NCBI GenBank assembly: GCA_021852275.1
Contig: JAJZNX010000025.1
Coordinates: forward strand, 621-64,620
Length of the DNA: 64,000 nt
Direction: 5' to 3'
Source: Planctomycetota bacterium
Lineage (GTDB): Bacteria > Planctomycetota > Phycisphaerae > WQYP01
Part shown: positions 1 through 64,000 of the stretch, piece after piece
How positions within the stretch are numbered: position 1 is the stretch's first letter
Layout: each line of letters opens with the position of its first letter
Notes under the pieces: model-generated
Told to the model about the DNA's origin: nothing
The model's input: the letters and a program-made list of their open reading frames with translations, nothing else
Databases searched by the model: none
Program-made: the position numbers and the translations under genes

Positions 1-711
1 CCCACCCAGGCCGGACATCGCGGATACAACGGATTTCCCAATGGCTTGGTGTTGGCACAAAAAGGAAGCCCGGTGGTACACTGGTGGCGACACCAACATG
101 AGTTTCACGCGGTGATCAAGCCGTTTGGTTACAACCATGGCCAACTTTCTCACTGGAAGTACGTGGAGGATGTACGGATTGACAAACAGGGGGTGGCGCA
201 TTTCAAATACACTTTTTACAGCCATGAGCGCATCACTCAACGAATGAATGCGGAAATTCCCACGCTCTATTCGGACCGCACAGATGCATTTATGTTTCCG
301 AGGATTTGTCCGTTCAAGAATTCATCGACGGCGAGGCGGGATGCCCGCACCGGTCGATGGCCGGTGAAACTGCTGCGGCCGGCCCCAAGTTGGCCACAGC
401 CGGGGATACGGTCCAAAGGTTGGATTGCCAATATTGATACCGCCGATCATCTGGGCATTTTCTATACTACACCGGTTGGCTTGACAGAGGCGTACGGCAC
501 ATTTCCCGGTGCCGGGGTATCCGACCGGCCGCCGCTGGGCAAGACGAACGTGGCGGCCCTGGGCCTGATTTCCTATCCTGGCGAGATATTTTCGGTGAAA
601 TTTTCGGCCTTGGTGGCCAGGCCAAAGAACGGCCCGGTGCTGATTTCGCGTCAGCAACCGGCGGTGTTTAGAATTATTCACAATGTGGCACCGAAATTGC
701 CACACCCCTGA
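1..711 (+). CDS. hypothetical protein, C-terminal fragment (ORF open at the left window edge)
   Basis: Frame 1 has no stop from base 1 to the TGA at 709-711. The tracked ORF merely begins at a TTG at 46. No motif recognised. Confidence 0.4.
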   Translation, partial: PTQAGHRGYNGFPNGLVLAQKGSPVVHWWRHQHEFHAVIKPFGYNHGQLSHWKYVEDVRIDKQGVAHFKYTFYSHERITQRMNAEIPTLYSDRTDAFMFPRICPFKNSSTARRDARTGRWPVKLLRPAPSWPQPGIRSKGWIANIDTADHLGIFYTTPVGLTEAYGTFPGAGVSDRPPLGKTNVAALGLISYPGEIFSVKFSALVARPKNGPVLISRQQPAVFRIIHNVAPKLPHP

Positions 712-852
712 GTTACGCGGCTGCCGGAGTGGCGCTTGGTCGGGGCTAAGAGAACCTCTGGTCAGCGGTTGGGCAGCAAGCGGAGAAAAGGCCTTAAAAC
801 GTGCTGTTGGAGCAACGTAGCTTGCGTGGCTCTACGACCTAACCCCCCACGT

Positions 853-2022
853 TCAGGCGCTATCGCGGCGGATCAATTCGACCGGGACGGTGCGCTGACG
901 GGCCATGAGCCTGTCCTGCCTCCGCATGGCGAGTTGTTCCAGCAGGAGTTGAGCAGCGTTGATTCCGATGGCCTTGCCATTCTGGCGGATGGTTGTAAGT
1001 GCCGGTGTGAATACACTGGCCATAGCGGTATCGTCGAATCCGATGACGGCGATGTCGTCCGGAATGCGCCGGCCGGAGAGCAGAATGGATTTCATGCCGA
1101 TCATGGCTTCGAAATCATTGCCGAAGAAAATACCATCCGGCGGATACCGCTGGGCCAGCAAGCTACGTATGATGGACTGAAAGCTTTTACGTGCAGAAAA
1201 ACCGCTGGAGTCATCGCAGGAACAGATGCGGCGATAATCCATGGGCACGCCGGCTTCGTTGACAGCCTGCAGAAAACCATCCCTCCTGTCCCGGACGGCG
1301 GATATTCTGAAACTGTGCGTTACAAGGGCGGGCCGCCGACAGCCGCGCTGCAAAAGCAGACGACCGGCCATGCGTCCGCCTTCCCGATTATCGGAGGCAA
1401 CATGCCAGCATGGAATATCGGCAAAGTAGCGGTCTACCAGAACAATAGGCTCACCATCGATTACAGCGCGGACAAGATCTCGCACCACGTGCGGACCGAG
1501 GTTGGAAAAGGCGATAATGCCGTTGCCTTCGCGAATGGTCTGTTCAAGCTGTTCATACTCTTCCTGCTCATCCAGGTGGGTATCGACAACGGTCACGTGC
1601 AACCGCTGGGCGGCGAGAACCTGACGCAGGCCGAGAATAATATCGGCGGCGAATGGATCGCCGAGTCGGGGAATGACCACCGAAACCTTGCGGATGGCAG
1701 CGAGCTGGTGCGTGGGCTGGTCAAGCCCGGAGAGCGTATTCGCTGGGGTTTGGCCGTTATCCGCGGCTCCGACAACGATTTGCGGGGCGTGCCGCGATAC
1801 AAAAGTGCCACGGCCACGGTACGTATGCACAATTCCCTCGGCCGCCATTTTCTGAATAACATTCCAGACGGTGAGAGTAGCGGCACCGGTGCGCGTGGCG
1901 AGTTGGCGGACACTAGGCAGACGGTCTCCGGGGCGAAAATCGGCGCGAGCGATGTGCCCGAGCAGGTAACTGCGGATCTGCTCCTGAACAGATATAGGTT
2001 GGTTGCGTATTACTTTAGCCAT
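853..2022 (-). CDS. transcriptional regulator: GntR-type winged-helix N-terminus fused to a LacI/PBP1-type sugar-binding domain (AraR-like architecture)
   Basis: 389 aa. The N-terminus (RPGDRLPSVRQLATRTGAATLTVWNVIQKMAAEGIVHTYRGRGTFV) is a GntR-type HTH. The rest (VSVVIPRLGDPFAADIILG ... IAVIGFDD) is a LacI/GalR-type ligand domain. It lies divergent from the 2365-9888 locus. Confidence 0.85.
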   Translation of the reverse strand: MAKVIRNQPISVQEQIRSYLLGHIARADFRPGDRLPSVRQLATRTGAATLTVWNVIQKMAAEGIVHTYRGRGTFVSRHAPQIVVGAADNGQTPANTLSGLDQPTHQLAAIRKVSVVIPRLGDPFAADIILGLRQVLAAQRLHVTVVDTHLDEQEEYEQLEQTIREGNGIIAFSNLGPHVVRDLVRAVIDGEPIVLVDRYFADIPCWHVASDNREGGRMAGRLLLQRGCRRPALVTHSFRISAVRDRRDGFLQAVNEAGVPMDYRRICSCDDSSGFSARKSFQSIIRSLLAQRYPPDGIFFGNDFEAMIGMKSILLSGRRIPDDIAVIGFDDTAMASVFTPALTTIRQNGKAIGINAAQLLLEQLAMRRQDRLMARQRTVPVELIRRDSA

Positions 2023-2063
2023 ATTCTAAGCTCCCGGCGGCTGGGCTAAACTTGCTACTGGAT

Positions 2064-2080
2064 CAACGCGGAGTGCGTTG
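2064..2080. promoter_or_regulatory. inverted repeat CAACGC-N5-GCGTTG, candidate operator in the divergent intergenic region
   Basis: Perfect 6-bp arms at 2064-2069 and 2075-2080, about 40 nt upstream of the regulator start codon. Confidence 0.25.
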
Positions 2081-2190
2081 GCAGTATATCTCGCGTCATC
2101 ATACACACTAGCGGTCAAGCCAAGTCTGGCATGATGTTAAGCCTATGAAACAGTATAACACACTTTTTCACATTTTCCAGCAGAATTGCC

Positions 2191-2219
2191 TTGACAATGA
2201 ATGTTTCAGCCGTCATAGT
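2191..2219 (+). promoter_or_regulatory. candidate sigma70-type promoter for the DUF1559 / surface-protein locus
   Basis: TTGACA (2191-2196), a 17-nt spacer, then CATAGT (2214-2219). Sequence match only. Confidence 0.3.
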
Positions 2220-2256
2220 ACAGATAAATATAAGGGCTGCGGCGAGCACCCTGATG

Positions 2257-2272
2257 CCTTGGAACACCAAGG
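2257..2272. promoter_or_regulatory. perfect palindrome CCTTGG-AACA-CCAAGG (operator or 5'-UTR hairpin)
   Basis: 6-bp arms with a 4-nt spacer, located between the candidate promoter and the ATG at 2365. Confidence 0.3.
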
Positions 2273-2364
2273 CGACATTTGCTTAAGCGTGTTGGGTGGT
2301 CTCGCTCCGGCTGGATTTGTGGGGTTGTCGATTACCGAATTGGCGACCCCAGGAGGTTTCACCC

Positions 2365-3312
2365 ATGCGGACGAAACGAACTCGAGCCTTTACTCTACTA
2401 GAATTACTGGTGGTGATTTCCATCATCGCTTTGTTGATTGCCCTGCTTTTACCAGCACTGTCGCAGGCGCGTATTCTGGCGCAGAGGATTCAGTGCGCAT
2501 CGAATTTGCGCCAATTGGCTCTGGGCTTGCAGGAATATGCGAACCAATACAATGATGTATACCCGATGACCAATGATAACGCCAAACCGTTCGGCGGCTT
2601 CCATGGCAGCAGTGGTACTGCAACCAACCAGTGGAATAACTACGGACCAGAGTGGGGGCTATCGGAACTGTTTTACAGTTCATGGGGAATAAGCGGCCCG
2701 TACATGGTGAATATGCGGCCGGGCGTGATGAAGCCGGATCCAGGCGGCATAGCATTTCTGTATTCGACACAGCCAGGCGGAATTAATGCGACCAACCAGA
2801 TTCGAGCAAGTTACTATGACACTACGGCCGGCACCTTGGGTTATGGCCTGCTGCGGCAATGGAATTTTTACGGCGGCTATTGCTATTGGGTGGATCGTGG
2901 CAGCGGCCCCATACCAGCCGGTGGAACTGTTCCGCAGGGATACAGTTCAGCCTACGACATGCGCGTGCTGGAACAGGGATATACGCCGAACTATTCGAGT
3001 GCCAACTTCGGGTTGGATTTTCCGAATCCTGATACGATCCACATGCCGGCAGAAAATCCGCAGTCTAATCCTGGAGCCATCTTGCTTTCAGACATTGCGT
3101 TAGTACAGCCAACGTCGATTGGAGAGGCTCCTCAGGCCGGGCTGGTGTGGACCGGTACGAATGGAGAGCCGGCGTCAAGCCATGTTGATAGCAATAATTT
3201 AGAACTACCGGACGGGGTGCACGAAGTCTATAACGACGGATCTGTGCACTGGGTACCGGTGGGGCTAATCAGAATCCGTTATGTGATGCAGGGGCTGAAT
3301 TTTGCGTGGTGA
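2365..3312 (+). CDS. prepilin-type N-terminal cleavage/methylation domain protein, DUF1559 family
   Basis: ATG at 2365 is preceded by AGGAGG (2351-2356). The N-terminus [30 protein letters not shown] is a type IV pilin-like signal, and the following pattern is typical of the planctomycete DUF1559 expansion. The 23 upstream codons of the tracked ORF have no RBS. Confidence 0.85.
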
Positions 3313-3479
3313 GCGGCCGGAAGAGAAAAGTCGCACAAATGTTAAATGTGAGGCCGGCATCAGGTCGGACAGACGGCAGTGTAAGAGGGTAACAATGCTG
3401 CAGGATGTTTGCAATGAGAAAAAAAGCAACGTACTGTGTGGTACGTTATTTTGAGGGTTCTTTTTAAGGAGTAGCACCT

Positions 3480-5606
3480 ATGTTCATCTCCACAAACAAA
3501 ACTCACGGTAAGGCAGCCATAATGGCGGCGGCGGCGACACTGGTTGCCATGGGATTGGGGGCGCGGGTCGCCAAGGCCAATTACATCTGGGATCCCAGCA
3601 GCGTCAGTGGAGGCAGTGACGGCAACGGCACATGGTATGGAGCAGGCCTTGGCGCCAATAACTGGTATAATGGCAGCACGGAAACAACCTGGGCCAACAG
3701 CAACACCGCAGTATTTGGCCGGGGGAACACATCGGCATTTACCGTAACCTTGGGGAGCAGCACCAATAGTGCATCGGGATTGATTCTGGGGTTTGACGGT
3801 AACTACACGCTGGCGGCCAACGGTACCAATAATGCACTGGCGGTGACGGGGCAAGTGATTCTCAAGAGAAATACCAGTAGCGGTAACGCCGGCACACTTA
3901 CGCTACAAGGCGTAACGGTGAATAACAGCACCTACAACGGTGGCAGCGACAGTTTGGACAGTGGCGTGTATGACAACGGTACGTTAAATATCGGCAATAG
4001 CACCGCGAGTGCCGTGTTGGAAGTGCAGAATATTGTGGCCGGCGGCGGGTCAGGCATTACTAATTCGACCGCCGGTTCGCTGGGCACGATCAACATCAAC
4101 CAGGGAAGCACGCTGGCAATCAGCGGCAACTCCCGGCTGCAAATTGATTACGGCGAAGCACCGGCCAACGGCACCGGCGGGGCGGTGAACGTGAATGGCG
4201 GAACGGTGACTCTGGGGAGCACCGGGATTATATGGCTTAGCGACGTGAGCGTTAGCGGGGGCGGCACCACATCTGTCGGGACCATGAACGTCGGACAGAC
4301 GGGCTCGGGCAGTTACGTGAGTGCCTCTGAGGCGGAAACTGCTAACAACGGTTTCACCCAGACCGGTGTGCTCAACGTGTACAGCGGCACGGTTAAGCTC
4401 ACCGGCAGCACGTCGATTAATACTGCGGCTGGGTCGACAACAAATGTGAACGTGTCGGGCGGCACGCTTACCGCCAGCGGTACGGTCAATTCGGGCGGCA
4501 GCGGCGCCTACACCGACCTGACCGTCAGCGGCACAGGCATTGTAACTGCCAATGAGATCACCAGCAGCAGTGGTGCAACCACGGGTGTTAATGTCAGCGG
4601 CGGCAGCTTATCGACCAGCGTGATCAGCAGCAGCGGAACTACAAACGTAACCGTGAGTGGTACGGGCACCTTGACGGCCACGAGCACGGGTGGTTCGATT
4701 ACCAGCGGCAGCGGCGGCAAGACAACAATCAATCTTAATGGTGGTACGCTGTCAGTTTATAACATCAGCGCAAATGGTGGCAGCGGCGGAAGTACCACGC
4801 TGACCTTCAACGGCGGTACGCTGCAGGAGAACGGCGGTTCTTCGTTTTCCAAGGGGATTATCAGCAATGCAAATGGTGCCAATCCGACATTGTACGTTGA
4901 TAGCGGCGGAGCGACCATCGACAACAACTCAGCGACTGCATTTGTCTACGTGCCACTACTGACGGGGACGACTTCCGGCGGCGGCCTGACGATTGCCAAC
5001 AGTGGCAGCGGCGGCGAGGTTGGTCTGGAAGGTGGAGGCAACACCTATACGGGTGCGACGGTGGTTGAAGGCAATGCGACCTTGAGTTTGATATACAGCA
5101 GCACGCTGGGCAGCGCATCTACAATTGCCAACAGCAGCCTACTGCAGATTGATGCCGGTGGAACGCTTAACATTGTACCCGACTCTGCGGGACAGCAGAT
5201 CAGCGTTGCAGGTGGCCTGACCCTGGAAGGCGGCACTATTGATGTTCTGTTAGCCACACCGGTGGCTACAACGGAGCTGCAGAATATTCAGGCGACGGTT
5301 GCCGCCACCATCAGCGGAAACAATATCATCAATGTGTCCGCGTCGGGTGCGAACGCGCTTGTACCGGGCACGTATACACTGATATCTGACACCGCCGGCG
5401 GGCTGATTCCAGGTGATTTTATCCTGGCCAGCAATACCGTTACTCTGAACAGTATTACATATGACCTTAGCCTTACCGGGAGCGCCACAACGGAGATGTT
5501 GACCGTGAGCAACGTGCCTGAACCGGCAACGCTGGGAATACTGGCCTTGGGTGGGCTTGGGCTATTGTTGGCAAAACGTCGACTGATGGCAGTGCAGGGC
5601 CGGTGA
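3480..5606 (+). CDS. autotransporter-associated beta-strand repeat protein with a PEP-CTERM sorting signal
   Basis: 708 aa. Signal peptide, then G/T/S/N-rich degenerate beta-strand repeats (e.g. GGGNTYTGATVVEGNATLSL). The C-terminus VPEPATLGILALGGLGLLLAKRR is a PEP-CTERM signal. Confidence 0.85.
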   Translation: MFISTNKTHGKAAIMAAAATLVAMGLGARVAKANYIWDPSSVSGGSDGNGTWYGAGLGANNWYNGSTETTWANSNTAVFGRGNTSAFTVTLGSSTNSASGLILGFDGNYTLAANGTNNALAVTGQVILKRNTSSGNAGTLTLQGVTVNNSTYNGGSDSLDSGVYDNGTLNIGNSTASAVLEVQNIVAGGGSGITNSTAGSLGTININQGSTLAISGNSRLQIDYGEAPANGTGGAVNVNGGTVTLGSTGIIWLSDVSVSGGGTTSVGTMNVGQTGSGSYVSASEAETANNGFTQTGVLNVYSGTVKLTGSTSINTAAGSTTNVNVSGGTLTASGTVNSGGSGAYTDLTVSGTGIVTANEITSSSGATTGVNVSGGSLSTSVISSSGTTNVTVSGTGTLTATSTGGSITSGSGGKTTINLNGGTLSVYNISANGGSGGSTTLTFNGGTLQENGGSSFSKGIISNANGANPTLYVDSGGATIDNNSATAFVYVPLLTGTTSGGGLTIANSGSGGEVGLEGGGNTYTGATVVEGNATLSLIYSSTLGSASTIANSSLLQIDAGGTLNIVPDSAGQQISVAGGLTLEGGTIDVLLATPVATTELQNIQATVAATISGNNIINVSASGANALVPGTYTLISDTAGGLIPGDFILASNTVTLNSITYDLSLTGSATTEMLTVSNVPEPATLGILALGGLGLLLAKRRLMAVQGR

Positions 5607-5739
5607 ACTTGTAACATAGGCTTTGGTTTGGGGATTCCTCTATCGCACAGATGTACATTCAGGTGAGCGGTGAGTGTGTGAAACCGCCTTTGGCGGCAGG
5701 CATAGAGCGCGGTTGTATTGTTTAAGGAGATTGGCGGAA

Positions 5740-7086
5740 ATGCCAGAACGAGGTTTTGATCGCCGGCGATTTCTGAGTACGGCGGCACTTGCCAGCCTGG
5801 CGGCAGCGACTGGGGCCGGCGCAGTAGCTGAGTCGGGCACAGCCAGCGGTAAGGGGATGGCGGCGATGGCGCTTGCCGGCGCACTGAATGTGTGCAATTT
5901 CGGTGCTCGTGGAACTGGGAAAAGCGACGATACCATGGCCATCCAGAAGGCGCTGGATGCTGCTGGCCGCAGGAATGGCCAGGTGGTAACGCTGCCGCCG
6001 GGTAATTACCTGCTGAGAGGTTCACTGCACGTGCCGGAGAATGTGACATTGCAGGGATGCTTCCGGGCACCGCCTAGGCCGGCCGAGGTGGGTCAAAACG
6101 CGAACGTTCATGGTGGTAGCATGCTGGTGGCGGTGGCGGGCAAGGGCCATGCAGACGGGGAGCCACTGATTTCACTCTACGCGAACTCCACACTTTACGG
6201 ACTTGGTATCTTTTATCCTGAGCAGACAGCTCCAAATATGCCGGTGGAATATCCGTGGACGGTGCGGCAAGTCAGCGACAGCGCAGCCATAGTGAATGTG
6301 CTGATAATTAATCCGTGGCAAGCGGTGGATTGTGGCACAGTAACGGGCGGGCGGCACTATATACACGGACTGTATGCTCAGCCGCTGAAAACAGGTTTGT
6401 ATATTGATCGCTGTCTGGACGTGGGGCGAGTGGAAAATGTGCACTTCTGGCCATTCTGGAGCAGCAATCCGGAAACCCTTAAATTCACGTCCACAACGGC
6501 TACGGCATTTCAGATCGGCCGCACAGACTGGCAGTACATGTTCAACTGTTTTGCCATCTGCTGCATGACCGGTTATCACTTCATGCGTACCTCCGACGGT
6601 GCCCCGAACGTGCTGCTGACGCAGTGCGGGTGCGATGAAGGGGCGGCGGGCACAAAGAGCACATCGGTACTGGTGGATGCGTTGGAACAGCATGCGGGGG
6701 TCAGTTTTGTCAACGGGCAGTTCATGGGAGCGCCATCAGTACGTGTCAACAGAGGATGTAATGGCCCGGTGAAATTCACGAACTGCGGTTTCTGGGGTGG
6801 TGCACAGACGAACACAATCGCGCTGCTGGCGGGGACGGGGCAAACCACATTCATGGGCTGTCATTTCGAGTGGTGGGGGCAGCAGAACCATAATACCCCG
6901 GCGATTGAACTGCATTCGGGTTCGATTACGGTGAATGGGTGCGAATTCCTGGACAAAGGTAAATTACAAGTAGCCATTCTGGGTGGCGATGCGGCGATTA
7001 TCACGGCCAACCGCCTGCATGGATCAGCACGCATCGTCAACCATATCGGGAAGCGAGCCAAGATGGCGCTGAATGCGGTGGGGTAA
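5740..7086 (+). CDS. Tat-exported right-handed beta-helix protein (pectate-lyase-superfamily / glycoside-hydrolase-like)
   Basis: ATG at 5740 with AAGGAG at 5724-5729. Twin-arginine signal DRRRFLSTAALASLAAATGAGA. LNVCNFGARGTGKSDDTMAIQKALDAA...VVTLPPGNYLL matches the N-terminal signature of Pectate_lyase_3-type beta-helix enzymes. Confidence 0.7.
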   Translation: MPERGFDRRRFLSTAALASLAAATGAGAVAESGTASGKGMAAMALAGALNVCNFGARGTGKSDDTMAIQKALDAAGRRNGQVVTLPPGNYLLRGSLHVPENVTLQGCFRAPPRPAEVGQNANVHGGSMLVAVAGKGHADGEPLISLYANSTLYGLGIFYPEQTAPNMPVEYPWTVRQVSDSAAIVNVLIINPWQAVDCGTVTGGRHYIHGLYAQPLKTGLYIDRCLDVGRVENVHFWPFWSSNPETLKFTSTTATAFQIGRTDWQYMFNCFAICCMTGYHFMRTSDGAPNVLLTQCGCDEGAAGTKSTSVLVDALEQHAGVSFVNGQFMGAPSVRVNRGCNGPVKFTNCGFWGGAQTNTIALLAGTGQTTFMGCHFEWWGQQNHNTPAIELHSGSITVNGCEFLDKGKLQVAILGGDAAIITANRLHGSARIVNHIGKRAKMALNAVG

Positions 7087-7203
7087 TGTCGGGAAGAGAC
7101 AGGGCGGTGACGCCGCGGAAAGGAAGGCGCAAACCCGGTGGGAGTGTGGCGCGAATTTTCCCGGCAATCCGGGAATAGTCCGGGCGAGAGTGAAGGAGTG
7201 ACA

Positions 7204-9888
7204 ATGAATAAAAATTTAACGTATCTGCTTTTGCTGACGGCCGGAGCGGCATGGTGCACGGGGAGGCCACCGGTTGCACAAGGCCGGGCAATGGGTATAG
7301 ACGTCTCGAATTTTCAGGGGAGTATCAACTGGACGCAGGTGGCCGCGGACAGCGTGGGCGGCAGTTCCATCAGCTTTGCGTGGGCGAAATGTGATGAAGG
7401 CAGCGCAAGTAACGTAGACTACATTGATCCGACTTTTCAAACTAATGTGGCTGGTGCTACAACAGCAGGCATTATGATCGGGGCGTATCATTTAGCACAT
7501 CCGGAGCTTGACACGCCGGCATCCGAGGCGGATTTCTTCGTGGCCAACGCCCGCGCGCAGATTGGTGCCGGCTACCTGCGGCCGGTGCTGGATCTGGAGG
7601 AGGGTGGTGGAGTGCCGGTGGTGGGGGCATCAAGTCTGTCCGGGTGGGTCAATGATTTTTTAAGCGATGTGCAGGCTCTCAGCGGGGTTACGCCGATTAT
7701 CTATACGGACAGCAATTACGCCCAGAGTTACCTTGATTCGAGCGTAGCGAAGAACAATCTCTGGATCGCCAATTATAATTATCCAACGCAATCACAGACG
7801 GCCAGCCCGCCGGTTGGCGTTTTCAATGTCTGGAATTTCTGGCAATACACGGACAGTCTTAGCCTATCTGGCATCAGCGGCAACGTGGACGGCGATGTGG
7901 CTAACGGCCCGGTAAGCTACGTACAGAGCTTTGTGACCCCGATTGACACGCTGCAGTGGAATTCGGGTGAAAGCGGCAGTGGTGGTACTGATGGCAACGG
8001 CACATGGGGCGGGACTGGCAAGCAGTGGTACGACACGACAACTGTGGCCGGTCCTGTGCTGTGGACCACCGGTGACGGGGCGGCGCTCGGCAGTGGAAGT
8101 TCGGGGCAATACACCATTACGCTGACCAATGATGTTATCTGCGGCCAGAATGAAACCGGTACGTCAAATGCGGGGCCGTTTGTCGGCCTGACGGTTGCCT
8201 CCGGCGCCAACTATAACCTGAACGGTTCTGGACAGCTTTACTCGCTGACTGACAATGGCCGATTTCAGGTTAACGGCCGGCTTACCTTGGGAAACATTAC
8301 CCTGGACAATAGTTCGTATGACCATAACGTTTATTCAAGCATATCGGGCGTCTACGGAGGCCAGTTGAACATCGGTGCAGGGGCAAATGTCAATGCGGCG
8401 GAGATTGATGCGGGCGGGGGCAGCGGCGCAACCGGGACGATTAACGTCAATAGCGGAGGCAGTTTACTGGTAGGTTCGCGATTGCAGATCAACTTCGGCA
8501 AGGGGCCGGCCAGCGGTACCGGCGGCGTAGTAAATGTTGAAGGTGGTACGATCAGCTTGGGAAGCAGTGGAATCATCTGGCTTAGCGATGTGAACACGGG
8601 CGGGGGCAGCAATGGATCTGTGGGTACCCTCAACGTGGGTACAGGTGGCACCGGCGGCATTGTTACCGCCCCGGAAATGGAAACGGCATATAACAACACT
8701 GCGCAGACCGGGGTGTTGAATATTTACAGCGGTGCCGTTACACTCACCGGGGGTATTGCTGTTACCGCCAATGGCTCGGCAGTTACGGATGTCAATGTTT
8801 ACGGCGGTACATTTAACGCCGCTTCCGGCACGATTACCTCGGCTGTCGGGGCAGGTACAAACCTGAACGTAACGGGTGGAATCGTTACAGCGGCGACAAT
8901 CGATGCCGCGGGAACCACCAGTATGACCATCAGCGGCAGCGGCATCGTGAAAGCCACGAGTACTGGTGTCGGCGGGTCAATTACCAGTGGCAGCGGCGGT
9001 ACAACGACGATCAATCTTGACGGCGGGGTGCTATTTGTTTACACCATCAGCGGTGCCGGTGACGGGAACACCACACTTAATTTTAACGGCGGAATGCTGC
9101 AGGAAAATGGCGGATCTTCATTCGATCAGAGTATGATCAGCAGCGCCGGTGGATCGAAGCCGAACGTTTATATCGATAGCGGAGGAGGAATCATTGATAA
9201 CAATTCTGCAACTGTAATTGACTATGCACCATTTCTGGCGGGAACAACTTCCGGCGGCGGCCTGACGATTGCCAACAGCGGCAGCGGCGGAGCGGTCGAA
9301 CTGGCAGGTGGAGCCAACACGTACACGGGAGCGACGGAAATTAAATCTGGTGCCACCCTGGCGCTGGCGTACCATAACGGCGTGTCGGCTACGATTGTAG
9401 ACAGCAGGTTGCTGCAGATAGACACGGGAGGTACGTTGGACCTTACGGAGGAGGCGACGGGACAGCAGATCAGCGTTGGCGGATTGAGACTGGCGGGAGG
9501 CACCCTGAGATTCCTGCTGGACGGCAGCCAACTGCAGAGCATTGCCGCGAGCAGTGCCGCAACGGTCAGCGGCACAAACTGGATTGATATTTTTACCAAA
9601 GGATCTTCTCTCACAGTCGGCACGTACAACTTAATCAGTGATGGGCAGGGTGGATTATCAGGTGGAGGAAGCTTGAATTTTGGTAATGGTCTGGATCAGG
9701 AAACGGTTGTTGTTGGTTCTAACGGATACCTATTAACCTTGATAAATTCCGCCACACTGGAGACTTTGACCGTCGGCACGCAAGGGACCATTCCTGAACC
9801 ACCGGCGTTGGGGCTGGTGGCCGAGGCCGTGCTGCTGCTAGGGTGGAGCAGACGCACATACCGCGGTTTTAAACGCCAATGCGTATAA
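7204..9888 (+). CDS. GH25 muramidase (lysozyme) domain fused to beta-strand-repeat region and PEP-CTERM anchor
   Basis: ATG at 7204 follows GAAGGAG, and a signal peptide is present (LTYLLLLTAGAAWC). The GH25 signature runs GIDVSNFQGSINW...GAYHLAHP...LRPVLDLEE...IIYTDSNY...LWIANYN...WNFWQYTD...GNVDGDVANG. About 650 aa are paralogous to 3480-5606. The C-terminus is IPEPPALGLVAEAVLLLGWSRR. Confidence 0.85.
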   Translation: MNKNLTYLLLLTAGAAWCTGRPPVAQGRAMGIDVSNFQGSINWTQVAADSVGGSSISFAWAKCDEGSASNVDYIDPTFQTNVAGATTAGIMIGAYHLAHPELDTPASEADFFVANARAQIGAGYLRPVLDLEEGGGVPVVGASSLSGWVNDFLSDVQALSGVTPIIYTDSNYAQSYLDSSVAKNNLWIANYNYPTQSQTASPPVGVFNVWNFWQYTDSLSLSGISGNVDGDVANGPVSYVQSFVTPIDTLQWNSGESGSGGTDGNGTWGGTGKQWYDTTTVAGPVLWTTGDGAALGSGSSGQYTITLTNDVICGQNETGTSNAGPFVGLTVASGANYNLNGSGQLYSLTDNGRFQVNGRLTLGNITLDNSSYDHNVYSSISGVYGGQLNIGAGANVNAAEIDAGGGSGATGTINVNSGGSLLVGSRLQINFGKGPASGTGGVVNVEGGTISLGSSGIIWLSDVNTGGGSNGSVGTLNVGTGGTGGIVTAPEMETAYNNTAQTGVLNIYSGAVTLTGGIAVTANGSAVTDVNVYGGTFNAASGTITSAVGAGTNLNVTGGIVTAATIDAAGTTSMTISGSGIVKATSTGVGGSITSGSGGTTTINLDGGVLFVYTISGAGDGNTTLNFNGGMLQENGGSSFDQSMISSAGGSKPNVYIDSGGGIIDNNSATVIDYAPFLAGTTSGGGLTIANSGSGGAVELAGGANTYTGATEIKSGATLALAYHNGVSATIVDSRLLQIDTGGTLDLTEEATGQQISVGGLRLAGGTLRFLLDGSQLQSIAASSAATVSGTNWIDIFTKGSSLTVGTYNLISDGQGGLSGGGSLNFGNGLDQETVVVGSNGYLLTLINSATLETLTVGTQGTIPEPPALGLVAEAVLLLGWSRRTYRGFKRQCV

Positions 9889-10084
9889 TCGGGGCAGCGT
9901 CTTGAGATCCAAGGGATGCCCGAACAATTTCGCAACGCTTAATGAATCATGGTATTTTCACGGTGCAAGGAAGAAACGACCGGTTGGCACCTGATGCGAG
10001 ACGACGTTTGGTCAGGAAGTCGGTGGCGAGTAACATGGTTGCGTTTAGCAGTGGGGGGGTACCATGGGATACAGTGGAGTTCAT

Positions 10085-10414
10085 ATGCAGCGCAATGAGG
10101 CGGACGGGATTATTATTTCCTGCGACTTTTGTGGGACGGATTGGGATGGCCAGGCCGCAATGGTCGAGGGGCATCATGGTTCGGTCATCTGTCTGGATTG
10201 CGTAAAAAAAGCGTTGGAAGGGGCCGCAGTGGGCGAGGATAAATACGAATGTACGTTGTGCCTGCGTCATAATATACCAGGGTCGCTGCCGCGGTGGACT
10301 AATCAGCCTAAGTTCAGTGCGGTGGTTTGCCAGGAATGCTTACATCAAGCGGCCAAGGCATTAAGCAAGGCACCCCATGCTCAATGGAAATGGCAGGGTG
10401 GAGCCAAAAAATAA
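10085..10414 (+). CDS. small protein with two ClpX-type C4 zinc-finger-like modules
   Basis: ATG at 10085 with GGAG 5 nt upstream. CDFCGTDWDGQAAMVEGHHGSVICLDCV resembles the ClpX N-terminal zinc-binding pattern CxxC...CxxC. A second module reads CTLC...VVCQEC. Confidence 0.5.
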   Translation: MQRNEADGIIISCDFCGTDWDGQAAMVEGHHGSVICLDCVKKALEGAAVGEDKYECTLCLRHNIPGSLPRWTNQPKFSAVVCQECLHQAAKALSKAPHAQWKWQGGAKK

Positions 10415-10476
10415 AATTGACATAGCCATGCTGCAGCGATAATCTACTAAAGTTATCTTTCAACAAGGAGATTAAA

Positions 10477-11430
10477 ATGAGTCGGCTTTTTCCAGACATT
10501 ACCTCTACGATGGGCAATACACCCCTGGTACGAATCAATCGTTTGATTCCAGCCGGACAGGCGACAGTATACGCCAAATGCGAATTTTTTAATCCGTTAG
10601 GCAGCGTGAAAGACCGCATTGGCGTGGCAATGATTGCGGCAGCGGAAAAGGCGGGGCAAATTAACAAAGAAACGCACATCTTGGAGGCTACCAGCGGCAA
10701 CACTGGAATAGCCTTGGCATTTGTGTGTGCGGCAAAAGGCTACAAACTTACGCTGTTCATGCCGGAAAGCATGTCGCTGGAGCGGCGTAAGCTGCTGCGA
10801 ATTTTAGGTGCGAACCTGGTATTGACACCAGCTACGGAAGGTATGCCGGGGGCGATCCGTCGTTGTTCTGAAGCGGCGGAACATGACAAGAACTCTCTGA
10901 TTGCGAGGCAGTTTGAAAATCCTGCCAATGTAGAGATTCACCAGAAAACCACTGCAGAAGAAATCTGGCGTGATACTGACGGCAAGGTGGATGTTTTAAT
11001 ATCAGCAGTAGGTACTGGAGGAACAATTTCAGGGGTGGCTTCGGTGATTAAGAAGCGAAATCCAAGATTTCGGGCGATTGCCGTGGAACCAACGAATTCG
11101 CCGGTGATAACGCAGACGAAAGCGGGCCAACCTATCAAGCCTGGCCCGCATAAGATTCAGGGTGCCGGTGCAGGATTTATTCCCAAGAACTTACATATGG
11201 ATATTGTGGATGAAGTGATACAATGCACGAATGAAGATGCATTTACCTGGGCGCGGCGTTTAGCGGCGGAAGAGGGAATTTTGGCGGGCATCAGTTCCGG
11301 AGCCAATATGTGGGCAGCGGCCCAGGTGGCAGCCAGGCCGGAAATGAAGGGCAAAGTGATTGTGACAATTATGTGTTCTACCGGAGAGCGGTATTTGAGC
11401 ACAGCCATGTTTGAAGGCTTGGATGTATAA
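10477..11430 (+). CDS. cysK: cysteine synthase A (O-acetylserine sulfhydrylase)
   Basis: 317 aa. [11 protein letters not shown], the PLP-lysine region [22 protein letters not shown] and GTGGTISG are canonical CysK motifs. Confidence 0.95.
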
Positions 11431-12033
11431 GGTTACCGTTGGAGGGTGGGTTAATTTTTGCGATAGGCGGGCAATTATACTCAATTTAACATAACGTATA
11501 TACTGATTCACATGTGTTAGGTAGTCTGAGTAACGAATGATTGGTATCTGTGGATGAATAATAGTACGTATTACTTTGATATGACCAGGTGGAGTCAGAG
11601 TAACAGAATGATGAGGCTGTTTTAGTACCTTTAGAATCCGAATTGCATAAGTCGGTAATCTGCGTCTGAAAGATATAACGCTAAGAGCACCATCAGATCC
11701 CCATGGCGATAAGGGACAATTAATCTGGTTAGGTTTTAACATAGTTGATGAGATGATAACTCCGTGGCGCAACCAGAAAATTCGGACTGGGAATTTACAG
11801 TATGTCATTGAAAACTTACGCCGGCCGAGTTTCCAATTAAAGAGAGAAGAGTATTGGTGAACGCTTGATATGTAACAGAGCTTTGCGGTTTTTAATACAA
11901 AAATCTTGGCTGGAAAATGGATGAACTTGATTGTTTGTGAGTTTTGCAGTCGAGCACGTATAATGACGACACGTGCTAAACAACTGGTTGAAGCCAGAGC
12001 TATGACTGAGAAAATTAAGAGGTACTTTTTCAT
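11260..12033 (-). CDS. hypothetical signal-peptide protein whose ORF runs across attL into host DNA
   Basis: A 257-codon ORF in AT-rich DNA, where the other frames are stop-dense. Begins [18 protein letters not shown]. Residues YIRYVKL are encoded by the att core. The last roughly 80 codons lie outside the prophage and antisense to the cysK 3' end. Confidence 0.35.
11481..11501. repeat. attL: left copy of the 21-bp direct repeat TCAATTTAACATAACGTATAT (hybrid dif-like site 11484-11511)
   Basis: Identical to 21660-21680. It contains ATTTAACATAA (reverse complement of the E. coli XerD arm TTATGTTAAAT) plus the 6-bp centre CGTATA. The distal arm TACTGATTCAC is non-canonical. Confidence 0.8.
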
Positions 12034-12481
12034 ATAAAGCCCTTTAATGAGAAAATTCTTATCAGGAATATGAGATCCTGTCAAGCAATGGCTGATAAAA
12101 AATCGAAAAAATGACGTTCAATCAAATATTTAACAGTACGTTAGGTATTTGTTTGTATCAGCCGACCTGATTACACCTCAGTAAAAGAGAAATGAGAAAG
12201 ATCCGCTCCACGGCCGCTTGGCCGCTTGCAACTCTCTTCCCTCCAGGCTGGCCGACTGCCGTCGGCATTAGTTTCGCAGGTTAAATATGTAATGATGCTT
12301 CGTGTAGATCAGGTGATGCCATTGCTGGCCTGCATGCATAATTCGTATCAGGTTACGGATGGACGAACGGTCCTGTTGGTTCTTTACGTGCTGAATCTGG
12401 CATTGAAATGACCAAAGAAAACAGTAAAAAAGCAGAAAGGCTATGCTGATGATTCTTGGCCAAGACTTCCACATATGTTAC

Positions 12482-12871
12482 CTAGTAAATAATGTGCTTT
12501 TGTTTTAATATCTCAGGTGGTATTTCGTCATTCTTACCGGCGATGGCACGCCAGAAGTTCTTAACGTGCTTAGTCTCTTGGTAAACGAAATGACGATCAG
12601 ATTCTGGACCTGTTTCAGGACATAATTCTCGGAACCAGATGATATCTAAGAGCTCGCAATATTTTCGCCTGGTAGCGTCAGAATGGATTATGTCCAAGAC
12701 TTGATACCCGAAGAGTTGGCCGAGAAATAAAGCTCCAATTGCTGATTCTAATTGTCGGGCATCTGTTTCGCTTCGGTGACTATCACGTAATGCGTCTTCC
12801 ACGGTTTGGAGAATTTTATGAAGGCGCTTTGCTTGTTCTCGGGTATGTGCAAATGGTTTAGTTTTTTTCAT
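12482..12871 (-). CDS. hypothetical protein (prophage accessory gene)
   Basis: 129 aa. The start overlaps the stop of the upstream ORF (ATGA at 12868-12871). No motif recognised. Confidence 0.6.
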   Translation of the reverse strand: MKKTKPFAHTREQAKRLHKILQTVEDALRDSHRSETDARQLESAIGALFLGQLFGYQVLDIIHSDATRRKYCELLDIIWFRELCPETGPESDRHFVYQETKHVKNFWRAIAGKNDEIPPEILKQKHIIY

Positions 12872-13131
12872 GATTTCTCCTCTAAAAAGTGTCCATTCAT
12901 CCGCTTAATCATCAGCAGGACAGCCGCAAACGCCTCCTGTTGGCCTTGCAACCTCCGATACGACGGGTCGTCCTCTCTGATGTGAATTGACTCAAGCTGG
13001 GCCATCCTGGCTTGCGCCTGAGCCTCCTTGCCCACCAGCCAGTTAATGAGTGGTTGACTGTCCATGACGGGATCCTTTCTGTAATGTTTTTGTTCGGCCT
13101 TCCGCTTCAGCGAAAAGCTTCTTGGACTCAT
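12868..13131 (-). CDS. hypothetical small protein (prophage accessory gene); the start is more likely the ATG at 13065
   Basis: 87-aa tracked ORF. An internal ATG at 13065 gives a 65-aa product, MDSQPLINWLVGKEAQAQARMAQLES..., predicted helical. Translationally coupled to 12482-12871. Confidence 0.45.
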   Translation of the reverse strand: MSPRSFSLKRKAEQKHYRKDPVMDSQPLINWLVGKEAQAQARMAQLESIHIREDDPSYRRLQGQQEAFAAVLLMIKRMNGHFLEEKS

Positions 13132-14329
13132 TCAGAACTGGCTTTAAAATGACTGAATGTCTCAAGCCACCCGGTAACAAGTGAGGTTGTTGGTAATGTT
13201 CTTTGCAGGCAACACTTTCCAAAGAGATCCACAAAGAAAATTCGTCGCCGGCATCGTCATCGGCTAAGGTTGGATTGTTTGAAGATATTCCAAATTCCTT
13301 GCCCAAGCTTCGGTCAGTAGCACGGACTAACTGTACGGTGTCTCCAACATATCCTTGTGCCAGAAAATTGATTGTCTGTTGTACTTCTGGTGCTAACGGG
13401 TTTGAATCACCACCAATAAAACTCGAGATTGTAAGGTTTCCAGCAATAACCCAGTGGTTGCCGACTCTTGCTGCATTGAGGTCAACTGTAAGCCCGGATG
13501 TGCGCGTAGAGTAGCCTGATGTCAGCAGGTTATTGGTATTGCTGGTTGCAGCAGTTGTAGTGTATTCAGGAGCGACAATTGTTGTGGTATCAGTGTACTT
13601 TTCCTCTTGCCGGCTAAGCATAGTTGCTCCAAATGTAGTGAGAACAGCTTGAGCTTGGTGCAGCACATTACCCAAGACATTAACTCCAACACCAGATACT
13701 GTGGTCATTGAGGTTAGCGGAGTTGAGATCCCGTTGACAGATATATCAACATTGTTTGCCCGGCTTTCGTTGAGGAGCCAGACTTTGACACGTACTTGAG
13801 GAACACGACGAAGTAAGAATCGAAGTAGCTTTTCTGCCTTCGAGTACAGGCTGATGGGACCAGTAACAACCAATCTGTCGCCAATAGCCGAGAAGTTGAC
13901 TCGTGGAATTGCAAGTTGTTCCGGAACAATGCCCGTTAAGCCAGGATTGATCGGGTTAGGGACAACGACAGTAAACTGCCGGCGATGAGACCAATGCAAG
14001 CGAATAACATTACCTCGGAGATGAGGAACCGTATCTGTTTCACGAGCTAAGACTCTTGACAATCTTCGGGCTGTATATCGTCCGGCAAGCCAAACAGGAT
14101 CATCCTGCAATCGTGGATTAAAAAGTAAATGCAGGTTTTCGGTTGCCAATGCGGAACGCAGTACCCGTAATGTCATAATGCCTGAGAGGCGAAAGCCATG
14201 ACCATATACGTGAAACTTACGGACTTCACGTATCGTAAAGTGCTGGTGGACTGGCGTGGATGGCAAATCACCCATAGCACAGCCGGTGAGTGATATCACT
14301 ATTAAAAACAAAATCGTTAACCGCTTCAT
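13043..14329 (-). CDS. secretin-family outer-membrane channel, lipoprotein (phage pIV-like)
   Basis: 428 aa. Lipobox LTGC at residues 14-17. The C-terminal half (TVDLNAARVGNHWVIAGNLTISSFIGG...PEVQQTINFLAQGYVGDTVQLV) follows the secretin C-domain pattern. The size matches f1 pIV (about 426 aa). ATGA overlap with the Zot-like gene. Confidence 0.75.
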   Translation of the reverse strand: MKRLTILFLIVISLTGCAMGDLPSTPVHQHFTIREVRKFHVYGHGFRLSGIMTLRVLRSALATENLHLLFNPRLQDDPVWLAGRYTARRLSRVLARETDTVPHLRGNVIRLHWSHRRQFTVVVPNPINPGLTGIVPEQLAIPRVNFSAIGDRLVVTGPISLYSKAEKLLRFLLRRVPQVRVKVWLLNESRANNVDISVNGISTPLTSMTTVSGVGVNVLGNVLHQAQAVLTTFGATMLSRQEEKYTDTTTIVAPEYTTTAATSNTNNLLTSGYSTRTSGLTVDLNAARVGNHWVIAGNLTISSFIGGDSNPLAPEVQQTINFLAQGYVGDTVQLVRATDRSLGKEFGISSNNPTLADDDAGDEFSLWISLESVACKEHYQQPHLLPGGLRHSVILKPVLNESKKLFAEAEGRTKTLQKGSRHGQSTTH

Positions 14330-15552
14330 CTAATAGCTTTCTCATGGATAGTCATAGCACCCGCCTGATGACGTAATGTATCTGGAGCTTTTGGCTTTGG
14401 AGGCCACCACCAATATCGTTGAGTGACTTTGCCGGCTGGTCCCATGATTTGAATACCACCATAATTGACATCGAGTATTTTCCATCCATCAAATTTAAGT
14501 CCGATGGGAAGTAGGCCAACGTGAGATCCGTTACCCAGTATGACAGAATCGCCGATGATCCCATATAGACGGAGCTTTGATGACTTTTTGTAGACTTTTC
14601 TGACGATAATCTGTTTATGATTCTTTTTGGCAGGTAAATGCTGGTGATCGTATATGGCATCGGCCACCAAGAAAAGTGCCAAGACGGCCAAAACGTATCT
14701 TTTCCACTTTCGACGAGGCTTTTCTGCATGGTGGTTGGCGTTAACTTGCACAATTGTTTGTTGCGGCTGAACTTGTCCTGCATAAGCCGGATTAGCAGGA
14801 GGTATCGGTATGTGATAAGTCTGGGAAGACTGTCCAGGTTCAGGTTGATCACTTAGCACAATTGGCATGACTTTATTTCCTGTTGGTCGACTAACAACTG
14901 ATCCAGGTCGATTAGCCTTATTGGCAGCAACTTTGGCGCGAGTGTCGTACAGTTTGTAATAAGGGAGCATTTCCGCCGCTGTAACAACACGCGGAAGACC
15001 GATAGCCTGTTGTCGCTGACCATTCTCCACATTGTAAGTACGCTGGAAAAAAAAAATCGGACGGCCGCCGACTCTTGGTACAAATTCTGGGAATCCAACT
15101 CGTCTACAAGCTGTAAATCGTGTAGCCCGTTGGCGAATGAAAATATCCAGGTTGGCAAAATTCTGGCACAAGAGCCAGAGGCTATCGCCGTCTTTCCTGA
15201 ATTGTGATATGTAGGCTTGGAATGTGTTGCGATGGCCTGAGGAATCTTTCTCCGCACTGTTGATCTTCCAATCGCGAGCGGACCAGATCAGGTGAGCTTC
15301 GTCTACGTAGACGTCATATCCAGGAGGTATCAACTCCCAGAAGTGTCTGGTTTCTCCGGCATCATCGTCCAATAGAACAACTTCAGCACCCGACCAGATT
15401 CTTTTGGCTTGCTGCACAAAAGCAGGCAGGATTGCAATATTGGTTGCAATTTTATGGTGTCGGTAAACAGAATCGAGCATCAATTGTACGGCGAGCAGGC
15501 TTTTGCCACGACCTGGTGCACCGTCAATTATTGTCAGTGTACCATCCATCAA
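14326..15552 (-). CDS. Zot / pI-like P-loop morphogenesis ATPase
   Basis: Walker A IIDGAPGRGKS, Walker B-like VYVDEAHLIW, and an internal TM segment (RYVLAVLALFLVADAIY) as in inovirus pI/Zot. The likely true start is the ATG at 15549 (TGATG overlap with the upstream ORF). Confidence 0.85.
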   Translation of the reverse strand: MMDGTLTIIDGAPGRGKSLLAVQLMLDSVYRHHKIATNIAILPAFVQQAKRIWSGAEVVLLDDDAGETRHFWELIPPGYDVYVDEAHLIWSARDWKINSAEKDSSGHRNTFQAYISQFRKDGDSLWLLCQNFANLDIFIRQRATRFTACRRVGFPEFVPRVGGRPIFFFQRTYNVENGQRQQAIGLPRVVTAAEMLPYYKLYDTRAKVAANKANRPGSVVSRPTGNKVMPIVLSDQPEPGQSSQTYHIPIPPANPAYAGQVQPQQTIVQVNANHHAEKPRRKWKRYVLAVLALFLVADAIYDHQHLPAKKNHKQIIVRKVYKKSSKLRLYGIIGDSVILGNGSHVGLLPIGLKFDGWKILDVNYGGIQIMGPAGKVTQRYWWWPPKPKAPDTLRHQAGAMTIHEKAIR

Positions 15553-15950
15553 CTATTACCCCAGAACTGATGATAAGCGATCAGGGCAATTCGGATTAAC
15601 AGACAAACAGGTAGCAGGAGAAGGAGAAAGGCCAAACCGTCAACAAATACGGCCATATCAATAAATGGGTTAATTACGTCAGATAAAATGCTATAAATGT
15701 TCTCTATTACTGGTGCTGCATTGGTTATTGCAGTGGTGATATAGCTGACGACATATGTTAACCCCATGGCAGATATGCTAGCTTGAAAGAAGCTTGAAAT
15801 TTCAGGCAGGTAACCTTCAAGGCATGAGTACATGTAGGTCCAGATAACTTGAGCAGCAGCTTCTAAGCCCTGTATGACAAACTTTGTCGCAAAGTGTGCG
15901 AAATCAACCAGTGGCTGCATTACGTATGAGATAGTACCAGAAAGACTCAT
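15549..15950 (-). CDS. hydrophobic minor-coat-like membrane protein (pVI-like by size and position)
   Basis: 133 aa with several hydrophobic segments. Located between the adsorption-protein gene and the Zot-like gene, as gene VI is in Ff phages. Confidence 0.55.
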   Translation of the reverse strand: MSLSGTISYVMQPLVDFAHFATKFVIQGLEAAAQVIWTYMYSCLEGYLPEISSFFQASISAMGLTYVVSYITTAITNAAPVIENIYSILSDVINPFIDMAVFVDGLAFLLLLLPVCLLIRIALIAYHQFWGNS

Positions 15951-15952
15951 TT

Positions 15953-18157
15953 TTAGTCCTCGTTAGATGGTGCTCCGAGTTTGAAAGGTAATTCACCACC
16001 CCATAGTGACCAGTGAAAAATCTTAACGGTTGCGACCAGAATCCATAAAATATAAAAGCCGGTGCAAATTGGTTGTAACCACTCGCAGCCTGTAGAGAAG
16101 GTTATTAGACCGGCAACGAATGCGTTACCAATTGTTGAAACTTCACCATCCGGATCTGATGATGAAGTCGAAGTGAAACCAGGTCCTGTCCAGGAAACAC
16201 CGTTTGAAGGTTGCTGGATGCCGCCGTAAAGCGGCATATTCGAGAGGTTGGTTTGACCATCTGTATTGGATGCAGACGCAACTGCACCGATGCCCGTTGA
16301 TTCTGTAGATGCGTTAGCAGAGTTAAGAATGGTGTTTGTTACAAACTGCAATGGTTGTGTGAGTCTTGTAGCCTTTAATACGTCATAAGCACCTGTGCCT
16401 GAAGTGCTGTTAAATGTGTAAGAACCGGATGAAGATGTAGCAGAAGGCATGTCTTGGGTTAGTTGTGTGACCATATAGCCAGCATCAGAAGATGCTGATA
16501 ATGCAGAGCTTTGGGTGTTTTGCTGAATTGTAGTTTGGGAAAGTTGACCACTGGTCAGTCCAGAGAACGTGGCCAGGTAAGGTTTGATGTTTCCGTTTGC
16601 ATCTGGGGCGTTATAGAACGCCTCGGCGAACATGTTTGTATAGACACCTTGAGGTGTGTCAGGTCCCTGATACCACTCGGCTGGAGTTTCTCCAGGTGCC
16701 TGTTGGAAGGAGGAAGTAGTAATGAAGTTATATGGTGCAGTTAAGTAACCTGATTGCGTTTCAGTGATACCATATGCGTATGAGAGTAGTTGTGGTAATG
16801 ACGCACTAACTTGACTCCCGAATGGCATGCTATTCAAACTTCCATTACCGTATTGGTTGTAAAATTGCCAGTCTAGTGCACCAAATGATGTGTAATAAGG
16901 TTGTGGTATAGATCCACCTAAACTCGAATTATAAAATTGACCTATATCGTAATTTGGTTGCCAGGTGAGAGCAGCGGCGATGTCGTCTAAATAGCTGTTT
17001 CCCTCCGGATCAAGAAAAACACTGTGGCCGATGTCGGGGTTGCCTTGTGGCCCGGTTAGGTTTGGATTGTCGGTTAGGAATACGCTGCTGCCCAGTGGGA
17101 CGGTTTCGGTGCCGGTGATTGCTTGTGCTTGGGTTTGGAATGCTGAATCCCAAATACCCTGTTGGGGGTAGGTCTGGTTGTGGTTTGGCATGTACCATGC
17201 TTCCCAGTTGTTTCGTCCCGAGAAGACAGATACGCTTTCTTCTGGTCCGTATTCGTCTTTGAATACGGAGCTTAGGCCTGCTTTTGGGCTGTTGGATGTG
17301 ATGCCTGTGTCGTAGTTGAGTTGTGCAAAGTAGGACAGTCCGCCGTTTATTCCGAGGTTGGTGTTCGCGGTGGGTTGGACGAAGGCGCTTGCTCCGTATT
17401 TGTCTGTGAAGACGGGCCAAGAGTTGTTGTATTCGGTGGCTTCTTGCCATGCCGTCGGGGGCTGAAGTGCGTTTGCTAGGTTTTGCGCCGCGGCGTCCGG
17501 GTTGTAGGCGAAGTCGGATTGTTCGGTCAAGGCGTTGTAAAACAGGCTGTTGCCGTTGCCGTCCTTGAATACGCTGGTGGCGGTGCCTTTCTGGTTTCCG
17601 GAGGAGTTTGTGTAGGTTGGGGTGAAAGAGAAGTCGCTGCCGCCGGTGTTGGGGTCTATGAAGACGCTTTGGTAGGTTGATGGTTCGTTTAGGGTGCCGG
17701 TGGCGTAGTAGGGCATTCCGTTGCCCATCATCCACCATGGGTTTTGGCTGTATTGTTGCTGGAATACGCTCCATTGGTTGTTTTGGTCGTAGAAAGCGTG
17801 GTAATTGATTGATGCGGTGCTGGCGAGTACGCCAGTTTGGTTGGCGGTGTTGCCGCGTATGGCGGGTAGTTCGCCGACGGTGCTTGTGCCGACGGTTGCG
17901 TCGTTTGCTATGCCGATTTGGGCGGCGCTTTGGTTGATGGCGTTTACCACGGTGCTGAAGGCTGGGTATGAGCCTGATCCGTTGTTGTTGGTGTAGGCCG
18001 CGCTTGCCGTTGCGCAAGGGGCGGCGGCTGTGGCTAGGATTATGGCTGCGGCCGCCGTGTGGTGCCAGTTGGTGCGGGTGGTCCGCTGGGGCCAGGCGGT
18101 CGCTAGGAGGCTGTGTAGTCGGTGCGCGTCTTGTCGTCGTGTTTTTTTGGCGTTCAT
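15953..18157 (-). CDS. large N/S/T/Q/Y/G-rich secreted protein with a C-terminal membrane anchor (pIII-like adsorption / receptor-binding protein)
   Basis: The ATG at 18157 gives MNAKK...AAAAIILATAAAPCATASA, a signal peptide. The C-terminal hydrophobic anchor is GFYILWILVATVKIF. The largest gene of the element sits immediately upstream of the pVI-like and pI-like genes. Confidence 0.65.
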   Translation of the reverse strand: MNAKKTRRQDAHRLHSLLATAWPQRTTRTNWHHTAAAAIILATAAAPCATASAAYTNNNGSGSYPAFSTVVNAINQSAAQIGIANDATVGTSTVGELPAIRGNTANQTGVLASTASINYHAFYDQNNQWSVFQQQYSQNPWWMMGNGMPYYATGTLNEPSTYQSVFIDPNTGGSDFSFTPTYTNSSGNQKGTATSVFKDGNGNSLFYNALTEQSDFAYNPDAAAQNLANALQPPTAWQEATEYNNSWPVFTDKYGASAFVQPTANTNLGINGGLSYFAQLNYDTGITSNSPKAGLSSVFKDEYGPEESVSVFSGRNNWEAWYMPNHNQTYPQQGIWDSAFQTQAQAITGTETVPLGSSVFLTDNPNLTGPQGNPDIGHSVFLDPEGNSYLDDIAAALTWQPNYDIGQFYNSSLGGSIPQPYYTSFGALDWQFYNQYGNGSLNSMPFGSQVSASLPQLLSYAYGITETQSGYLTAPYNFITTSSFQQAPGETPAEWYQGPDTPQGVYTNMFAEAFYNAPDANGNIKPYLATFSGLTSGQLSQTTIQQNTQSSALSASSDAGYMVTQLTQDMPSATSSSGSYTFNSTSGTGAYDVLKATRLTQPLQFVTNTILNSANASTESTGIGAVASASNTDGQTNLSNMPLYGGIQQPSNGVSWTGPGFTSTSSSDPDGEVSTIGNAFVAGLITFSTGCEWLQPICTGFYILWILVATVKIFHWSLWGGELPFKLGAPSNED

Positions 18158-18363
18158 TTTGCAAGTTCCTTGTAGTGGTTGACTATTTCCGGGGTTCGGG
18201 CGCATTTGCCGCAGAGTCCACGGCCGCGGCTGAAGTCTACCCAGAGCCAGGATGTACCGTCTGGGCCTCTCCTGCGGCCAGTAAGATGGCATCCCACGCA
18301 TCGGCACTTTGTCCAAGACTGTCTGGACATGATCATTAGACGACGATCAATTTTCATTTTCAT
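18154..18363 (-). CDS. small Cys-rich zinc-ribbon-like protein
   Basis: ATG at 18363 with GGAAAGGA just upstream. 69 aa containing CRCVGC...CGKC. Its stop overlaps the pIII-like start (ATGA at 18154-18157). Confidence 0.45.
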   Translation of the reverse strand: MKMKIDRRLMIMSRQSWTKCRCVGCHLTGRRRGPDGTSWLWVDFSRGRGLCGKCARTPEIVNHYKELAK

Positions 18364-18484
18364 TGTCCTTTCCGCTTTTTGGTGAAAACATGGGTTTAAG
18401 CAGTGGCAGATAGACAAAAGCATAGAAGGCAAACATGCCACAAAAAAATGACAACACTGGCATTACATAATCTCCAAACGATGC

Positions 18485-18501
18485 CCGGGCCGGGGCCGAT
18501 A
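18485..18501. repeat. left arm of a 17-bp perfect inverted repeat bracketing the major-coat gene
   Basis: CCGGGCCGGGGCCGATA is the exact reverse complement of 18819-18835. Confidence 0.9.
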
Positions 18502-18525
18502 TTAGAGTGTGAAGTAACCTTCGGA

Positions 18526-18804
18526 TTACTTCATGGCGTGTTTGGCCCTCCGGAAGATAAAGAACACTGTCCAGATCGCGGCCCCGATACCGATGATCGG
18601 GAGCAAGGCCGGGTAAATGTAGGTGGTCAGTGACCCAACAATGTTATCAGGCGAGACCGATGAGGAAAGTGTAGGACCGTAGTCTACCTGTGCCCATGTA
18701 ATGCCATGGAAAAACAACGTGCCAACCAGGGCAACTGCTGCGAACAGAAAAGTCCGTGTTCGTCGGAAGAGGCTTGAAGCCATCGAAATTAGAGAAGAAA
18801 ACAT
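18526..18804 (-). CDS. major coat protein candidate (pVIII-like)
   Basis: 92 aa. Signal peptide ending ITWA/QVDY, then an acidic/polar N-terminus. One TM helix (ALLPIIGIGAAIWTVFFIF) and a basic C-terminus (RRAKHAMK). This is the classic inovirus coat architecture. Confidence 0.7.
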   Translation of the reverse strand: MFSSLISMASSLFRRTRTFLFAAVALVGTLFFHGITWAQVDYGPTLSSSVSPDNIVGSLTTYIYPALLPIIGIGAAIWTVFFIFRRAKHAMK

Positions 18805-18818
18805 AAAAGAATCCTTTC

Positions 18819-18835
18819 TATCGGCCCCGGCCCGG
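18819..18835. repeat. right arm of the 17-bp perfect inverted repeat bracketing the major-coat gene
   Basis: TATCGGCCCCGGCCCGG lies 15 nt upstream of the coat ATG. Its partner is at 18485-18501. Confidence 0.9.
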
Positions 18836-18842
18836 AGACCGA

Positions 18843-19025
18843 TTAAGTATCACTTTCATTGTCAGAACCATACCGATCGTCAATGATAAAATGTTGGTCT
18901 TTGTTTGAATTATCAGCAGCTTCGTTATTGTCAGAAAACAGAACGTGTACAATCTCGATGATCCAAGTAATCACTGCAATGCAGATACTTAGCCACCACA
19001 TGCTGATGTTGTAAATGATTCTCAT
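18843..19025 (-). CDS. small single-TM protein (minor coat-like)
   Basis: 60 aa, MRIIYNISMWWLSICIAVITWIIEIV..., with an acidic tail. The ATG overlaps the stop of the upstream ORF (ATGA at 19022-19025). It is hidden in the track inside a longer 136-aa ORF. Confidence 0.4.
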   Translation of the reverse strand: MRIIYNISMWWLSICIAVITWIIEIVHVLFSDNNEAADNSNKDQHFIIDDRYGSDNESDT

Positions 19026-19216
19026 TTTAAGACTTCCCAACATCTTCGGATGATCCAAGGTCCAAAAAATAGGCCGGCTGCACAACCACAGAGAACAAGA
19101 GCACCAGGTGCCAACCAACTCCAAACTGATTCGCCAATTTGTATTGCCGTGACTACAGGCTCCGGTCCGTATGAAGAAGCGGCTGCAATCTGTGCCAAAA
19201 TCATGTTTACTTCCAA
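19022..19216 (-). CDS. small single-TM protein (coat-like: hydrophobic core, basic C-terminus)
   Basis: 64 aa. The TM segment is APGALVLCGCAAGLFFGPWII, followed by RRCWEVLK. Confidence 0.45.
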   Translation of the reverse strand: MEVNMILAQIAAASSYGPEPVVTAIQIGESVWSWLAPGALVLCGCAAGLFFGPWIIRRCWEVLK

Positions 19217-19500
19217 TCCAATAAATCAACAGCTTGGCGCCAGATCCAGCCAAAACTCATGCTTGTTGACCAGATCAATAAACCGGCTCCCATACCATCC
19301 ATGAATCCGTTAAGGCTAAGATTGGGCTCGTTAGGTTGTGTCCAAATAGGATAGCCAGAATCAGGGTTAGGAGGCGTCATCTGGTAAACCGTGACATCGC
19401 CTGCGGAACTTTGTCCAGGTTGTAATTGACCCAAAACAAGGCTTTGTGTTGCCCAAATAGCCCAGGCAGCGAAAAAAAGATAAATGATGGCCAGTTTCAT
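19207..19500 (-). CDS. small secreted/membrane protein
   Basis: An internal ATG at 19500 gives MKLAIIYLFFAAWAIWA, a signal peptide. 97 aa with a C-terminal hydrophobic segment. Confidence 0.45.
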   Translation of the reverse strand: MKLAIIYLFFAAWAIWATQSLVLGQLQPGQSSAGDVTVYQMTPPNPDSGYPIWTQPNEPNLSLNGFMDGMGAGLLIWSTSMSFGWIWRQAVDLLDWK

Positions 19501-19517
19501 AGAAAATATTCCCCGGG

Positions 19518-19925
19518 TCAGGCTGGAGACTCCCTGTAGGCCAAGGTCCATTCAATAACACGCTCAAGCCATATCGGTATGTTTGGTGGGGGGTTTGGCG
19601 GTTTTGTGTTATTAATCAAGTAAAGCTTTTTAACTCCCGAATTATCGCCGGCGGCGGCTTCGCTAATCGCCGCCGGCATCTGTTCGGGATACCCAGAAAG
19701 TGATACTGAATTAACAACACCAAAAACCGACCGGAAACACCCGAGAAAATATTGCCAGGTTGTAGCGTCTATGGTGACCGCAATCCATCCTTTAGAACCA
19801 GCAGGTACTAAATCTAGTCCTAGATGTCGAAGCGTATCAAGCAGCTGATTGAAATTGATTTTTAGATTGCCAAACCATCGTCCGTAGACCCTGTACGTGC
19901 TTCTATTGCTGGCCTTGTCTATCAT
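19518..19925 (-). CDS. C-terminal portion of the replication initiator (separate ORF only because of a frameshift at the G10 tract)
   Basis: This reading frame is open upstream of its ATG as far as 20030. It joins the Rep frame if the G run at 19974-19983 is one nt shorter. Confidence 0.5.
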   Translation of the reverse strand: MIDKASNRSTYRVYGRWFGNLKINFNQLLDTLRHLGLDLVPAGSKGWIAVTIDATTWQYFLGCFRSVFGVVNSVSLSGYPEQMPAAISEAAAGDNSGVKKLYLINNTKPPNPPPNIPIWLERVIEWTLAYRESPA

Positions 19926-20523
19926 TTGACCAATGCTGGTATAAACAGGGATAGGGATCGGCCCATTTGGCCGCCCCCCCCCCTGACCGAACTGGTGACC
20001 TCCAGAAACCAGGTGAGGCGTGAATGATCTTCACCGACCCTGCCCTGTATGTGTATAAAAATGGTGGTACACCATCAGTTTTTGAAAAGTATTTACAGAA
20101 ATAGCGGAGTTCAAATTCACCGGCCCGCCTGATCCAGACAAAGCCCCAGCCCCAGCATTTATCGAGCAGGTCATGTTCGATTCTGTCCAGGCCGATTATT
20201 AAAATGTGCCAATGAAGCCAGCCTCCAGATTGAAACTCTGTTTTAGCAATCCATAGTCCGGTTAGCGAAGTGCCGAGGCGCTCACTTAATCTGGTAATGA
20301 ACCGTCTTAGGTGACGTTCAGCAGAGGCTTTGTAGTAAAGGTCATCTGGGGATTGGAACTCTTCACGTCGATAGGTCAGTTCGATTTTAAGAACACGTTC
20401 ACCCTTACAACGAGTAATAAGTTTCTCGGCTAATTGCCAGGCTTTCACCGGCCCGTAAGTAGCGTCAAGCCAGGAACGTGCCTGACCAGGTTTAATCTCT
20501 ACGTCTGTTGCGTTGTTATCCAT
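19903..20523 (-). CDS. rolling-circle replication initiator, HUH endonuclease (phage gene II-like), N-terminal portion
   Basis: HUH motif GGWLHWHILIIG, and a downstream Tyr motif, ELRYFCKYFSK. The ORF ends 21 codons after the G10 tract. Confidence 0.7.
   Translation of the reverse strand: MDNNATDVEIKPGQARSWLDATYGPVKAWQLAEKLITRCKGERVLKIELTYRREEFQSPDDLYYKASAERHLRRFITRLSERLGTSLTGLWIAKTEFQSGGWLHWHILIIGLDRIEHDLLDKCWGWGFVWIRRAGEFELRYFCKYFSKTDGVPPFLYTYRAGSVKIIHASPGFWRSPVRSGGGAAKWADPYPCLYQHWSNDRQGQQ
19974..19983. repeat. homopolymer C10 (G10 on the coding strand) inside rep
   Basis: Counted directly: ccg + 10 c + tga. Confidence 0.95.
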
Positions 20524-20582
20524 TTAATCGTCTCCAAGTTATTTCAAAGTCTGGAGCTCTCTCTCCGCTCCCCAGGCTAGTC

Positions 20583-20846
20583 TTACTTGGAGACAATTCT
20601 TTTTGCGTTCGTGAGCATGAACTTCCAAGAATTATTAAACTGCTCGAAATTGCCTGTGCACTCATACTGTGCACCGACCTGACAGGAATCTGCCAGCTTC
20701 TGGTCCCTGGTAGCCAACTCGAATGTCCCGCCCATGCATGAGAATTTGACCAGGTGCTGGAAGACCCGGCCATCTTTGGTTTTCAGGTCACGGACTTCTG
20801 AACAGACACCAACCAACTGAAACGAGGGAATCGGAGCAAAATCCAT
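20583..20846 (-). CDS. small protein, candidate ssDNA-binding protein (gene V-like by size and position)
   Basis: 87 aa, the same length as f1 gVp. Good RBS (GAAAGGA), immediately upstream of rep. No sequence motif was verified. Confidence 0.4.
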   Translation of the reverse strand: MDFAPIPSFQLVGVCSEVRDLKTKDGRVFQHLVKFSCMGGTFELATRDQKLADSCQVGAQYECTGNFEQFNNSWKFMLTNAKRIVSK

Positions 20847-20858
20847 AAATGGATCCTT

Positions 20859-21578
20859 TCATAAAACGCATAACTGATGCGCGTCAGGACAAACCAAACT
20901 GGCTGGTCGAGCCATGCCGTGAAGGAGGAACACGGCATGGTTGCGACGAGTCAGGTAGGACAACTGACCGGTCACAGGCGTAGGAGCTTTATTTTGGAAG
21001 TAGCGGCAAATACCAGACTGTAACAGGCTGTATTGGGTGGCAGTTTTCTGGAATGAGTTGACTTGGTGCCTTAATTTTCGAGAGTTTGTTCTTGTGTTCT
21101 TCGAATAAGAAGAGCCAGACAAGTTCATCGGCTGGAGCAGCAGCGAGGATTGATGCTGTAATAGAAGAGCAATTACTTGGCAGATAAGGGCACCCGTTGT
21201 TGGTGATTGCCAGTACGTGTCCATTGATAACGTCAATTGGTTGAAATTTTGGATCCATAAAATACTCCTGATAAAAAGAGATTGGCCGGTTAAGAAAGAT
21301 CGGAGATTGCGTGGACTGGTTAATGGGTTAAGCCACCTTAAAGGAAAGATTTCAGGTCCCGGGTAACCCGGAATGAATCTCATATCTTTAAGTGAACGAA
21401 ACCAGTCTGAATGTATCCAACGAATTGCGGCATTGTGCCGGCGGACATCATAGTTATGCAGTCTGATGATTGTAATAACGTTAAGCCAGATGACCCAGAT
21501 GAAAAAAGTAATCAGGAAAGGCCATCGTACTGACTTGTAGACACGATCAATTATGTTTTCAAAACGCTTAAAGTCCAT
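20859..21578 (-). CDS. hypothetical membrane protein (first gene of the prophage; true 3' end uncertain)
   Basis: ATG at 21578 with AGGTG upstream. The N-terminal roughly 100 aa contain a clear TM segment (WPFLITFFIWVIWLNVITII). The distal part is S/L/Q-rich, overlaps the 89-aa ORF and includes the hairpin. Confidence 0.35.
   Translation of the reverse strand: MDFKRFENIIDRVYKSVRWPFLITFFIWVIWLNVITIIRLHNYDVRRHNAAIRWIHSDWFRSLKDMRFIPGYPGPEIFPLRWLNPLTSPRNLRSFLTGQSLFIRSILWIQNFNQLTLSMDTYWQSPTTGALICQVIALLLQHQSSLLLQPMNLSGSSYSKNTRTNSRKLRHQVNSFQKTATQYSLLQSGICRYFQNKAPTPVTGQLSYLTRRNHAVFLLHGMARPASLVCPDAHQLCVL
20912..20940. repeat. perfect 10-bp stem / 9-nt loop hairpin CCATGCCGTG-AAGGAGGAA-CACGGCATGG
   Basis: Read directly. 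It lies 66 nt upstream of the SSB-like gene start, in the segment between the 89-aa ORF and that gene. Confidence 0.9.
20989..21258 (-). CDS. hypothetical protein
   Basis: 89 aa. The ATG at 21258 is preceded by AGGAG with a 6-nt spacer. It overlaps the 239-aa ORF in a different frame. Confidence 0.4.
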   Translation of the reverse strand: MDPKFQPIDVINGHVLAITNNGCPYLPSNCSSITASILAAAPADELVWLFLFEEHKNKLSKIKAPSQLIPENCHPIQPVTVWYLPLLPK

Positions 21579-21659
21579 GCTGGCACCTGTTAGGTAATAG
21601 TTTGCAGTCTGTTTGGGCAGTCCTGTAATAACAGTTTATTCTGTAAATTTTAGAGGTGG

Positions 21660-21690
21660 TCAATTTAACATAACGTATATTATAGGACGT
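21660..21690. repeat. attR: right copy of the 21-bp repeat plus the complete 28-bp dif-like site (21663-21690)
   Basis: ATTTAACATAA-CGTATA-TTATAGGACGT. The reverse complement ACGTCCTATAA-TATACG-TTATGTTAAAT aligns with E. coli dif GGTGCGCATAA-TGTATA-TTATGTTAAAT. The XerD arm matches 11/11, and the ATAA end of the XerC arm is conserved. Confidence 0.75.
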
Positions 21691-21776
21691 TGTATAAATT
21701 ATAAAAAAGCTGGTGACGCCCGGTTTTATAGGAAAATTGCGTCAAGAGCCGTCTCCGCATATTCTTTATTCAAGTC

Positions 21777-21850
21777 GCGCTCGTAGCTCAGTTGGATAGA
21801 GCGGCGGTTTCCTAAACCGCAGGTCGCAGGTTCGATCCCTGTCGGGCGCA
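21777..21850 (+). tRNA. tRNA-Arg (anticodon CCT)
   Basis: 74 nt, folded by hand as a cloverleaf. Acceptor GCGCTCG/CGGGCGC, anticodon loop TTCCTAA, T-loop TTCGATC. Confidence 0.9.
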
Positions 21851-21864
21851 TCAGACCGGCCAGT

Positions 21865-22290
21865 TCATCCGATCATGGCGGTAGCTTCAATTTCAATCAT
21901 TGCCGCCTCATCAATGAGGTTGCTCACTTCCACCGTGACTGTGGCAGGCCGGATTTCTCCGAACATTTCTCCATGCACTGTGGCCACCTTCTCCCAATCC
22001 TTGATATGCCGCAGGTACATGCGAGTACTGACGACATCCGCTACTGAAGCTCCCAGCACCTCGAGGGCACTTTGAATAATGGCCAGCGATCTGCGGGTTT
22101 GCTGGGCTACATCCGGGGAGTATGTTTTATCTGGGTTGATGCCCACGCATCCACTGACAAATATCAGATTTCCCTTTTTCACTGCCCGACTGTAGCCGAT
22201 TTTTGGCTCCCACGCACTGCCGGAACTAACGGTTAATTTTCCAGCACGTTCTACCAGGGTAAATGGTGATTTTTGATGGTTATGAGCCAT
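21865..22290 (-). CDS. ridA: RidA/YjgF/TdcF family reactive-intermediate deaminase
   Basis: 141 aa. The pattern YSRAVKKGNLIFVSG ... ADVVSTRMYL ... RPATVTVEVSNL...IEIEATA is typical of the family. Confidence 0.8.
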   Translation of the reverse strand: MAHNHQKSPFTLVERAGKLTVSSGSAWEPKIGYSRAVKKGNLIFVSGCVGINPDKTYSPDVAQQTRRSLAIIQSALEVLGASVADVVSTRMYLRHIKDWEKVATVHGEMFGEIRPATVTVEVSNLIDEAAMIEIEATAMIG

Positions 22291-22634
22291 GTTAAAATCC
22301 TTTGTCTTGGGTCCAGGTTACAAAGTAATTTTGGTACTAAGGAACCGGGCAAAAATAACTTCGCACTTTTCGGCTGGCCCTTTTGGCCTCCAGCTTCGTT
22401 GTTCGCTCGTTTCAGACCCACTGCCGGGGTATGCACCTCACTCACGCCTCGCTGGCGGCCAAAATTTCTGCGCCGTAAAACACGAATTTATTTTTGCGCG
22501 GTTCCTAATCGTATCAATTATCCAGAAAATTGCATCAATATACACGCATCGAAGAAGTCCTGCACACTCCATATCAGCGCATGTCCGGTCGCCTGGTCGC
22601 TTGGGTTGCGGTGGAGAGCGACTATAATAGGCAT

Positions 22635-23033
22635 ATGGCATTAAAACCTGACGATACGGTATGTTTTTGTTTTCATGTTCCATTACGGAAGATAGAAACA
22701 TTTTGCCGCGTGGAAAAGCCGCGGTCGCCGTCGCAGATTTCCGATTGTCTCTCCGCCGGGACTGGCTGTGGCTGGTGTGTTCCGATGCTTAAGCAGATTC
22801 ACAGCCGCATTTGCGGGCCGCAGAAACCATGGTGGCAGCAACATCATCAAGAAGATCAACAAGATAAGACTTCAATTAAAAATGACCCTAAAAATTATAA
22901 AATAAAAAAGGACATAAGTTTCAACTTGACGGCAGATGAATATGCCGCCGGACGAAGACAATATATCGCCGAAGGCAAAGGCCACCCTCCATCAGAGAAC
23001 AAGACCGAAGCCCCCCACCGCGACACCCCGTAA
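22635..23033 (+). CDS. BFD-like [2Fe-2S]-binding domain protein
   Basis: ATG at 22635. The pattern CFCFHVPLRKI...CLSAGTGCGWCVPML matches the four-Cys BFD-like ferredoxin pattern. The C-terminal tail is Lys/Gln-rich and low-complexity. Confidence 0.6.
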   Translation: MALKPDDTVCFCFHVPLRKIETFCRVEKPRSPSQISDCLSAGTGCGWCVPMLKQIHSRICGPQKPWWQQHHQEDQQDKTSIKNDPKNYKIKKDISFNLTADEYAAGRRQYIAEGKGHPPSENKTEAPHRDTP

Positions 23034-23122
23034 GTGATTCCCTTGCGAATTGTGGCGTTTTTTATCAACGATTATCATTCGCAACTGGTGTGGCAGAAGA
23101 TTTGGAAGACCTGGAGATAAAA

Positions 23123-23866
23123 ATGATCGATGTGGTGATGTTGCCGGAAATGTTGGATACCAAAATACTGCCTGAATCGCAAGTGGTGGTATTGGATGTA
23201 CTGCGAGCGACATCCAGTGTGGTTACGGCCTTGGCTCATGGGGCTACAGAAGTACGGTTGTATGGAACAGTGGAAGAGGTATCCGCAGCCGCGGGTACCG
23301 CCCCACCGCCGGTGATAACGGCAGGTGAGCGTGGTTGCCTGAAAGTGCCCGGGTTTGACCTGGGCAATTCGCCGGGGGAATTTCAAACTGAGCGTATCGG
23401 CGGAGCTACGGTACTGATAAGCACGACGAATGGAACGCGTGCCGCGATTGCGGCGCGGGAATCGCAGAAACTTTTTCTAGCAAGCCTGCTGAATGCATCA
23501 GTCACGGCGCAAGCCCTGATGGGAGAGATAGACAATTGGCATACGATTTTTGTTGCCGCGGGCACAAATGGCCGCATTGCCCATGAAGATATTATTGGTG
23601 CCGGGGCGATTCTCTGGAGCCTTTTAGGCGGCAGTTATCGCGTGGATCTTCCGTTTACGGATACTGCGTGGCTGGCGTACAACGCCTATTCCGCCACGCG
23701 AGGCCATCTGGGAGCGGCTTTACGGCTGGGACAGGGCGGAATTAACCTGATTGAAAATGGCTTTGAGGAGGATATAGATTATTGTGCAGCCATTGACAGC
23801 AAGGCTGTGATTGTTGAGGTGGAGAAAACTACCCTGGCGGCCAAAATATTCAACCAAGCAACGTGA
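23123..23866 (+). CDS. comB: 2-phosphosulfolactate phosphatase family protein
   Basis: VVVLDVLRATSSVVTAL, AGERGCLKVPGFDLGNSP and ISTTNGTRAI match ComB-family motifs. The start could also be at 23090. Confidence 0.75.
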   Translation: MIDVVMLPEMLDTKILPESQVVVLDVLRATSSVVTALAHGATEVRLYGTVEEVSAAAGTAPPPVITAGERGCLKVPGFDLGNSPGEFQTERIGGATVLISTTNGTRAAIAARESQKLFLASLLNASVTAQALMGEIDNWHTIFVAAGTNGRIAHEDIIGAGAILWSLLGGSYRVDLPFTDTAWLAYNAYSATRGHLGAALRLGQGGINLIENGFEEDIDYCAAIDSKAVIVEVEKTTLAAKIFNQAT

Positions 23867-25774
23867 TCAGGCCCGTACAAATCCCTCGACGGCTTCGTAT
23901 TCAGCCAAGCCAAGGGTGTTGTAGATTTCGGCGGTAGCACGGTTGCGTGATTCGCTGCGTTGCCAGAATTCGCGTTGGTCAGTACCTGGAAACATGGCTT
24001 TATCTTTCTGCGATTGGTGGCGGAAAATAGCGTTGCGTTTGCGCATCAGTTCCTGTGGCGAAAGCGGAACGGCCATATCGATGCGTTCAGGTTCCCATTC
24101 CTGCCAGGCGCCACGGTATAGCCAAACCTCTGCGTGCTTAAACCAGTTTTGAGACTTTACCTGCTCGATGGCCTGCATGATAGCGGCCAAACATACACGG
24201 TGTGTGCCATGGGGATCGGAGAGGTCTCCGGCGGCGTATATCTGGTGTGGCTGGAGCTTTTCCAAGATGTCCACAATAATTTTAATATCGGCGGGGCTTA
24301 AGCCTTTTTTGCGAATGGTGCCGGTTTCATAAAATGGCATATCAAGAAAATGCAGATTTTCCCGTTTAACGCCACAAACCTGTCCTGCGGAGCGGGCTTC
24401 TCCACGGCGGATCATAGCTTTGATCTGCTGCACTTGAGCAGAATCGATATGGCCAGGTTTCTTGGCTTCCAGACTTCGGCGAATATCTTGTTCCACTTGA
24501 GTCGCCTGGGCACCATAAAACTTGAATAAGTGCATAAAATCTACGGCAAAGTCGGTAAAGCGAATGGCATCGGCGTCAAAGACCGCAATGTTGCCGGAAG
24601 TTTGATAAGCCACATGGACATCATGTCCTTGATCGACCAGTCGAATGAGGGTACCGCCCATGGAAATGACATCATCATCGGGATGGGGTGAAAAAATCAG
24701 CACGCGCTTGGGGAATATGGCATCTGTAGGCCGGTTAATATCGCCGGGGCGTTTGCGATCCTGTGGTTTTCCGCCGGGCCAGCCGGTGATTGTTTCGGTG
24801 AGGCCACGAAATACCTCAATATTGAGCGTGTAGGCGTGGCCATGCTCGGCGAGTAAATCTTGCAGGCCACCGCTGTTGTAGTCCTCATCGGTGAGTTTGA
24901 GAATGGCTTTTTTAGATTGCTGGGCGAGCCAGATGACGGCCTTGCGAATTAAGGCCCTGTCCCACTTTACAGGTCCGACAAGCCAGGGAGCGACACAGCG
25001 CGTCAACCGGCTGGCAGCCGCCTCATCCAGCATAATTTGCGCATTGGGGTGCTCCTGCAAGAAGCTGGCCGCCACGGTATCGGTTACGGGTCCTTCGACA
25101 GCTTCGGCTACAATTTGGGCTTTACCTTCGCCGAAGGCCACAAGAACCACACGTCGAGCGGCCAGAATAGTACCAACGCCCATGGTAATGGCCCGCCGGG
25201 GAACGTACTCTTCGCCAAAAAAGTCGGATGCGGCATCCTGTCTGGTAACGCGATCCAGAGTGATTAACCGTGTTCGGCTGCTGCGTCCAGAGCCAGGTTC
25301 GTTGAAACCGATATGCCCGGTGCGGCCGATACCTAAAAGTTGCAGATCCAGGCCGCCGGCTTCAGCAATCGCCTTTTCGTAGGTTTCGCAATAGGTTGCC
25401 ACTTTTTCCAGTGGAATGGTGCCATCGGGAATATGCACCTGCGATGGTGGAATGTCGATGTGATCAAAAAGGTGTTCCTGCATGAAGCGACGGTAACTTT
25501 GCAGTTCGGTTGGCTGCATAGGGTAGTATTCATCGAGATTGAAGGTGAATACATTTTTGAAGCTCAAACCATCCTGTTGATGCATGCGCACCAATTCAGC
25601 GTACACCGACACCGGGGTGGAACCTGTAGCCAGGCCCAGCACACAGGGACGATTCTCACTGGAGCGTTGACGAATGAGGTCTGCAATTTCGCGGGCCACT
25701 GCGCAACTGACATCATGAGCGGAAGATAGAACTCTTGTTGGCACGTGTTCCCGCTGTTGAATACTGGACTGCAT
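23867..25774 (-). CDS. nagB: glucosamine-6-phosphate deaminase (NagB) fused to a C-terminal LmbE/PIG-L-type deacetylase domain
   Basis: The N-terminal half (LGLATGSTP, FNLDEY, GIGRTGHIGFNEPG) is NagB. The C-terminal half (VLIFSPHPDDDVISMGGT...) is the PIG-L motif. The 64 extra N-terminal codons in the track (MLYQLSYG...) are antisense to tRNA-Lys. Confidence 0.85.
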   Translation of the reverse strand: MQSSIQQREHVPTRVLSSAHDVSCAVAREIADLIRQRSSENRPCVLGLATGSTPVSVYAELVRMHQQDGLSFKNVFTFNLDEYYPMQPTELQSYRRFMQEHLFDHIDIPPSQVHIPDGTIPLEKVATYCETYEKAIAEAGGLDLQLLGIGRTGHIGFNEPGSGRSSRTRLITLDRVTRQDAASDFFGEEYVPRRAITMGVGTILAARRVVLVAFGEGKAQIVAEAVEGPVTDTVAASFLQEHPNAQIMLDEAAASRLTRCVAPWLVGPVKWDRALIRKAVIWLAQQSKKAILKLTDEDYNSGGLQDLLAEHGHAYTLNIEVFRGLTETITGWPGGKPQDRKRPGDINRPTDAIFPKRVLIFSPHPDDDVISMGGTLIRLVDQGHDVHVAYQTSGNIAVFDADAIRFTDFAVDFMHLFKFYGAQATQVEQDIRRSLEAKKPGHIDSAQVQQIKAMIRRGEARSAGQVCGVKRENLHFLDMPFYETGTIRKKGLSPADIKIIVDILEKLQPHQIYAAGDLSDPHGTHRVCLAAIMQAIEQVKSQNWFKHAEVWLYRGAWQEWEPERIDMAVPLSPQELMRKRNAIFRHQSQKDKAMFPGTDQREFWQRSESRNRATAEIYNTLGLAEYEAVEGFVRA

Positions 25775-25939
25775 TGTTTTCTCCGATGACCCGCCCATTT
25801 GCAGTTTTTTACCGCCAGCCACATCATTCGTCAATGGCCCGGCCAGCGTGGACCTGCCGATTTCCATCCCAAGGCCCTGCCGCTTGCCAAATTGGCCAAC
25901 GGCCTTAGAATGATTGAAATTCCCTCTCCCAAGGGCAAT

Positions 25940-26012
25940 GAGGCCGTAGCTCAGCTGGTAGAGCAACAGACTTTTAATCTGTGGGTCCTGGGTTCGATCC
26001 CCAGCGGCCTCA
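25940..26012 (+). tRNA. tRNA-Lys (anticodon TTT)
   Basis: 73 nt. Acceptor GAGGCCG/CGGCCTC, anticodon loop CTTTTAA, T-loop TTCGATC. Confidence 0.9.
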
Positions 26013-26111
26013 TTAACCCCCCGGGGCTGTCCAGGCCGGTTTGGCGGGCAAGATAGCTGGAATCGGCGGGGGTTTCCCGTGTGACAGCGCGTTGAGTAAA
26101 ATACCTTTGTT

Positions 26112-27101
26112 ATGAGAAAGCATTATCCGCTTCTGGATTTAAGCACGTACATTGCTGCCCGCTGGGCCGCGATGATGCTCGGTTTTTTCCCGTTAAACGC
26201 CAACCTGCTTACAGCCAAGGCTTTTGGATCGTTGCTCTGGACCATGGATCGGCGACACCGGAATATGGCCATTGATCATATTGGTCGCAGCTTTCCAAAT
26301 TTTTCCCAGCAACAGGCGCAGCAGATCGCCCTGCGTTCGATGCAGCATTTTTGCCAGCTCGGGATTGATGTTATGTTTACTACCCGCACCATCAACGTGC
26401 AGCGGTGGCATCAATTCGTGCATTTCCAGGAAAACCTGCGTGAGACCATCCGGATCACGATGGAAAATCGCGGAGCTATCATGCTTACGGGCCATTACGG
26501 CAACTGGGAAGTGCTGGGCTACACCATGGCCACGCTGGGGCTGCGCAGTTATTCGGTGGCCCGCCCCATCGATAACCCGCACGTCGATACCTGGCTGCTG
26601 GGAGTGCGTCAGCGCAAGGGACAAATTATTCTTTCCAAGCGCGGCGTTACCACCACGGCCGAGGAGGTGCTGGAAAACAAGGGAATTCTGGGTTTTATTG
26701 CGGATCAAAACGCCGGACCGAAAGGAATGTTTGTGCCATTTTTTGGTCGCCTGGCCAGCACGTATAAAAGCATCGGTCTTTTGGCGATTCGCCATCGAGT
26801 TCCGGTGATTGTGGGCTGTGCCCGGCGGCGCGGCGACCGTTTTGAGTTTGATATTGATATTGCAGATATTATACGGCCAGAAGACTGGCATCATCAGGCT
26901 GATGAGCTTCGCTACATTACCGAGCGTTACACGATGGGCATAGAAAAAATGGTAAGGCAAGATCCGACCCAATACCTGTGGATTCATCGGAGGTGGAAAA
27001 CGCGCCCCAAAGGGGAAACCCAGACTGATGGACCGGCGCAACCGACAGAACGCGAAGCTTTTATTATGCCAAACTCGCCGGCGGTGGGTCCACCACCATA
27101 A
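26112..27101 (+). CDS. lysophospholipid / lipid A lauroyl-type acyltransferase (LpxL/HtrB family)
   Basis: 329 aa. An N-terminal TM segment, the HX4-type motif TGHYGNWE, and FIADQNAGPKGMFVPFFG, typical of the family. Confidence 0.75.
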   Translation: MRKHYPLLDLSTYIAARWAAMMLGFFPLNANLLTAKAFGSLLWTMDRRHRNMAIDHIGRSFPNFSQQQAQQIALRSMQHFCQLGIDVMFTTRTINVQRWHQFVHFQENLRETIRITMENRGAIMLTGHYGNWEVLGYTMATLGLRSYSVARPIDNPHVDTWLLGVRQRKGQIILSKRGVTTTAEEVLENKGILGFIADQNAGPKGMFVPFFGRLASTYKSIGLLAIRHRVPVIVGCARRRGDRFEFDIDIADIIRPEDWHHQADELRYITERYTMGIEKMVRQDPTQYLWIHRRWKTRPKGETQTDGPAQPTEREAFIMPNSPAVGPPP

Positions 27102-27792
27102 CCGACAGAAACTTCGGCCCATGCACACCCGTGACCAGGTTCATTTCAATATCGGAGGTTTTGCTGGGGCCATTGATAATCACCACATTCGAGGGCATGT
27201 TGCCGCCGGTATCACGGGCCAGCAACGCCATGGCATCCACCAGATCGCCGATGATTTTATCGACCGGCAATATCACCACGTGCAAATTTACCGTAAGCGT
27301 GGAAGACCGTCCAAATTCGGAATCGCTCCATACCATCAGCGAGCCGGTATCGGCCAGGCCATAACGACAATCAGTAACAGCGGCATCACATTCAAAGACC
27401 TTTTGCGTACAGTCTGTATCCGTCCAGCAGTGAACCTGCACACCGGCAGCACTTAAAGACTTCGCCAATGGTTCCACCGGCCAGGTCGCACAATTCAGCA
27501 TAACGCGGCGGGCGTTGTGCTCGGCGAGTGCTTTTTGGATGGCTGCCGGGACCTCATCAGGTCTTACCCGCTGTACACTCATCCCATTACCGGAGGCATA
27601 CTGCATCCACCGGGTAATTCGCTTCGGATCATTGGTTGATACCTCGCGGATGACCGCATCGGAACGTACCGGACGGTCCCCGGGCACTGTCGTTTCGGCA
27701 TGGCCCAAAGCCTGTCGCACCCTGGATAAAAATTGCGTTCGCATATCAGGGGGTTGAATGGGCGGCAGCGGATTCACAGGCAGATCACTCAT
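27064..27792 (-). CDS. lutC: lactate utilization protein C (LUD domain)
   Basis: The ATG at 27792 overlaps the lutB stop (ATGA). LUD-domain-sized, last gene of lutABC. The extra 18 codons in the track lack support. Confidence 0.7.
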   Translation of the reverse strand: MSDLPVNPLPPIQPPDMRTQFLSRVRQALGHAETTVPGDRPVRSDAVIREVSTNDPKRITRWMQYASGNGMSVQRVRPDEVPAAIQKALAEHNARRVMLNCATWPVEPLAKSLSAAGVQVHCWTDTDCTQKVFECDAAVTDCRYGLADTGSLMVWSDSEFGRSSTLTVNLHVVILPVDKIIGDLVDAMALLARDTGGNMPSNVVIINGPSKTSDIEMNLVTGVHGPKFLSVMVVDPPPASLA

Positions 27793-29279
27793 GGCGTTGC
27801 CCCCCTTCCATGGGTTGCCTGTTTGGCCGCCTGATGCTCTTTCCAAAGGTATCGAAAATCATGTCTGGGCGGGCGAGGAAAATCGCGCACGCGCGTCCAT
27901 CCAGCAACAGGGCCCGGGAGTTTGGCGATCCACTGATCTTTGGCCGGAAATCTCCGCAGGACCAGTCGCTGCACAACCTGGCCCCATCGATACGACCATC
28001 GGTGCCGGAGTCCCCACGTCCATAAGTCAAAAATCCATCGTTCCGCACGGGAAGTGATGCCCGTACGCACCTGATCGCGGCGCATCAGAATCAACATTTC
28101 CGGAATGTTTATTTTCACAGGGCACGCTTCGTAGCAGGCCCCGCACAGGCTAGACGCGTGGGGCAAATGTTTGTGTTTCGCCAGGCCATTGAAGAGCGGG
28201 GTTATTAAGGCTCCAATAGGGCCGGGATAGATACTGCCATAGGTATGCCCCCCCACTTTGCGATAAATCGGGCAGGCATTTAAACAAGCTCCGCATCGAA
28301 TGCATCGGAGGGTATCACGATAGTCACCGGCGAGGATCCGCGAGCGTCCATTGTCCATGATAATCAGATGGAACTCTTCGGGTCCGTCATGTTCGTCCGG
28401 ACGTTTGGGGCCGGTGATGATGTTGGTATATTGCGTAAGTGTCTGGCCGGAGGCGCTCCGAGCCAGCAGCTTTAAAAAAACGGGAAGATCTTCCATGGCG
28501 GGAATGACCTTCTCCATACCCATAATGGCCACGTGGATGCGTGGGCGCGTGGTGCACATCCGGCCATTGCCTTCATTGGTACAAAGACACACGGAGCCAG
28601 TTTCCGCGATGGCAAAATTAACCCCACTGATACCCATATCCGCTTCGTTAAATCGGTTGCGCAAATAAACCCGGGCCATCTCCGCGAGGGTTGGTGGATC
28701 GTCGGTGTAAGGAACTTTGAAGTGGGCTGCAAACACTTTCCCAATCTCCATGGCCCGCATGTGAATGACCGGCATCACCAGATGGGACGGGTGACTCTGG
28801 TCCACCTGCAGAATGAATTCTCCCAAATCGGTTTCAACCACTTCCAGACCGGCCGCTTCCAGCGCATGATTCAACTCCATCTCTTCGCTGACCATGCTTT
28901 TACTTTTGACAATCAAATGGCTACTGGTGCGGCGGGCGATGGCAATCACTAAATCATTTGCCTGCTGACTGTCGGCGGCAAAATGCACCTGACCGCCATG
29001 GGCGACCACATTTTTTTCCAGCAGTTCCAGATAATAATCAAGGTGATCGAGGGTGTGGCGTTTGATGTTGCCGGCCAATGCCCGCAACGCATCGGCGTCA
29101 GGCAAAGCGGCCAGCATGGTTCGCCGGCTGTAATCCTTTTTAGTTACTGAATTGTCGAGCGCTGTGTGCAGGGATTCATTGGCGGATTGGGCGGAGGCGC
29201 TGGCCATGAAATCCGGCACAAACACCGGCAGAGCCAGACGCGGCGGCGCAACTTTTTTGTGCGGTTCAGCGACGGGCAT
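27789..29279 (-). CDS. lutB: lactate utilization protein B (LUD domain plus 4Fe-4S dicluster)
   Basis: ATG at 29279 with AGGAGG upstream. The ferredoxin motifs CIRCGACLNACP and CGACYEACP follow a LUD domain. Confidence 0.85.
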   Translation of the reverse strand: MPVAEPHKKVAPPRLALPVFVPDFMASASAQSANESLHTALDNSVTKKDYSRRTMLAALPDADALRALAGNIKRHTLDHLDYYLELLEKNVVAHGGQVHFAADSQQANDLVIAIARRTSSHLIVKSKSMVSEEMELNHALEAAGLEVVETDLGEFILQVDQSHPSHLVMPVIHMRAMEIGKVFAAHFKVPYTDDPPTLAEMARVYLRNRFNEADMGISGVNFAIAETGSVCLCTNEGNGRMCTTRPRIHVAIMGMEKVIPAMEDLPVFLKLLARSASGQTLTQYTNIITGPKRPDEHDGPEEFHLIIMDNGRSRILAGDYRDTLRCIRCGACLNACPIYRKVGGHTYGSIYPGPIGALITPLFNGLAKHKHLPHASSLCGACYEACPVKINIPEMLILMRRDQVRTGITSRAERWIFDLWTWGLRHRWSYRWGQVVQRLVLRRFPAKDQWIAKLPGPVAGWTRVRDFPRPPRHDFRYLWKEHQAAKQATHGRGATP

Positions 29280-30021
29280 TGTCTTTACCTCCTTCCAACG
29301 CAGTGGCGATGATCTCCGCGGCATGCCGTACGGCAAAGGTACTGCCATAGCGATGGCCCGCGCCTCCAATATTCATGGCACAACCGCCGTCATTGACAAT
29401 CATCACCTGTGCCCGGGTGCGATTGCCGCATTGCACCTTATCCCGCACAATGGCCCCGCTGATGTCCGGATATTTTGTAGCGAAGGTGCCGCCGAAGCCG
29501 CAGCATTGTTCAGCTTTTTCGAGCGGCACGAAGCGGCAATTGCCGATTTGCCGCAGCAGGCCGATGCAGGGGTCACCCGTCATCTCCAACCCACGCAGGT
29601 GGCAGGTGTAGTGATAGGTGAAATCAACAGGTTCAGGCAGGCGATAGGGGGTAAGATCGACTTTGAGTATTTTGGTGAGAAATTCAATAAATTCATAAGT
29701 TCGGCCGACAAATTCCAACGCTTCCGGCTGGTGGACCTCGTCGTCGGCAAAGAGGTGGGGATAATGGTCGCGGATCATGGCACAGCAGGAGCCTGATGGC
29801 GTAACAATGTAGTCCGCTTTTTTAAAAACCTCGATCATGCGTTGCGCAAGTGTGCGGGCATGTTCCGGGTAGCCATTGTTAAAAGCCGGTTGGCCGCAGC
29901 AGGTTTGATCTGCGGGAAAATCTACCTGACAACCAAAATGTTCCAGAGTCTTAACTACCGCCATGCCAACAGTTGGCGCATAAAGATCCGTAAGACACGT
30001 GATAAAAAGACTGACTTTCAT
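29266..30021 (-). CDS. lutA: lactate utilization protein A ((Fe-S) oxidoreductase, CCG domains)
   Basis: The ATG at 30021 overlaps the hslV stop (ATGA). [14 protein letters not shown]...[10 protein letters not shown] and CCGFGG are CCG-domain motifs. Confidence 0.85.
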
Positions 30022-30560
30022 GGAAGCGTTTCCAAGGTGATGTGCGAGTTGGTATAAATACAAATCTGGCCGGCAATCAAGAGAGCTTCACGAGTAATTT
30101 CCTCTGCAGAAAGGCTGCTGTGTTTCAACAAGGCCCGGGCGGCCGCAATCGCATAAGGGCTGCCGCTGCCAATGCCGATAATGCCGTCATCAGGTTCAAT
30201 GACATCGCCAGTACCGGAAAGGAGCAGCGAGATGGATTTGTCAGCTACAGCCAACATGGCTTCCAGGCGACGCATGGCCCGGTCAGTCCGCCAATCTTTG
30301 GCCAGTTCTACTGCGGCTTTTTTAGTGTTGCCCTTGAATTCCCGCAGCTTTGCCTCAAAACGATCCAGCAGGGCTAAACCATCGGCGGCGCTGCCGGCGA
30401 AGCCAGCCAGAATCTGATTGTCAAAAAGCCGGCGGATTTTAACGGCATCCTGTTTCACTTTCGTATTGCCCAGCGTCACCTGCCCATCACCGCCCAATGC
30501 AACCATTCCATTGCGACGCACGGAAACAATTGTGGTTGAATGAATTTTTACCGATGCCAT
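30018..30560 (-). CDS. hslV: ATP-dependent protease subunit HslV
   Basis: [10 protein letters not shown]...GGDGQVTLG...KIRRL...[10 protein letters not shown] is the canonical HslV N-terminal region. Confidence 0.9.
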
Positions 30561-30593
30561 ACTTTAAGATCCGATCACGCTTGAACCCGGCAA

Positions 30594-31370
30594 TTATTGT
30601 AACGTTCTTCCATCCGACGGACGAGCCGCTTCCGCACGAGCAGGCGCTGGGCCAAACAAGGCCGTACCGATGCGGACCATGGTGGCCCCCTCTTCGATGG
30701 CGACCTGATAATCGCCGCTCATGCCCATGGAAAGATGACAGAATTGCGGACCGGCAATTTTATGAAATCTGATTTCCTCAAATAGTTCCCGCAGGCGTGC
30801 AAACGCTGGACGTGAATCCTCTGGATTGGCTGTTTGTCGGGCCAAGGTCATCAAGCCCACCATGGAAAGGTTGGCCATGGTTTCAATTTGTTCCGCCAGA
30901 TGAATAGCGGCCGGCAGAGCAATGCCGTACTTGCTTTCTTCTCCGGTGGTGTTGACCTGTAACATCATCTGGGCGGGTTCCTCACGACGAGCGGCAAGTT
31001 CGTTAATTTCTTCGGCCAGCCGCAGAGAATCCACACTATGAATGTAGTCCGCCAAGGATAGAGTCTGCAAGACCTTGTTGCGTTGCAAGTGACCAATCAT
31101 GTGCCATGTCACGTTAGCCGGGCGCGGCCGACTGGGATTCACGGCGGTCTGCTGGCGCCAATTGTAAATTTGTTCCACATGAGCCTGCAATTGCTGGGTA
31201 CGGTTGTCGGCCAGATGAGTTTGGCCCGCTAGAATCAGTTCCTCTATCTGAGCCGGTAACGCATTTTTTACGACGGCCACCAGTTTAATTTCATCAGGAC
31301 TGCGTCGGACTCGCGCGGCTGCAGCGGCAATCTGTTCTTTCACAGCTTGCAGATTGGCGACTAAATTCAT
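30594..31370 (-). CDS. yggS: YggS-family pyridoxal-phosphate homeostasis protein
   Basis: 258 aa. The pattern LVAVVKN...HMIGHLQRNKV...LSMGMSGDYQVAIEEGATMVRIG is typical of YggS. Confidence 0.85.
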   Translation of the reverse strand: MNLVANLQAVKEQIAAAAARVRRSPDEIKLVAVVKNALPAQIEELILAGQTHLADNRTQQLQAHVEQIYNWRQQTAVNPSRPRPANVTWHMIGHLQRNKVLQTLSLADYIHSVDSLRLAEEINELAARREEPAQMMLQVNTTGEESKYGIALPAAIHLAEQIETMANLSMVGLMTLARQTANPEDSRPAFARLRELFEEIRFHKIAGPQFCHLSMGMSGDYQVAIEEGATMVRIGTALFGPAPARAEAARPSDGRTLQ

Positions 31371-31546
31371 AAAACTTGTCCTGCCCGGCGAAAACTCGAA
31401 CCTCCATGAATTATCTGCGCACCGGCGTTTCTGTAAAGAAGGCCCACACGGTGGAGCATGGCTAGCGGCTCAGGCGTGGCGTTGAAGTGATCGCTGGATG
31501 GTTGCCGATAAAAATTCTTTGTCGACTGCTCTGGGTCGACCACCTG

Positions 31547-31574
31547 TTGTATGCCAGCCAAAATGGTGTATAAT
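31547..31574 (+). promoter_or_regulatory. candidate sigma70 promoter for tRNA-Gly
   Basis: TTGTAT (31547-31552), a 16-nt spacer, then TATAAT (31569-31574), 16 nt upstream of the tRNA 5' end. Confidence 0.4.
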
Positions 31575-31590
31575 TTCGACCGATTCGTCT

Positions 31591-31662
31591 GCGGGCGTAG
31601 CTCAGTGGTAGAGCGTCACGTTGCCAACGTGAATGTCGAGGGTTCAAATCCCTTCGCCCGCT
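31591..31662 (+). tRNA. tRNA-Gly (anticodon GCC)
   Basis: 72 nt. Acceptor GCGGGCG/CGCCCGC, anticodon loop TTGCCAA, T-loop TTCAAAT. Confidence 0.9.
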
Positions 31663-32154
31663 TTGTTGGCCGAAAACAGGCCACTATCCTCCTTTGCCGC
31701 ACCACATGATATTATATCCTTACCGTACTTTCGTGGCGTTTGGCCGATTGGGAATCGTAGCAATGACCGATATCAAGGCAATCCCGGCATCTTATTACCC
31801 ATGACACCACCGGAATCGGCATTCGACGGCGAAAATATCCGGAAATTTACATCGACACTCAACTGGTCCGACATTTGCTTTACTCTTTTCTAGCGGTCGC
31901 AGAGATACCGCCTGAAAAATGCGGCAACCAACCCATAAACGAGTTGGATCGTATCAATATCAGTCGCAGTCGCTTGGGAAGGTGACGTCTGATGCACTCG
32001 ATGCGGATTGGTGCCGACCAGGTAAACAAGCTCGCGAGAGTACAGACCCACTATAAAAAAAGGAAGTTATTTTCTTGCATTGACCGATGAAAGACGTTAT
32101 GAATTTACATAGAGCACTGAACCGAGTCCTTTTTTTTTAGAAGGAGTGTTCGTT

Positions 32155-32295
32155 ATGGCCCATCGTCGAACCTCAGGCGCGAAGGTCCGTTCCCACAAGA
32201 TCGGTTTTAACAAAGCTCATTTTCAGCATCGTAAGCAGGCTCGCCTTGAAGCCAAGCGATTGCTGGTGGATGTGCCTCGGCTGATCGCCGAATAA
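32155..32295 (+). CDS. small basic protein (46 aa), below the ORF-track length cut-off
   Basis: AAGGAG at 32141-32146, 8 nt before the ATG at 32155. Product: MAHRRTSGAKVRSHKIGFNKAHFQHRKQARLEAKRLLVDVPRLIAE. Translated by hand. Confidence 0.4.
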   Translation: MAHRRTSGAKVRSHKIGFNKAHFQHRKQARLEAKRLLVDVPRLIAE

Positions 32296-32499
32296 CCTCG
32301 GTAATATGGGCCTTCTCAGACCATAGACTCCGTCTGGAACAATCGCGGCTTCGAAATCGTTGGAAGCTGAATTGTTCTTGACGAATGAATCATGTTTTGT
32401 AACCGCCCCCTTCACCATCAGACGGATCATCCGGATGACAGGTGCGGATTTTCTTCGAGTGCGGTTATAATCGGAGCGTTGAACTAAAAGGAAGTTGCA

Positions 32500-32979
32500 A
32501 TGCCCGATACCAATGCTACCCTCTCAGAAGGCCATCAGACGCGAAGCATGATCCTGGTGGTGGATGATAATCCCCAGAATGTGGAATTGATTCAAGCCTA
32601 TCTGGAAGGGTTAAATTGCGCCACGGATGTCGCCGCAGACGGTGTGGAGGCTTTAGAAAAAGTTGCCGCCGCCAGGCCCGATCTTATAATTTTGGACATT
32701 ATGATGCCACGGATGAGCGGGTTTGAGGTATGCCGGCGCATCAAGGCGGCAGCAGAAACGCGTGAAATTCCCATTTTGATGGTAACCGCCCTGAACGAAA
32801 TCGGCGATATTGAAAAAGGTGTTGAGAGCGGCACGGACGATTTTCTTTCCAAGCCAATCAATAAACTGGAGTTGGTTACACGCGTGAAAAGTCTGCTTCG
32901 GGTCAGACATTTACAGGGTAAGTTGGAACGCACCATGGCCTATCTGACAGAAATTGAATCCAGCGAAAGGCGATCCTGA
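32500..32979 (+). CDS. single-domain response regulator (CheY-like receiver)
   Basis: ILVVDDNPQN...DLIILDIMMPRMSGFEV...PILMVTA...DDFLSKP shows the receiver Asp pocket, the phospho-acceptor D and the conserved T and K. Confidence 0.85.
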   Translation: MPDTNATLSEGHQTRSMILVVDDNPQNVELIQAYLEGLNCATDVAADGVEALEKVAAARPDLIILDIMMPRMSGFEVCRRIKAAAETREIPILMVTALNEIGDIEKGVESGTDDFLSKPINKLELVTRVKSLLRVRHLQGKLERTMAYLTEIESSERRS

Positions 32980-33152
32980 ACAGAAAAATCGGAGGCTGCC
33001 CAAGTCGCGGTCATCAATGGCCGGTCAGTTGACGCGGTGGATTGACTCTGGCTATAAACGCCACCGTGGAATCAGGCGGACTTGGCCCCACAAGGCACAA
33101 ATACATGTGCTGCGAATGTCGGCGGCGTGGCGATACCAAACTGGAAGGTTAA

Positions 33153-34670
33153 ATGCTGAAATTTCAAGTATTTCGCGACGGTAATCCACCGTTAGAGTTG
33201 GATCTGACCTCTGCTTATCTGGCGGGTGCAGACAGTATTCCCATTCGTGGCGATCTTAGTTATTCCGGTGGAGAGCTACGCTGTCGAAAACGCGCCGCTG
33301 GTCCGTCGGCGTTGGCCCTACTCTGGGAGGTCCAGGGGTTCGGTGCAGTACTGCTGGAAACTACGCGGCTTCCAGAGCGACCGGAACCTTACATACTGAA
33401 TCTGGAATTGGCCCGATCACGCATGATGCGACTGATTCAAAAGAGGGAGGAATGGGGCTTTTTTGACCTGCCGGAAGCTCAGGGGATTAATGACAAATTC
33501 AATGAAGCTCGCGATTTGCTAGTGGAGGCCATCTTGCAGCAGGATGATCCACCTGCGGCCAGCCGGCTGGCCGACCGATGTCTGGCGTTGGTGATGCCGC
33601 TGTCTGAACAGGCGGCTGTCGTGCATGCGGAACTGCTCCTGCAGCGGCGTATCACCACAAAGTCGTTTCCGCGCAATGTATTCGGTTGTCATGCCGATCT
33701 GCAAATCACCAACGATCAGTACCGCAAGAAACTCATGGCATGTTCCGATTTTGTAATGCTGCCGGTCCACTGGAAAACGGTGGAACCCCAGGAACAGTCT
33801 TTCACCTGGGGCCAGGTGGACGAGTGGATGGAATTTCTGCGAAGAGCCAAGCTGCCGGTAGTGTTCGGCCCCCTGGTCTCCTTTACCGACCTGTCCATAC
33901 CAGACTGGCTTTATATCTGGGAACACGATTATGAACAGGTTCGCGGACTACTTTATGAACATATTGAGCGCACAGTTACCCGCTACGGAGCGCAGGTGGT
34001 ATTATGGAATGTTCTCAGTGGACTTCATGTCAATGCCCATTTTTCCTTCACTTTCGACCAACTGATGGACCTGACGCGCATGGCCATCGGCGTGGTCAAG
34101 CGCATACTGCCCAACGCCCAAACCATGATTGAAATCACACAGCCGTGGGGTGAATACTATGCACGCAACCAGCGTAGCATACCACCGCTGGTTTATGCGG
34201 ACATGGTGGTGCAAAGCGGAGTAACATTTGACATGTTTGGACTGGCCCTTTCATTTGGGGTGCCTCGCGATGGATGTTGGCAACGTGATCTTTTCCAGAT
34301 CAGTGCACTTATCGATCGCTTTGCAGCACTGGGTAAACCTGTGGCCATCAACCGTATAGAAGTGCCAAGCCACACTGCTGACGATGCCGCTGCCGCTGGC
34401 GTATGGCGGCAGCCCTGGAATGAGCCTCTACAAGCCAAATGGCTGGAGGCCGTCACCAATATCGTCTTAAGCAAACCATTTGTAGAAGCCGTCTGTTGGC
34501 GCAATGTGATGGATCGGAATGACAATGCCATTCCATTTTCCGGTCTTTGCAATGCGGATTTAACCCCCAAAAAATCGCAGGCTACCTGGATTTCCATGCG
34601 TCGTGCGGTCATGGTGGTGCGCCAGGGCGGTGTCAAAACGGGTGACCAGCCAAAGCCTGTCAGCAGCTGA
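33153..34670 (+). CDS. hypothetical protein with a possible GH10-like (beta/alpha)8 region
   Basis: 505 aa. VHWKTVEPQEQSFTWGQVDEWMEF...LPVVFGPL resembles the GH10 'W..vEp..G.f.w' segment. Assignment is tentative. Confidence 0.4.
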   Translation: MLKFQVFRDGNPPLELDLTSAYLAGADSIPIRGDLSYSGGELRCRKRAAGPSALALLWEVQGFGAVLLETTRLPERPEPYILNLELARSRMMRLIQKREEWGFFDLPEAQGINDKFNEARDLLVEAILQQDDPPAASRLADRCLALVMPLSEQAAVVHAELLLQRRITTKSFPRNVFGCHADLQITNDQYRKKLMACSDFVMLPVHWKTVEPQEQSFTWGQVDEWMEFLRRAKLPVVFGPLVSFTDLSIPDWLYIWEHDYEQVRGLLYEHIERTVTRYGAQVVLWNVLSGLHVNAHFSFTFDQLMDLTRMAIGVVKRILPNAQTMIEITQPWGEYYARNQRSIPPLVYADMVVQSGVTFDMFGLALSFGVPRDGCWQRDLFQISALIDRFAALGKPVAINRIEVPSHTADDAAAAGVWRQPWNEPLQAKWLEAVTNIVLSKPFVEAVCWRNVMDRNDNAIPFSGLCNADLTPKKSQATWISMRRAVMVVRQGGVKTGDQPKPVSS

Positions 34671-34732
34671 CTTTGGCGTCAGCCTCATTGAGTTGGCATC
34701 ACGATTCAAAGACGGTCCGGAATCACGAAATC

Positions 34733-35215
34733 ATGAGTTCTCACAAAGATGAACCTGACGATTTCCCCGCAGGCGCGACGCCCCAACAGCATTCGGCCGC
34801 ACCGGAAGCTTCAGATGAATGGGGCTGGACCCGGCGACATCAGATTGGTCTGGCTATGCTCACGTTCTGTCTGCTGGTGTTTTTAGCAGTACAACTCTGG
34901 CGACATCCTGTTCGCTTAGGCTCGCCGGTGAAACAGTCCCACATGCGCCATGCCGTGCTGCAACACCGCATTGATTTAAACACCGCCACCTGGGCATCGA
35001 TCGTGCGTTTACCTGGCGTTGGATCAGGTCGGGCCGATCGAATTCTTGCCTATCGCACCCGCCAACTCAAACTCCACCCTGGCGCGATCGTCTTTCGCAA
35101 AATCAGCGATTTAAGAAAAGTGCCCGGAATCGGCAAGAAAATCAGCCTTGAATTATTGCCATTTCTAAGATTTCCAAAACTTCCCGCAGTGGGTACCATC
35201 CACACAGCCCAATAG
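34733..35215 (+). CDS. ComEA-like helix-hairpin-helix DNA-binding protein with an N-terminal TM segment
   Basis: IDLNTATWASIVRLPGVGSGRADRILAYR is the HhH motif. A second HhH reads LRKVPGIGKKISLELLPF. ATG at 34733 is preferred over the TTG at 34673. Confidence 0.7.
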   Translation: MSSHKDEPDDFPAGATPQQHSAAPEASDEWGWTRRHQIGLAMLTFCLLVFLAVQLWRHPVRLGSPVKQSHMRHAVLQHRIDLNTATWASIVRLPGVGSGRADRILAYRTRQLKLHPGAIVFRKISDLRKVPGIGKKISLELLPFLRFPKLPAVGTIHTAQ

Positions 35216-35261
35216 TACCGGCAGCAACAGCATGTAAATAGTCCCGCAATCAGAGTTCCGG

Positions 35262-36593
35262 TCATTTCACCCGGCGCCCCATCACCCATACCGCGGCGGG
35301 TTCCGGAGCGTTATGTACCATGGCTGCGCAGATGGCAGAGGAATCCGTTCCGGTGGAAGGATCCAGCGGCAGCAGCACTGCATCAGCGGAAAACCCTGCC
35401 GCCAAACGCCCTATGAGTTCAGAAAGTCCCAAGGCCTGGGCCGGGCGCGTGGTGATCATTTCCATCAACACCACCGGCGATATTTCTGGATGGCACTGCC
35501 ACACATGGCGGGCCTCACGCAGCAGGGATAGGTCCGGATTGCTGGCCAGCGAGTCGGTAGCCAGGCACACAGGTATAGAGCGATCCAACATCTTTTGCCA
35601 CGGATGTTCTCTCCGCCGATGATGACCGAAATAAGCGTGCGTGCGCGGGCACCAGGCCACACTGGCACCGCTGTCGGCAAGAATTTTCAGTTCGGCATCG
35701 TCGGCATAATTGACATGGGCCAACACAATGGAAATTGCGCGCAAGCCAGCAGAATTTTTCAGATTTTTAGGAGAGAGCAATCCATACTGTCGGCCCCAAC
35801 GAATTGGTCCACCGACAAATCGCGGTACTTGCTCATCCAAAATGTCGAGCTTTTTCATGAGCGGCCAAGATCGCCCCAGCGGACCATCGAGTGTAGCTAA
35901 AAATGTTCCCTCTTCGGCGTTTTCCGCCAGATGCATGGCCAGCGGTACCTGATGAATTTCCGCCGCAGTTACCACCTGCCGCAGGGCTGGACCTTCCACT
36001 GAATAAGGCGCATGCGGAGAAAGACCGATGGAAACGTATTCACCGGCTGCCTGACTGCTCAACGCGGCGTTCAGACGGGCTTGCAGAAGGTCGCGGCGTT
36101 TACCCAGGGCGGTAATTTCACCAAAACTGACCACACGCAGCGGACCGCCGGCCAGCGTGGGCCGTGTGAACTCCGGCCAGCGGGTAATATCGCCGACGGT
36201 CGTAACGCCAAAGCGAATGCACTCTGCGGCACCCTGCCTGGCCGCGTGTGCGATAACATTTGCGGCATCGTCAGGATTGGGCATTTGGGCAAACAATTGC
36301 AGCACCCAGTCTGGAAATGCGATCGGCCCTGGGATTTTTCCGCATAAGAAGCTTAATTCCAGGTGGGTATGGGCGTTGACGAAACCTGGGCAAAGAAGGT
36401 GGCCGGGGAAATGCTGCTCTGTCATGCCTGAAAACCGGGATCGAAGTTGATCGACCGGCCCTACCGCCATAATGCGTCCATGTTCAACTGCCATGCCCGC
36501 GTGGACAATTATTTCACCAGGGTTCGTCATCAGCGCATCGGCGACAAACATTTGCCTTCGCGGCATATCCGTCGAATAAAATGGCATGACCAA
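35262..36593 (-). CDS. metal-dependent amidohydrolase (chlorohydrolase / nucleoside-deaminase family)
   Basis: 443 aa. PGFVNAHTHLELS is the HxH metal motif. LAMHLAEN and CLATDSLASN fit the family. Confidence 0.75.
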   Translation of the reverse strand: MVMPFYSTDMPRRQMFVADALMTNPGEIIVHAGMAVEHGRIMAVGPVDQLRSRFSGMTEQHFPGHLLCPGFVNAHTHLELSFLCGKIPGPIAFPDWVLQLFAQMPNPDDAANVIAHAARQGAAECIRFGVTTVGDITRWPEFTRPTLAGGPLRVVSFGEITALGKRRDLLQARLNAALSSQAAGEYVSIGLSPHAPYSVEGPALRQVVTAAEIHQVPLAMHLAENAEEGTFLATLDGPLGRSWPLMKKLDILDEQVPRFVGGPIRWGRQYGLLSPKNLKNSAGLRAISIVLAHVNYADDAELKILADSGASVAWCPRTHAYFGHHRRREHPWQKMLDRSIPVCLATDSLASNPDLSLLREARHVWQCHPEISPVVLMEMITTRPAQALGLSELIGRLAAGFSADAVLLPLDPSTGTDSSAICAAMVHNAPEPAAVWVMGRRVK

Positions 36594-36632
36594 AGGCTCC
36601 CGTGCCGGGTGTCCGGCGCAGCGCCGGGGAAT

Positions 36633-38135
36633 TCAGCGAACAGAATTATACAGGGCGTTTACCACTTGATCTTCCCAGCCGTTCACATTCCCCCGGTAAT
36701 GATTAACGAAAATGGCGAAAGCAAACCGAGCATGGGGCAGCGTCAGGTAGCCGCTGAGTGTAGATGCCCCGGTTACATGACCATCTTTAACACGCAGAAA
36801 TGCACGGGCGGGCGAGCGCGTTAAGCGATTGGCGAAGGTCCCCTGTCCCGGCCTGGCCATGGTATCGATAAACACCTGACCGTGCGGCTCGGTAGCAACG
36901 TGTGCCAATATGGTGGTAATGGCAGAGGTGGCCACGCGATCATGGTGCGAAAGCCCGGACCCATCAACCATGTGCGTGAGAGCAGGGTTCACACCAATGG
37001 TGCCCAAATATGCCTTAACCGCCGCGGTACCATTGGCCCAACTGCCCGGTTGACCCGTAGCATCATGGCCCAGCAACTTGCACAGACATTCCGCCATTAA
37101 ATTATAACTGTCAATGTGCGCTCGCTTAAGAATATCCGTCAGCGGCGTTCCATACGAGGCCAGCAGGACGGGCCTGATCTTTTTTTGCGCCGCCAGGGCG
37201 GTAAGCCCTTCACTGCGAACCGCTCCACTGATGGCGATGCCATCAGACAGAAAACTTTGCTTGAGCACCGCACCGGTATAAAGAGCCGGATTATTGATAG
37301 TTACCTGCAAAGGGTAATTGGAATCGGAATAACGTATTTGCCCACGCAGAAAAAAATGATTGCTGTTGGTCGAGCGGTACATCCATACACTTTGCACCGA
37401 ACCGTGACGGGCCTGAATCGTGACCGGCGTATAGGGCGTGGATGGAAATATCCGCACTCCCGGCACGCCGTTGGATTGTATTATCGGCAGCCAATTCAAA
37501 CAGTTATCGGAAAAATTTAACCCGCAAACCTGGGCTTCATACCAATCCAGAGACTGCCCCCTGGGCCATTGCCGATTAAAGAAATTCTGGTTGAAAATAT
37601 GGTCGTCCACCACCACGTCATGAAATTGGGTTTGTCCGATTTTTTTGAGATAGGCTGCCCAGTTATCAAATGCAGTTGTAACAGTCCAGCCGACCTGGCG
37701 GCACAACACCGGATCACCCAACGCCGGGTCGCCGCCACCCACAATCACCAAATCATTGCCCACACGGTACAAATAAGTGTGCAATACGCCGTCAGGGCCA
37801 AGTTTGGCAAAAGCGGCGGAAGTGGTCAGTAATTTTCCATTGCTGCCGGGCATCAGGGGCAGATTGGGGTGATAACCATAAAGGGGGATCGCTGTGCCGT
37901 GGGAAATTTGTACGATACTGATGCTGATCTGCGCGCCGTTGAGTTGCGCCGGATCCGACCGCAGGAGGTATCCGATACGGTCCGCCAGACTTGCCGCAAC
38001 TGCTGTACGTGCACTGACCGAAAGCCCAACGGTAGTTGCGAGAGCCAGGCAATAGAAAAAAATACCGCCAACTCGATGACGATAAACCGAAAATTTCAGA
38101 AATCCAGGCACGCATACCTCCTTGTAAGGGTGCAT
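36633..38135 (-). CDS. dacB: D-alanyl-D-alanine carboxypeptidase/endopeptidase (PBP4, peptidase S13)
   Basis: 500 aa. Signal/TM segment, PGSNGKLLTTSAA (SxxK), DGSGLSHHD (SxN) and the family C-terminal pattern. Confidence 0.8.
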   Translation of the reverse strand: MHPYKEVCVPGFLKFSVYRHRVGGIFFYCLALATTVGLSVSARTAVAASLADRIGYLLRSDPAQLNGAQISISIVQISHGTAIPLYGYHPNLPLMPGSNGKLLTTSAAFAKLGPDGVLHTYLYRVGNDLVIVGGGDPALGDPVLCRQVGWTVTTAFDNWAAYLKKIGQTQFHDVVVDDHIFNQNFFNRQWPRGQSLDWYEAQVCGLNFSDNCLNWLPIIQSNGVPGVRIFPSTPYTPVTIQARHGSVQSVWMYRSTNSNHFFLRGQIRYSDSNYPLQVTINNPALYTGAVLKQSFLSDGIAISGAVRSEGLTALAAQKKIRPVLLASYGTPLTDILKRAHIDSYNLMAECLCKLLGHDATGQPGSWANGTAAVKAYLGTIGVNPALTHMVDGSGLSHHDRVATSAITTILAHVATEPHGQVFIDTMARPGQGTFANRLTRSPARAFLRVKDGHVTGASTLSGYLTLPHARFAFAIFVNHYRGNVNGWEDQVVNALYNSVR

Positions 38136-38262
38136 TGTGAATGAAAGAAATCGAACATTCTCACCGCTAAGTCCGCTGGTTACCAGGCAAGGACAAAATA
38201 ATACCCAGTTTTATTGATACGATTGCTTGAGACTGAAAGTTGGCTATGGCCCGAAAAATCAG

Positions 38263-39639
38263 TTAATGAGCCACCGGTGAACCCAGTTGCTGGCCCACCT
38301 CCTCCAGTTTCTTTTTGAGGGTGTCAGAAGTATTGGCCTCTAAATTCAGACGCAACAGCGGTTCCGTGTTGCTTTTTCGCACGTTGAACCACCATGTATC
38401 GTATTCCACCGTAATTCCATCCAGATAATCAATGGCGGCATCTTTATAGCGCTCCGCCAGCCGTCGCACGGTGCTATCCTTGTCCTGCACTTCATAGTTT
38501 ATTTCGCCGCTGCCATGCCAACGCATCAGCGGCTTAAAGACATGACTTACCGGGCTGTCGTACCGCGAGAGTACCGAAAGCAAACAGGCAAAGGCAATAG
38601 CCCCGGAATCGGTATTGAAGTTATCGCGGAAATAAAAATGCCCGGAAAGTTCGCCGCCAAAAACCCCTTTGCTGTCCGCCAGAGCCTTTTTCATAAACGC
38701 ATGGCCTACGCGTTCGCGACGCGGCACTCCACCGGCATTCTGAATTTCTTCCCGTACTACGCGACTGGATCGCAAATCATACACGACTGCCGCGCCGTGA
38801 TTGGTCTTGAGAAAATCCCGGGCCAACAGGGCGGTAACAATATCACAACGGATAATCCGGGCTTGTTCATCAACAAAAATGCAGCGGTCCGCGTCGCCGT
38901 CAAAACACACGCCCAAATCTGCCGCATTGGAAAGCACGGACTCCTGCAGTTGCCGCAGGTTGGCATCCACCAGCGGATTAGGTTCATGAGCGAACCGGCC
39001 GGTTATTTCCATGTTCAAGGGAATGATGTCGAGGTTTGGATGGCCTATGAATATCTCCGGAATAAACTTTCCGGCCATGCCATTGCTGGCATCCACCACC
39101 ACCCGGAGCTTGCGATTAAGCCGCAGAAACTTGCGCACATGCGTGCGATATGCAACCCGTAGATCGTGGAATTCCACCTGGCCCATCTGCACCGGAGGAT
39201 TTTTTCGCAGGGTGGATGCAATCCGTTTTATTTCCTGCAATCCGGTATCGACACCGACAGGCTTCGCCAGCAGGCCACTTATTTTAAATCCGTTGTAGTC
39301 AGCCGGATTATGCGAAGCCGTGGTCTGTATGCCCCCACAGCACCCCAGATGATTGATGGCATAATAAATCATCGGAGTATCGATTAACCCGATATCAATG
39401 CAGTTGGATCCGGTGGAAAGGATGCCGTCAATAAGGGCTTTACTTAATGACTGGCTGCTGGGTCGCATATCCCGACCGACGATAACCATTTTTTTTCGAC
39501 GATCGGCCTTATCCAGGCCGGTCAGGTTCATCTGCAAAAATTGAGCTGTGGCATAACCAATTTTCCATGCAATTTCTTCATTGAGTTCATCGGGATAAAT
39601 ACCCCGTATGTCGTAAGCTTTGAAGATATTGTCAAACAT
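38263..39639 (-). CDS. phosphomannomutase / phosphoglucomutase
   Basis: 458 aa. Active-site loop TASHNPADYNGFK, metal loop FDGDADR, sugar loop GELSGH. Confidence 0.9.
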   Translation of the reverse strand: MFDNIFKAYDIRGIYPDELNEEIAWKIGYATAQFLQMNLTGLDKADRRKKMVIVGRDMRPSSQSLSKALIDGILSTGSNCIDIGLIDTPMIYYAINHLGCCGGIQTTASHNPADYNGFKISGLLAKPVGVDTGLQEIKRIASTLRKNPPVQMGQVEFHDLRVAYRTHVRKFLRLNRKLRVVVDASNGMAGKFIPEIFIGHPNLDIIPLNMEITGRFAHEPNPLVDANLRQLQESVLSNAADLGVCFDGDADRCIFVDEQARIIRCDIVTALLARDFLKTNHGAAVVYDLRSSRVVREEIQNAGGVPRRERVGHAFMKKALADSKGVFGGELSGHFYFRDNFNTDSGAIAFACLLSVLSRYDSPVSHVFKPLMRWHGSGEINYEVQDKDSTVRRLAERYKDAAIDYLDGITVEYDTWWFNVRKSNTEPLLRLNLEANTSDTLKKKLEEVGQQLGSPVAH

Positions 39640-40157
39640 TCTTAGCCTTTATAAAAGCGTCTGACCATTGTCGGCCCTGCTGATTTTTCATGAGCAGCGC
39701 CATGACCAAGACCAAATGGCCGGCTGTCGCACATTTCGCCGGCCCGAAGTGGCCGGTGCTGCCTCCCACGCTCTCTTAAATCGTATCTTATCGCAGAAAA
39801 GCCCATTCAGCCACAAAGCCGCCCATGATAAATGCCAGGAGTTGTGGCAAGTGGCAGCCAAGCAAAAAGTCGACGCAAAACATTATCGGCATCATGAATC
39901 GCCAGATTGGCGTAATTTCTCATTCTTTGCAACCATTTCGCCGAAAAATAAAATGTCTGGATGGAACCGACACTTGGAGGATCTTTGTGGCGAGCAGCTC
40001 TAACGTTTCTTGAACATTTATCGCCACTAAACTAGATTTTGTGATCCGCGAAGCATCGGCGATGCGTTGTGGCCGGCGAGCGGGTTTAGATGATAGCGAG
40101 CATGGACGACATGGCTCGATTTCAGCAGGTAAATAGTTTTAAAAAAGGAGAGAGAAC

Positions 40158-40898
40158 ATGCGTATGGATGCAAAACTGAATCGGATGGTGCAGGTTTGCA
40201 CAGCTCTTTGCGCTGGGCTGGCCAACTCAGGTGGAGGCCCTAAGGACGACGTTTTGAGCTTTCGTCTGGCCTCCCGGGGCCACAGCATTACCCCGGAATC
40301 TTCAGTCCACTCGGCGCAGGTGGCATTTCGCCAAGATCGCGTGGAAATCAGTCTATCAACAAGCGGTTCGGCGACCTGCGCAGTTCAGGCGGGCAAGGTG
40401 CCTGGCTCAATTACGTTTCGTTATATGGAGGATCGTGCCGCGAATTCGTTGGAATTAAACAAAACCTCGGCACTGTTACGCGTAACCAACGTGGATTCAG
40501 ATTGCATTCTCGCAGATACCATGGTGGAATGGACGTTTGACCAGCTCTTGCCAAGTGACTGTAATTCCAACAGACGGGCAGACCGCACTCTCGCCGACAC
40601 GACCTATACCAGCGTATGGTCGTGGATGGTACAACCTCGAACCAGTCCGACTGCGCACACTTTAAGCTTGCAAGTTTGCTGCATTTCCGGAGATGGTGCT
40701 ATCAGCCAGATTCAATGCCGAATCCATATCGCGGCAGATCAAAAGGAATCTGCGGCAATCCTGTCCGAAATGGCCGACGGCCGCACTGGCCAATTCGTGG
40801 TGGCGTTAACCACACGCGAACTTGGTCCACAATCCGCGATCAGATTTGACTCGCAGGACCAGGCGGCGGATTCACTCAGATCGCTGGCCTATGCCTGA
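40158..40898 (+). CDS. hypothetical protein
   Basis: 246 aa. The ATG is preceded by AAAGGAGAGAG. A weak N-terminal hydrophobic segment. No motif recognised. Confidence 0.55.
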   Translation: MRMDAKLNRMVQVCTALCAGLANSGGGPKDDVLSFRLASRGHSITPESSVHSAQVAFRQDRVEISLSTSGSATCAVQAGKVPGSITFRYMEDRAANSLELNKTSALLRVTNVDSDCILADTMVEWTFDQLLPSDCNSNRRADRTLADTTYTSVWSWMVQPRTSPTAHTLSLQVCCISGDGAISQIQCRIHIAADQKESAAILSEMADGRTGQFVVALTTRELGPQSAIRFDSQDQAADSLRSLAYA

Positions 40899-41326
40899 CA
40901 CCATACCGTTATAGCACTAAATGTGCTCCTATACTCTGCGTGGGCATGGGAAACAGCAGTGAATGTAATAGTTGTCTGTAAAATCATCCCGTTGTCCCGA
41001 CGTTCCAGCTATGGAAATACATTTCCAGACTCTGATAAGGCAATAAATATGGGTGATTTTCTCAACATCGCCGATCCACCGGCCGATAGATAGCATAGGA
41101 ACGGTATTTTCCAGATTGACCCTGGAAATATCTAAAGAGGGTGCCTCTGTGGATCGATTGGCGAGCCAGGCACCCTGTATCTTTTTATACACTCTTTTGC
41201 CGGAACTATGTCGTGAAAACATCCACCGCCAGCAAAGTCAACTTCCCTTGCCTACGCGATAGTGCTATACTTAAGTGGACTGGAGTGAGTGATGATCTCC
41301 AGCGCCGTGGAAAAAAGGAGTCCGCC

Positions 41327-41596
41327 ATGGCCATGTATGATCCAACCACGGACGGAACCCCAAGAATTGCCCGTACGCCCACGACGGAGCTTGCTTCGTC
41401 GCAGCTAACGAGCACGGTTTCACCACGGCGGCAAGGCCTGCCCACGACTGCAGATGATGCGGTCGCCCCGATTCGTGTAAGCTTTACGACATCGGGGGAG
41501 TCGTCAACCCGCGATGATACATCAGTCCAACTGACTGGTGAAATCGCCGGCATCTTGACGACGACACCTTGCCCGTCGGAAATCTTCTTGGGTTAA
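41327..41596 (+). CDS. hypothetical small T/S/P-rich protein
   Basis: ATG at 41327 is preceded by AAAGGAG. 89 aa with low-complexity composition. Confidence 0.3.
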   Translation: MAMYDPTTDGTPRIARTPTTELASSQLTSTVSPRRQGLPTTADDAVAPIRVSFTTSGESSTRDDTSVQLTGEIAGILTTTPCPSEIFLG

Positions 41597-41729
41597 CGCC
41601 CACCTCGCCAACGGAAAATGGCGAACTTGGTCCGGTAATTCCCAACCCCTCAGCGGGTGAAGTTGGACTTTATCTCTTATTTTTTCCCGCCCCAGAACAA
41701 ACGCCATAAAACAGAGTAAATCTCGACTG

Positions 41730-42476
41730 ATGCAGTCTAATCGCTGGACGGATGGCCGAGAAACCGATAAATTTATGGCCATGAGCGAAATTGCATCCAA
41801 TCCACAAACCGATGATAAACGTGAAGATACTTCTCTGTCGGTGAACCCAACGCCTGCGATATCCATCGATCCGGTTAATACGGGCAGTTCCGGCCAGGCG
41901 GTTCCGACCGAGGCAGGTTTGGCATCCTTGCATCTGCGCATGGACGATATCTCTCAGATGCCGCTGCGGCAGGTTATTGAAGCCATTTTATTCGCCAGCG
42001 ACATGCCTCTTTCCAAGGGCAAGCTGGCCCAGACGCTGGGATTGGATGTTACCGCCCCCATTGTTGAGGCGATCCGGGAACTTAACGAGATTTATGTACA
42101 ACGCCAAGCCGCCTATCGCATAGAGGAGCGGGCCGGAGGATACCAGATTCTCACGCTGCCGCAGTATGCGGAATACGTGCAGCGGCTGATGCGCAAAAAG
42201 GACGAAGGCCGATTAACACCGGCTTCGCTGGAAACGCTGGCCATTATCGCGTACAAACAGCCGATTTTACGGGTGGACGTAGAGGCTATCCGCGGTGTGG
42301 CGTGCGGTGAAGTCATTCGCTCTCTGATGGAGCACAATATGGTCAAAATCGTAGGCCGGGCCGAAGAAATCGGCCGTCCGATGCTTTACGGTACCACCCG
42401 GCATTTTCTGGAAGTGTTCGGGCTGGCCACCCTTAAAGATTTACCGAAAACTGACCAGCTAAAAGAGCCCAAATAA
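41730..42476 (+). CDS. scpB: SMC-ScpAB complex subunit ScpB
   Basis: LRQVIEAILFAS...GGYQILT...LSPASLETLAIIAYKQPI.R.DVEAIRGV...L...G..KIVGR.EEIGRPMLYGTT matches ScpB. There is an N-terminal low-complexity extension, so the start is uncertain. Confidence 0.85.
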   Translation: MQSNRWTDGRETDKFMAMSEIASNPQTDDKREDTSLSVNPTPAISIDPVNTGSSGQAVPTEAGLASLHLRMDDISQMPLRQVIEAILFASDMPLSKGKLAQTLGLDVTAPIVEAIRELNEIYVQRQAAYRIEERAGGYQILTLPQYAEYVQRLMRKKDEGRLTPASLETLAIIAYKQPILRVDVEAIRGVACGEVIRSLMEHNMVKIVGRAEEIGRPMLYGTTRHFLEVFGLATLKDLPKTDQLKEPK

Positions 42477-42656
42477 TAGCCATCGAACCAACCTTATAAA
42501 ACCGATGCGGTATTTTGCATTCCCACTCCCTGTTCTTGATATGGGTCATCCCCCCCCCGGAAGCTCGGAAGGCAAAGAAATTTTCGACAATTTCACGCCG
42601 ACCGGCAAACCGGTTACAATCTTTGATTCGTTTGAGGCAAGAAGGAGCCTATATCA

Positions 42657-45548
42657 ATGACCTCCAGTCGGATACGCCGTGAATTCATCGATTTTTTCGT
42701 GCAGCGCCATGGGCATAAATTTGTCCCATCCAGCCCGGTGGTTCCACATGACGACGCAACGTTGCTGTTTGCCAATGCGGGGATGAACCAGTTTAAGCCG
42801 TTTTTTTTGGGAACGGCTAAGACCAAGGCTACGCGTGTGGCCAATACGCAAAAGTGTATTCGTGCCGGTGGCAAACATAATGACCTGGACGATGTGGGCA
42901 TTTCTCGTCGCCACCACACCTTTTTTGAGATGCTGGGGAACTGGAGTTTCGGCGACTATTTTAAGCAAGGCGCCATTGAAATGGCGTGGGAGTTGTTGAC
43001 CAAGGTGTGGCACCTGGATCCTCGCCGATTGCATGTAACGGTTTACAAAGGCAATCCAGCCGATGGCGTACCAGCCGATGATGAAGCGGCGGAGTTATGG
43101 CGGCGAATCGCCGGCCTTCCCGAGAATCATATCCATCGGTTCGTGGATGAAAATTTCTGGGAAATGGGAGAAACCGGACCCTGTGGACCTTGCACAGAAA
43201 TTTTTATTGACCGTACGCCTGATTTTTCGGGCGGATCACAGGTGAATGGGACCGATCCCCGCGTGATGGAAATCTGGAATCTGGTTTTCATTCAGTACAA
43301 TCGACAGGAAGGCCGTAAGCTTACCCCCCTGCCGCAACGGCACGTGGACACTGGCATGGGACTGGAGCGAATATGCCAGGTGCTGGGCGGATTCTCGGAC
43401 AATTATGCAACAGATCTGTTCACCCCGCTTTTTGCAGCCATTGCGGATATAAGCGGACATCATTATCATGGCACGTTTCCGGCGACGGATGCCAACAGTC
43501 CGATGGAGGCGGAAAATAAAACGCTGTCCCGGGACATCGCCTTTCGCGTGATTGCTGATCACATTCGCGCCTTGACTTTTGCCCTTACAGATGGTGCCCT
43601 GCCTGGCAACGAAGGCCGTGGTTACGTATTACGACGAATATTGCGCCGTGCAGTGCGGTTTGGGCGGCAAAATCTGGGGCTGACTGAGCCGTTCCTGCAT
43701 CAATTGGTGCCGGTGGTATTGCATACCATGCAAACTGCGTTTCCGGAGCTGTCCAAAAATCCGGGGCATGTTGCGGACATCATCAAGAGCGAAGAAATCA
43801 GTTTCAGCCGCACGCTAGATCGCGGCATTGAGCTTTTTCAATTAGCGGCGGATGAGGCCCGCCGCAGCAACACGCAAAGCGTGATTTCCGCCGAGAATGC
43901 CTTTAAGCTTCACGATACATATGGATTTCCGATTGACTTGACGCAGGTGATGGCCCGTGAACAGGGAATGACGGTGGATGTGTCCGGATATGAGGTCCGC
44001 ATGGAAGAGGCACGGCAGAAAGCCCGTTCCGGAGGCAAAACCCCCGAAACTGCACTGACAGACTTGCCCCCGGATATTTTGGCCCGCCTTGCAGACGAGA
44101 ACGTACCGAAAACCGAAGATCGGGCTAAATATAAATCCGGCCCGATTAAGGCAACGGTAGCTGCGATATGGAATGGCCGTGAATTGGTGGATCATGTTTC
44201 CGCGGATACCGCCGACCAGGCTGCCTTAATTCTTGATCAAACTAATTTTTACGCGCAGATGGGTGGGCAAATTGGTGATACCGGCGACATTGCGTCGGAG
44301 CGGGGAAATTTTGCAGTGGAAACCACCCATGCGGTGGGCCGTTATATCCTGCATCGGGGCAAGTTAAAATCAGGCTGGTTGCAACGCGGCGATTCCGTTA
44401 CGTTGCAGGTCCACGCGAACCGCAGTCGCATCGAACAAAATCACACTGGCACGCACCTGGCCAATTGGGCTTTGCGGGAGGTGCTGGGTGAGCATGTGCA
44501 GCAGAAGGGATCCCTGGTGGATGCGGAGAAACTCCGCTTTGATTTCGTGCAGCCACAGCCGCCACCAGATGAACAGATACAACGCGTTGAGGAAATGGTA
44601 AATCAGGCCATTGGCCGGCGATTGCCGGTCTATACCGCCGAAGTTCCGCTGGAAACGGCCCGGCACATCTATTCGCTACGTGCCGTATTTGGCGAAAAAT
44701 ACCCGGAACAAGTGCGCGTGGTAAGCATTGGTGTACCGGTCGCAGAACTACTGGCCCAGCCAGACAACCGGCATTGGCGGAACTTTTCCATCGAATTCTG
44801 CGGCGGAACGCACTTGACGGATACCGGACAAGCTGGGGATTTTGTCATTGTTGCGGAAGAATCGGTCAGCAAGGGTATACGCCGCATCGTTGCTTATACA
44901 GGTGCGACCGCAGCGGCGGCCAGGAGCCTTGCGGTTCACATCGACAAATTGATCATCGCCGCGGAGCGCGCCACGGAAGATCAATTACCGACCGGTTTGA
45001 GCCAGCTCCAGCAGGCCCTTGGTGAAACAGGTGTTCCAGTAGTAGTCCGCCGCCGCGCACAATCGGTTATCCGCACATTGCAGGAAAAAATTAGAGAGCA
45101 GGCTAAACGTAGACAGGTTCCACCGCCATCCCATGTCGGCGACAGTTCGGACATGGATCAACTTTTGGCCGCCGCTGAACCGATTGGCCAGGTGGAATTA
45201 ATTGTCGCGGAGATGGGAGTGAAATCCGCCGATGAGCTACGCGCTACCATGGATGCGGTGAAAAAGAAGCGACCGCAAGGCTTGTTTGCTATTCTGTTGG
45301 GATCTACGGAGACCCCAAAGGATAAGCAAGGCAATGCTCTGCCGGCCAAAGTAAACCTGTTGGCCGCGGTCGGGGATCCGCTGATCGGTAAATTAAAAGC
45401 CGGTGATTGGATTCGCACTGTTGCACCGGTGGTAAGCGGCAGTGGCGGCGGCCGCCCTCAACTGGCCATGGCCGGAGGTAAACAAATCGACAAGCTCGGC
45501 GAGGCGCTGTCCACCGGGCGCGAATTTGCCCGCCAATGCCTGCAATAG
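42657..45548 (+). CDS. alaS: alanine--tRNA ligase
   Basis: 963 aa. IRREFIDFF..HGH..V.SS.V.P.DD.TLLF.NAGMNQFK and FEMLGNWSFGDYFK are present. The editing-domain HTGTH/CGGTH motifs are also present. Confidence 0.95.
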   Translation: MTSSRIRREFIDFFVQRHGHKFVPSSPVVPHDDATLLFANAGMNQFKPFFLGTAKTKATRVANTQKCIRAGGKHNDLDDVGISRRHHTFFEMLGNWSFGDYFKQGAIEMAWELLTKVWHLDPRRLHVTVYKGNPADGVPADDEAAELWRRIAGLPENHIHRFVDENFWEMGETGPCGPCTEIFIDRTPDFSGGSQVNGTDPRVMEIWNLVFIQYNRQEGRKLTPLPQRHVDTGMGLERICQVLGGFSDNYATDLFTPLFAAIADISGHHYHGTFPATDANSPMEAENKTLSRDIAFRVIADHIRALTFALTDGALPGNEGRGYVLRRILRRAVRFGRQNLGLTEPFLHQLVPVVLHTMQTAFPELSKNPGHVADIIKSEEISFSRTLDRGIELFQLAADEARRSNTQSVISAENAFKLHDTYGFPIDLTQVMAREQGMTVDVSGYEVRMEEARQKARSGGKTPETALTDLPPDILARLADENVPKTEDRAKYKSGPIKATVAAIWNGRELVDHVSADTADQAALILDQTNFYAQMGGQIGDTGDIASERGNFAVETTHAVGRYILHRGKLKSGWLQRGDSVTLQVHANRSRIEQNHTGTHLANWALREVLGEHVQQKGSLVDAEKLRFDFVQPQPPPDEQIQRVEEMVNQAIGRRLPVYTAEVPLETARHIYSLRAVFGEKYPEQVRVVSIGVPVAELLAQPDNRHWRNFSIEFCGGTHLTDTGQAGDFVIVAEESVSKGIRRIVAYTGATAAAARSLAVHIDKLIIAAERATEDQLPTGLSQLQQALGETGVPVVVRRRAQSVIRTLQEKIREQAKRRQVPPPSHVGDSSDMDQLLAAAEPIGQVELIVAEMGVKSADELRATMDAVKKKRPQGLFAILLGSTETPKDKQGNALPAKVNLLAAVGDPLIGKLKAGDWIRTVAPVVSGSGGGRPQLAMAGGKQIDKLGEALSTGREFARQCLQ

Positions 45549-45653
45549 CACAGTGCGGCTGCGGCTGACAATTGGCCGCCGAATCTGACCTCGCGGCATG
45601 AGCCTTTTTTTCCTAATAGCCGGCCGTGGTGTGTACAATTCCTTATGTATTGG

Positions 45654-46967
45654 TCAGCGTCGGCGAATAAAGTGGTGTATTTGTTCGACAACGTACGTAA
45701 GCATGGGAATAGACAGGCCAGGATACACTCCGATCCAGAACGTCTGGTTCATCACACGATCCGCATTAGCCAAGTCCCCCACCACGCGAAAGTGCTGGTC
45801 CCGCATGTACGGTTGTCGAACCAGATTTCCGGCAAACAACAAACGTGTGCCGATATGGTGGCTTTCCAGGTGCTCAATCAATTCCCTGCGGGAAAATGAG
45901 GCGGTGTTGCGTACAGTAATCGGAAACCCAAACCACGAAGGATCACTGCTGGCAGTGGACTGCGGCAGGATGAAATCATCTTGCATATCCAGCAGATTCT
46001 GGCGTAAAAATTGGAAGTTACTCCTGCGTGCTGCGATGAACGCCGGCAGCTTGTCCAGTTGGGCCAGGGCGCACGCCGCCTGCATATCCGTAATTTTCAA
46101 ATTATAACCGGCATGGGAATACGTATATTTGTGATCATAGCCGGCTGGAAGCTCCCCTAGCTTCCAGCCAAAGCGTTTGCCACAGGTGTTATCGTGTCCG
46201 GGCAGGCAGTAGCAATCGCGGCCCCAGTCCCGACAGGATTCAATAATCTGCTTGAGCAGGGGACTGCTGGTAAAAACCGCACCACCCTCACCCATGGTGA
46301 TATGATGCGCAGGATAAAAACTCAGCGTTCCGACATCACCAAAGGTGCCCACCCCCTGTCCGTTCCAGGTGGCCCCAAGAGCATCGCAGCAATCTTCCAC
46401 CAGCCATAGACCACGGCTCTGGCAAAAGTCCCGTACCCGCCCGACATCAAATGGATTTCCCAGGGTATGCGCCACCATCACCGCGCGTGTACGCGGGCTT
46501 ACCGCCGCGTCGAGTTGGCTGGCATCGATATTGTACGTGGGGATTTCCACGTCCACAAAAACCGGGATTGCGCCGTTTTGCATGATTGGATTAACGGTGG
46601 TGGGAAAGCCGGTGGCCACCGTGATAACTTCATCGCCAGGTTGAATGGCGCGAGTTCCCAATTTCGGTGAGCATAAAGCGCTTAGCGCAAGCAAATTGGC
46701 CGATGATCCGGAATTTACGCTCATCGTGTAACGCACGCCGAGAACAGCAGCCAGGCGCTGTTCAAACTGTGCATTAAAACGACCTGCGGTGAGCCAGCCA
46801 TCGAGTACCGCTTGCGTCATCATTTGCAGTTCTGCCTGGTCAAGCACTTTGCCGGATACTGGAACAGGCGAGGTTCCCGGTATAAATGGGTGCGGGGCCA
46901 GCGAAACCTCGGCATATTGGCCGATGGCCTGGAGAATTTGCTCCCGCAACTTTTCCAACTCATTCAT
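45654..46967 (-). CDS. rfbH: CDP-4-keto-6-deoxy-D-glucose 3-dehydrase (E1, PMP-dependent; RfbH/DdhC type)
   Basis: The ATG at 46967 overlaps the rfbG stop (ATGA). 437 aa. [54 protein letters not shown] and [16 protein letters not shown] fit RfbH along its whole length. Confidence 0.9.
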
Positions 46968-48091
46968 GAAGCAGGTTCCTTTGTGGCTACCGGCATCTGC
47001 CGTGCCATGTCCTTGTGGTACTCTTGAATTTGGGTGCGCGTAAGATCTGCCAACGGTTGCCCCATAGCCCAAGCCTGATACCAACGTACCACCTCAGTGA
47101 TGGTCCGTTCCAGCGACCAGCATGGACGCCAGCCGAGCATACCTCGAGCACGCGAACTATCCAGCCGCAATTCCTGCGTTTCGTGTGCCGACGAAGATGT
47201 CGAATCTACCTTGATTGCTGCGCCATCCCCCCACGCCCTGGCTAGTGCTGCCGCCAGCGATTGCACACAACGTGAGTCTTGAGCAACCGGGCCAAAATTC
47301 CACGCCTGACTGTAAGCCGTGCCATCCATCCAAAGCCTTTCGGCCAGCAGGATATAGCCCGCCAGTGAATCAAGTACGTGTTGCCATGGACGAATAGCCT
47401 GCGGACGACGAATGATTGCCGGTTGACCTGCGGCAAAAGCCCGCATTAAGTCGGGAACGAGGCGATCCTGACTGAAGTCTCCGCCGCCAATAACGTTGCC
47501 AGCCCGCGCAGTGGCCAACCCCACACGATGCTCGCTCCAGCGTGTCGGAGGAAAGTAAGATTGGCGGTAGGCCGAGGTAGCAATTTCAGCACAGGCCTTG
47601 CTGCTGCTGTACGGATCAGCTCCACCCAACGGATCATCTTCACGGTAGCCCCACAACCATTCCTGATTTTCATAGCATTTGTCACTGGTAACCACCACGC
47701 AGACCCGTACCGTATCCATATGCCGCAGAGCCTCCAACACATTCACGGTTCCCATGACATTGGTGGAATAGGTTTCTACAGGTTGGTGGTAGGATTGTCG
47801 TACCAGCGGCTGGGCAGCCAGGTGGAATACTACCTCCGGACAGGCCTCCCGCATGGCGAGATTGACGGTTGCGGCATCGCGCACATCACCGGTGAGGCTG
47901 TGCATGGCCGTGCCAACCTGGGCTAACGTAAAAAGCGAAGGATCCGTCGGCGGATCCAGTGCCAAGCCTGTTATTCTGGCTCCGAGGGAACTGAGCCATA
48001 GTCCTAACATGCTGCCTTTGAAACCGGTGTGGCCGGTCAGCAAGACTTTGCGTCCGTTCCAAAAATTAGTATCCATTACCATACCTTCCAC
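46964..48091 (-). CDS. rfbG: CDP-glucose 4,6-dehydratase
   Basis: [31 protein letters not shown] is the characteristic N-terminus. The extended-SDR YSSSK motif is present. Confidence 0.9.
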
Positions 48092-48843
48092 GGGGCCGTG
48101 CTTTCCTGCCAGAGTGTTTCCAGGTATTGCTTGTCGCGCAGAGTATCCATGGGCCTCCAGAATCCCCGGTGTTCAAAAGCCTGAAGTTGTTTTTCTTTCG
48201 CCAGTTGCTCCAGTGGCTGGGCCTCCCACAGCGTGTCATCGCCGGCTATGTAATTGAGGATAGACGGTTTGAGCACAAAGAAACCGCCGTTGATCCATCC
48301 GCCATCACCATGCGGTTTTTCCACAAAATTGGTCACGGTATGGCCACTCAGATTCAGAGAACCAAACCGCCCCGGTGGCTGCACCGCCGTTACTGTCGCC
48401 ATGCACCCATGGCTATTGTGAAACGCAACCAGATTGCGAATGTTCACATCGGCCAGGCCATCACCATAAGTCAGGCAGAAATCATCTGTTCCGATGTAAT
48501 CGCGGATACGCCGGATGCGCCCGCCGGTTTGGGTAGTTTCGCCGGTCTCTACCAGAGTGACGCGCCACGGTTCACTGTGGTTTTGATGTACGCTAAGGGC
48601 ATTGTTAGCTAAATCCAAGGTTACATCAGAACTATGCAACGAGTAATTGAAAAAATATTCCTTGATCATGTAGCCTTTATAACCCAGGCAAATAACAAAA
48701 TCCTGAATGTTATAAGCAGCGTACAACTTCATGATGTGCCAGAGTATCGGCCTACCGCCTATTTCCACCATGGGCTTTGGTCGAGCAACAGTTTCCTCGG
48801 CCAGACGGGTTCCCATGCCACCAGCTAAAATCACAGCCTTCAA
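48076..48843 (-). CDS. rfbF: glucose-1-phosphate cytidylyltransferase
   Basis: MKAVILAGGMGTRL.EET..RPKPMVEIGGRPILWHIMK.Y is the canonical RfbF N-terminus. Confidence 0.9.
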   Translation of the reverse strand: MKAVILAGGMGTRLAEETVARPKPMVEIGGRPILWHIMKLYAAYNIQDFVICLGYKGYMIKEYFFNYSLHSSDVTLDLANNALSVHQNHSEPWRVTLVETGETTQTGGRIRRIRDYIGTDDFCLTYGDGLADVNIRNLVAFHNSHGCMATVTAVQPPGRFGSLNLSGHTVTNFVEKPHGDGGWINGGFFVLKPSILNYIAGDDTLWEAQPLEQLAKEKQLQAFEHRGFWRPMDTLRDKQYLETLWQESTAPWKVW

Positions 48844-48855
48844 AGAGTTAGTCTC

Positions 48856-49800
48856 CTAACAGCACCGGTGTTGCTGCAAAAAATGGGCGGTTTCCATAAT
48901 TTGCTCATCCAGCGAAACAGGTTTCAACCCCAACCAGTTTTCGATACTCCGAATCTCCGTTGGATTACCCACATAATAATCGCTGGGGCCAGGTTTGATA
49001 AATGGGCGTTCTACCTTGACGGTGCCATTCGTGAGCAAACGCACGCAACGCTGGGCCAATTCGCCGATCTCCACCACTTCCGTACCTGCGGTGTCAAAAA
49101 TCGCTGCAGTACCCGCAGGCTGTTCGCCTATCAGTTCTATCACCATCCGCAACAGGGCATCCGCCGGATAATAGGACCGCCATACCGGATGGTCCGCGTG
49201 CACCAGCACGGTCTGCTGATTCAGGCAGTTCAATATCATTGAGGAAATAGCATAACCCTGATGGTTGTTAATATACGCCCCGCTTAAATTAAATATCCTC
49301 GGCATGACCAGACGAAAGCCACGCCGAACCGCCATTTCTGAAAACACCTGCTCGTCTTCATATTTGCATTTTCCGTATATTGCCAGAGGACTGTTTTCAG
49401 CAACAGTTTTGTTGAGGTAGGCATACACGGCCCCGGAAGAAGGTATCATCAGACCAGCTACATTGTTCTGAGTTAAAAAATGTGCCATCATCTGTTGAAT
49501 ATCGAGGTTGGCTTGACGGTCACTGCCTTCAGATTGATTGCCGACTTGCCCCTTGGTTACAAACGCATGATGAAACACCACCACCGGATCATCAAAGGAA
49601 GCATGGGACAAAAAATTCCATGGCTGCATCTTCATACTGCGGCCACAGGCCAATTTCAGCGTACCTTGATGCCGCCCCACCGCGGTAATCCGCGAGTCAT
49701 CCTCCGGTCCACCCATGGCTGCAAGCGCCTCGACGGTCACACGTCCGAGCCATCCTCCAACACCGGTAACAATAAAATGGCAAGCATCCAGCTTCATCAC
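48856..49800 (-). CDS. NAD-dependent epimerase/reductase (extended SDR), first gene of the rfb-like operon
   Basis: 314 aa. A Rossmann-type glycine-rich N-terminus (FIVTGVGGWLG). A YxxxK-like YGKCK motif. Confidence 0.65.
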   Translation of the reverse strand: MMKLDACHFIVTGVGGWLGRVTVEALAAMGGPEDDSRITAVGRHQGTLKLACGRSMKMQPWNFLSHASFDDPVVVFHHAFVTKGQVGNQSEGSDRQANLDIQQMMAHFLTQNNVAGLMIPSSGAVYAYLNKTVAENSPLAIYGKCKYEDEQVFSEMAVRRGFRLVMPRIFNLSGAYINNHQGYAISSMILNCLNQQTVLVHADHPVWRSYYPADALLRMVIELIGEQPAGTAAIFDTAGTEVVEIGELAQRCVRLLTNGTVKVERPFIKPGPSDYYVGNPTEIRSIENWLGLKPVSLDEQIMETAHFLQQHRCC

Positions 49801-49854
49801 AGCACCAACGCAATTATATGCTCGTTACGATATTTTCACATGAGCTTGACGTTG

Positions 49855-49874
49855 CCATCATCCTATTGGATGAT
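49855..49874. promoter_or_regulatory. perfect palindrome CATCATCC-TATT-GGATGATG in the divergent promoter region of the two sugar operons
   Basis: 8-bp arms read directly. It lies just downstream of a TTGACG hexamer (49845-49850). Confidence 0.35.
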
Positions 49875-49909
49875 GAATAAAGCCTCTGGCGGTTGGTAAA
49901 GGAATATGA

Positions 49910-50776
49910 ATGGCGAATGTAAAAATCGGCAAAGATATCATCGGCGAAGGACATCCATGTTATGTGATTGCTGAAATTGGCATCAATCACAATGGCGATG
50001 TGGAACTGGCAAAGAAATTAATCGATGCTGCTGAAGCCGCCGGCTGCAACGCCGTAAAATGCCAGAAGCGGACGGTTGATGTGGTTTACTCCAGGGAAGA
50101 ACTTGCCAAACCGCGGGAAAGCCCGTTTGGCATGACCAATGGCGATTTAAAACGTGGATTGGAACTGGACCTGGCGGCCTATCGGGAAATTGACGCATAC
50201 TGCCGACAAATGGACATGCCATGGTTTGCCTCCTGTTGGGATGAAGCGTCGGTCGATTTTATAGCCCAATTCAATCCGCCATGCTACAAGATCGCCTCTG
50301 CTTCACTCACAGACGATAACCTGCTTCGGCACCACCGGATGAAACGCAAGCCGATTATCCTATCCACTGGCATGAGCACTCTGGAACAAATTGACCACGC
50401 CGTGGCGGTACTTGGAAAAGATGATCTCATTTTGCTGCATTCAACCAGTACTTATCCCGCCAACTACGATGAGCTAAATCTGCGGTGCATTCCTGTTCTG
50501 CAAAAGCGCTACGGTGTACCCATTGGTTATTCCGGCCATGAAACGGGCTTGCCTTCCTCCGAAGCTGCTGTGGCCTTGGGAGCATGTGTGGTGGAACGCC
50601 ATATTACACTAGATCGGGCCATGTGGGGTTCAGACCACGCAGCTTCGCTGGAACCGAATGGCATAACACGGCTCATGCGCGATATTCGCCTGATTGAGAC
50701 CTCGTTGGGCGATGGTATCAAGCGAGTTTATGAGCGAGAGCAGCCGATTCTGAAAAAGTTGCGCCGCGTGCCATAG
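49910..50776 (+). CDS. NeuB-family PEP-condensing sugar synthase (N-acylneuraminate synthase-like, no SAF domain)
   Basis: 288 aa. CYVIAEIGINHNGD...A..LID.A...G..AVK.QKR, STGMST and GYSGHE are NeuB/SpsE motifs. Confidence 0.8.
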   Translation: MANVKIGKDIIGEGHPCYVIAEIGINHNGDVELAKKLIDAAEAAGCNAVKCQKRTVDVVYSREELAKPRESPFGMTNGDLKRGLELDLAAYREIDAYCRQMDMPWFASCWDEASVDFIAQFNPPCYKIASASLTDDNLLRHHRMKRKPIILSTGMSTLEQIDHAVAVLGKDDLILLHSTSTYPANYDELNLRCIPVLQKRYGVPIGYSGHETGLPSSEAAVALGACVVERHITLDRAMWGSDHAASLEPNGITRLMRDIRLIETSLGDGIKRVYEREQPILKKLRRVP

Positions 50777-50837
50777 TTAACTTCGGCGCAATCTGTTTGT
50801 AATTTGCCCATTCTCGACAAGAAAAGGGGGGCTTGGC

Positions 50838-52634
50838 GTGTCCATTAAACTTTCTGATTATGTTATCGACTTTCTTGCCCAGCGAGGCGTACGCCATGTG
50901 TTTTTTATTCCCGGCGGAGCCGCGATGCACCTGAACGATTCGCTGGGCCGATGCAAGCAAGTTGAATATGTGTGCAATCTGCATGAACAGGCCAGCGCCA
51001 TCTGCGCGGAGGCTTACGGCAAAATCACCAACAATATCGGTGTAGCCATGGTTACCGCCGGCCCCGGTGGCACGAATGCCATTACCGGCATTGCCGGGGC
51101 CTGGCTGGATTCCACACCCATGATGGTAATTTCCGGGCAAGTCAAGCGAGCAGACTTGAAACGGAACAGCAATGTTCGCATGTTGGGCGTGCAGGAAATC
51201 GACATTGTTACAATTGTCTCCAGCATCACCAAATATGCCGTGACTATTTTGGATCCGGCCACCATACGCTTTCATCTGGAGAAAGCCTTTCATCTGGCGA
51301 CTTCCGGCCGAAAAGGGCCGGTGTGGATCGATATCCCGCTGGATGTGCAAGCGGCGATGATTGAGCCGGCAACGCAAGAAGGTTTCAAACCGGAAACCCC
51401 GGTCAAATCAACTGTTCTTGCCCAGCAGGTTGCCGATCTGATCACTTTGTTAAGCACTGCCCACAGGCCGGTCATGCTGGTTGGTAACGGTGTTCGGCTG
51501 TCCGGAGCCATCCCGCAATTCCACGATCTACTCAGGTACGTTGAAATGCCGGTGTTGACGAGTTGGCTGGGTATGGATCTGATTGCTGATGACCATCCAC
51601 TGTTCATGGGCAGGCCGGGGTCACTAGCACCGCGCGGAGCCAACTTTACCCTGCAAAATTCTGATTTACTGCTGGTGGTGGGATCCCGGCTTGATATGGC
51701 CATGACGGCTTATTCGCATGAGCATTTTGCCCGAGTCGCTGTAAAAATTATGGTCGATGTGGACATGGCAGAAATCGCCAAAATGAAAACCCCCATTGCC
51801 CTGCCCATTTGCACCGACGCCCGCGACTTTTTCGCGGAAGTTTTGCGCCAACTACCAAATCTTTCCCGCAGATCCTGGCCCGCCTGGACGCATCGCTGCC
51901 GGGAATGGAAGGCTCGCTATCCGCTAGTACTGCCCGAACATCGCGATTGTACAAAACCAATAAGTATGTATTGGTTTTCAGAGGTGTTATCAGAAGAAGC
52001 TGGTGAAAACGATGTTGTTGCTCCGGGCAGTTCGGGCTTCGCAGCGGAAATTTTTCTTTTGGGTTTCAAAGCCAAGTCAGGTCAGAGAATTTTCCATAAT
52101 CGTGGAACCGGATCCATGGGCTTTGGCCTTCCCGCGGCCATTGGCGCATGCTTGGCCAGCGGCAGGAGAAGAACGATTTGCGTGGAAGGTGATGGCGGTT
52201 TCCAGATGAATGTACAGGAACTTGCCACCGTCGCCAGACTCCAGTTGCCAACTAAGTATTTTGTCATCAACAACAACGGCTTTGCTTCCATTCGGACATC
52301 CCAGCGTGTGTATTTCAAGCAGTTGGTAGGAGCAGACCAAACCAGCGGATTGACCTTGCCAGACATTACCAAAGTGGCGAAGGCGTATGGAATTGCGACG
52401 CTTCGGATTGACGACTCAGCGCGACTGCGGACAGGTATACGGGAGGCTTTATCTTTGCCAGGCCCTGTTGTAGTTGAGGTACTTGTGGCACCGGATGAAG
52501 AGCGTATTCCCCGAGTTGTTTCGATGCAGCAGCTCGGCGGTACGATGGTTTCCAAGCCACTGGAAGACCTTTACCCGTTTCTGGAGCGAGATGAATTCAT
52601 GGCGAACATGCTTATTCCCCCTGTGGTGGAATAG
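50838..52634 (+). CDS. thiamine-diphosphate-dependent enzyme, acetolactate-synthase large-subunit-like
   Basis: 598 aa with a GTG start. GGAAMHLND, TAGPGGTNAITGIAGAW.DS.P and the ThDP motif GDGGFQMN..ELAT......INNNG are present. Confidence 0.85.
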   Translation: MSIKLSDYVIDFLAQRGVRHVFFIPGGAAMHLNDSLGRCKQVEYVCNLHEQASAICAEAYGKITNNIGVAMVTAGPGGTNAITGIAGAWLDSTPMMVISGQVKRADLKRNSNVRMLGVQEIDIVTIVSSITKYAVTILDPATIRFHLEKAFHLATSGRKGPVWIDIPLDVQAAMIEPATQEGFKPETPVKSTVLAQQVADLITLLSTAHRPVMLVGNGVRLSGAIPQFHDLLRYVEMPVLTSWLGMDLIADDHPLFMGRPGSLAPRGANFTLQNSDLLLVVGSRLDMAMTAYSHEHFARVAVKIMVDVDMAEIAKMKTPIALPICTDARDFFAEVLRQLPNLSRRSWPAWTHRCREWKARYPLVLPEHRDCTKPISMYWFSEVLSEEAGENDVVAPGSSGFAAEIFLLGFKAKSGQRIFHNRGTGSMGFGLPAAIGACLASGRRRTICVEGDGGFQMNVQELATVARLQLPTKYFVINNNGFASIRTSQRVYFKQLVGADQTSGLTLPDITKVAKAYGIATLRIDDSARLRTGIREALSLPGPVVVEVLVAPDEERIPRVVSMQQLGGTMVSKPLEDLYPFLERDEFMANMLIPPVVE

Positions 52635-52661
52635 GATGGTTTTACAAATTTGGAGCTGGTC

Positions 52662-53501
52662 ATGACACTGTTGGGTATCATGCAAGGGAGGTTATTGCCC
52701 CCCATAGCTGAACGTATCCAGTGTTTTCCGCGAGGCCGCTGGCAGGAAGAATTTTCACTCGCTGCTCAGATAAAACTCGACGCCATCGAGTGGATTTACG
52801 ATGCCTACGGGGCGGATGACAATCCGCTTGGCACGGATGCTGGAATATCGTTTATGATGGCTCTCTCGCAACAGCACCAAATTCAGGTCAAGTCCCTTTG
52901 TGCAGACTGGTTTATGGATTTCCCACTGGTTCGTGCAACCGCTGAGCAAACCAGGGAGCGGACGCGCCAGTTGAGCTGGTTGTTAGGCCAATGTCAAAAA
53001 GCGGGCATCCGGCGGGTGGTGTTGCCCTTTGTGGATTACTCAAAGATTACCGATGAGCAGGATACACAGACCGTCCTTGCTGTTCTGCATAGCATTTTGC
53101 CCGTTGCCGAAAATCTGGCCATAGAAATACATCTGGAAACCTCACTTCCTCCAGCCTCTTTTGCTGATCTGCTGGCCCATATTCCACATCCGCTCATCAA
53201 GGTCAACTACGATTCTGGCAATAGCGCAGCGCTAGGGTATGATATGCAAGAGGAGTTTGTCGCGTATGGTAAACGAATTGGCAGTGTGCATCTCAAGGAT
53301 CGCCGGCTTCATGGAGGGACGGTGCCGTTGGGAACTGGCAATGCGGATTTTACGGCACTTTTTGAATGCCTGAACGCATTCCAGTACGTCGGCGACTTTA
53401 TCTTGCAGGTGGCTCGCGGTACCGCTGGGGATGAAATGGCTTGGATCACGCGCAACATAGCGATACTGAAGCCTCACCTTCAGCTTTGGCTTGAAAACTG
53501 A
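52662..53501 (+). CDS. sugar-phosphate isomerase/epimerase (xylose-isomerase-like TIM barrel)
   Basis: ATG at 52662 with GGAG 6 nt upstream. The family pattern includes IEIHLE and NYDSGN. Assigned by overall resemblance. Confidence 0.6.
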   Translation: MTLLGIMQGRLLPPIAERIQCFPRGRWQEEFSLAAQIKLDAIEWIYDAYGADDNPLGTDAGISFMMALSQQHQIQVKSLCADWFMDFPLVRATAEQTRERTRQLSWLLGQCQKAGIRRVVLPFVDYSKITDEQDTQTVLAVLHSILPVAENLAIEIHLETSLPPASFADLLAHIPHPLIKVNYDSGNSAALGYDMQEEFVAYGKRIGSVHLKDRRLHGGTVPLGTGNADFTALFECLNAFQYVGDFILQVARGTAGDEMAWITRNIAILKPHLQLWLEN

Positions 53502-53508
53502 GAAAAGC

Positions 53509-54285
53509 ATGGATCTGAACCTGACCAACCAAGTGGCGTTTGTGGCCGGTTCTTCGCGGGGAATTGGCAAAGCAATTGCAGAGAGATTTTTGCTGGAAGG
53601 ATGCCGCACCGTTATTACCGGCCGAACGGTAGAGGACATCAAGAGAGTCCATGCAGAGTTTACACAACGCTTCGGCTGCGATCGCCTGATGGCTTTGCCC
53701 GGTGATTTGACAGACTTAAGTACAATCCGGCATGCCGTCCTGCAAGTGCAATCAAAATGGGGTGATATCGATTGCGCCGTGGCAAACATTGGGACCGGCC
53801 GAGGTCAGTCCGGCTGGGATATCAGCGATTCGCAGTGGACTGAAATTTTTCAGATGAACCTATGGAGCAGCGTACGGCTTATTCCGGAAATTCTGGCGCC
53901 AATGGTTCGTCGTCAATGCGGAAGTGTGGTATTCATTTCCTCCATTACCGGAATGGAAACCACTGCCGCTCCACTGCCATACAGCGCCGCCAAAGCGGCT
54001 CTACTGAATTATGCCAAGAACCTGGCCAGGCAGGTTGGTCCATATCATGTGCGCGTAAATTCCGTGGCACCTGGAAATATATTATTTCCAGGAGGCTCAT
54101 GGGATCGGCGTAAAACCGATAATCCCCAGACTGTTGCTGACTATATTAATGCCGAGGTGCCGTTGCGGCGTTTCGGCAGGCCGGAAGAAATTGCTGATCT
54201 TGTAGTTTTTCTTTCCTCCGATCGCGCCAGCTTTATCACTGGTTCCTGCGTTGTGGCCGACGGTGGCCAGACTCGCAGCATCTGA
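53509..54285 (+). CDS. short-chain dehydrogenase/reductase (FabG-like)
   Basis: VAFVAGSSRGIGKAIA (TGxxxGIG), YSAAKAA (YxxxK) and PGNILFPG are present. Confidence 0.85.
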   Translation: MDLNLTNQVAFVAGSSRGIGKAIAERFLLEGCRTVITGRTVEDIKRVHAEFTQRFGCDRLMALPGDLTDLSTIRHAVLQVQSKWGDIDCAVANIGTGRGQSGWDISDSQWTEIFQMNLWSSVRLIPEILAPMVRRQCGSVVFISSITGMETTAAPLPYSAAKAALLNYAKNLARQVGPYHVRVNSVAPGNILFPGGSWDRRKTDNPQTVADYINAEVPLRRFGRPEEIADLVVFLSSDRASFITGSCVVADGGQTRSI

Positions 54286-54301
54286 ACGTGGAGAATCCAT
54301 C

Positions 54302-55159
54302 ATGCCACGCAGAAATTCCTCCAATAAATCATCGGCATTGGCCAGCCAATTTGATTTAACCGGGCGCACCGCCATCATCACCGGAGGTGCGGGACTGCTT
54401 GGCAGGCAGCACGCTCAGGCCATCGCCAGTGCCGGCGGCGTTCCCGTGATCGTGGATCTCGCCACGGCCCAGCCTGCCAGGCAGGCTGCCAAAGTAGCAC
54501 GCGATTGGAAAGTCTCAGCCATGGGAGTGGTGGCGGATATCACCGATGCCACTCAGGTGAAAAACCTGGCGGCCACCGTGTTGAAACGTTTTGGACGAGT
54601 GGATATTTTAATCAATAACGCCGCCAATAACCCCAAGGTTGAAGATGCCAGCAAAACACCATGGAGTCGATTGGAAGACTTCCCATTGGCAATTTGGCAA
54701 GCCGATCTGGCCGTAAGCCTCACTGGGGCGTTTTTATGCAGCCGCGAGTTTGGATCGTTAATGGCCCGCCAAGGCAAAGGCGTCATTATCAACGTCGCTT
54801 CGGATCTGGCAATCATCGCGCCAGACCAACGGCTTTACCGGCGCAAAGGCGTTCCCAACAACCGGCAACCGGTAAAACCCGTAACCTACTCCGTTGTAAA
54901 ATCCGGCCTGCTCGGGTTAACGCGATATCTGGCCACCTATTGGGCGGACCGTGGGGTACGGGCCAACGCCCTCTCGCCGGGAGGAATTTTTAATGGGCAA
55001 TCCGATGAATTTGTGAAGCGACTCAAAAATCTCATACCCATGGGCCGCATGGCCAGACTGACCGAATATCAAGCGGCGATGATATTTTTGTGCTCCGATG
55101 CCTCGTCATACATGAATGGGGCAAATTTGGTTATCGATGGCGGAAGGAGTTGCTGGTGA
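54302..55159 (+). CDS. short-chain dehydrogenase/reductase
   Basis: ATG at 54302. AIITGGAGLLGRQHA, NNAA and YSVVKSG (YxxxK) are present. Confidence 0.8.
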   Translation: MPRRNSSNKSSALASQFDLTGRTAIITGGAGLLGRQHAQAIASAGGVPVIVDLATAQPARQAAKVARDWKVSAMGVVADITDATQVKNLAATVLKRFGRVDILINNAANNPKVEDASKTPWSRLEDFPLAIWQADLAVSLTGAFLCSREFGSLMARQGKGVIINVASDLAIIAPDQRLYRRKGVPNNRQPVKPVTYSVVKSGLLGLTRYLATYWADRGVRANALSPGGIFNGQSDEFVKRLKNLIPMGRMARLTEYQAAMIFLCSDASSYMNGANLVIDGGRSCW

Positions 55160-55995
55160 ATTTTAACGCCAATACCCTTTTTTCTCTCACGGGTAAAACA
55201 GTGCTCCTCACCGGAGCGTCAGGATTTCTGGGCCGAACCATGGCCGAAGCCATACTGGCAAATGGTGGACGCCTGGTAGCCCTGGGACGTTCCGAGCGAT
55301 TGCAAGAGCTATGCCGACAATGGACTGCCACTTTTGGCCCGCAGCAAGTCATCAGTCACAGAATCGACATGCACGACCATAGCAAGCTTTCATCGCTGCT
55401 TGATCATATTGTCCAACAGGAAGGCTTTATTGAAGTCCTGATCAACAATGCCCATGAGCTAGGTTCTTCCACCGGATTCAACACGCCAATGGGATCGATC
55501 GAAAACAGTAATCCCGATCAATGGGCACGGAACTTTGCCGGCGGCGTGCACTGGCCTGTGCTATTGGCTCAAAAACTCGCACCGGCCATGAAAGCTCATC
55601 ACCGTGGCAGTATCATCAATATAGCTACGATGTATGCCGTGGTTGCACCAAACCCACACTTGTACGAGGGAACGACGTTTCTTAATCCACCAGCATACGG
55701 TGCCGCCAAGGCGGCGATGCTGGCCTTAACCCGGTACATGGCCTCTTTTTGGGGAACCGCTGGAATTCGCGCCAACGCTATCTTACCAGGCCCCTTCTCG
55801 AATACCCAGGATTCCGGGCCTAACAGTGTCAAAAACGATGATGCTTTTCTTGATCGGTTACGGGTTCGAACATGCCTGGGCCGGGTTGGCCAACCCGCGG
55901 AACTTGCCGGCGCAACCCTGTTTCTTGCGTCAGATGCATCCTCCTATGTAACCGGGCATGCCTTGGTCGTCGACGGTGGGTGGACCATTACCTGA
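55156..55995 (+). CDS. short-chain dehydrogenase/reductase
   Basis: The GTG at 55156 overlaps the upstream stop (GTGA), with GGAAGGAG upstream. VLLTGASGFLGR, NNAH and YGAAKAA (YxxxK) are present. Confidence 0.8.
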   Translation: MNFNANTLFSLTGKTVLLTGASGFLGRTMAEAILANGGRLVALGRSERLQELCRQWTATFGPQQVISHRIDMHDHSKLSSLLDHIVQQEGFIEVLINNAHELGSSTGFNTPMGSIENSNPDQWARNFAGGVHWPVLLAQKLAPAMKAHHRGSIINIATMYAVVAPNPHLYEGTTFLNPPAYGAAKAAMLALTRYMASFWGTAGIRANAILPGPFSNTQDSGPNSVKNDDAFLDRLRVRTCLGRVGQPAELAGATLFLASDASSYVTGHALVVDGGWTIT

Positions 55996-56081
55996 ATATA
56001 CCCACAACTGTTATTCTCAATTTGCCCCGACAACAATATGAGTAACATTATCAACGAATAGTCAATGATCGGAATGTGTGC

Positions 56082-56570
56082 ATGGCTACTTATACGCTCA
56101 AATCCGAGTCTATCTCGGCCGTCATCTTTGATTTCGACGGGGTATTTACGGACAATAAAGTTTACGTCTTTGAAGATGGCCGCGAGGCCGTAGCCTGTAA
56201 TCGTTCCGATGGTTACGGCATCAGTATGCTACGTAAAACCAACATCCCCCTGCTGGTTCTTTCCGCGGAAGAAAACCCGGTGGTGGCCGCACGCTGCCGC
56301 AAGCTTTCCATTGAATGTATCCACGGCGTAAAAGATAAACTCCCCGCATTGCGGCAATGGCTTGTTGAGCAAGCCGTGGACATTCGACATACGGCTTATG
56401 TGGGTAATGATTTAAACGATTTAGCCTGTATGCAGGCGGTGGGCTTTCCCATTGCCGTAGCAGATGCCTATCCGCAAATCAAGACTGTGGCCAAACTGGT
56501 GCTCAAGGCCAACGGTGGCCATGGGGCCGTGCGCGAAGTTTGCGATCTGATTCTCGCCGGCTACAGGTGA
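56082..56570 (+). CDS. HAD-IIIA phosphatase, KdsC (3-deoxy-ulosonate phosphate phosphatase) family
   Basis: AVIFDFDGVFTDN (DxDG), SDGYGISMLR and VGNDLNDL match the KdsC/YrbI pattern along the full 160-aa length. Confidence 0.8.
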   Translation: MATYTLKSESISAVIFDFDGVFTDNKVYVFEDGREAVACNRSDGYGISMLRKTNIPLLVLSAEENPVVAARCRKLSIECIHGVKDKLPALRQWLVEQAVDIRHTAYVGNDLNDLACMQAVGFPIAVADAYPQIKTVAKLVLKANGGHGAVREVCDLILAGYR

Positions 56571-56652
56571 TGCCTGGCAAATAATTCCAAAGTCGCCAGC
56601 CGCAGGCAAAGTGTCTGGTGCGGAACATTTAGGTGTCTGTTATAATAAATTT

Positions 56653-56932
56653 ATGGAAAAGGTTATTCGCCAGTTCTCCTCCCACACTCGCGCGGATGCG
56701 GCGGATCGCCAATATTATAAATCCCTCTCGCCGCAGCAACGGTTGGATATTCTTCTAGAACTGGTCTATACGCAGCGGGGTCATGATGAAGCTTCCCAGC
56801 GACTTGCACTTGTTTATCGAATCATTAAACGCTGCTCGCTTTAAATATGTGATCGACGATGACTATTCCGTCGCTTTCCACGACCGTCCGCGTTTTAATA
56901 GGGATATCGCCGATACCGACGAACTCTCCTAA
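56653..56932 (+). pseudogene. decayed small gene: intact 63-codon ORF followed, after a +1 frame change, by a nucleotidyltransferase-like segment
   Basis: MEKVIRQF...RLALVYRIIKRCSL stops at 56842-56844. Frame +1 then continues KYVIDDDYSVAFHDRPRFNRDIADTDELS to 56932. The second segment resembles the '..YvliGGyAvafHG.pR.T.DiD' pattern with Gly replaced by Asp. Confidence 0.3.
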
Positions 56933-56944
56933 TACGAAAATACC

Positions 56945-57904
56945 ATGGATAACCGTATCGAATGCGAGCTACTTATGAAACATATCAGCATACTCACCCC
57001 CTGCTACAACGAAGAAGCCAACGTCCGCGAAATGTATGAAGCTGTTAAGAAGGTATTTTCATGTTCATACCAATACACTTATGACCATTTGTTCATTGAT
57101 AACGCCTCCAAAGATAAAACACCGGTCATTTTGAGGGAAATTGCGGCACAGGACAAGAACGTCAAAGTTATTTTTAACACGCGTAACTTTGGCCATATCC
57201 GCTCCCCCTATCATGGGCTGCTGCAAACAGCCGGCGATGCAACCATCGGACTGGCGTGCGATTTTCAAGACCCGCCGGAACTTATCCCGCAGTTTCTGGA
57301 ACACTGGGAACGTGGCTTTAAGGTAGTGCTTGGTGTTAAAGCCGCATCAGACGAATCGGCCGTGATGTTCGCGTGCCGCAGCGCGTATTATAATCTCATC
57401 AACCGGCTCGCAGAGGTCAACCTCGTGAAAGGAGCCACTGGGTTTGGCCTATACGATCGTACAGTAGTCGAAGCATTAAGGCATATCGACGATCCTTATC
57501 CATACTTTCGTGGGCTGCTATCCGACATCGGGTACGAAACCGCCACCATCGCGTATCACCAGCCTGCCCGTCGCCACGGTCTGACAAAAAATAATTTTTA
57601 CACACTTTACGACTTGGCCATGCTTGGCATTACCAACCATTCCAAAGTTCCGCTGCGCCTGGCCACGATGGCTGGATTCGCAATGTCCGCCATAAGCCTG
57701 CTGGTGGCATTGGGATATTTTATCGCCAAACTTGTCAATTGGAATCATTTCACGCTGGGCATGGCTCCGGTGATTATCGGCCTGTTCTTTTTTTCTTCTG
57801 TGCAACTCTTTTTTATCGGGATTCTGGGCGAATATATCGGGGCCATTCACACGCAAGTACAAAAGCGTCCGCTGGTGATCGAAAGGGAGCGGCTGAATTT
57901 TTAG
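56945..57904 (+). CDS. GT2 glycosyltransferase with two C-terminal TM helices (polyprenol-phosphate sugar transferase, ArnC/GtrB/DPM1-like)
   Basis: ISILTPCYNEE.NV, FIDNASKDKT and the CDFQDPPE (DxD-like) motif are present. Two C-terminal hydrophobic helices. An alternative start is at 56975. Confidence 0.85.
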   Translation: MDNRIECELLMKHISILTPCYNEEANVREMYEAVKKVFSCSYQYTYDHLFIDNASKDKTPVILREIAAQDKNVKVIFNTRNFGHIRSPYHGLLQTAGDATIGLACDFQDPPELIPQFLEHWERGFKVVLGVKAASDESAVMFACRSAYYNLINRLAEVNLVKGATGFGLYDRTVVEALRHIDDPYPYFRGLLSDIGYETATIAYHQPARRHGLTKNNFYTLYDLAMLGITNHSKVPLRLATMAGFAMSAISLLVALGYFIAKLVNWNHFTLGMAPVIIGLFFFSSVQLFFIGILGEYIGAIHTQVQKRPLVIERERLNF

Positions 57905-57918
57905 ATTCAGCCGCTCAA

Positions 57919-59211
57919 CTACCCGCTGCTCACCCCCGGCTGCTGGCGTGCAGCCGGGTTCGAAAACTTTCCACGTAGCACCCAATACGCACCCAGCATG
58001 CTCCAACAGAGTGGCAAAAACCGCAGCGCCTGCGCCAGTGCAAACGCCTGGTTCACAGTATCTATTCCATGCGTTACAAAAAAGAAAAGCAGCAATGAAT
58101 CCAATACGCCCAAGCCCATCGGCGGTAGAATCGGCACGCTCACCGCCAGCGCCACTACTGGTAAACATACCAGGTACCAATCGAACGGTGCCTGCATGGC
58201 CAGCGCACGACCAATGTACCAACCTGCAAGCGGAGTAATACCCTGCGACAACAGGCTTACCGCAAACAAAACGCCCATCAGGCCTGAATGGCTCCGGTAG
58301 CGCTGCAGCGTTCCATGGGCATGTTTGATAAACGTCGGTAGCGGCAGCCAACCCAGCATGGATTCAATTCTTAGAAAACGTCGCAACGGCCGATGCAAAT
58401 AAAAAAGTGCGGCAATCCCGGTGGCTAACAGCAAACCTGTAATAATCCACCAGACACGGATGAGAAGCGAATGGGTCCATGCCGCGGGGCCTTTCCAAAC
58501 GCCGGCATCCAGAATCAGCAGTGCAGTGGTTGTGAGCAGCGCCAGCACCAGCAATGCCACCAGCCCAACCACGCGGTCCAGCACAATTGATACCGCGCTG
58601 CCGGTGGTATTACCCGTGGCTTTTCCGGTATAAACTATCTTTACCACATCCCCACTGACTGATCCGGGAAGAAATGCAGAATAAAATTGCCCCACAAAGG
58701 TGAGCCTTAGACACTGCCCATACGACACCTCCGGAGTTTGTACCGTCAACAGTTTCCACCAACGCCATGCAGTGATAAATGTCGGCAACCCCAATAATCC
58801 AAGAGCCATAAGCAAGGGCCACCAATGGGCAGAAAATATGAGTCCCGGCAGGCCGCGGCGTATTTCTACCATACCGCCTAACGACACCAGGCATTGACGG
58901 GGAATCGTAATTACGGCAGGCCAACTCAAGGGCGCACGATCCGGTACGCCATCTACCACCAGGCCGGAAGCTAATCGCACTCGCAGCCGTTGCTGCCCCA
59001 CAGCCACTTGAGCTATGTTGTTGCCGAGGTGCAGGAGGCGAATCGGAACCTCTCGCAACACCACCACACCACGAATTATGCTTCCAGGCTGCAAAAACAC
59101 CTGATTGTGCCAGGTAATCTGCCTGGTAACGTACCACAGTCCGACTAACGCAACCATCAACTTGAGCACCAGTACCGATGCTCTTCGCCAGCGATGCTTT
59201 TGTGGTACCAT
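57919..59211 (-). CDS. multi-pass membrane protein, flippase-like / LPG-synthase-TM (UPF0104) family
   Basis: 430 aa. Basic N-terminus followed by about 8 TM segments. The insert between TM1 and TM2 is typical of this family. Assigned by architecture. Confidence 0.6.
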   Translation of the reverse strand: MVPQKHRWRRASVLVLKLMVALVGLWYVTRQITWHNQVFLQPGSIIRGVVVLREVPIRLLHLGNNIAQVAVGQQRLRVRLASGLVVDGVPDRAPLSWPAVITIPRQCLVSLGGMVEIRRGLPGLIFSAHWWPLLMALGLLGLPTFITAWRWWKLLTVQTPEVSYGQCLRLTFVGQFYSAFLPGSVSGDVVKIVYTGKATGNTTGSAVSIVLDRVVGLVALLVLALLTTTALLILDAGVWKGPAAWTHSLLIRVWWIITGLLLATGIAALFYLHRPLRRFLRIESMLGWLPLPTFIKHAHGTLQRYRSHSGLMGVLFAVSLLSQGITPLAGWYIGRALAMQAPFDWYLVCLPVVALAVSVPILPPMGLGVLDSLLLFFFVTHGIDTVNQAFALAQALRFLPLCWSMLGAYWVLRGKFSNPAARQQPGVSSG

Positions 59212-59497
59212 GTAATCCGCTCGGTTCTAAACGTCACATTCTATCAATTGGCCAGCTATGACAGACGATTCCACCTGCAGGTAGTTGGAGGCCAAATACG
59301 ATGAGGCTAGATGCACTGTACTCTGCGTCATGTTTCAGCAACCACTTGGGCCAGTCCCACGGCTGATTGATCTATCTGCATCAATCGATGGCCATGCCGC
59401 TACCACCACTGCGCAACTACCGCGCCAATTTTACCTGCAGAACCAGCAATCATGGTTGGCGCAATCATAGTCATAAATCTCCGAAGTACCCGGCCCG

Positions 59498-59929
59498 TTA
59501 CGTGCCCATACCGCGCTGATGTAATTTTATCACCGTATTCGAAAGTCGCATCTGTTGTTTTATCTGCTTGAAGATTTCTTCCTGATACATCCAGGAGGAG
59601 ATCAGAATAGGCTCCGAGCGACCATGCAATTCCGTCGGAGCTAAAATTCGTCGACCTGCAATACGCCTGCTGCGAATTCGTTCGCTCGAGTCTACAAAAG
59701 CCGCAATTTGGTCAACTCGCAGCAAGCCGGCCGCCAACAACCGGTGGGTCAGAGAGCCTACGCCCCAGATGATGAGTTTTTTTCCACGACGCGCCGCCTG
59801 GTCAATGATTCGACATACTCGTCGGTCCGCGACTCTAGATGCAGCGACGTATCGTTGCAGTGCGTGCTGGCAGTGCTGGTCCCTGCTCACCTTCACCCCC
59901 CCCCCCCTGCCTGTCGGTACAAACCGCAC
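59498..59929 (-). CDS. C-terminal domain of a sugar C-methyltransferase (separate ORF only because of the G12 tract)
   Basis: KKLIIWGVGSLTHRLLAAGLL...IAAFVDSSERIRSRRIAGRRILAPTEL...PILISSWMYQEEI follows the TylCIII-type C-terminal domain pattern. Confidence 0.55.
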   Translation of the reverse strand: MRFVPTGRGGGVKVSRDQHCQHALQRYVAASRVADRRVCRIIDQAARRGKKLIIWGVGSLTHRLLAAGLLRVDQIAAFVDSSERIRSRRIAGRRILAPTELHGRSEPILISSWMYQEEIFKQIKQQMRLSNTVIKLHQRGMGT

Positions 59930-60747
59930 ACGATGGGTTCGGTGGTTTTGATTCCCTGCTTGCGCATAAAGCGCAGGTGTGCCAGTTGCTCAAATCCTAC
60001 CACCGCCATCAGATTGCGAAGAGAAGACGCGGTGAAAAAATTGATATGCTCTGTACTGAATTGCTGAAATGGGGCATTGCGCGAAGCCGCCAGCCCCATC
60101 GCATCGGGAACGGCCAAAAACAGACGCCCACCGGGAGTAAGCCTGTTCACGATGTTTTGCAGAGCACGTCTGACATCCCGTATGTGTTCCAGCACACCCG
60201 CTAGAATAATCAGGTCAAATTGGCCGCTTTGGCAGCCAAGATCAAAAACAGTTCCCGTCGCAACCGGAATCTGGTATAAACGAGCGGCAACTTTTGCACA
60301 TGCAGGCGATGGATCCAGACCGTGGAGATTCTTAAAACCGTGGCGGCCAAGCACATGAAGAAATGCACCCGTTGCGCAACCAACATCCAAGATGGCCCCG
60401 TTACGGTCTATATCTGATTTGCAGATAAAATTTGCCAGACGCTCGAAGGTTCTCATATCGCTGGCGGACACCTGACCATTATGATGACTGTATTCATATT
60501 TGGAGAACTGGCGGTAGTAACGATTGAAATCCGACTGCTGCGGGATCAAATCTGCATAGGCAGCGCCGCAATGGTTACATGTTACAACATGATATCCTGT
60601 CAACAAAGCAGACCCCATGAAATATTGCTTAAAAATCAAACGTCGCCCAGATGACTGGCATATCGGACACTTACGATGCGACTCCGACAATCTCAACCGT
60701 TTCTGCCTTTGACCCGGCTTCATAAAGGCACCTCCTTTTCGCGGCAT
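59893..60747 (-). CDS. class I SAM-dependent methyltransferase with an N-terminal zinc ribbon (N-terminal two domains of a TylCIII-like NDP-hexose C-methyltransferase)
   Basis: CPICQS...CNHCGAAY is the zinc ribbon. ILDVGCATGAFL is SAM motif I, followed by DLIILAGVLEHI and LTPGGRLFLAVPD. The ORF stops immediately after G12. Confidence 0.8.
   Translation of the reverse strand: MPRKGGAFMKPGQRQKRLRLSESHRKCPICQSSGRRLIFKQYFMGSALLTGYHVVTCNHCGAAYADLIPQQSDFNRYYRQFSKYEYSHHNGQVSASDMRTFERLANFICKSDIDRNGAILDVGCATGAFLHVLGRHGFKNLHGLDPSPACAKVAARLYQIPVATGTVFDLGCQSGQFDLIILAGVLEHIRDVRRALQNIVNRLTPGGRLFLAVPDAMGLAASRNAPFQQFSTEHINFFTASSLRNLMAVVGFEQLAHLRFMRKQGIKTTEPIVCGLYRQAGGGG
59896..59907. repeat. homopolymer C12 (G12 on the coding strand) at the junction of the two methyltransferase ORFs
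   Basis: Counted directly: ttca + 12 c + tgc. Confidence 0.95.
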
Positions 60748-60941
60748 GGCAATCCACTTGTACGTATGGTCCCCATCCTAAACGATGTTCACCCTGATTT
60801 ATGCTTTACTCCCGACTTGCCCCAACCCCTTATCGCATCACCGGCCATGGCTCAGGCCCAGCCATTTGACCCGGGGCCATGCCCTATTCCCTAGATAGCC
60901 TTGACCGTTACCTGTATCTGTCCAGCAGCTCCGGCCGACAT

Positions 60942-62309
60942 TTAACTTGTGGCTTCTACCCCCAACTGCATCTCTCCAAACACCCGGCACGGCATGGCAT
61001 AGCTCGCCACAAACAAAAGCAAAAGCAGTAATGTCAACGCCTTAAACTGCCCGGCAAAGCTAACCCGGCCATTGAGCACCATATAACATTGCTGCGGTGT
61101 AAACAAAATTGCGCAAGCAGTTAAAATTGCCAGTATTTTCCATAATTGAAAATTCACCCGCCCGGAATAGACTTCTTCCAACAGAAAAAAGAGCACAAAC
61201 ATCGTCCATGGTATATACATGTACAATAACGTATAATCAAACGATACACCCGGAGCCAGCACCTGAACGATAAACACCGCAAAAACACAGTTTAAAATCG
61301 GCATTCGCCGGAAATGCCATACCATCACCACCATCGCAATCAGCCAGGCCATGGTATATACGTGGTACCACATGCCGATCATCGTCAGGAGGCTGCCAAA
61401 GCGAGTTCCATTGACATACCCCCCCCAGGCAAGTACCTGTTTCACCACTGAAAACAGTGAATGATCTACACCAATGCCAGCCGGACTGAAAGTTAGAACA
61501 TAGGTATTTTGAAATACTTTTATTCCCCGCCCGATGGAATGGAGCACCTGCGCAATATGTGGAGCCGCAAACCACATCGCCACAAAATTAATCGCAAAAA
61601 ATGCCACCACAAACGTCCAAGCGCCTCTCCAGTCCCGCCTTCTTAAAAATAAAAAAATTAGAATCAACGGAGCCAGCTTCATCGCGGCCACACATCCCCA
61701 AAATATGGCCGCAATACGCCCATAATTTTTGACAAATGCCCACGCCCCCACCAGCGCCATCACCCATGCCGCACCCTCCACATTGGCTCGATCCGCCATA
61801 AACATCAGCGGATAGGACGTCATCAGCATCAAACCCAAAATGGCCGCCACGGGGGCCACCAGTTGATGCTTTCGCACTGACCACACCAGTAAACCTGCCG
61901 CCAGAACCGCAATTCCAACAATGGTGGTATCAAAAGCCAGGGCCGCCGCTATGGCACTTTTTGGAAAAAGCCGAAAATAAAGCAAATACACATACGCATC
62001 TGGCGCGGGGTAATTCATATTGTGATGGCCATGCCAGAACCTGGGCGTACCAAACGACTGAAACTTATGATAAAATTGCGTAAAATCTGATAGACGCATG
62101 CTCGGCGCAAAAACAATGCTGTTAAATGGAAATGGCCACGGCTTATCTATTTGCGTGTGCCAATACACCAGCAAATATGCCACAATCGCCAAACCGGTCA
62201 GCACGGTTACGTACCAAAATAAGCCACGAAAAACCAACTGCCGTCCCGCTGCCGCTGCCACCGGATCTGGTTGCAGCAACGGTTGAATATCGCCGGCGTT
62301 CTGACTCAC
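60942..62309 (-). CDS. polytopic membrane protein, GT-C-type glycosyltransferase candidate (DUF2029 / GT87-like)
   Basis: 455 aa with at least 10 hydrophobic segments. The aromatic-rich first loop is typical of polyprenol-phosphate-sugar-dependent GT-C enzymes. An O-antigen polymerase-like role cannot be excluded. Confidence 0.5.
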   Translation of the reverse strand: MSQNAGDIQPLLQPDPVAAAAGRQLVFRGLFWYVTVLTGLAIVAYLLVYWHTQIDKPWPFPFNSIVFAPSMRLSDFTQFYHKFQSFGTPRFWHGHHNMNYPAPDAYVYLLYFRLFPKSAIAAALAFDTTIVGIAVLAAGLLVWSVRKHQLVAPVAAILGLMLMTSYPLMFMADRANVEGAAWVMALVGAWAFVKNYGRIAAIFWGCVAAMKLAPLILIFLFLRRRDWRGAWTFVVAFFAINFVAMWFAAPHIAQVLHSIGRGIKVFQNTYVLTFSPAGIGVDHSLFSVVKQVLAWGGYVNGTRFGSLLTMIGMWYHVYTMAWLIAMVVMVWHFRRMPILNCVFAVFIVQVLAPGVSFDYTLLYMYIPWTMFVLFFLLEEVYSGRVNFQLWKILAILTACAILFTPQQCYMVLNGRVSFAGQFKALTLLLLLLFVASYAMPCRVFGEMQLGVEATS

Positions 62310-62354
62310 GATGATCTCCTGATTGAATCGGCGGACATTGCCACCCGATGCAGC

Positions 62355-64000
62355 TTACCCCGCCTTGGCTTCCCATGCTTCCAGCGCCTCGGCCAAGTCA
62401 CTTTGCACCCGCGTGTAATCTAACTTGGCCTGCCGCAAATGTTCCGCCACCGTGGCCACTTTGGGGTCTGCCAGCGTTCGCTCAGCCTGCTGCTTTTGCT
62501 GTTCCAGCCGCTGAATCAATTCTTCCACCGCACTCAAGCTCAGGCGGCTTAGATGTGGCGGTAATTTTGCCGATGTTGAAGGTGTCGGCCGATGACGGTC
62601 TTTAGCCTGACGATTCTGCCGAGCCTGCGATTGCTCCCTTCGTTTTTTATCCTGCTTTTCCGCATCACGACGTTGTAACGATAACTGCTCTGCCGCGCTG
62701 GCTGCCGCCACCAGATAATCGCTGTAACTCCCATTGAACAATCGCCACTGCGGCCCCTGGCCGGCTTCTTTGGCAGGCTCCAGCACCAGCAGTTGATCGC
62801 ACACGGAATCTAAAAAGAACCGGTCATGTGATACTAAAATCAAGGTTCCGTCAAAACTATCCAGGGCCGTTTCCACCACCTGACACGTGAGCATATCCAG
62901 GTGATTGGTCGGCTCATCCATCAAGATAGTATTAGATGGATTCAGGAGCAGTTTGGCCATAGCCACACGTGCTTTTTCTCCCCCCGAAAGAACCGCAATC
63001 TTTTTATCTATGGTATCTCCCGAAAACAAAAACAGGGCCGCCAGATCGCGCATGTCCTGTGGTGACATGGTGGGTCGGGCACTATGAAGTTCCTCGGCCA
63101 CGGAGTTTTCCGGATTTAAATCCTGATGTTCCTGCCGGTAGTATTGAACGCTTACAGCGTGGCCCCAGTGAATCTCGCCCGTATCCGCAGCCAGATCACC
63201 CGCCAAAATATTCAACAGCGTACTCTTGCCCGCGCCATTGGGACCAATGATGCCCAGTCGTGTGCCCCGGGGCAAATGAAAGCTGATACCCGCAAACAGG
63301 TTCTTTTCGTCGAAGCGCTTGCTAACACCATCAAGCCGAAGGGCTTCCTGACCGCTGGGCCGTGCGACTTTCAGATTCAAGATCATAGCTTTGTCCTGAC
63401 CACGTGGTCGGGAAACCAACCCTTCTTCTTTCAGCCGCTCCAGTCTGGTCTTGCGGCCACGGGCCTGCATTGCCCGCTGGCCGGCACCAAACCGGCGGAT
63501 ATATTCCTCTTGCTTGGCAATAAATGCCTGCTGCTGCGCAAACTGCCGCTGCCGGGTTAATTGCCGTTCGGCACTCAGGGTTAGATAATCGGAGTAATTT
63601 CCGGGATATTTTTCTATCTCGCCGCCACGCATCTCCACAATGTTATTCACCACCCGATCCAGAAAATACCGGTCGTGGCTGACAATCACCATGGTTACAT
63701 CGGTCATGGCCTTGAGGGTTTCTTCCAGCCAGTTGAGCATGTGTAAATCAAGATGGTTGGTGGGTTCATCAAGCAGCAGTAAATCCGCTCCAGATAGCAG
63801 CATGCGGGCCAACTGAGCCCGCGATTTTTGTCCGCCGGACAAGGCTGAAATCGGAAGGGTCAAATCCCGTGAAGAAAACCCCAATTCCTGCAGTACCATT
63901 TCAACACGCCGCTCAATATCCCAGCCACCCAGATGTTCAAAATGATGCTGCAATGCATCGTAGCGCCGAATTGCCGCGTCATGCTCCGGACCGGATGTAT
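62355..64000 (-). CDS. ABC-F family ATPase (Uup/EttA-type), N-terminus beyond the right window edge
   Basis: It carries two ABC signature motifs and one Walker A (LSGGQKSRAQLARML; GIIGPNGAGKSTLL; LSGGEKARVAMAKLL). It also carries a charged C-terminal coiled coil. The frame stays open upstream of the tracked TTG to base 64000. Confidence 0.9.
   Translation of the reverse strand, partial: TSGPEHDAAIRRYDALQHHFEHLGGWDIERRVEMVLQELGFSSRDLTLPISALSGGQKSRAQLARMLLSGADLLLLDEPTNHLDLHMLNWLEETLKAMTDVTMVIVSHDRYFLDRVVNNIVEMRGGEIEKYPGNYSDYLTLSAERQLTRQRQFAQQQAFIAKQEEYIRRFGAGQRAMQARGRKTRLERLKEEGLVSRPRGQDKAMILNLKVARPSGQEALRLDGVSKRFDEKNLFAGISFHLPRGTRLGIIGPNGAGKSTLLNILAGDLAADTGEIHWGHAVSVQYYRQEHQDLNPENSVAEELHSARPTMSPQDMRDLAALFLFSGDTIDKKIAVLSGGEKARVAMAKLLLNPSNTILMDEPTNHLDMLTCQVVETALDSFDGTLILVSHDRFFLDSVCDQLLVLEPAKEAGQGPQWRLFNGSYSDYLVAAASAAEQLSLQRRDAEKQDKKRREQSQARQNRQAKDRHRPTPSTSAKLPPHLSRLSLSAVEELIQRLEQQKQQAERTLADPKVATVAEHLRQAKLDYTRVQSDLAEALEAWEAKAG

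Follow-up and report, generated by a model that had tools for sequence, protein, structure and literature searches.

The GH25 enzymes characterised so far are, to our knowledge, muramidases without exception. Cellosyl, the secreted N-acetylmuramidase M1 of Streptomyces coelicolor (PDB 1JFX, Chalaropsis-type), is a single-domain soluble enzyme. Modular Gram-positive lysins (pneumococcal LytC, phage Cpl-1, Clostridium phage phiSM101 Psm) join a GH25 head to a targeting or anchoring module, built from choline-binding or SH3 wall-binding repeats, and work on or against Gram-positive walls. Right-handed beta-helices make up passengers of type Va autotransporters (Antigen 43, pertactin, Hap, EspP), and SPATE-type passengers carry an N-terminal enzyme head on such a helix. 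GH25 muramidases are also used against foreign walls by archaea: antibacterial activity was shown experimentally for the enzyme of Aciduliprofundum boonei, an archaeon of the DHVE2 group (Metcalf et al. 2014, PMC4241558; PMC12352652).

We analysed a window of 64,000 nucleotides from an uncultured Phycisphaerae planctomycete from mine drainage and found a gene for an exported GH25 protein of 894 aa at 7204–9888 (+). Like cellosyl, the protein is secreted, but it additionally carries a beta-helix of 610 aa and a membrane/sorting tail at the C-terminus. It combines a GH25 head with a further module as the lysins do, except that this module is a beta-helix with an exosortase-type tail and the cell is a diderm. 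The stalk shares its right-handed beta-helix with the autotransporter passengers. The open reading frame spans 7138–9888; the probable start is the ATG at 7204, which is preceded by a GAAGGAG Shine-Dalgarno sequence. The same sequence, identical and free of indels, is present in Logan contigs from four mine-drainage samples of one study. All parts named in a preliminary description of the gene (signal peptide, GH25 domain, repeat stalk, PEP...RR terminus) were found in the 894-aa translation. Recent horizontal transfer was ruled out, since the GC content of the gene (0.54–0.57) lies inside the range of the adjoining genes (0.52–0.59) and its head clusters with Phycisphaerae.

Residues 1 to ~29 (7204–7290, +) form a Sec signal peptide, MNKNLTYLLLLTAGAAWCTGRPPVAQGRA, with an h-region hydropathy of 1.9 (Kyte-Doolittle). 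It precedes the GIDVS motif, and homologues have an A-x-A site immediately ahead of the same motif. A canonical lipobox is absent; the sequence AAWC is not one, and the lipoprotein reading was dropped. The GH25 head follows at residues 31–245 (7294–7938, +). Pfam PF01183 matches residues 32–224 over its full length (model positions 1–180; 125.8 bits versus a cut-off of 27), and the six GH25 motifs listed in the preliminary description (GIDVSNFQG, GAYHLAHP, PVLDLEE, LWIANYN, WQYTD, GNVDGDV) are all in the translation. The alignment with cellosyl that had been proposed as a check on the catalytic residues (E = 1.4e–24; 30% identity in the structural alignment) retained all four acidic positions: D33 (7300–7302, +), D130 (7591–7593, +), E132 (7597–7599, +), and D229 (7888–7890, +) are the equivalents of cellosyl Asp9, Asp98, Glu100, and Asp198. 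These four residues are invariant across 19 aligned relatives, and every other family-invariant position of the head is kept as well. In the AlphaFold2 (AF2) model of the head, pLDDT is mostly 79–90 across residues 31–130 and lower after. Foldseek searches with this model returned 1JFX as the best match (target-normalised TM 0.81, rmsd 3.1) and only GH25 structures among the best 16 matches, in agreement with the (beta/alpha)-barrel fold of the family; structures of the modular lysins (2WW5, 1OBA, and 4KRT) were matched too. Overall, the protein is an exported GH25 muramidase that is apparently active.

Residues 250–862 (~610 aa; 7951–9789, +) are predicted to form a right-handed beta-helix stalk. 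A full-length AF2 model built on a 19-sequence alignment was poor in this part (mean pLDDT 52); this was solved by folding the stalk separately on its own family alignment, which gave an all-beta model with pLDDT 82.5 and pTM 0.83. Foldseek matched the model to Ag43 (7KOH, E = 2e–5), pertactin (1DAB), Hap, SepA, and EspP with probability 1.0; a search of the stalk sequence against the PDB gave nothing meaningful. From its ~610 residues, we estimate that the rod would be roughly 13 nm long. GH25 is the sole Pfam family that matches the whole protein at E ≤ 0.01, and the autotransporter-associated repeat PF12951 is absent from the matches at this threshold. The translocator beta-barrel PF03797 is likewise absent from the Pfam matches, and the model ends unstructured with one hydrophobic span. 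Hence, with no C-terminal outer-membrane beta-barrel, the protein is not an autotransporter and must be exported by another route. The stalk, first described as ~650 aa of repeats on the scaffold of a neighbouring protein, is indeed similar to the product of an adjacent gene, P0002 (47% identity over residues 259–866, E = 5e–117). P0002 is a paralogue and the proposed donor of the stalk scaffold. Recent gene conversion between the two was ruled out, as the best DNA repeat reaches 73% identity across 300 nt. The stalk family is rare, with 51 representatives (E ≤ 1e–3) among 1.84 billion.

The protein ends in a degenerate PEP-CTERM-like tail, IPEPPALGLVAEAVLLLGWSRRTYRGFKRQCV (9790–9888, + strand, stop codon included). 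The PEP...RR terminus noted before is there: the tail retains PEP, RR, and a 16-residue spacer between them, which equals the genome median. Its assignment to PEP-CTERM is less secure than was assumed. The isolated tail scores 13.5 bits against PF07589, below the cut-off of 20.7; PF07589 does not match the whole protein, and TIGR02595 does not match the tail. In an HMM built from the tails of this genome, it scores 6.6 bits versus 15–42 bits for ~70 genuine tails and is the weakest of all. Its hydropathy (1.79) lies at the 5th percentile of the genome's tails, a Glu falls inside the hydrophobic span, and 11 residues extend beyond RR. A sorting enzyme, which the preliminary description proposed to look for, is encoded in the genome: a single exosortase (G000:C98; PF09721, 187.8 bits; TIGR02602, 154.5 bits versus a cut-off of 105.55) adjoins a polysaccharide-export gene and accompanies ~70 PEP-CTERM ORFs. 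Because the tail scores below the curated thresholds and lower than any other in the genome, we only infer surface sorting of the protein. Exosortase would presumably process it and bring it to the cell surface, outside the outer membrane, and the degenerate tail may impair this sorting. In Akkermansia, PEP-CTERM proteins were more abundant in intracellular fractions than in those of the outer membrane (PMC4960237).

The preliminary description knew of no characterised example of this architecture. Several proteins of the same kind, all uncharacterised, turned out to be present in public databases. Planctomycetota proteins P0006, P0007, P0010, P0027, and P0056 combine GH25, PF12951 autotransporter-type repeats, and PEP-CTERM; P0014 joins GH25 and PEP-CTERM through another stalk, and locus L070 encodes a minimal GH25-PEP-CTERM protein of 316 aa. 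They share with our protein the order of signal peptide, N-terminal GH25, beta-rich stalk, and PEP-CTERM, but GH25 alone aligns and the stalks have no detectable sequence similarity. Unlike theirs, the stalk described here is a copy of an adjacent gene and belongs to a rare family; their tails pass the PEP-CTERM threshold, whereas this one does not. Thus, the design recurs, and the protein is one uncharacterised variant of it and not a one-off. More broadly, secreted multidomain proteins headed by GH25 domains of its clade bear the sorting tail typical of their lineage: in Planctomycetota this is PEP-CTERM, in Bacteroidota a T9SS-type C-terminal domain (PF18962), and in the murein-less Thermoplasmata/DHVE2 archaea a PGF/PEF-type archaeosortase-like tail or no tail. 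The archaeal GH25 domains are 45–51% identical to ours and are combined with other accessory domains; in the GH25 tree, the head falls inside a Phycisphaerae clade, apart from archaea. Literature searches returned no paper combining "GH25" and "PEP-CTERM" and nothing specific on Planctomycetota or necromass.

The gene closes a cassette (853–9888) in which a sugar-type regulator, a DUF1559 protein, a PEP-CTERM protein, and a glycosidase lie side by side; domain matches agree with the AraR-like regulator, the pseudopilin, and the Tat-exported beta-helix glycosidase reported for this neighbourhood. The divergently transcribed regulator (853–2022, –; 389 aa) is AraR-like, with a GntR DNA-binding domain (PF00392) and LacI-type sugar-binding domains (PF00532/PF13407/PF13377), and is 91% identical to its ortholog in a sister strain (dN/dS 0.08). 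The first cassette gene (2365–3312, +) encodes a DUF1559/prepilin-type pseudopilin-like protein (PF07963 N_methyl, 26.2 bits; PF07596, 26.2 bits). DUF1559-type genes lie within 1.5 kb of 38 of the 71 PEP-CTERM ORFs of this genome versus 5.3 ± 2.2 expected at random. P0002 (3480–5606, +; 708 aa) is a beta-helix protein whose PEP-CTERM tail is genuine (PF07589, 24.2 bits; TIGR02595, 20.1 bits) and is 87% identical (BLASTP) to its sister-strain ortholog P0005 (dN/dS 0.11). P0003 (5740–7086, +) has a Tat signal (DRRRFL) and a right-handed beta-helix of the pectate-lyase/rhamnogalacturonase-like fold (PF12708, 50.4 bits); in a PDB sequence search it weakly matched mannuronan epimerases, an alpha-1,3-glucanase, and galacturonosidases, and we regard it as a putative glycan depolymerase. 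This context is thinly conserved: cassette-specific genes, beyond a lone DUF1559 or regulator homologue, were found at only two of 80 related loci. At one (L029), the order is DUF1559, GH2, a P0002-like PEP-CTERM protein, a second DUF1559, and lastly a GH25 gene; at the other (L070), a P0003 homologue (E = 2e–116) lies ~3.5 kb from the GH25-PEP-CTERM gene, with a GH20-like DUF4838 protein near as well. Elsewhere in the genome, amino-sugar catabolism is represented by MurQ (329 bits, over the cut-off) and AnmK (345 bits), enzymes that serve recycling of a cell's own wall equally.

Taken together, we consider the chances about even that the protein is a sugar-inducible, exported accessory muramidase that scavenges foreign peptidoglycan. 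Its rod would have arisen by duplication of the adjoining adhesin-like PEP-CTERM gene, with the catalytic head placed N-terminally, at the far tip of a rigid beta-helix. Once exported by Sec, the protein would be retained in the inner membrane by its C-terminal PEP...TM...RR tail and would then probably be processed by the genome's single exosortase, to be either displayed on the cell envelope or released from it. There the head would cleave MurNAc-beta-1,4-GlcNAc bonds in foreign peptidoglycan, either wall debris or exposed walls of neighbours, as one glycan-degrading enzyme within the sugar-regulated cassette, and the amino sugars set free would feed the MurNAc/GlcNAc catabolism of the cell.

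The preliminary description had left the choice between a contact-dependent bacteriolytic device and one for cell-wall scavenging. We favour scavenging and suggest a nutritional rather than killing role, because the gene sits in a sugar-regulated glycan cassette, MurQ and AnmK are encoded in the genome, and a Gram-negative wall is beyond the reach of a bare muramidase. A contact-dependent antibacterial weapon, with the stalk-displayed lysozyme lysing competitors or prey and nutrition secondary, would fit the position of the head at the far tip of an adhesin-like rod and the patchy, accessory occurrence of the gene, as is often the case for competition genes. In addition, an autolysin role is impossible for the archaeal proteins of the clade, and bacteria are killed by the A. 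boonei GH25 (PMC4241558). Yet we see no immunity gene, no toxin partner, and no module for breaching an outer membrane, and the weak sorting tail also counts against this reading. We regard such a weapon as unlikely.

Scavenging must also be weighed against a role at the cell's own wall. The protein is the sole GH25 of its genome, was matched in five of 40 related genomes, and has a pseudogenised ortholog in the sister strain. The gene is accordingly accessory and does not encode a housekeeping autolysin, which bears out the view, put forward from the start, that it is not an autolysin. We also think it quite improbable that the protein is a periplasmic autolysin tethered to the inner membrane, in which the tail would be a plain anchor and the rod would set the head level with the cell's own peptidoglycan for remodelling or trans-envelope assembly. 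Phycisphaerae do have peptidoglycan, and the two recycling genes could serve it; the degenerate tail may evade exosortase cleavage, and the estimated rod length is comparable in magnitude to the width of a periplasm. However, the gene is missing from most relatives and broken in the sister strain while adjoining genes are conserved, it does not lie among division or cell-wall genes, and its clade includes proteins with secretion tags such as that of T9SS as well as proteins of murein-less archaea.

The sister-strain copy raises the question of whether the intact gene is itself in decay. That ortholog (one assembly in two records, L002 and L003) carries deletions of 46 bp and 1 bp and the substitutions D33A, G93V, G123D, P127A, and D130N; it is 72% identical to our protein versus 86–92% for adjoining genes, and the dN/dS of the pair is 0.30 versus 0.08–0.15. 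The function could thus be being lost in this lineage, and the gene could be an intact-looking but functionally relaxed duplicate of little or no benefit, its tail already the most degenerate of the genome. Three small metatranscriptomes from the study that supplied the four samples gave zero coverage at the locus, which is uninformative on expression. Against decay, the frame stays open over 894 codons and is identical across the four samples, the head keeps each family-invariant position, the stalk model is still confident, and the pseudogene branch alone can account for the raised dN/dS; decay of the intact gene is, in our judgement, decidedly improbable. Least credible of all is action of the GH25 head on another beta-1,4-linked amino-sugar polymer, such as own or foreign exopolysaccharide, alongside the GH2 and pectate-lyase-fold enzymes of these cassettes: co-location with such glycanases under a sugar-sensing regulator would suit it, but the WQY motif and the catalytic tetrad match those of cellosyl, and no characterised enzyme of the family is known to us to be anything but a muramidase.

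Among the pools of microbial necromass, peptidoglycan is a major one, and its extracellular degraders and their means are poorly known. Taken alone, the scavenging muramidase proposed here is another modular GH25 lysozyme, with kindred architectures already lying unannotated in databases, and its value is mainly that of a test case. If it is an exosortase-sorted lysozyme on an adhesin-like rod, the PEP-CTERM/exosortase pathway, as yet poorly characterised, would gain a concrete cargo that can be assayed, and the DUF1559-pseudopilin cassettes abundant in Planctomycetota genomes would gain a defined enzyme among their members. Tentatively, and with considerable doubt, we suggest that surface-tethered GH25 lysozymes may be widespread, unrecognised "wall-harvesting" exoenzymes, in which one head is mounted on the sorting system of each lineage: exosortase/PEP-CTERM in Planctomycetota, T9SS in Bacteroidota, and archaeosortase tails in archaea. 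In Phycisphaerae, they may form part of a pseudopilin-associated PUL-like machine, in which DUF1559 proteins, PEP-CTERM rods, and glycosidases would capture and digest the walls of other microbes, as a form of extracellular bacterivory or necromass feeding.

The target gene lies in an open reading frame at 7138–9888 (+). Translation most plausibly starts at the ATG at 7204, with a putative GAAGGAG ribosome-binding motif six bases ahead, giving a protein (P0004) of 894 aa. Its N-terminus, MNKNLTYLLLLTAGAAWCTGRPPVAQGRA, is a Sec-type signal without a canonical lipobox, and the GH25 domain starts immediately past it, as in homologues. In Logan contigs from four mine-drainage metagenomes, all sampled in one study, the gene recurs with 0 mismatches and 0 indels, cross-mapping being limited to the paralogue near 9250–9480. 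Because the sequence is identical across the four samples, the open frame is no assembly artefact. All GH25 motifs quoted in the preliminary description are found in the translation, and Pfam PF01183 covers residues 32–224 with its whole model (125.8 bits versus a cut-off of 27). Sequence alignment with cellosyl (1JFX, E = 1.4e-24) places D33, D130, E132 and D229 opposite Asp9, Asp98, Glu100 and Asp198, so all four catalytic equivalents are kept; these, and W213-Q214-Y215, do not vary among 19 aligned GH25-stalk proteins. The head is the sole confident part of the full-length AF2 model (pLDDT mostly 79–90 over residues 31–130), and matches cellosyl with a target-normalised TM of 0.81, the following 15 matches all being GH25 enzymes. 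By alignment and model, it is an intact predicted muramidase. In the GH25 domain tree the head is sister to a Phycisphaerae clade (SH-aLRT 94).

The stalk scaffold is, as had been proposed, common to the target and the neighbouring PEP-CTERM protein P0002 (708 aa, 3480–5606), which has no GH25 head: residues 259–866 share 47% identity with it (E = 5e-117). Refolded with an alignment of the stalk family, residues 250–894 form an all-beta rod (pLDDT 82.5, pTM 0.83), for which Foldseek returns the autotransporter passengers Antigen 43 (E = 2e-5), pertactin, Hap, SepA and EspP. Although passenger-like, P0004 is no autotransporter, since neither the Pfam search nor the stalk model contains a beta-barrel translocator. 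The stalk family is small (51 representatives at E ≤ 1e–3 among 1.84 billion clusters), and its best matches are P0002-sized, at 550–700 aa, as judged by length alone. DNA identity between the two paralogues reaches at most 73% over 300 nt; hence the duplication is old. From these sequences, the target seems to have arisen, in this lineage specifically, by fusion of a Phycisphaerae GH25 head with a copy of the adjacent gene.

Sorting is the weakest link of our reading. The P0002 tail scores above threshold (PF07589, 24.2 bits) and also matches TIGR02595. The P0004 C-terminus, IPEPPALGLVAEAVLLLGWSRRTYRGFKRQCV, tested alone, reaches 13.5 bits versus the 20.7 needed for PF07589 and has no TIGR02595 match. 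A genome-specific HMM, built from 64 PEP-CTERM tails of the window's own genome (G000, a 3.58-Mb MAG, 82% complete), gives it 6.6 bits versus 15–42 bits for about 70 ORFs of that genome. The geometry is retained (PEP, a 16-residue spacer equal to the genome median, RR); the deviations are a Glu within the hydrophobic span, a hydropathy of 1.79 (5th percentile) and 11 residues past RR. By profile score, the PEP-CTERM assignment falls short. One exosortase gene, as sought, was located in G000, adjoining a Wza-like exporter, and exosortase sorting of P0004 is plausible.

The architecture, described at first as without a known characterised example, is not unique. The Planctomycetota proteins P0006, P0007, P0010, P0027 and P0056 combine a signal peptide, GH25, autotransporter-type beta-strand repeats and PEP-CTERM; P0014 joins GH25 and PEP-CTERM through a stalk of another type, and locus L070 (7791–13570) encodes a minimal 316-aa GH25 protein with a threshold-passing PEP-CTERM tail directly after the domain. 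Across 80 genome loci, GH25 domains of this clade head secreted multidomain proteins with lineage-specific C-termini: Planctomycetota have PEP-CTERM, Bacteroidota a T9SS-type C-terminal domain (PF18962 on the Bacteroidota relatives), Verrucomicrobiota a conserved "...FYRARVGP" module, and Thermoplasmata/DHVE2 archaea hydrophobic tails of PGF/PEF-like type. The Verrucomicrobiota module, ...W..L.......G...F.......QQFYRARVGP (L025, L032, L035, L042, L050, L062, L068, L071, L080, L083), could be a sorting or anchoring domain peculiar to that lineage. In some relatives (L019, from 5763 onward; P0008) one protein has two GH25 domains. The archaeal tails (MAGs L013, L015, L028) have a PGF/PEF-like motif, a hydrophobic span and a basic cluster, e.g. 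...STPGFEMNLVLLALGACMLVFLLGRRR, and are archaeosortase-type, parallel to PEP-CTERM. Thermoplasmata/DHVE2 archaea lack murein. In one DHVE2 species, Aciduliprofundum boonei, the GH25 enzyme is bactericidal (PMC4241558; repeated in PMC12352652). Lysozymes of family GH25 and modular lysins are familiar; our literature search found no paper joining GH25 with PEP-CTERM, and GH25 proteins with exosortase-type tails are present in databases, uncharacterised. The target stands apart through its degenerate tail and through a beta-helix that is rare and was duplicated locally. Overall, the observation of the preliminary description is confirmed, with the caveat on the tail, and its interpretation finds support in part: uniqueness and a contact-dependent bacteriolytic device exceed the evidence; we consider a contact killing weapon unlikely.

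An autolysin tethered to the inner membrane is somewhat less likely again. The target is the only GH25 gene in G000, P0004 is matched in just 5 of 40 related genomes, and the one match in the window's own genus is weak and confined to the C-terminal end. In the sister strain (L002/L003, GCA_027435995.1) the operon is kept and the neighbouring genes are under purifying selection (proteins 86–92% identical, dN/dS 0.08–0.15). Its GH25 gene (L002:11100–11700) has lost 46 bp, and with them DVSNFQGSINW..., plus a further 1 bp, and carries the substitutions D33A, G93V, G123D, P127A and D130N. It is a pseudogene, its fragment showing 72% identity (dN/dS 0.30), and is known from one assembly. Being patchy among relatives and a pseudogene in the sister strain, the target does not behave as a core autolysin, in line with the preliminary description. 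That the window's copy is itself decaying, given this pseudogene and its own degenerate tail set against the intact head, is slightly less probable still, and for so cellosyl-like a head a non-peptidoglycan substrate is the least probable reading.

At the locus, a GH2 gene lies upstream of a GntR + LacI-type regulator divergent from the cassette; between them is a protein of 354–416 aa with no family match (window 1–711; L004:2444–3508), conserved between the window's strain and its sister. A DUF1559 pseudopilin precedes P0002, and P0003, a Tat-signal pectate-lyase-fold protein (5740–7086), stands between P0002 and the target, with no convincing terminator in the P0003–target gap. Downstream come a small stand-alone ORF (10085–10414) with a weak ClpX-type zinc-finger match, cysK and, directly after it, an inovirus-like prophage (11260–21690; low GC, 0.43–0.48) with a Zot-type ATPase (14326–15552, minus strand). 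In another Phycisphaerales MAG (L029), DUF1559, GH2, a P0002-like PEP-CTERM protein, a second DUF1559 and a GH25 gene, incomplete at the contig end, are grouped. In L070, ~3.5 kb separate the GH25-PEP-CTERM gene from a P0003 homologue (E = 2e-116) immediately preceded by a GH20-like DUF4838 protein. DUF1559 genes occur within 1.5 kb of 38 of the 71 PEP-CTERM ORFs of G000 (random, 5.3 ± 2.2), as two-gene cassettes, mostly adjacent and on the same strand (e.g. window 2365–5606; C3, C140, C163, C189). The window locus is therefore one case of a recurrent cassette; the pairing itself suggests a functional link of exosortase cargo with pseudopilins. G000 also encodes MurQ (329 bits, over cut-off) and AnmK, so MurNAc catabolism is possible; its NagA match is sub-threshold, at a contig end. 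With middling confidence, we take as the likeliest reading of the target a sugar-inducible muramidase, carried on the end of an adhesin-like rod, which would be exported and processed by exosortase and, among the enzymes of a glycan-foraging cassette, break down foreign peptidoglycan.

Follow-up and report, generated by a model that had tools for sequence, protein, structure and literature searches.

A probable filamentous phage prophage, highly divergent and inserted at a dif-like site, in an uncultured Phycisphaerae bacterium

RESULTS

Organisation of the locus

The window analysed is a 64,000-nucleotide stretch of a Planctomycetota contig (JAJZNX010000025.1). An earlier note had described in it a minus-strand-only block of ∼10.2 kb (11481–21690) that is AT-richer than its surroundings. 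Both properties hold: GC is 0.40–0.49 at 11500–16999 and 18500–21999 compared with 0.50–0.59 in the flanks, with one exception inside the block (17000–18499, 0.54–0.55), and every long ORF of the block lies on the minus strand. The gene overlaps listed previously also read true (ATGA at 12868–71, 14326–29, 18154–57 and 19022–25; TGATG at 15549–51). A perfect 21-nt direct repeat, TCAATTTAACATAACGTATAT, marks both ends (11481–11501 and 21660–21680); by our own rough estimate, ∼2e-5 such pairs would be expected by chance in 12.5 kb. The features are as follows.

10477–11430: cysK (PALP/CysK profile match), left neighbour of the prophage
11260–12036, minus: ORF starting MKKYLL…, running through attL into cysK; phage part 11502–12036
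11481–11511, unstranded: attL, with the left repeat copy
11515–11522, plus: TGTTAGGT motif, right-hand copy
12040–12300, minus: intergenic region with hairpins
12482–12871, minus: 129-aa ORF, no family match
12868–13065, minus: 65-aa helical ORF
13043–14329, minus: predicted secretin (pIV analogue), highly divergent 428-aa lipoprotein, called from a structure model
14326–15549, minus: pI/Zot morphogenesis ATPase, 407 aa; Walker A GAPGRGKS, DEAH-type Walker B, hydrophobic segment RYVLAVLALFLVADAIY
15549–15950, minus: pVI-like hydrophobic protein, 133 aa; two TM-like segments at the C-terminus
15953–18157, minus: pIII-like adsorption protein, 734 aa; N-terminal signal peptide, repeated 'SVF' motifs, C-terminal anchor
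18154–18357, minus: 67-aa CxxC…CxxC (Zn-ribbon) ORF, ATGA overlap with the pIII-like start
18526–18804, minus: major-coat-like protein, 92 aa; signal peptide, acidic N-terminus, one TM helix, basic tail RRAKHAMK
18843–19025 and 19022–19204, minus: two single-TM proteins of 60 aa each, candidate minor coat proteins
19207–19551, minus: 114-aa protein, N-terminal signal or TM segment
19518–20523, minus: rolling-circle Rep; HUH motif LHWHIL, two-Tyr motif RYFCKYFSK
20583–20846, minus: 87-aa OB-fold protein, candidate ssDNA-binding protein (gV analogue)
20859–21578, minus: 239-aa protein, N-terminal TM segment, first gene after attP
21588–21595, plus: TGTTAGGT motif, left-hand copy, lying directly upstream of the 239-aa gene's RBS
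21660–21690, unstranded: attR, with the right repeat copy
21777–21850: tRNA-Arg(CCT), right neighbour of the prophage

The ORF spanning the left repeat (12036 to 11260) was absent from the earlier ORF list. Its product has 257 aa in the integrated form, as against 214 aa if the circle is reconstructed, and is homologous (31%, E = 4e-9) to the last gene of phage 2, a second phage integrated in tandem with the window phage; that gene in turn gives a weak, sub-threshold DUF192 match. Of the membrane protein and 89-aa ORF proposed at the opposite end, the former stands as the 239-aa protein, which has no family match in Pfam or other profiles, whereas the 89-aa ORF (20989–21258) is nested within it, is not predicted by gene callers and is probably spurious. 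The supposed 87-aa unknown ORF at 12868–13131 is more likely the 65-aa protein, since its homologues start there and gene callers concur; of all the proteins shared with relatives this one is the best conserved, at 75% to its phage 2 counterpart.

Secretion and replication genes

The assignment of a Zot/pI P-loop ATPase is borne out by a Pfam match to PF05707 (35.8 bits, cut-off 20.3) and by PHROG matches to 'Zot-like toxin' and M13 protein I. Its relatives are rare: tblastn gave no match in 50,697 GenBank phage records, the scan used found none in IMG/VR, and five other related clusters occur among 5.8e9 proteins.

The secretin proposed next to it fared differently, in that the 428-aa lipoprotein has no significant sequence-profile match in any library tried, the best non-significant one being to the N3/secretin junction of MxiD, while its predicted structure supports the call. 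In a Foldseek search of the PDB with a model built from a 13-sequence alignment, the best 46 matches were all secretins, including InvG (E = 3.5e-12), the lipoprotein secretin BfpB (8.6e-11) and f1 pIV (8.7e-6), at moderate model confidence (pLDDT 66) and low TM-scores (0.25–0.35). The family has just 13 representatives among 1.84e9 proteins, and its members adjoin Zot genes wherever the context is readable.

The HUH Rep exceeds the curated Pfam threshold for REP_ORF2-G2P (PF23343, 46.6 bits, cut-off 27.8) and is of the phiX174 type, its nearest relatives being Microviridae initiators at ∼30%. A run of ten G (19974–19983) breaks the window copy into 206 aa and 135 aa; every other ORF of the element is intact. 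The same split is seen in at least two other assemblies, whereas a G9 variant in another assembly encodes a single 334-aa protein. Runs of 9–10 G are prone to slip, so this frameshift may be reversible, or may have arisen in assembly. The 87-aa protein, previously guessed to be SSB-sized, is an orphan by sequence; its model is an OB fold (pLDDT 85) whose leading structure matches are SSB, RPA and PriB, which is consistent with a role in ssDNA binding.

Structural proteins and intergenic region

The coat, pIII-like and pVI-like calls agree with features read straight from the sequence and are best taken as putative. The 92-aa coat-like protein is 41% identical to its phage 2 homologue, and the 114-aa protein is 43% identical to a 90-aa protein of phage 2. 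The 5′ half of the pIII-like gene (16975–18007) has 76% nucleotide identity to phage 2 and shares its T-poor composition, while the 67-aa ORF stretch is 82% conserved at the nucleotide level in another relative (L096). The intergenic region contains coding-strand hairpins (z = −2.4), among them GCCGAC-GGCA-GTCGGC (12251–12266), and may serve as a packaging signal or minus-strand origin. A block of ∼40 nt within it (12204–12243) is 90% identical in phage 2, where it is inverted.

The prophage ends

By sequence, the 21-nt repeat appears to be most of a 28-bp dif site, comprising an XerD-type arm identical to that of Escherichia coli and the 6-bp centre. The attR 28-mer (21663–21690) reads ATTTAACATAA-CGTATA-TTATAGGACGT, a full dif-like site with both arms good; reverse-complementing the XerD arm of E. 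coli, TTATGTTAAAT, gives its left arm (E. coli dif sequences as quoted in PMC3025954). The layout is exactly 11-6-11, with ATAA/TTAT inner palindromes. In the attL 28-mer (11484–11511; ATTTAACATAA-CGTATA-TACTGATTCAC) the host XerD-type arm and centre are followed by an arm of phage origin, which agrees with the host XerC-type arm at only 3/11 positions. Two copies of TGTTAGGT, their starts 106 nt apart, bracket the reconstructed attP and occupy identical positions around attP in the L096 relative.

The element was described as integrase-less, and Pfam and PHROGs searches of its ORFs indeed gave no integrase or recombinase. Because the repeat covers most of dif and no recombinase-like ORF was seen, we favour a reading of the prophage as a Xer-exploiting element (IMEX) that occupies the host dif rather than as a tRNA-targeting one; the window ORFs tested included no tyrosine recombinase either, and we therefore assume that XerC/XerD are supplied by the host. 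The earlier placement between cysK and tRNA-Arg is thus correct as a location, the target being the dif-like repeat, with the tRNA 87 nt away.

Neither a circular attP junction nor an empty attB was found, the 21-nt core having no match in IMG/VR or JGI metagenomes. Every contig with the flanking genes carries the prophage, and the closest genomes (CysK 83% and 70%) show no synteny. These best CysK relatives are Phycisphaerae MAGs and the window encodes a DUF1559 protein, in agreement with the planctomycete-like host proposed before. The GC skew changes from +0.13 on the left of the element to −0.02 on its right; on the left each of the six ORFs of 250 aa or more is on the plus strand, and on the right most are on the minus strand. 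Both features fit a terminus setting, although support from the skew of other contigs is weak (16/24, p = 0.07).

Related prophages

Three related metagenome prophages, one of them the tandem neighbour phage 2, are flanked by the same kind of 28-mers, in which host-side arms are constant and phage-side arms vary. Across the phages the phage-side sites are of two half-site types; the window phage retains the XerD arm and has no recognisable XerC arm. The four phages share one target while carrying two different replication modules, and beyond the morphogenesis genes and that of the 65-aa protein no unannotated ORF is conserved in all of them. The same dif-like half-site is present, once per contig, on at least 120 metagenome contigs in which relatives of these phage genes are absent; 113/120 have TTATGT… as the free arm, although only TTAT had been imposed. 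A 9.1-kb contig of a relative with the secretin and Zot family has a 30-nt terminal overlap, pointing to a circular genome. Copies of the window phage itself are nearly identical and, as they may stem from a single study, do not count as independent.

DISCUSSION

On the evidence of its genes and their folds, of the repeats and of an architecture that recurs in three relatives, the block is likely to be a prophage, namely that of a temperate filamentous phage with an ssDNA genome (a broad-sense inovirus, Tubulavirales) in an uncultured Phycisphaerae bacterium, inserted at dif via host XerC/XerD. The inovirus identification made earlier is upheld by the Zot and Rep matches, the secretin model, the OB-fold protein and the Ff-like gene order.

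We infer Xer catalysis, excision, virion production and the small-protein roles as follows. The two-tyrosine Rep would nick the circular genome and replicate it by rolling circle, the single strand being coated by the 87-aa protein, and the intergenic hairpins may act as packaging signal and/or complementary-strand origin. Extrusion would be non-lytic: the pI/Zot ATPase in the inner membrane would be coupled to an outer-membrane secretin, a self-piloting lipoprotein that the phage itself encodes, and the particle would acquire the major coat protein (from the 92-aa precursor), small single-TM caps, the pVI-like protein and the 734-aa pIII-like protein on the way. The double-stranded attP would mimic the host dif over 21 identical nt that take in the XerD-type arm and 6-bp centre together with three outer bases, allowing XerC/XerD to insert the phage at the chromosomal dif beside cysK. 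After insertion the right junction would be a complete dif, with chromosome dimer resolution therefore preserved, and the left junction crippled.

Alternatively, the block may be a defective, fixed inovirus remnant that has lost excision, replication and particle-making. The recurrent Rep frameshift, the integrated state in all contigs recovered, the unfound attP and attB and the one-armed attL, which might block excision, are compatible with this. We nevertheless consider it unlikely: the remaining ORFs are intact with their overlaps kept, the G9 variant restores Rep, the recombinant pIII-like segment from the co-resident phage suggests recent exchange, and a second phage sits in tandem.

It is improbable that the dif likeness of the core is a chance resemblance and that insertion relies on an unrecognised phage-encoded recombinase or transposase, or on a recombinase from elsewhere. 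Several ORFs are familyless (239 aa, 129 aa, 65 aa and Zn-ribbon), none of the tested ORFs of the window proved to be a host Xer gene, and dif prediction in 2011 failed for the sole planctomycete examined (PMC3025954). Such a reading has to contend with the exact dif layout and an arm identical to a cross-phylum XerD arm, with a target shared by four phages with two replication modules and recurring once per contig in contigs without relatives of these phage genes, and with the lack of an unannotated ORF common to the four phages beyond the morphogenesis genes and the 65-aa protein. A non-viral, AT-rich host secretion or pilus-like cluster is scarcely credible: cellular systems also carry Zot-family ATPases and secretins and most ORFs lack a viral profile match, but the Rep, OB-fold and coat-like proteins, the Ff-like order, the bounding repeats, the block's absence from the cysK locus of related genomes and the 9.1-kb circular relative all argue otherwise.

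The element resembles the Ff phages (M13/f1/fd, Inoviridae) in genome size class, in having all genes on one strand, in the order Rep … major coat, pIII-like, pVI-like, pI, pIV secretin and hairpin-rich intergenic region, and in possessing its own secretin and an OB-fold ssDNA-binding protein. It differs in that the SSB gene lies upstream of Rep, it is temperate, its secretin is invisible to Pfam, its pI is unmatched in GenBank phage records, its Rep is nearest to Microviridae initiators, and it has extra genes (239 aa, 129 aa, 65 aa, Zn-ribbon and DUF192-like). The earlier note could not verify whether such a phage had been described for this lineage. Roux et al. (2019, Supplementary Table 4) list five inovirus-like sequences in Planctomycetes, e.g. 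in Planctomycetaceae bacterium KSU-1, which are likewise integrated and computationally detected; they are uncharacterised, and Phycisphaerae are unmentioned there. The present phage is a new, highly divergent inovirus, whereas exploitation of Xer and dif is itself already known: CTXphi, VGJphi and TLCphi of cholera integrate by this route (PMC4246890, PMC9226527). It is apparently met here in a very divergent phage and in a lineage, Phycisphaerae, for which no description of such a phage or of this strategy existed.

CTXphi is likewise an integrase-less inovirus at dif, found in tandem arrays with other IMEXs, but integrates as folded ssDNA from two inverted attP sites; around the attP of the window phage we found neither an inverted second site nor a forked hairpin. 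VGJphi and the Xanthomonas Cf/Lf-type phages share a double-stranded dif-like attP, use of host XerCD and a prophage lying between two dif-like sites, although VGJphi has two bona fide arms and a partly homologous centre (PMC4246890) whereas the window phage has an identical centre and one arm missing. TLCphi, a Vibrio cholerae IMEX, also lacks an integrase, has a double-stranded attP with a dif-identical centre and a single good arm, leaves one functional dif beside the prophage and forms arrays with other filamentous phages (PMC4246890, PMC9226527). TLCphi is a satellite, whereas the window phage is a full phage, and profile searches of the phage ORFs gave no XafT-like (DUF3653) match. The degenerate arm is XerD in TLCphi but XerC-type in the window phage, whose XerD-type arm is perfect; the TLC-like arm type is found instead in the tandem neighbour, phage 2, and in a further relative (L093).

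Gene content of the prophage

GC content is mostly 0.40–0.49 across 11500–22000 against 0.50–0.59 in the surroundings, which bears out the AT-richer block described in the earlier note. In the window every long ORF of the block lies on the minus strand, as had also been described, and the five start/stop overlaps named there (ATGA/TGATG, at 12868–71, 14326–29, 15549–51, 18154–57 and 19022–25) all read as claimed. A 1.5-kb island (17000–18499) has a GC content of 0.54–0.55 and a strongly A+C-biased coding strand. The cysK and tRNA-Arg genes were found on either side, and a perfect 21-nt direct repeat, TCAATTTAACATAACGTATAT, occurs at 11481–11501 and 21660–21680. Its copies are 10,179 bp apart, and an element of this length, with short, densely packed ORFs in one orientation, is of inovirus size (about 5–15 kb for the class).

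Main features of the prophage and its flanks
10477–11430, plus strand: PALP/CysK gene, left neighbour
13043–14329, minus strand: 428-aa lipoprotein
14326–15549, minus strand: 407-aa Zot/pI ATPase
18526–18804, minus strand: 92-aa coat-like protein
19903–20523, minus strand: Rep
20583–20846, minus strand: 87-aa SSB-sized ORF
21777–21850, plus strand: tRNA-Arg(CCT), right neighbour

The earlier reading of this block as an inovirus is upheld by Zot and Rep matches above curated thresholds, by the coat features, by the compact one-strand genome and by the gene order of Ff (Rep … coat, pIII-like, pVI-like, pI and secretin, followed by an intergenic region rich in hairpins, z = -2.4). The Zot/pI ATPase matches PF05707 in Pfam (E = 7e-9; 35.8 bits, cut-off 20.3) as well as phrog_197 'Zot-like toxin' (E = 3.5e-9) and phrog_1675 (M13 protein I, E = 5e-4) in PHROGs, and shows Walker A, Walker B and a hydrophobic segment. 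Its relatives are few, with none among GenBank phages or IMG/VR and just five sister clusters among 5.8e9 proteins. The Rep ORF, also as previously proposed, is an HUH protein, matching REP_ORF2-G2P (PF23343, E = 4e-12, 46.6 bits against a cut-off of 27.8) and carrying both the HUH motif (LHWHIL) and a two-tyrosine motif, RYFCKYFSK (YxxKY), the phiX174-A-type signature; among GenBank phages its tblastn matches are Microviridae initiators alone, at about 30%. In the window and at least two assemblies a G10 run (19974–19983) splits Rep into 206 and 135 aa, while a G9 allele in another assembly (L089) keeps it in frame and an intact 334-aa Rep is called in L091; the difference may reflect slippage, phase variation or a homopolymer/systematic assembly error. 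The 87-aa ORF is an orphan for which a homologue search recovers nothing but itself, and its structure model is therefore a single-sequence one. The model (pLDDT 85) predicts a beta1-3/alpha/beta4-5 OB fold that matches SSB, RPA and PriB (E 2e-3 to 4e-2, TM-scores about 0.5–0.59), in keeping with the suggested SSB-sized protein.

No Pfam or PHROG profile matches the 92-aa ORF, so its assignment as major coat rests on sequence features (two hydrophobic segments, read as signal and TM helix, and a basic tail, RRAKHAMK), which agree with the proposed pVIII-like protein, and on phage 2, the related prophage described below, where the gene in this place encodes a homologue of 41% identity. Sequence features likewise identified three further membrane proteins (two of 60 aa, one of 114 aa), the hydrophobic pVI-like protein and the 734-aa pIII-like protein (signal peptide and C-terminal anchor). 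A G+C-rich 26-nt inverted repeat (18476–18501/18819–18844, 85% complementary, 317 nt between arms) exactly encloses the major-coat gene. Rfam reported three tRNAs and nothing else over the window, and promoter and terminator scans gave no useful excess over shuffled expectation.

Attachment sites and integration route

For none of the 15 element ORFs was a recombinase family found in Pfam or PHROGs, consistent with the description of the element as integrase-less, though a recombinase too divergent for these profiles may be encoded. Judged from its bases, the 21-nt repeat is most of a dif-like site and is unrelated to the tRNA.

Attachment sites of the window phage
attL, 11484–11511: left arm ATTTAACATAA, centre CGTATA, right arm TACTGATTCAC
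attR, 21663–21690: left arm ATTTAACATAA, centre CGTATA, right arm TTATAGGACGT
attP, predicted junction: …TTTTAGAGGTGGTCAATTTAACATAACGTATATACTGATTCACATGTGTTAGG…
attB, predicted junction: …GGGCAATTATACTCAATTTAACATAACGTATATTATAGGACGTTGTATAAATT…

Reverse-complemented, the left arm is identical to the XerD arm of E. coli, TTATGTTAAAT; it also agrees with the B. subtilis and Frankia XerD arms given in PMC3025954, and the right arm of attR is similar to the XerC arms of E. coli, B. subtilis and Frankia. From the dif sites of these three organisms, together with the unconstrained arm of related metagenome half-sites, which starts TTATGT in 113 of the 120 matches listed, we infer that the left arm is XerD-type and the right arm XerC-type; the constant right arm among the metagenome matches was imposed by the query, and the free arm and the three known sites were compared instead. 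By the logic of site-specific recombination the outer halves would represent the host dif and the inner halves the phage attP, so that the phage would bring a perfect XerD-type arm (11/11), an identical centre and an XerC-type arm, the right arm of attL, that agrees with the host arm at 3/11 positions. Integration targeted to the tRNA was rejected, as the repeat does not reach tRNA-Arg.

Two direct copies of TGTTAGGT (21588–21595 and 11515–11522) enclose attP about 106 nt apart, and the pair occurs at the same attP positions in the L096 phage, a relative from a JGI metagenome, with diverged intervening sequence. The pair is a candidate for binding sites of an accessory or regulatory protein, and integration may be aided by a factor that binds it around attP. 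An alternative reading of the right-hand copy is an XerC-like arm that has been displaced (TGTTAGGTAGT, 7/11).

The last phage ORF (11260–12036, minus strand) crosses the attachment site and therefore has one C-terminus in the integrated prophage (257 aa, ending in cysK antisense) and another in the circle (214 aa). Phage 2 has instead a small ORF, ribbon-helix-helix-like, that terminates within its att site.

Related prophages and two types of half-site

Relatives traced through the secretin and pI homologues comprise three prophages, each flanked by 28-mers like those of the window phage. Phage 2 (L091/L092) is the immediate right-hand neighbour of one window-phage copy, before tRNA-Arg. The two have the morphogenesis module in common, with the pIII-like protein at 52%, secretin 41%, pI 35%, coat 41% and a 65-aa protein 75%; phage 2 differs in its initiator, which is Rep_trans-like, and in having two ORFs of OB size. 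The L096 phage is likewise inserted at the cysK/tRNA-Arg locus, but of a related host; the L093 phage has a different gene context. Host-side arms are constant among these phages (ATTTAACATAA … TTAT[AC]GGACGT), and the phage-side arms fall into two types.

Phage-side arms, positions matching
Type A (window phage, L096): XerD-type 9-11/11, XerC-type 3-4/11
Type B (phage 2, L093): XerD-type 6-7/11, XerC-type 9-10/11

Every arrangement leaves exactly one site with two good arms. In the tandem array (L091 1-12569, L092 1-5700; window phage, phage 2, tRNA-Arg) this sole two-armed site lies between the prophages. Two different inoviruses in tandem at one dif locus are reminiscent of V. cholerae and its TLC-CTX arrays.

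Within the pIII-like gene, the 5' half (16975–18007) has 76% nucleotide identity to phage 2 (L091 6173-7196) and, as in phage 2, 13% T, the remainder of the gene being far more diverged; the N-terminal ~200 aa are about 90% identical by eye. This suggests that co-resident phages have recently exchanged the part presumed to bind the receptor, which counts against a long-dead remnant, and that the two phages have a common receptor-binding module. A 21-nt repeat spaced at 147/159 nt (17247–17573) encodes a recurring '…SVF(x)D…' peptide in the pIII-like protein, which suggests a repeat-built, perhaps beta-rich, receptor-binding domain.

The packaged strand of Ff phages is T-rich. The coding strands of the three relatives (L091 1800-12569, L096 2570-14150, L093 3920-15010) contain 13–15% T and about 65% A+C, the reverse of the Ff bias; the window phage, unlike these T-poor relatives, is balanced except at 16975–18150. 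A non-coding block of ~40 nt (GAGGGAAGAGAGTTGCAAGC…; window 12204–12243, L091 11535-11575) is 90% identical between the window phage and phage 2, in opposite orientation relative to the genes, and is adjoined by strong hairpins in both.

A 9,140-nt contig (L217 1-9140) encodes Zot, a Rep_trans initiator and a protein that belongs, distantly, to the divergent secretin family. Its 30-nt terminal overlap implies a circular genome, and from its sequence it looks like a complete episomal inovirus; the ATAA-N6-TTAT site is absent from its 9,140 nt.

Comparison with known Xer-exploiting phages

In functional terms, our analysis predicts an Ff-like phage that is released by extrusion and, as do CTXphi, VGJphi and TLCphi, integrates in the manner of an IMEX (integrative mobile element exploiting Xer). 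The attP of the window phage differs, however, from each of the three. TLCphi-type integration needs a degenerate XerD arm, a good XerC arm and XafT, whereas the arms are reversed here and no element ORF matches DUF3653 (XafT); it is phage 2 and L093 that have the TLCphi arm pattern, type B being the one described in PMC4246890. VGJphi-type integration uses a double-stranded attP in which both arms are bona fide, unlike the XerC-type arm of the window phage. A folded attP of the CTXphi type, with two inverted sites in a forked ssDNA hairpin, was rejected, since near attP there is no inverted arm copy and, on either strand, no stable hairpin. That attP falls outside the TLC, VGJ and CTX definitions lowers the case for class membership, not for integration through Xer.

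The attP of the window phage may be a mirror image of TLCphi, with a perfect XerD arm and centre and no XerC-binding arm. It coexists with TLC-like phages in which the XerD arm is missing, so that the two kinds would stack on opposite sides of the sole functional dif. The XerC-arm-less attP and complementary stacking could be novel features relative to the known IMEX classes. We regard it as possible, though rather doubtful, that Phycisphaerae inoviruses follow a Xer strategy beyond the cholera-phage paradigms, combining these two features with a TGTTAGGT-binding factor and a new dif. If confirmed, two complementary half-site attP types would widen the known range of Xer recombinases.

Cultured Phycisphaerae are few, and hardly any phage of the group is known to have been characterised. 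With the present elements, filamentous prophages that are well supported, nearly complete and equipped with a secretin are extended to this class, and they offer a possible basis for genetic tools in Planctomycetota (phagemid-like vectors, dif-targeted integration). Roux et al. (2019, Supplementary Table 4) already counted 5 inovirus-like sequences in Planctomycetes; the chronic phage known from ZRK32, a cultured strain of Phycisphaerae, is a 21.9-kb hexagonal particle and not an inovirus.

The integration target as a candidate dif

A complete dif-like site, with an 11-6-11 layout, occurs as a single copy in the 64 kb. GC skew is +0.13 to the left of the element and -0.02 to the right, and large ORFs are all on the plus strand to the left and mostly on the minus strand to the right; the GC-skew comparison at 24 other sites gave a suggestive 16/24 (p = 0.07). 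The half-site is found once per contig in at least 120 metagenome contigs (L097-L216), some from human-gut assemblies, with the form …ACATAA-CRTAYA-TTATMGGACGT and variable outer bases in the XerD-type arm. Among the matches listed, none is syntenic with the host or accompanied by relatives of the phage genes, and this family is probably the dif of a broad bacterial set. No xerC or xerD was found among ten mid-sized window ORFs. Planctomycetota divide without FtsZ. FtsK is reported to be conserved throughout the PVC superphylum (PMC12283558). In the genome-wide work of Kono et al. (PMC3025954), prediction of dif was unsuccessful in the single planctomycete included, so a dif-like site here would be new for Planctomycetota, and the candidate would pinpoint the replication terminus in a phylum where prediction had failed. 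If this is true, the att sites would provide the first concrete Planctomycetota dif, ACGTCCKATAA-TRTAYG-TTATGTTAAAT.

A divergent secretin

The earlier note had read the 428-aa lipoprotein, the pIV analogue, as a secretin, a claim that its structure model supports but searches of Pfam, PHROGs and PDB sequences do not. It has no match in Pfam, PHROGs or PDB sequences (phmmer), the protein and its 12 homologues give no match to PF00263 at E ≤ 1, and a PDB profile search returned as its best, non-significant match MxiD, at the junction of N3 and the secretin domain (E = 0.19). An exhaustive HMMER search found only 13 relatives among 1.84e9 representatives. The AlphaFold2 model from the 13-sequence alignment, of moderate confidence (pLDDT 66, about 90 for the N-domain at residues 45–125), predicts a secretin-type layout, with periplasmic N-domains followed by the long beta-hairpins of a barrel. 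When Foldseek compares it with the PDB, the 46 best matches are secretins without exception: InvG (3.5e-12), BfpB, which is a lipoprotein secretin (8.6e-11), others including PilQ and GspD/PulD, and f1 pIV (8.7e-6), with low TM-scores of 0.25–0.35. A lipoprotein signal (…LTGC) is present in the protein and the majority of its homologues, and is missing from the called phage 2 ORF. On the predicted fold we accept the protein as a very divergent secretin. With secretin, coat, SSB and adsorption proteins all without family matches, this clade escapes profile-only searches.

Host and genomic copies

The closest CysK relatives in one scan of genome contigs are from Phycisphaerae MAGs (83% and 70%), and the window encodes a DUF1559/N-methyl protein, of a family expanded in planctomycetes; both favour the planctomycete-like host previously suggested. 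The earlier note had also looked to an empty cysK/tRNA-Arg site and a circular junction. Downstream of cysK the two MAGs have no tRNA-Arg, dif motif or synteny, and no empty site was recovered from them; no attP junction was recovered either, the exact 21-nt core giving 0 matches in IMG/VR and 0 in JGI metagenomes, and exact-protein look-ups (Zot, CysK, RidA) returning integrated copies or fragments only. Two Logan contigs begin exactly at att sites and yielded no evidence for alternative junctions. Identical copies of the element are present in several ENA and Logan assemblies, and an NCBI record has the identical pI on a contig of 143 kb. Among the host genes, 2296–3312 encodes the DUF1559/N-methyl protein, which is pseudopilin-like, and 7138–9888 encodes a 916-aa protein with a lysozyme-like start, long Gly/Thr-rich repeats and a PEP-CTERM-like tail.

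Follow-up and report, generated by a model that had tools for sequence, protein, structure and literature searches.

The 64,000-nt stretch of Phycisphaerae DNA analysed here (the window) contains a prophage whose genes all lie on the minus strand in the order coat, pIII, pVI, pI, an order that is also seen in the phages on L001, L002, L011, L014 and L016. The element (hereafter the N-phage) can be classed as an inovirus prophage by its pI-type ATPase, rolling-circle Rep and compact genome. Its features are as follows (T3, T at third codon positions).

11481-21690, minus strand: inovirus prophage of normal composition (T3 ~0.30), with Zot/pI, Rep and 21-bp att repeats
14326-15552, minus strand: Zot/pI (PF05707 Zot, E=7e-9, 35.8 bits, cut-off 20.3; also phrog_197 and phrog_1675)
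15549-15950, minus strand: pVI-like gene, 133 aa (ORF map)
15953-18157, minus strand: pIII-like gene, 734 codons, ATG at 18157
15953-17023, minus strand: pIII-like codons 379-734 plus stop, the resident C-terminal half (T3 0.32, as in the remaining prophage)
17024-18157, minus strand: pIII-like codons 1-378, signal peptide and variable N-terminal domain (T3 0.04)
16964-17089, minus strand: hinge, residues 357-398 (SSVFLTDNPNLTGPQGNPDIGHSVFLDPEGNSYLDDIAAALT), the top-conserved block of the pIII family, holding the proposed 3' crossover
17022-17041, minus strand: 3' junction, 20 nt (AACCCCGACATCGGCCACAG) shared without mismatch with the T-poor pIII of L001
17010-18164, minus strand: spurious shadow ORF, 384 codons, in another frame (stop-codon scarcity in T-poor DNA)
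17025-18244, minus strand: probable replaced cassette, ~1,220 nt (change points at 17024/17025 and first mismatch to the sibling at 18244)
18097-18290, minus strand: 5' sub-segment of the cassette, resembling the L002-type T-poor prophage (63-95% identity per 30-column block)
18154-18441, minus strand: zinc-ribbon ORF (CxCxxC...CxxC), only its 3' end, from about 18290/18244 on, lying in the cassette
18526-18804, minus strand: pVIII-like gene, 92 aa (ORF map)
19518-20523, minus strand: G2P-type Rep (PF23343 REP_ORF2-G2P, E=4e-12, at 19903-20523)

The att repeats are spaced 10,179 nt apart. In the window the Rep gene is split by a G10 tract; it is intact, with 334 aa, in the siblings L009 and L001. 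No relatives of the N-phage Zot were found in GTDB genomes.

The adsorption protein

The pIII-like gene is the largest structural gene of the prophage; it lies between the pVIII-like and pVI-like ORFs, with Zot next, and the zinc-ribbon ORF is translationally coupled to it via ATGA. In a 19-residue Kyte-Doolittle profile only residues 34-55 and 693-719 exceed 1.4, which points to an N-terminal signal sequence (34-55) and a C-terminal membrane anchor (~693-719). The N-terminal domain carries about nine 'SVF' motifs. Among the relatives the N-terminal half differs, whereas the C-terminal half can be aligned across the whole group. Because of the position of the gene, the topology of the protein and this variability of the N-terminal against conservation of the C-terminal half, it is presumably the N-terminal half that binds the receptor.

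By sequence comparison, the adsorption protein appears to belong to no known family. It had no Pfam and no PHROG match at E<=0.01, and a full HMMER search of 1.84 billion representative proteins gave only five relatives besides the query's own entry, all distant and none with a recorded Pfam domain. When residues 395-734 were used in a word-index search, only the protein itself was returned, and the family alignment found no relatives in IMG/VR or in JGI metagenomes. AlphaFold2 with an eight-sequence family alignment gave a mean pLDDT of 28.6, and the model is unusable.

A break in composition and in relatedness

An abrupt switch in composition and codon usage within the pIII-like gene had been predicted from the sequence, and it is borne out by the codon statistics. 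The T-ending share of pyrimidine-ending codons is 14/229 (0.061) through codon 378 and 114/204 (0.559) after it (Fisher p=8.8e-32), and the maximum-likelihood change point in these codons falls after codon 378 (window 17024), the very place, GGC CAC followed by AGT GTT TTT CTT GAT, at which the original prediction had put the switch. Plus-strand A frequency has change points at 17025 and 18280, with A at 0.127 inside and 0.28-0.29 outside. In sliding profiles GC rises from ~0.45 to 0.52-0.63 across roughly 17000-18300, where the plus-strand skews are -0.3 to -0.47 for AT and +0.2 to +0.34 for GC. At third codon positions (GC3, T3) the discontinuity is abrupt. When 17,377 host-genome windows were ranked by AT skew, the most extreme one lay in the cassette.

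In the frame of the 734-codon gene, T3 is 0.00-0.07 and C3 0.47-0.75 over codons 1 to ~375, and T3 then jumps to 0.25-0.42. Since A3 and G3 are almost constant over the gene, the switch is essentially one from T3 to C3. The predicted preferences for C-ending codons were found as described: in the cassette Asn is encoded by 37 AAC and 2 AAT, Tyr by 18 TAC and 0 TAT, Asp by 13 GAC and 1 GAT, Thr by 29 ACC and 1 ACT, and Gly by 20 GGC and 1 GGT, while Ser is shifted to AGC. Overall the coding strand of the cassette has A 0.31, C 0.36, G 0.20 and T 0.13. The Arg-rich shadow ORF is likewise present, rich in Arg, His and Gln, and arises from the T-poverty, since all stop codons begin with T.

The similarity of the protein to its relatives breaks at the same place, the hinge at codon 378. 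When the two halves were compared separately with P0003, the pIII of the T-poor inovirus on contig L001, they showed differing relationships, with 77% identity over residues 53-356 and 33% over residues 399-734. The C-terminal half is 18-33% identical to all relatives, and the backbone proteins of the prophage are 25-41% identical to those of T-poor phages. In further pIII pairs of the family, N- and C-terminal identities are roughly equal.

Extent and junctions of the cassette

At the 3' side, the third position of the final C-ending codon is 17024 and that of the first T-ending one 17021; therefore, the crossover is placed within the 20-nt stretch shared with L001. This is the start of the best-conserved motif of the pIII family, (GH)SVFLDPxGNSYLDDI. 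In the family alignment the invariant columns of the hinge are S379-D383 and G386-D392, and its identity to the relatives is 58-86%.

The 5' side is narrower than first thought. The cassette had been predicted to begin at about 18340 and to take in the whole zinc-ribbon ORF; comparisons with the sibling and with L002 instead put its limit at about 18244-18290, so that only the last 30-45 codons of that ORF lie inside. The zinc-ribbon ORF is 66% identical to a 67-aa ORF of L002.

The sibling copy of the N-phage, L001_N, shares its contig with a T-poor inovirus. From 21691 down to 18245 the window and L001_N differ at 14 positions in 3,447 nt; from 18244 on they diverge sharply, the following 45 nt alone holding 10 differences. 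Where the window is T-poor here, L001_N is T-normal in the 3' end of the zinc-ribbon ORF and in the signal peptide; past the signal peptide it is identical (93/93) to the pIII of its T-poor neighbour on L001. The alternative N-terminal cassettes that the original prediction had suggested looking for thus occur in related prophages. Because L001_N has a different 5' junction in a near-identical backbone, the exchange appears to be recurrent; as judged from the alignments, the comparison shows at least two independent junctions in one phage backbone.

The cassette in turn is a mosaic, L002-like at 18290-18097 and L001-like at 18013-17025. Its 5' sub-segment is about 82-84% identical to L002 overall (82% over 18294-18103), and the N-terminal peptide MNAKKTRRQDAHRLHSLL encoded there is identical to that of P0004. 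The 3' end of the sibling L009, once considered as a further junction, is actually an inverted copy of 17597-17676 joined via an 8-nt palindromic microhomology; it is a rearrangement present in a minority or else an artefact. A second copy of the cassette was not found in the window's own metagenome-assembled genome.

A thymine-poor lineage of filamentous phages

The original prediction called for a donor of different base composition, and a lineage with the composition of the cassette was found. In seven inoviruses (L001, L002, which is also G149, L014, L016, G184, G234 and G276) the coding strand has T at 0.13-0.15, A at ~0.31 and C at ~0.33, each over roughly 10 kb sharply delimited from the host DNA. 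Measurements in two of them, the phages on L001 and L002, gave a T3 of 0.04-0.07 and an intergenic T of 0.10-0.14. The closest sampled match to the N domain of the cassette is 76% identical in nucleotides and 77% in protein. No relatives of the T-poor Zot were found among the INPHARED phages, and no report of T-depleted inoviruses was found in the literature searched.

Five of the seven T-poor inoviruses are assigned to the same Phycisphaerae host family. The N-phage and the T-poor lineage have a common attachment site, tRNA-Arg/dif-cysK, and G149, a genome of the host's genus, carries a T-poor prophage at the N-phage's site and in the same orientation. Replication initiators are Rep_trans-like in the T-poor lineage and G2P-type in the N-phage. 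T-poverty tracks the phage lineage and not the host, the N-phage being T-normal at the same site in the same host genus. Other Zot-carrying regions of Phycisphaerae (G016, G009) have G+T-rich coding strands, the mirror of the T-poor lineage.

The sense strand of vertebrate mitochondrial DNA is A+C-rich and offers the nearest analogy in direction. By analogy with the mitochondrial heavy strand, a packaged complementary strand would be the simplest mutational explanation. We suggest, tentatively and at rather low odds, that the T-poor inoviruses may be an undescribed filamentous lineage of Phycisphaerae in which the strand complementary to mRNA would be the one that is single-stranded for part of the time and is probably packaged ('negative-sense'), or in which some other strand-specific A-to-G process operates. 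Six L002-type contigs or loci, one of them the L002 record itself, are identical to L002 with 0 SNPs and yield no mutation spectrum. Two other causes of T-poverty were rejected: avoidance of UV-induced TT dimers, since the TT odds ratio of 1.09-1.28 shows no depletion, and host-optimal codon usage, since no host frame comes near a T3 of 0.04.

Proposed exchange and alternative explanations

We consider it probable (about 0.85) that the ~1.2-kb 5' module, which spans the final ~30 zinc-ribbon codons and pIII codons 1-378, is a recombinant import from the T-poor filamentous lineage. The recombinational replacement of a host-recognition module that had been predicted is thus supported by the break in composition, the break in similarity, the junction in the sibling and the donor lineage, and all the checks suggested with the prediction favoured recombination. 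In the scheme that we propose, the T-normal N-phage traded its presumed receptor-binding N-terminal pIII domain with filamentous phages of another lineage, which would infect the same Phycisphaerae host genus and use the same tRNA-Arg/dif-cysK attachment site. The exchange would have been homologous, with the 3' crossover at the start of the motif GHSVFLDPxGNSYLDDI and the 5' crossover in the conserved zinc-ribbon ORF, and may have taken place, as we infer, while both phage types were co-resident in one cell. The imported piece is conspicuous because the coding strand of the donors is so extremely thymine-depleted. The transfer would be recent and such exchange recurrent; 'recent' is said because the donor composition is unameliorated, with no drift toward the backbone, and not because of near-identity, the best match being 76-77%. 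It is inferred that the swap alters host or receptor specificity.

The direction of transfer is a matter of parsimony. Mosaics are symmetric in principle, and none of the N-phage relatives retrieved has an N-terminal domain that is native and T-normal throughout, so the cassette could conversely be the remnant of a T-poor ancestor in which everything except the N-terminal module of pIII was replaced by DNA of normal composition. However, about 9 of the 10.2 kb are T-normal, among them the two att ends and the sequence on either side of the cassette, and the T-normal zinc-ribbon 3' end and signal peptide of L001_N, with its other junction, fit repeated small imports; the assembly of the cassette from two T-poor sources also speaks against this reversal, which we regard as unlikely. 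Still less probable is hypermutation in place, coding-strand T to C (A to G on the complement), with no foreign DNA. The nearly pure shift from T3 to C3 with A3 and G3 unchanged does resemble an A-to-G editing footprint. Against this, the break in composition coincides with the break in relatedness to P0003 (77% against 33%); AGC has taken the place of TCN for Ser, and CTA that of TTA for Leu, changes that do not come from single transitions; T is kept where the amino acid requires it (TAC, TTC, TGG, ATG); and seven other phages have the same composition genome-wide. The repeat search also showed the prophage to be without a template/variable repeat or DGR-like element. As the target of a diversity-generating retroelement the cassette was likewise rejected, since 11400-21800 holds no repeat of it and its 1.2 kb make it ten times as long as a variable repeat.

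Two further explanations have very little probability. A T-poor phage and the N-phage might have been joined in the conserved hinge during metagenome assembly: the window is part of a metagenome-assembled genome, the same samples contain both types of phage, and several contigs end within pIII (L019-L022 and the X3 and X4 unitigs). Such a chimera can effectively be ruled out because the mosaic is present in independent assemblies. Across both junctions, Logan contigs from two runs (~25x; 10,936 nt with 0 differences) and ENA contigs of 90.8 kb carry the identical sequence, and a 143-kb contig encodes the identical 734-aa protein; the supporting assemblies that could be placed are all from mine-drainage samples. 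In addition, even the best match among the sampled T-poor phages (76%) is too distant to be the source, and the 20 nt shared at the junction are far below the assemblers' k of 141. Local selection on translation or expression, whether for optimised codons or for a 5' mRNA free of structure, is about as improbable. C-ending Asn, Tyr, Asp and Phe codons are often 'optimal' in bacteria, but the cassette's T3 of 0.04 is below that of every host open frame 250 or more codons long (n=2,419; minimum 0.079, first percentile 0.153, median 0.233), the two donor phages measured are as poor in T between genes as within them, and the break is a step and not a gradient.

Comparison with known systems

In the pIII of Ff, IKe and CTXphi, variable N-terminal domains bind receptor and co-receptor, and a conserved C-terminal domain anchors the protein in the virion. 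The window protein is similar in its gene position between the major coat and pVI/pI, in its signal peptide and C-terminal anchor, and in having an N-terminal half that varies among relatives and a C-terminal half that can be aligned group-wide. It differs in having neither Pfam/PHROG homology to pIII nor Gly-rich linkers; the SVFLDPxGNSYLDDI hinge and repeated 'SVF' motifs are found instead.

Among tailed phages that share hosts, tail-fibre and receptor-binding modules are swapped by homologous recombination at conserved junctions. The present exchange is alike in that a host-recognition domain (here presumed) is swapped at conserved junction sequences between phages with shared hosts; however, it affects a filament tip protein, and in tailed phages it is the distal C-terminal end that is exchanged. 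Exchange of host-recognition domains is assumed to drive host range in filamentous phages and, to our knowledge, has seldom been seen with both junctions located at nucleotide resolution. The contrast in composition acts here as a natural label, which exposes an intragenic swap at a conserved hinge with donors that share the host genus and a dif-type site. The phages are among the first Planctomycetota inoviruses described in detail.

The filamentous phage VFJphi of Vibrio cholerae is a mosaic of fs2 and VEJ/VCYphi (PMC3731265). The V. cholerae mosaics are also temperate inoviruses with recombined modules, discordant pIII-like, Rep and Zot-like phylogenies and dif-type sites (PMC3731265). They differ in that a 700-bp att-proximal block was exchanged there, whereas here it is an intragenic domain with its crossover at the pIII hinge, and the import is also marked by an extreme contrast in base composition. 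Module swaps in filamentous phages are already known; the thymine-starved donor lineage is the more unusual result. Known ssDNA phages have T at ~0.30 on average and over-use NNT codons (Cardinale & Duffy 2011, PMC3278643; Xia & Yuen 2005, PMC1087484). The bias of the donor lineage is likewise strand-specific and clearest at third codon positions, but of opposite sign, with T at 0.13-0.15 and NNT codons at 4-7% in the two phages measured. T-poor filamentous phages thus contradict the textbook T-rich bias of ssDNA phages, the candidate causes being the packaged strand, strand-specific mutation and selection against T.

The prophage and its putative adsorption protein

The 10.2 kb around the T-poor cassette is an inovirus prophage, with all of its genes on the minus strand and with the following landmarks:

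14326-15552, minus strand, Zot/pI gene
19903-20523, minus strand, G2P-type Rep gene
11481 and 21660, 21-bp att repeats

The gene of the 734-aa protein, the largest structural gene of the prophage, has a pVIII-like gene on one side and a pVI-like gene and Zot on the other, and in its product only residues 34-55 and 693-719 form hydrophobic segments. The protein has no match in Pfam or PHROG and is outside every described pIII sequence family; by gene position, hydrophobic segments, and size, it fits a pIII-type adsorption protein. The pIII architecture with a receptor-recognising N domain is established for Ff, IKe, and CTXphi, and in the pIII family here the N-terminal part is variable and the C-terminal part conserved. 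From this architecture and pattern, we infer that the N domain recognises the receptor. The N-terminal domain (17024-18000, residues ~53-378) contains about nine spaced 'SVF'-type motifs (WSVFQQ, QSVFIDP, TSVFKDG, WPVFTDK, SAFVQP, SSVFKDE, VSVFSGR, SSVFLTD, and HSVFLDP), which recur in all members of the family alignment and suggest a repeated beta-structural unit.

In the window, Rep is split into 206 aa and a 135-aa ORF, and the G tract at 19974-19983 is G10. Rep of contig L010 is split in the same way and that of L018 is split with a 206-aa part, while L009 and the L001 sibling contig have one G fewer in the tract and an intact Rep of 334 aa. The rep frameshift is a population variant at a homopolymer.

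Composition break within the pIII-like gene

In the composition profile, plus-strand GC is 0.52-0.63 at ~17000-18300 versus ~0.45 on both flanks, with an AT skew of -0.3 to -0.47 and a GC skew of +0.2 to +0.34. The T-poor region is inside the 734-codon gene (minus strand, ATG at 18157, stop at 15953). In codons 1 to ~375 the third-position fraction of T (T3) is 0.00-0.07 and that of C (C3) 0.47-0.75; beyond, T3 rises sharply to 0.25-0.42. Since A3 (~0.3) and G3 (~0.1) are unchanged across the break, the switch is specifically between T-ending and C-ending codons. The abrupt codon-usage switch claimed in the original prediction is therefore confirmed: the maximum-likelihood change point for pyrimidine-ending codons falls after codon 378 (last base 17024), T/(C+T) being 14/229 before and 114/204 after it (Fisher p=9e-32), and five T-ending codons in a row, AGT GTT TTT CTT GAT, follow directly. 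Of the cassette limits first proposed, the 3' limit (17024/17025) holds and the 5' limit had to be corrected, as the plus-strand A frequency changes at 17025 and 18280 and divergence from a sibling prophage begins at 18244.

Every other gene of the prophage has a T3 of 0.17-0.37. The most AT-skewed of 17,377 host-genome windows is inside the cassette. Among 2,419 host open frames with 250 codons or more, T3 has a median of 0.233 and never falls below 0.079, against 0.04 in the cassette. The 384-codon shadow ORF that overlaps the cassette does exist and is spurious, as expected earlier, a by-product of T-poverty because all stop codons begin with T. An assembly artefact was ruled out by Logan contigs of two runs (10,936 nt, depth ~25) with 0 differences over 16500-18700, by ENA contigs of 90.8 kb that match along the whole prophage, and by a 143-kb contig that encodes an identical 734-aa protein.

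Probable recombinational origin of the cassette

With the N-terminal half as query, only two relatives were found: P0003 (834 aa, 72% identity) on ENA contig L001, and P0004 (871 aa, 30% identity) on contigs L002-L007, including GCA_021800165.1. The two halves of the window pIII differ in their relationship to P0003, as the original prediction implied, with 77% identity over residues 53-356, 86% over the hinge (357-398), and 33% over residues 399-734; in other pIII pairs of the family, N and C identities are alike. Backbone proteins of the window prophage are 25-41% identical to those of T-poor phages. An 87-aa ORF (12868-13131) reaches 75-78% over 55 residues to 64-aa ORFs of the T-poor phages on L001 and L002, far above the adjacent backbone genes, yet with T3 0.17 and G3 0.42 it is not T-poor; either strong conservation of a small protein or an older module exchange would account for this.

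A related prophage with an alternative N-terminal arrangement was also found. On its other arm, L001 has a sibling copy of the window prophage, with 14 differences over the 3,447 nt between att (21691) and 18245; the next 45 nt, from 18244 on, hold 10, after which the alignment breaks down. In the sibling, the 3' end of the zinc-ribbon ORF is T-normal and the signal peptide T-rich, and from the mature N-terminus (AYTNNNGSGSYPAF) it is identical (93/93) to the T-poor phage pIII of the same contig, which stops at this segment, as expected at a repeat. Since this junction is unlike that of the window, T-poor N-domain cassettes are joined to one backbone through two or more distinct 5' junctions. 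The window cassette is itself composite: 18290-18097 is L002-like, with ~84% identity overall and 63-95% in single 30-column blocks, and the initial 18 pIII residues match P0004 exactly, while 18013-17025 resembles the T-poor type of L001 (76% nucleotide identity). The family's most conserved block, S379-D392 of ...GHSVFLDPEGNSYLDDI..., begins at the 3' crossover, which directly follows 20 nt, AACCCCGACATCGGCCACAG, shared without mismatch with the T-poor pIII of L001; the 5' crossover is inside the conserved zinc-ribbon ORF. Overall, the similarity break, sibling, composite cassette, junctions, and assemblies support the proposed replacement of the N-terminal module by recombination with a donor of other base composition.

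The T-poor donor lineage

Between ~3720 and the end of contig L001 (14485), T3 is 0.01-0.08 in all genes; together they make up a complete inovirus, which includes pIII, pVI, Zot, and an initiator of Rep_trans-like type. The same composition was found in further phages, giving seven T-poor inoviruses:

L001, 3720-14485
L002 (genome G149), 5607-17200
L014, ~5950-15950
L016, ~800-11401
L038 (genome G184), 1-8000
L039 (genome G234), 1-12000
L040 (genome G276), 2000-12000

Their coding strands have A 0.29-0.33, C 0.32-0.36, G 0.19-0.23, and T 0.13-0.15; in L001 and L002, the two measured, T3 is 0.04-0.07 and intergenic T 0.10-0.14. All five seen inside host contigs (L002, L014, and those of G184, G234, and G276) have sharp borders to host DNA. 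The four named genomes belong to the host's own family and G149 to its genus, where the prophage agrees with that of the window in both insertion site (tRNA-Arg/dif...cysK) and orientation. Zot-carrying regions of other Phycisphaerae families are not T-poor, and coding strands of several are G+T-rich.

In-situ hypermutation of a resident gene is unlikely: relatedness changes at the same point as composition, Ser moved from TCN to AGC and Leu from TTA to CTA, and other phages have this composition throughout their genomes. Translational selection on the first half of the gene is excluded by the host-wide T3 distribution and by intergenic DNA that is T-poor too. A reverse exchange, with the cassette as the remnant and new backbone brought in around it, is the less parsimonious option because the sibling's upstream sequence is T-normal. 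A DGR was ruled out by the segment size and by finding no repeat of the cassette.

For the module swap, the most likely scheme is homologous recombination between co-resident replicative forms or tandem prophages of the two phage types, which have a common host genus and a common dif-type attachment site. With crossovers in two conserved places, the zinc-ribbon ORF and the hinge, a phage would exchange its variable N-terminal domain and retain the resident C-terminal domain, which would have to fit the resident pVI and virion cap. Co-residence is suggested by the join on L001 at a hybrid att-like sequence, where a contig-level artefact is possible. At this join (L001:3687-3730) the sibling, on the reverse strand, meets the T-poor phage, on the forward strand, head-to-head at an att/dif-like hybrid, TCAATTTAACATAACGTAcATTATcGGACC, which is either a Xer-type recombinant of two phage att sites or a contig artefact. 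Mosaic inoviruses such as VFJphi are well documented (PMC3731265); the swap here is the same kind of event and an unusually well-resolved case, being intragenic, confined to one domain, and with mapped junctions.

Thymine depletion

Described ssDNA phages average ~0.30 T and over-use NNT codons, and C-to-T deamination acting on the packaged coding strand has been given as the reason (PMC3278643); in the T-poor lineage this bias is reversed (T 0.13-0.15). Specific TT avoidance was rejected as a cause since TT is not specifically depleted, as was host codon usage since no host open frame of at least 250 codons is as T-poor. The coexisting window prophage has normal T; therefore T-poverty is not imposed on every inovirus of the host genus. 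The initiators of T-poor phages are Rep_trans-like (sub-threshold Pfam matches), that of the window prophage G2P-type. An A+C-rich sense strand is seen when the antisense strand is exposed as ssDNA, e.g. the vertebrate mitochondrial heavy strand. By analogy, one speculation is that in T-poor phages the strand that is exposed or packaged may be the complement of the mRNAs. No report of T-depleted inoviruses was found in the literature searched, and this thymine-purged lineage is the part worth following up. A related inovirus on L011 (~6400-17000, GCA_021785955.1) is flanked by host genes that also adjoin the T-poor L014 and is A-rich (0.34) with normal T (0.23) and low C (0.21); thus the T/C partition differs between sister phage lineages, while an A>G excess is common to both.

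Variants at the locus

A minority form, seen in a single ENA contig and a single Logan unitig, has sequence at the cassette's 3' junction joined to an inverted copy of a cassette segment from further upstream. At L009:6926-7005, window 17002 is joined to inverted 17597-17676 through 8-nt palindromic microhomology (TCCGGAGG), and the X4 unitig, 17781|17154-17002(inverted)|17605, has the same kind of junction. This form may represent a defective variant that arose by rearrangement, a product of fold-back replication, or an artefact of the library. Contigs L019-L022, from four other samples, start inside the C-terminal half of pIII (16905, 16712, 16534, and 16812), which hints at extra strain variation or low coverage at 16534-16905.

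Follow-up and report, generated by a model that had tools for sequence, protein, structure and literature searches.

The 10.2-kb element found in the 64-kb stretch of DNA analysed here (the window) is very probably a filamentous phage of the IMEX type, integrated in the chromosomal dif site by an attP × dif exchange that the host Xer machinery carried out, and lysogenic in a bacterium of the Phycisphaerae. The host is an uncultured member of this class (Planctomycetota) and is represented by metagenome assemblies only. The evidence comes from the anatomy of the two prophage ends, from empty sites in close relatives of the host, from the distribution of the site across bacterial genomes and from related phages that occupy the same position.

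Attachment sites and gene content of the prophage

The window contains the exact 21-mer TCAATTTAACATAACGTATAT twice on the plus strand, the left copy at 11481–11501 and the right copy at 21660–21680. An exact-match count bears out the 21/21 identity on which the original prediction was built, and there is no third copy in the 64-kb window when up to two mismatches are tolerated (the expectation from shuffled sequence is zero). The identical core is made up of the last base of the XerC-side arm, a 6-bp centre, the 11-bp XerD arm and three flanking bases (TGA). Read on the minus strand, attR (21663–21690) is a complete 28-bp dif site, ACGTCCTATAA-TATACG-TTATGTTAAAT (XerC arm, centre and XerD arm), in which the XerC arm is the host's and the centre and XerD arm that follow are common to host and phage. 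On the same strand attL (11484–11511) is a hybrid, GTGAATCAGTA-TATACG-TTATGTTAAAT, where a phage arm is followed by the centre, the XerD arm and then the host flank. The GTGAATCAGTA arm matches the XerC arm at only 3 of 11 positions, with the centre and XerD arm kept. It had been proposed that attR is a complete dif and attL a hybrid with a non-canonical arm, and the anatomy of the two sites is exactly that. The complete 28-mer occurs at one site only within the window, and no other site there lies fewer than 10 mismatches from it. A XerC-arm-like 11-mer at 11542–11569 (2 mismatches) was dismissed, such matches being at chance level in the window.

The double-stranded attP reconstructed from attL and attR is GTGAATCAGTA-TATACG-TTATGTTAAAT(TGA), with the predicted junction sequence GTGAATCAGTATATACGTTATGTTAAATTGACCACCTC. 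It is a half-site: the centre and XerD arm of the host dif are copied, and the XerC arm is missing. We found no inverted dif-like partner near attP, and the single-stranded DNA fold of the attP region contains no hairpin of that kind. The free circular attP junction was not recovered in metagenome searches, and the exact 21-mer core gave 0 matches in the JGI metagenomes, whether as free attP or as a site of the same species.

The element itself spans 11502–21680 on the minus strand (10,179 bp including one core copy), has a GC content of 46.8% against 52–58% in the host flanks, and carries all of its genes on the minus strand. Among its 14 ORFs, the sole significant Pfam and PHROGs matches are those of two proteins. 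One is a rolling-circle replication initiator (Rep) of 206 aa (19903–20523) that has the sequence HWHILI and matches Pfam PF23343 (REP_ORF2-G2P, E = 4e-12); the other is a Zot/pI-type assembly ATPase of 408 aa (14326–15552) that matches Pfam PF05707 (E = 7e-9) as well as PHROG 197 and PHROG 1675. A putative pIII-like adsorption protein of 787 aa (15953–18316) is suggested by its place in the gene order and by tblastn matches of 27–35% in related prophages, with no family match in Pfam or PHROGs; its length is 734–787 aa among the samples, and assemblies often break at this gene. The 92-aa product of 18526–18804 resembles a major coat protein in having a signal peptide, one hydrophobic helix and a basic C-terminus, and it has a 41% match in the phage of locus L209 and no family match. 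Position alone points to a pVI-like role for a small membrane protein of 133 aa (15549–15950), in a gene order that is kept in the relatives. Following Zot, at the position of the secretin/export gene, is a lipoprotein-like protein of 428 aa (13043–14329) with tblastn matches of 25–41% in all of the related prophages and no family match. At the two ends lie the first prophage ORF, beside attR (239 aa; 20859–21578; no family match), and a terminal ORF (11389–12033; ~215 aa from MKKYLL...) that runs through attL into host DNA and has weak homologs in the terminal genes of the phages in L198 and L209.

Judged from its sequence, with a Zot ATPase, a Rep protein, a coat-like gene and a small genome of single orientation, the element is an inovirus-like prophage. 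The Pfam and PHROGs scans of the 14 ORFs identified no integrase or other recombinase family, in agreement with the proposal that the element carries none. Nor did the small prophage ORFs contain XafT (DUF3653) or any other Pfam domain at E ≤ 0.1; a non-homologous analogue of XafT is possible. Promoter and terminator scans of the prophage gave counts at chance level. Zot had no match by tblastn among GenBank phages and no relatives in a peptide scan of IMG/VR, and the lineage is therefore remote. IMG/VR matches to the 17-mer TATACGTTATGTTAAAT were set aside, as they are unrelated contigs of ~30% GC only.

To the left of attL, the neighbour of dif is a cysK-like host gene of the PALP family (10477–11430, plus strand). 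To the right, a tRNA-Arg(CCT) gene (21777–21850, plus strand) adjoins the site without overlapping it and is followed by a RidA-like gene (Ribonuc_L-PSP; 21865–22290, minus strand). The host genes left of the prophage had been described as lying on the plus strand, and this holds over the whole interval 46–11430. An Rfam scan returned three tRNAs as its only matches. Among the host proteins encoded in the window are a DUF1559/N-methyl protein and a PEP-CTERM protein, and the 90%-identity cluster to which one window protein belongs includes NNM87810.1, an entry that carries the NCBI name 'Phycisphaerae bacterium'.

The 28-bp site as a chromosomal dif

The dif sites of E.coli (GGTGCGCATAATGTATATTATGTTAAAT) and B.subtilis (ACTTCCTAGAATATATATTATGTAAACT) are given by Kono et al. 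(2011, PMC3025954), and the reference sequences used in the original prediction agree with the printed ones. Measured against this reference, the XerD arm of the window site is identical to that of E.coli dif at 11 of 11 positions, as had been claimed, and the XerC arm, which had been said to resemble that of B.subtilis, is identical to it at 9 of 11 positions by count. The 11-6-11 layout, the XerD-arm consensus and the inner ATAA/TTAT palindrome are all present in the 28-mer.

We scanned 185,579 GTDB species genomes (596 Gb) for TCCTATAA-N6-TTATGTTAAAT, a pattern with 19 specified bases. At least 120 matches were obtained, one per locus, against about 4 that we estimate would be expected by chance. 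Those among the matches listed are mostly from Bacteroidota and have a tight consensus. Also among the matches listed are two Phycisphaerae MAGs, L057 and L119, in which both arms are identical to those of the window attR; L057 is identical to the window site at 27 of 28 positions, with the centre TATATG, and L119 has the centre TGCATG. In the JGI metagenomes, CGTCCTATAA-N6-TTATGTTAAAT matched 48 contigs that between them have 28 different centres. Constant arms around a varying centre are the pattern expected of a recombinase target. With the Bacteroidota/Firmicutes dif sites (the class of Kono et al.) the window site shares the 11-6-11 layout, TTATGTTAAAT or a near-identical XerD arm, and a XerC arm of the form (T/G)TCCTA(T/G)AA. 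Unlike them, it has ACG as the outer bases of its XerC arm, and the centres are TATACG, TGTACG, TATATG or TACATG.

Contigs of close relatives, reached through the members of the cysK 90% cluster, show the site in its unoccupied state. Phage-free relatives had been predicted to carry a single site, ATTTAACATAACGTATATTATAGGACGT, between cysK and tRNA-Arg, and this sequence is present in L191 (GCA_021851715.1) and L192, where cysK is followed by ACGTCCTATAATATACGTTATGTTAAAT and then by the tRNA-Arg gene, with no phage. The window attR is identical to these empty sites, and attB is the 28-mer. L193 (GCA_021790385.1), L195 and L196 are empty too and carry a one-base variant of the centre, TGTACG. 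The window prophage is absent from L191, L193 and L195. L194 shares its cysK allele and 2,120 bp of identical host flank with L193, yet it carries the prophage; occupancy of the site is therefore polymorphic within one population. Between L194 and the window the phage copies are ~96.6% identical and the host flanks ~94% identical. Because phage and flanks have diverged from the window to a similar degree, we rejected the idea of a recent horizontal transfer of the phage.

At a replication terminus the GC skew, read on either strand, passes from higher to lower values. Of the matches listed, 55 genome loci extend for 1.5 kb or more on each side of the site, and in 48 of these 55 the skew to the left exceeds the skew to the right (mean difference 0.099; binomial p = 6.5e-9). 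In the window, the skew of plus-strand genes drops from +0.12 on the left of the site to +0.03 on its right, and minus-strand genes on the right have a skew of −0.06; corrected for gene orientation, the left–right effect is small (0.023), and the cumulative GC skew forms a plateau from ~25 to 55 kb with no sharp peak at the site. The values for the empty sites are 0.149 (left) versus 0.007 (right) in L193 and 0.032 versus 0.002 in L191, which are homologous loci and hence not independent. Terminus-type skew polarity in a 64-kb window is consistent with a location near the replication terminus, and a dif site is close to the termination point but need not coincide with it (PMC3025954). Taken at the level of sequence comparison, these data confirm that the 28-mer belongs to a widely conserved class of dif sites with terminus-type GC-skew polarity.

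No Xer or integrase gene was found in the window, where 10 ORFs of ~300 aa all encode metabolic enzymes, and a regular expression for the Xer C-terminal motif found nothing over the Planctomycetota loci examined. Likewise, xerC, xerD and ftsK were not seen in the window or in those loci. The survey of Kono et al. took in one Planctomycetes genome on account of its XerCD orthologs, and the dif prediction failed for it (PMC3025954). Conservation of ftsK across the PVC superphylum has been reported (PMC12283558). We set aside a further claim of that paper, that the FtsK of Planctopirus is without the 'gamma domain', because the Pfam accessions given there look mislabelled.

Related phages at the same site

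Homologs of the window Zot (34–40% identity) form a small set of metagenomic and MAG proteins only, one of which is named 'Planctomycetia bacterium'. The contigs that encode them carry integrase-less inovirus prophages, with dif-like flanks wherever both ends are visible. In a second host clade the dif site lies between asd and an epimerase gene. The asd/epimerase site is empty in L151, where both flanks are contiguous at 77–80% nucleotide identity, and L119, L188, L159 and L174 supply further empty sites of this clade. Related prophages occupy the site in L134, L137, L140/L142, L205 and L207. One end of these prophages consists of the host XerC arm, the centre and a degenerate XerD arm; the other consists of the phage XerC arm, the centre and the host XerD arm, and is a complete dif. 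Their attP, in which the XerC arm and centre are good and the XerD arm is degenerate, is therefore like that of TLCφ as defined in PMC4246890.

The cysK/tRNA-Arg dif of the window clade is used by at least three different inoviruses. A second phage, in L198 and L199, has a 344-aa Zot, the opposite orientation and a TLC-like layout, with the junction ACGTCCTATAA TGTACG GTATGTGTTAC. A third, in L209, has a 299-aa Zot and the layout of the window phage, with the junctions ACGTCCTATAA TATACG TTATGTATAAT and GTAGCGAAGAA TATACG TTATGTTAAAT. The attP of both the window phage and the L209 phage thus consists of the XerD arm and centre without the XerC arm, a layout that mirrors the one seen in their relatives. 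In all of these prophages it is the end nearer to the Rep gene that carries the regenerated complete dif.

The two XerD-armed phages, otherwise barely alignable around attP, have in common the motif ACCTAACA, present in two copies in direct orientation in each. In the window phage the first copy (11515–11522, minus strand) lies 3 nt outside the non-XerC arm of attP, and the second (21588–21595, minus strand) lies 67 nt past the XerD arm, just upstream of the first phage gene. The equivalents in L209 are at 14135–14142 and at 2630–2637, the latter 66 nt past the XerD arm. These two copies are the only ones in the whole 64-kb window, and the XerC-armed phages do not have the motif in their junction regions. 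The reading frame of the first copy differs between the window phage and L209, and this copy is therefore conserved as DNA. Both copies could be accessory binding sites, candidates drawn from two phages only; alternatively, the second copy could belong to the region where translation of the first gene is initiated. An IMG/VR scan for ACCTAACA-N20-TTATGTNNAAT was discarded, having yielded AT-rich chance matches only, without the second motif.

Route of integration and its wider meaning

From the structure of the sites we infer that integration depends on host Xer proteins. These would pair attP with the chromosomal ACGTCCTATAA-TATACG-TTATGTTAAAT between cysK and tRNA-Arg, with XerC occupying the non-cognate attP arm through cooperativity with XerD, and strand exchange would take place within the 6-bp centre or at its edges. 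The recombination between attP and dif fell within the shared 21 bp and left a perfect dif at attR and an attL without the XerC arm. The complete dif at attR could still serve chromosome-dimer resolution, and the crippled arm at attL would make Xer-driven excision at each division inefficient and in that way stabilise the lysogen. We tentatively place the productive exchange at the XerD side, the reverse of CTXφ/VGJφ and like the first step of TLCφ, which would call for activation of XerD by FtsK or by some phage factor.

The TLCφ layout, in which the XerC arm is good and the XerD arm degenerate, is found exactly in the relatives L134, L137, L140/L142, L198, L205 and L207. TLCφ of Vibrio cholerae resembles the window phage in having a double-stranded half-site attP with one good arm and a dif-identical centre, in lacking an integrase and in regenerating a functional dif at one junction (PMC4246890). 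Its exchange probably starts at the XerD side, and XerD does on its degenerate arm the equivalent of what we propose for XerC (PMC9226527, PMC4246890). Unlike TLCφ, the window phage has a perfect XerD arm and no XerC arm, the mirror image; it also has no detected XafT/DUF3653, is a complete inovirus and not a satellite, and belongs to another host phylum.

Half-sites of the window type have been catalogued before. A 2025 study of Vibrio prophage borders distinguishes full-length, 'left-armed' and 'right-armed' dif-like attP sites, the left-armed ones consisting of the XerD arm and centre (17 bp; for example PM2, ATTTAACATAATATAAA) (PMC12715192). Such half-sites are thus already on record, in Gammaproteobacteria and chiefly among double jelly-roll phages. 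The left-armed elements share with the window phage the XerD arm and centre as sole dif-like parts, the lack of an integrase and the regeneration of dif at one junction. They differ in being corticovirus-like or Vibrio phages of Gammaproteobacteria, with tailless PM2-like phages of Vibrio and Pseudoalteromonas among them, and in carrying an rstR/xafT-like lysogeny module (PMC12715192). No module of that kind was detected in the window phage, which is a Planctomycetota inovirus and has a conserved flanking motif of its own, the two copies of ACCTAACA.

The original prediction of an integrase-less IMEX at dif stands, and its assignment to the CTXφ/VGJφ type does not, as attP has no XerC arm and no inverted second site. 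Phages of that type are, like the window phage, filamentous and without an integrase, and they integrate at dif, in their case through host XerCD (PMC4246890). Both depend on catalysis by XerC, however: the attP of VGJφ has both arms, and that of CTXφ is a folded single strand with two inverted sites. If the window phage followed this route, XerC alone would exchange one pair of strands, at the XerC side of the centre, and replication would resolve the junction. Among filamentous IMEXs this route is the one documented most often (PMC4246890), and in the window itself the junctions do not discriminate because the centres of attP and of the host dif are identical. We nevertheless consider it unlikely, given that the attP XerC arm matches at so few positions and that the attP region offers neither an inverted second site nor a hairpin.

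The L194 lysogen bears on the same point. Its attL joins the phage centre TATACG to the host XerD arm, and the isogenic empty site of L193 has the centre TGTACG. Exchange by XerC alone followed by replication would leave the host centre at this junction; that the phage centre is seen there suggests exchange at the XerD side, if the recipient site was TGTACG. Exchange by XerD first has, in our view, about an even chance of being correct, resting as it does on one base in one strain pair and on the assumption that the recipient was like L193. The same L194 junction would also arise from a complete two-step exchange after which the heteroduplex segregated, or from integration into a secondary dif that formed part of a tandem array.

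A different host system would be a single Xer-type recombinase, as with XerH/difH or XerS/difSL, that the phage exploits. Asymmetric sites are used in such systems as well (PMC5357621). The two arms of the site speak for a pair of recombinases, the right arm being identical to the proteobacterial XerD arm and the left arm resembling the XerC arm of Firmicutes and Bacteroidota. Moreover, the arms are conserved independently, the related phages mimic one or the other, and the Planctomycetes genome in the survey of Kono et al. had XerCD orthologs (PMC3025954). A single recombinase is accordingly improbable, somewhat more so than exchange by XerC alone.

Insertion could also be the work of a phage protein, either the HUH Rep or an unannotated ORF, with dif serving only as the target sequence. 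HUH enzymes are able to cut and join DNA, most of the prophage ORFs are without a family assignment, and the conserved ACCTAACA motifs flank attP. But the recombination joint falls exactly within an 11-6-11 Xer site and a perfect dif is restored, phages whose Rep genes are unrelated behave in the same way, and what all of them share as a core is the Xer centre together with one arm. We regard this explanation as very unlikely. Finally, the view that a tRNA-linked tyrosine integrase uses the repeat as its att site, and that the likeness to dif is coincidental, is effectively refuted: the tRNA-Arg(CCT) gene does begin 96 bp to the right of the repeat, but the repeat lies upstream of its 5' end with no overlap, the element has no integrase, the 28-mer class is found away from tRNAs elsewhere (for example at asd/epimerase), and the class has terminus skew polarity.

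Integration of the phage by host Xer proteins at dif is thus the reading we favour. A more specific possibility, which we advance with considerable doubt, is that the window phage and that of L209 make up a class of IMEX that truly mirrors TLCφ. In such a class attP would have no arm for XerC to bind, XerD would perform the first or only exchange with the help of a factor that binds ACCTAACA, XerC-armed inoviruses of the same population would use the same dif, and tandem arrays might form in which the only intact dif lies between prophages; the site would then be the first dif and terminus marker in Planctomycetota, to our knowledge a phylum that divides without FtsZ.

Neither dif nor dif-integrated inoviruses appear to have been described before in Planctomycetota, and in the literature on inoviruses or XerD in Planctomycetes/Phycisphaerae we found no report of Xer-exploiting filamentous phages. 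The Planctomycetota dif can be written as A(C/G/T)GTCC(T/G)ATAA-N6-TTATGTTAAAT, and its genomic position is fixed in two clades. This anchors dif in a phylum where the only comprehensive survey of dif sites had failed (PMC3025954). The site is a practical marker of the terminus region and a means of finding small prophages without an integrase in MAGs, and the range of Xer-exploiting filamentous phages is extended to Planctomycetota. Some related phages mimic the XerC half of this dif and others its XerD half, and together they make up a natural test system that could be used to probe how Xer recombination is activated outside normal chromosome-dimer resolution.

A motif flanking attP in the XerD-armed phages

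Only two copies of ACCTAACA occur in the 64-kb window, and both flank attP of the inovirus-like prophage. On the minus strand, the copy at 11515-11522 sits on the outer side of the non-XerC arm, 3 nt away, and the copy at 21588-21595 follows the XerD arm at a distance of 67 nt. At locus L209, an independent phage that is likewise XerD-armed carries the same motif at matching positions, 14135-14142 (3 nt) and 2630-2637 (66 nt), and it was not found at the junctions of the XerC-armed relatives. Just inside attL the window also has an imperfect direct repeat, AGTCTGAGTAAC (11523-11534) and AGTCAGAGTAAC (11593-11604), with a spacing of 70 bp.

Four XerC-armed, TLC-like relatives (L134, L137, L205 and L207) have an inverted XerC-arm-like 9-mer, which reads TTATAGGAC, TTATCGGAC, TTATAGGGC or TTATCGGGC. 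It is found in the intergenic stretch from the complete dif to the first phage gene (∼3940-3950 in L134), ∼85-95 nt upstream of the XerC arm contributed by the phage, and GTGAA follows the 9-mer in three of the four loci. This inverted element may serve XerC as a second binding site, or it may have a regulatory role.

Phage genes at attL and within the prophage

The terminal phage ORF, with a lipoprotein-like start (MKKYLL...), runs on the minus strand at 11389-12033 and on through attL to 11260, crossing the att site in frame and ending in host DNA. Because the reading frame passes through the att site, the C-terminus of the product differs between the prophage and the circular form. The phages of L198 and L209 each have a weak homolog of this ORF as their terminal gene (28-31% identity), and in L209 the stop codon of that gene falls within the host-derived XerD arm.

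The pIII-like gene (15953-18316, minus strand) has an extreme composition: its GC skew is ∼0.22, and a shadow ORF of 384 aa runs through it in a different frame. The product is 734, 782 or 787 aa long depending on the sample, and metagenome assembly breaks recur within the gene. A prophage copy ∼99.9% identical to that of the window has Rep fused to the downstream 135-aa ORF to give a 334-aa product (L004 3413-4417, ENA ERZ27237444); the variant is of the frameshift type and is located where Rep and this ORF overlap.

Other elements in related hosts

In hosts of the type represented by the empty-site relative L193, the dif between cysK and tRNA-Arg is occupied at two loci by a different inovirus, which encodes a 344-aa Zot and is inserted in the opposite orientation. 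Its TLC-like junction, ACGTCCTATAA TGTACG GTATGTGTTAC, is found at L198 5198-5225 (ENA ERZ27233564) and L199 5151-5178 (ENA ERZ27233562). The same sample yielded the lysogen L194, with a window-type phage on the cysK side. The two phages in one sample therefore come either from two different lysogen strains or from one tandem array, in which case the sole intact dif would lie between the two prophages.

The phage-free relative L191 carries an integrative conjugative element that is absent from the window (14821-20954, GCA_021851715.1). There, in a region homologous to the window from ∼26014 onward, a 462-aa tyrosine integrase adjoins the position of tRNA-Lys (window 25939-26013); the genes that come after it encode HTH and S24-peptidase proteins and the conjugation functions DUF2274 and TrbI.

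Sequence conservation beyond the 28-bp site

Among the matches listed from a dif-class motif scan of genome contigs (L006-L125), the Bacteroidota dif is strikingly uniform, (T/A)T(G/T)TCCTATAA TT(T/A)ATA TTATGTTAAAT. The two bases 3' of the XerD arm are also kept among these listed matches, as A in 87 and G in 85 of 119 sites, and the Planctomycetota sites studied here have TG at those two positions after the host XerD arm. Recognition may extend past the canonical 28 bp.
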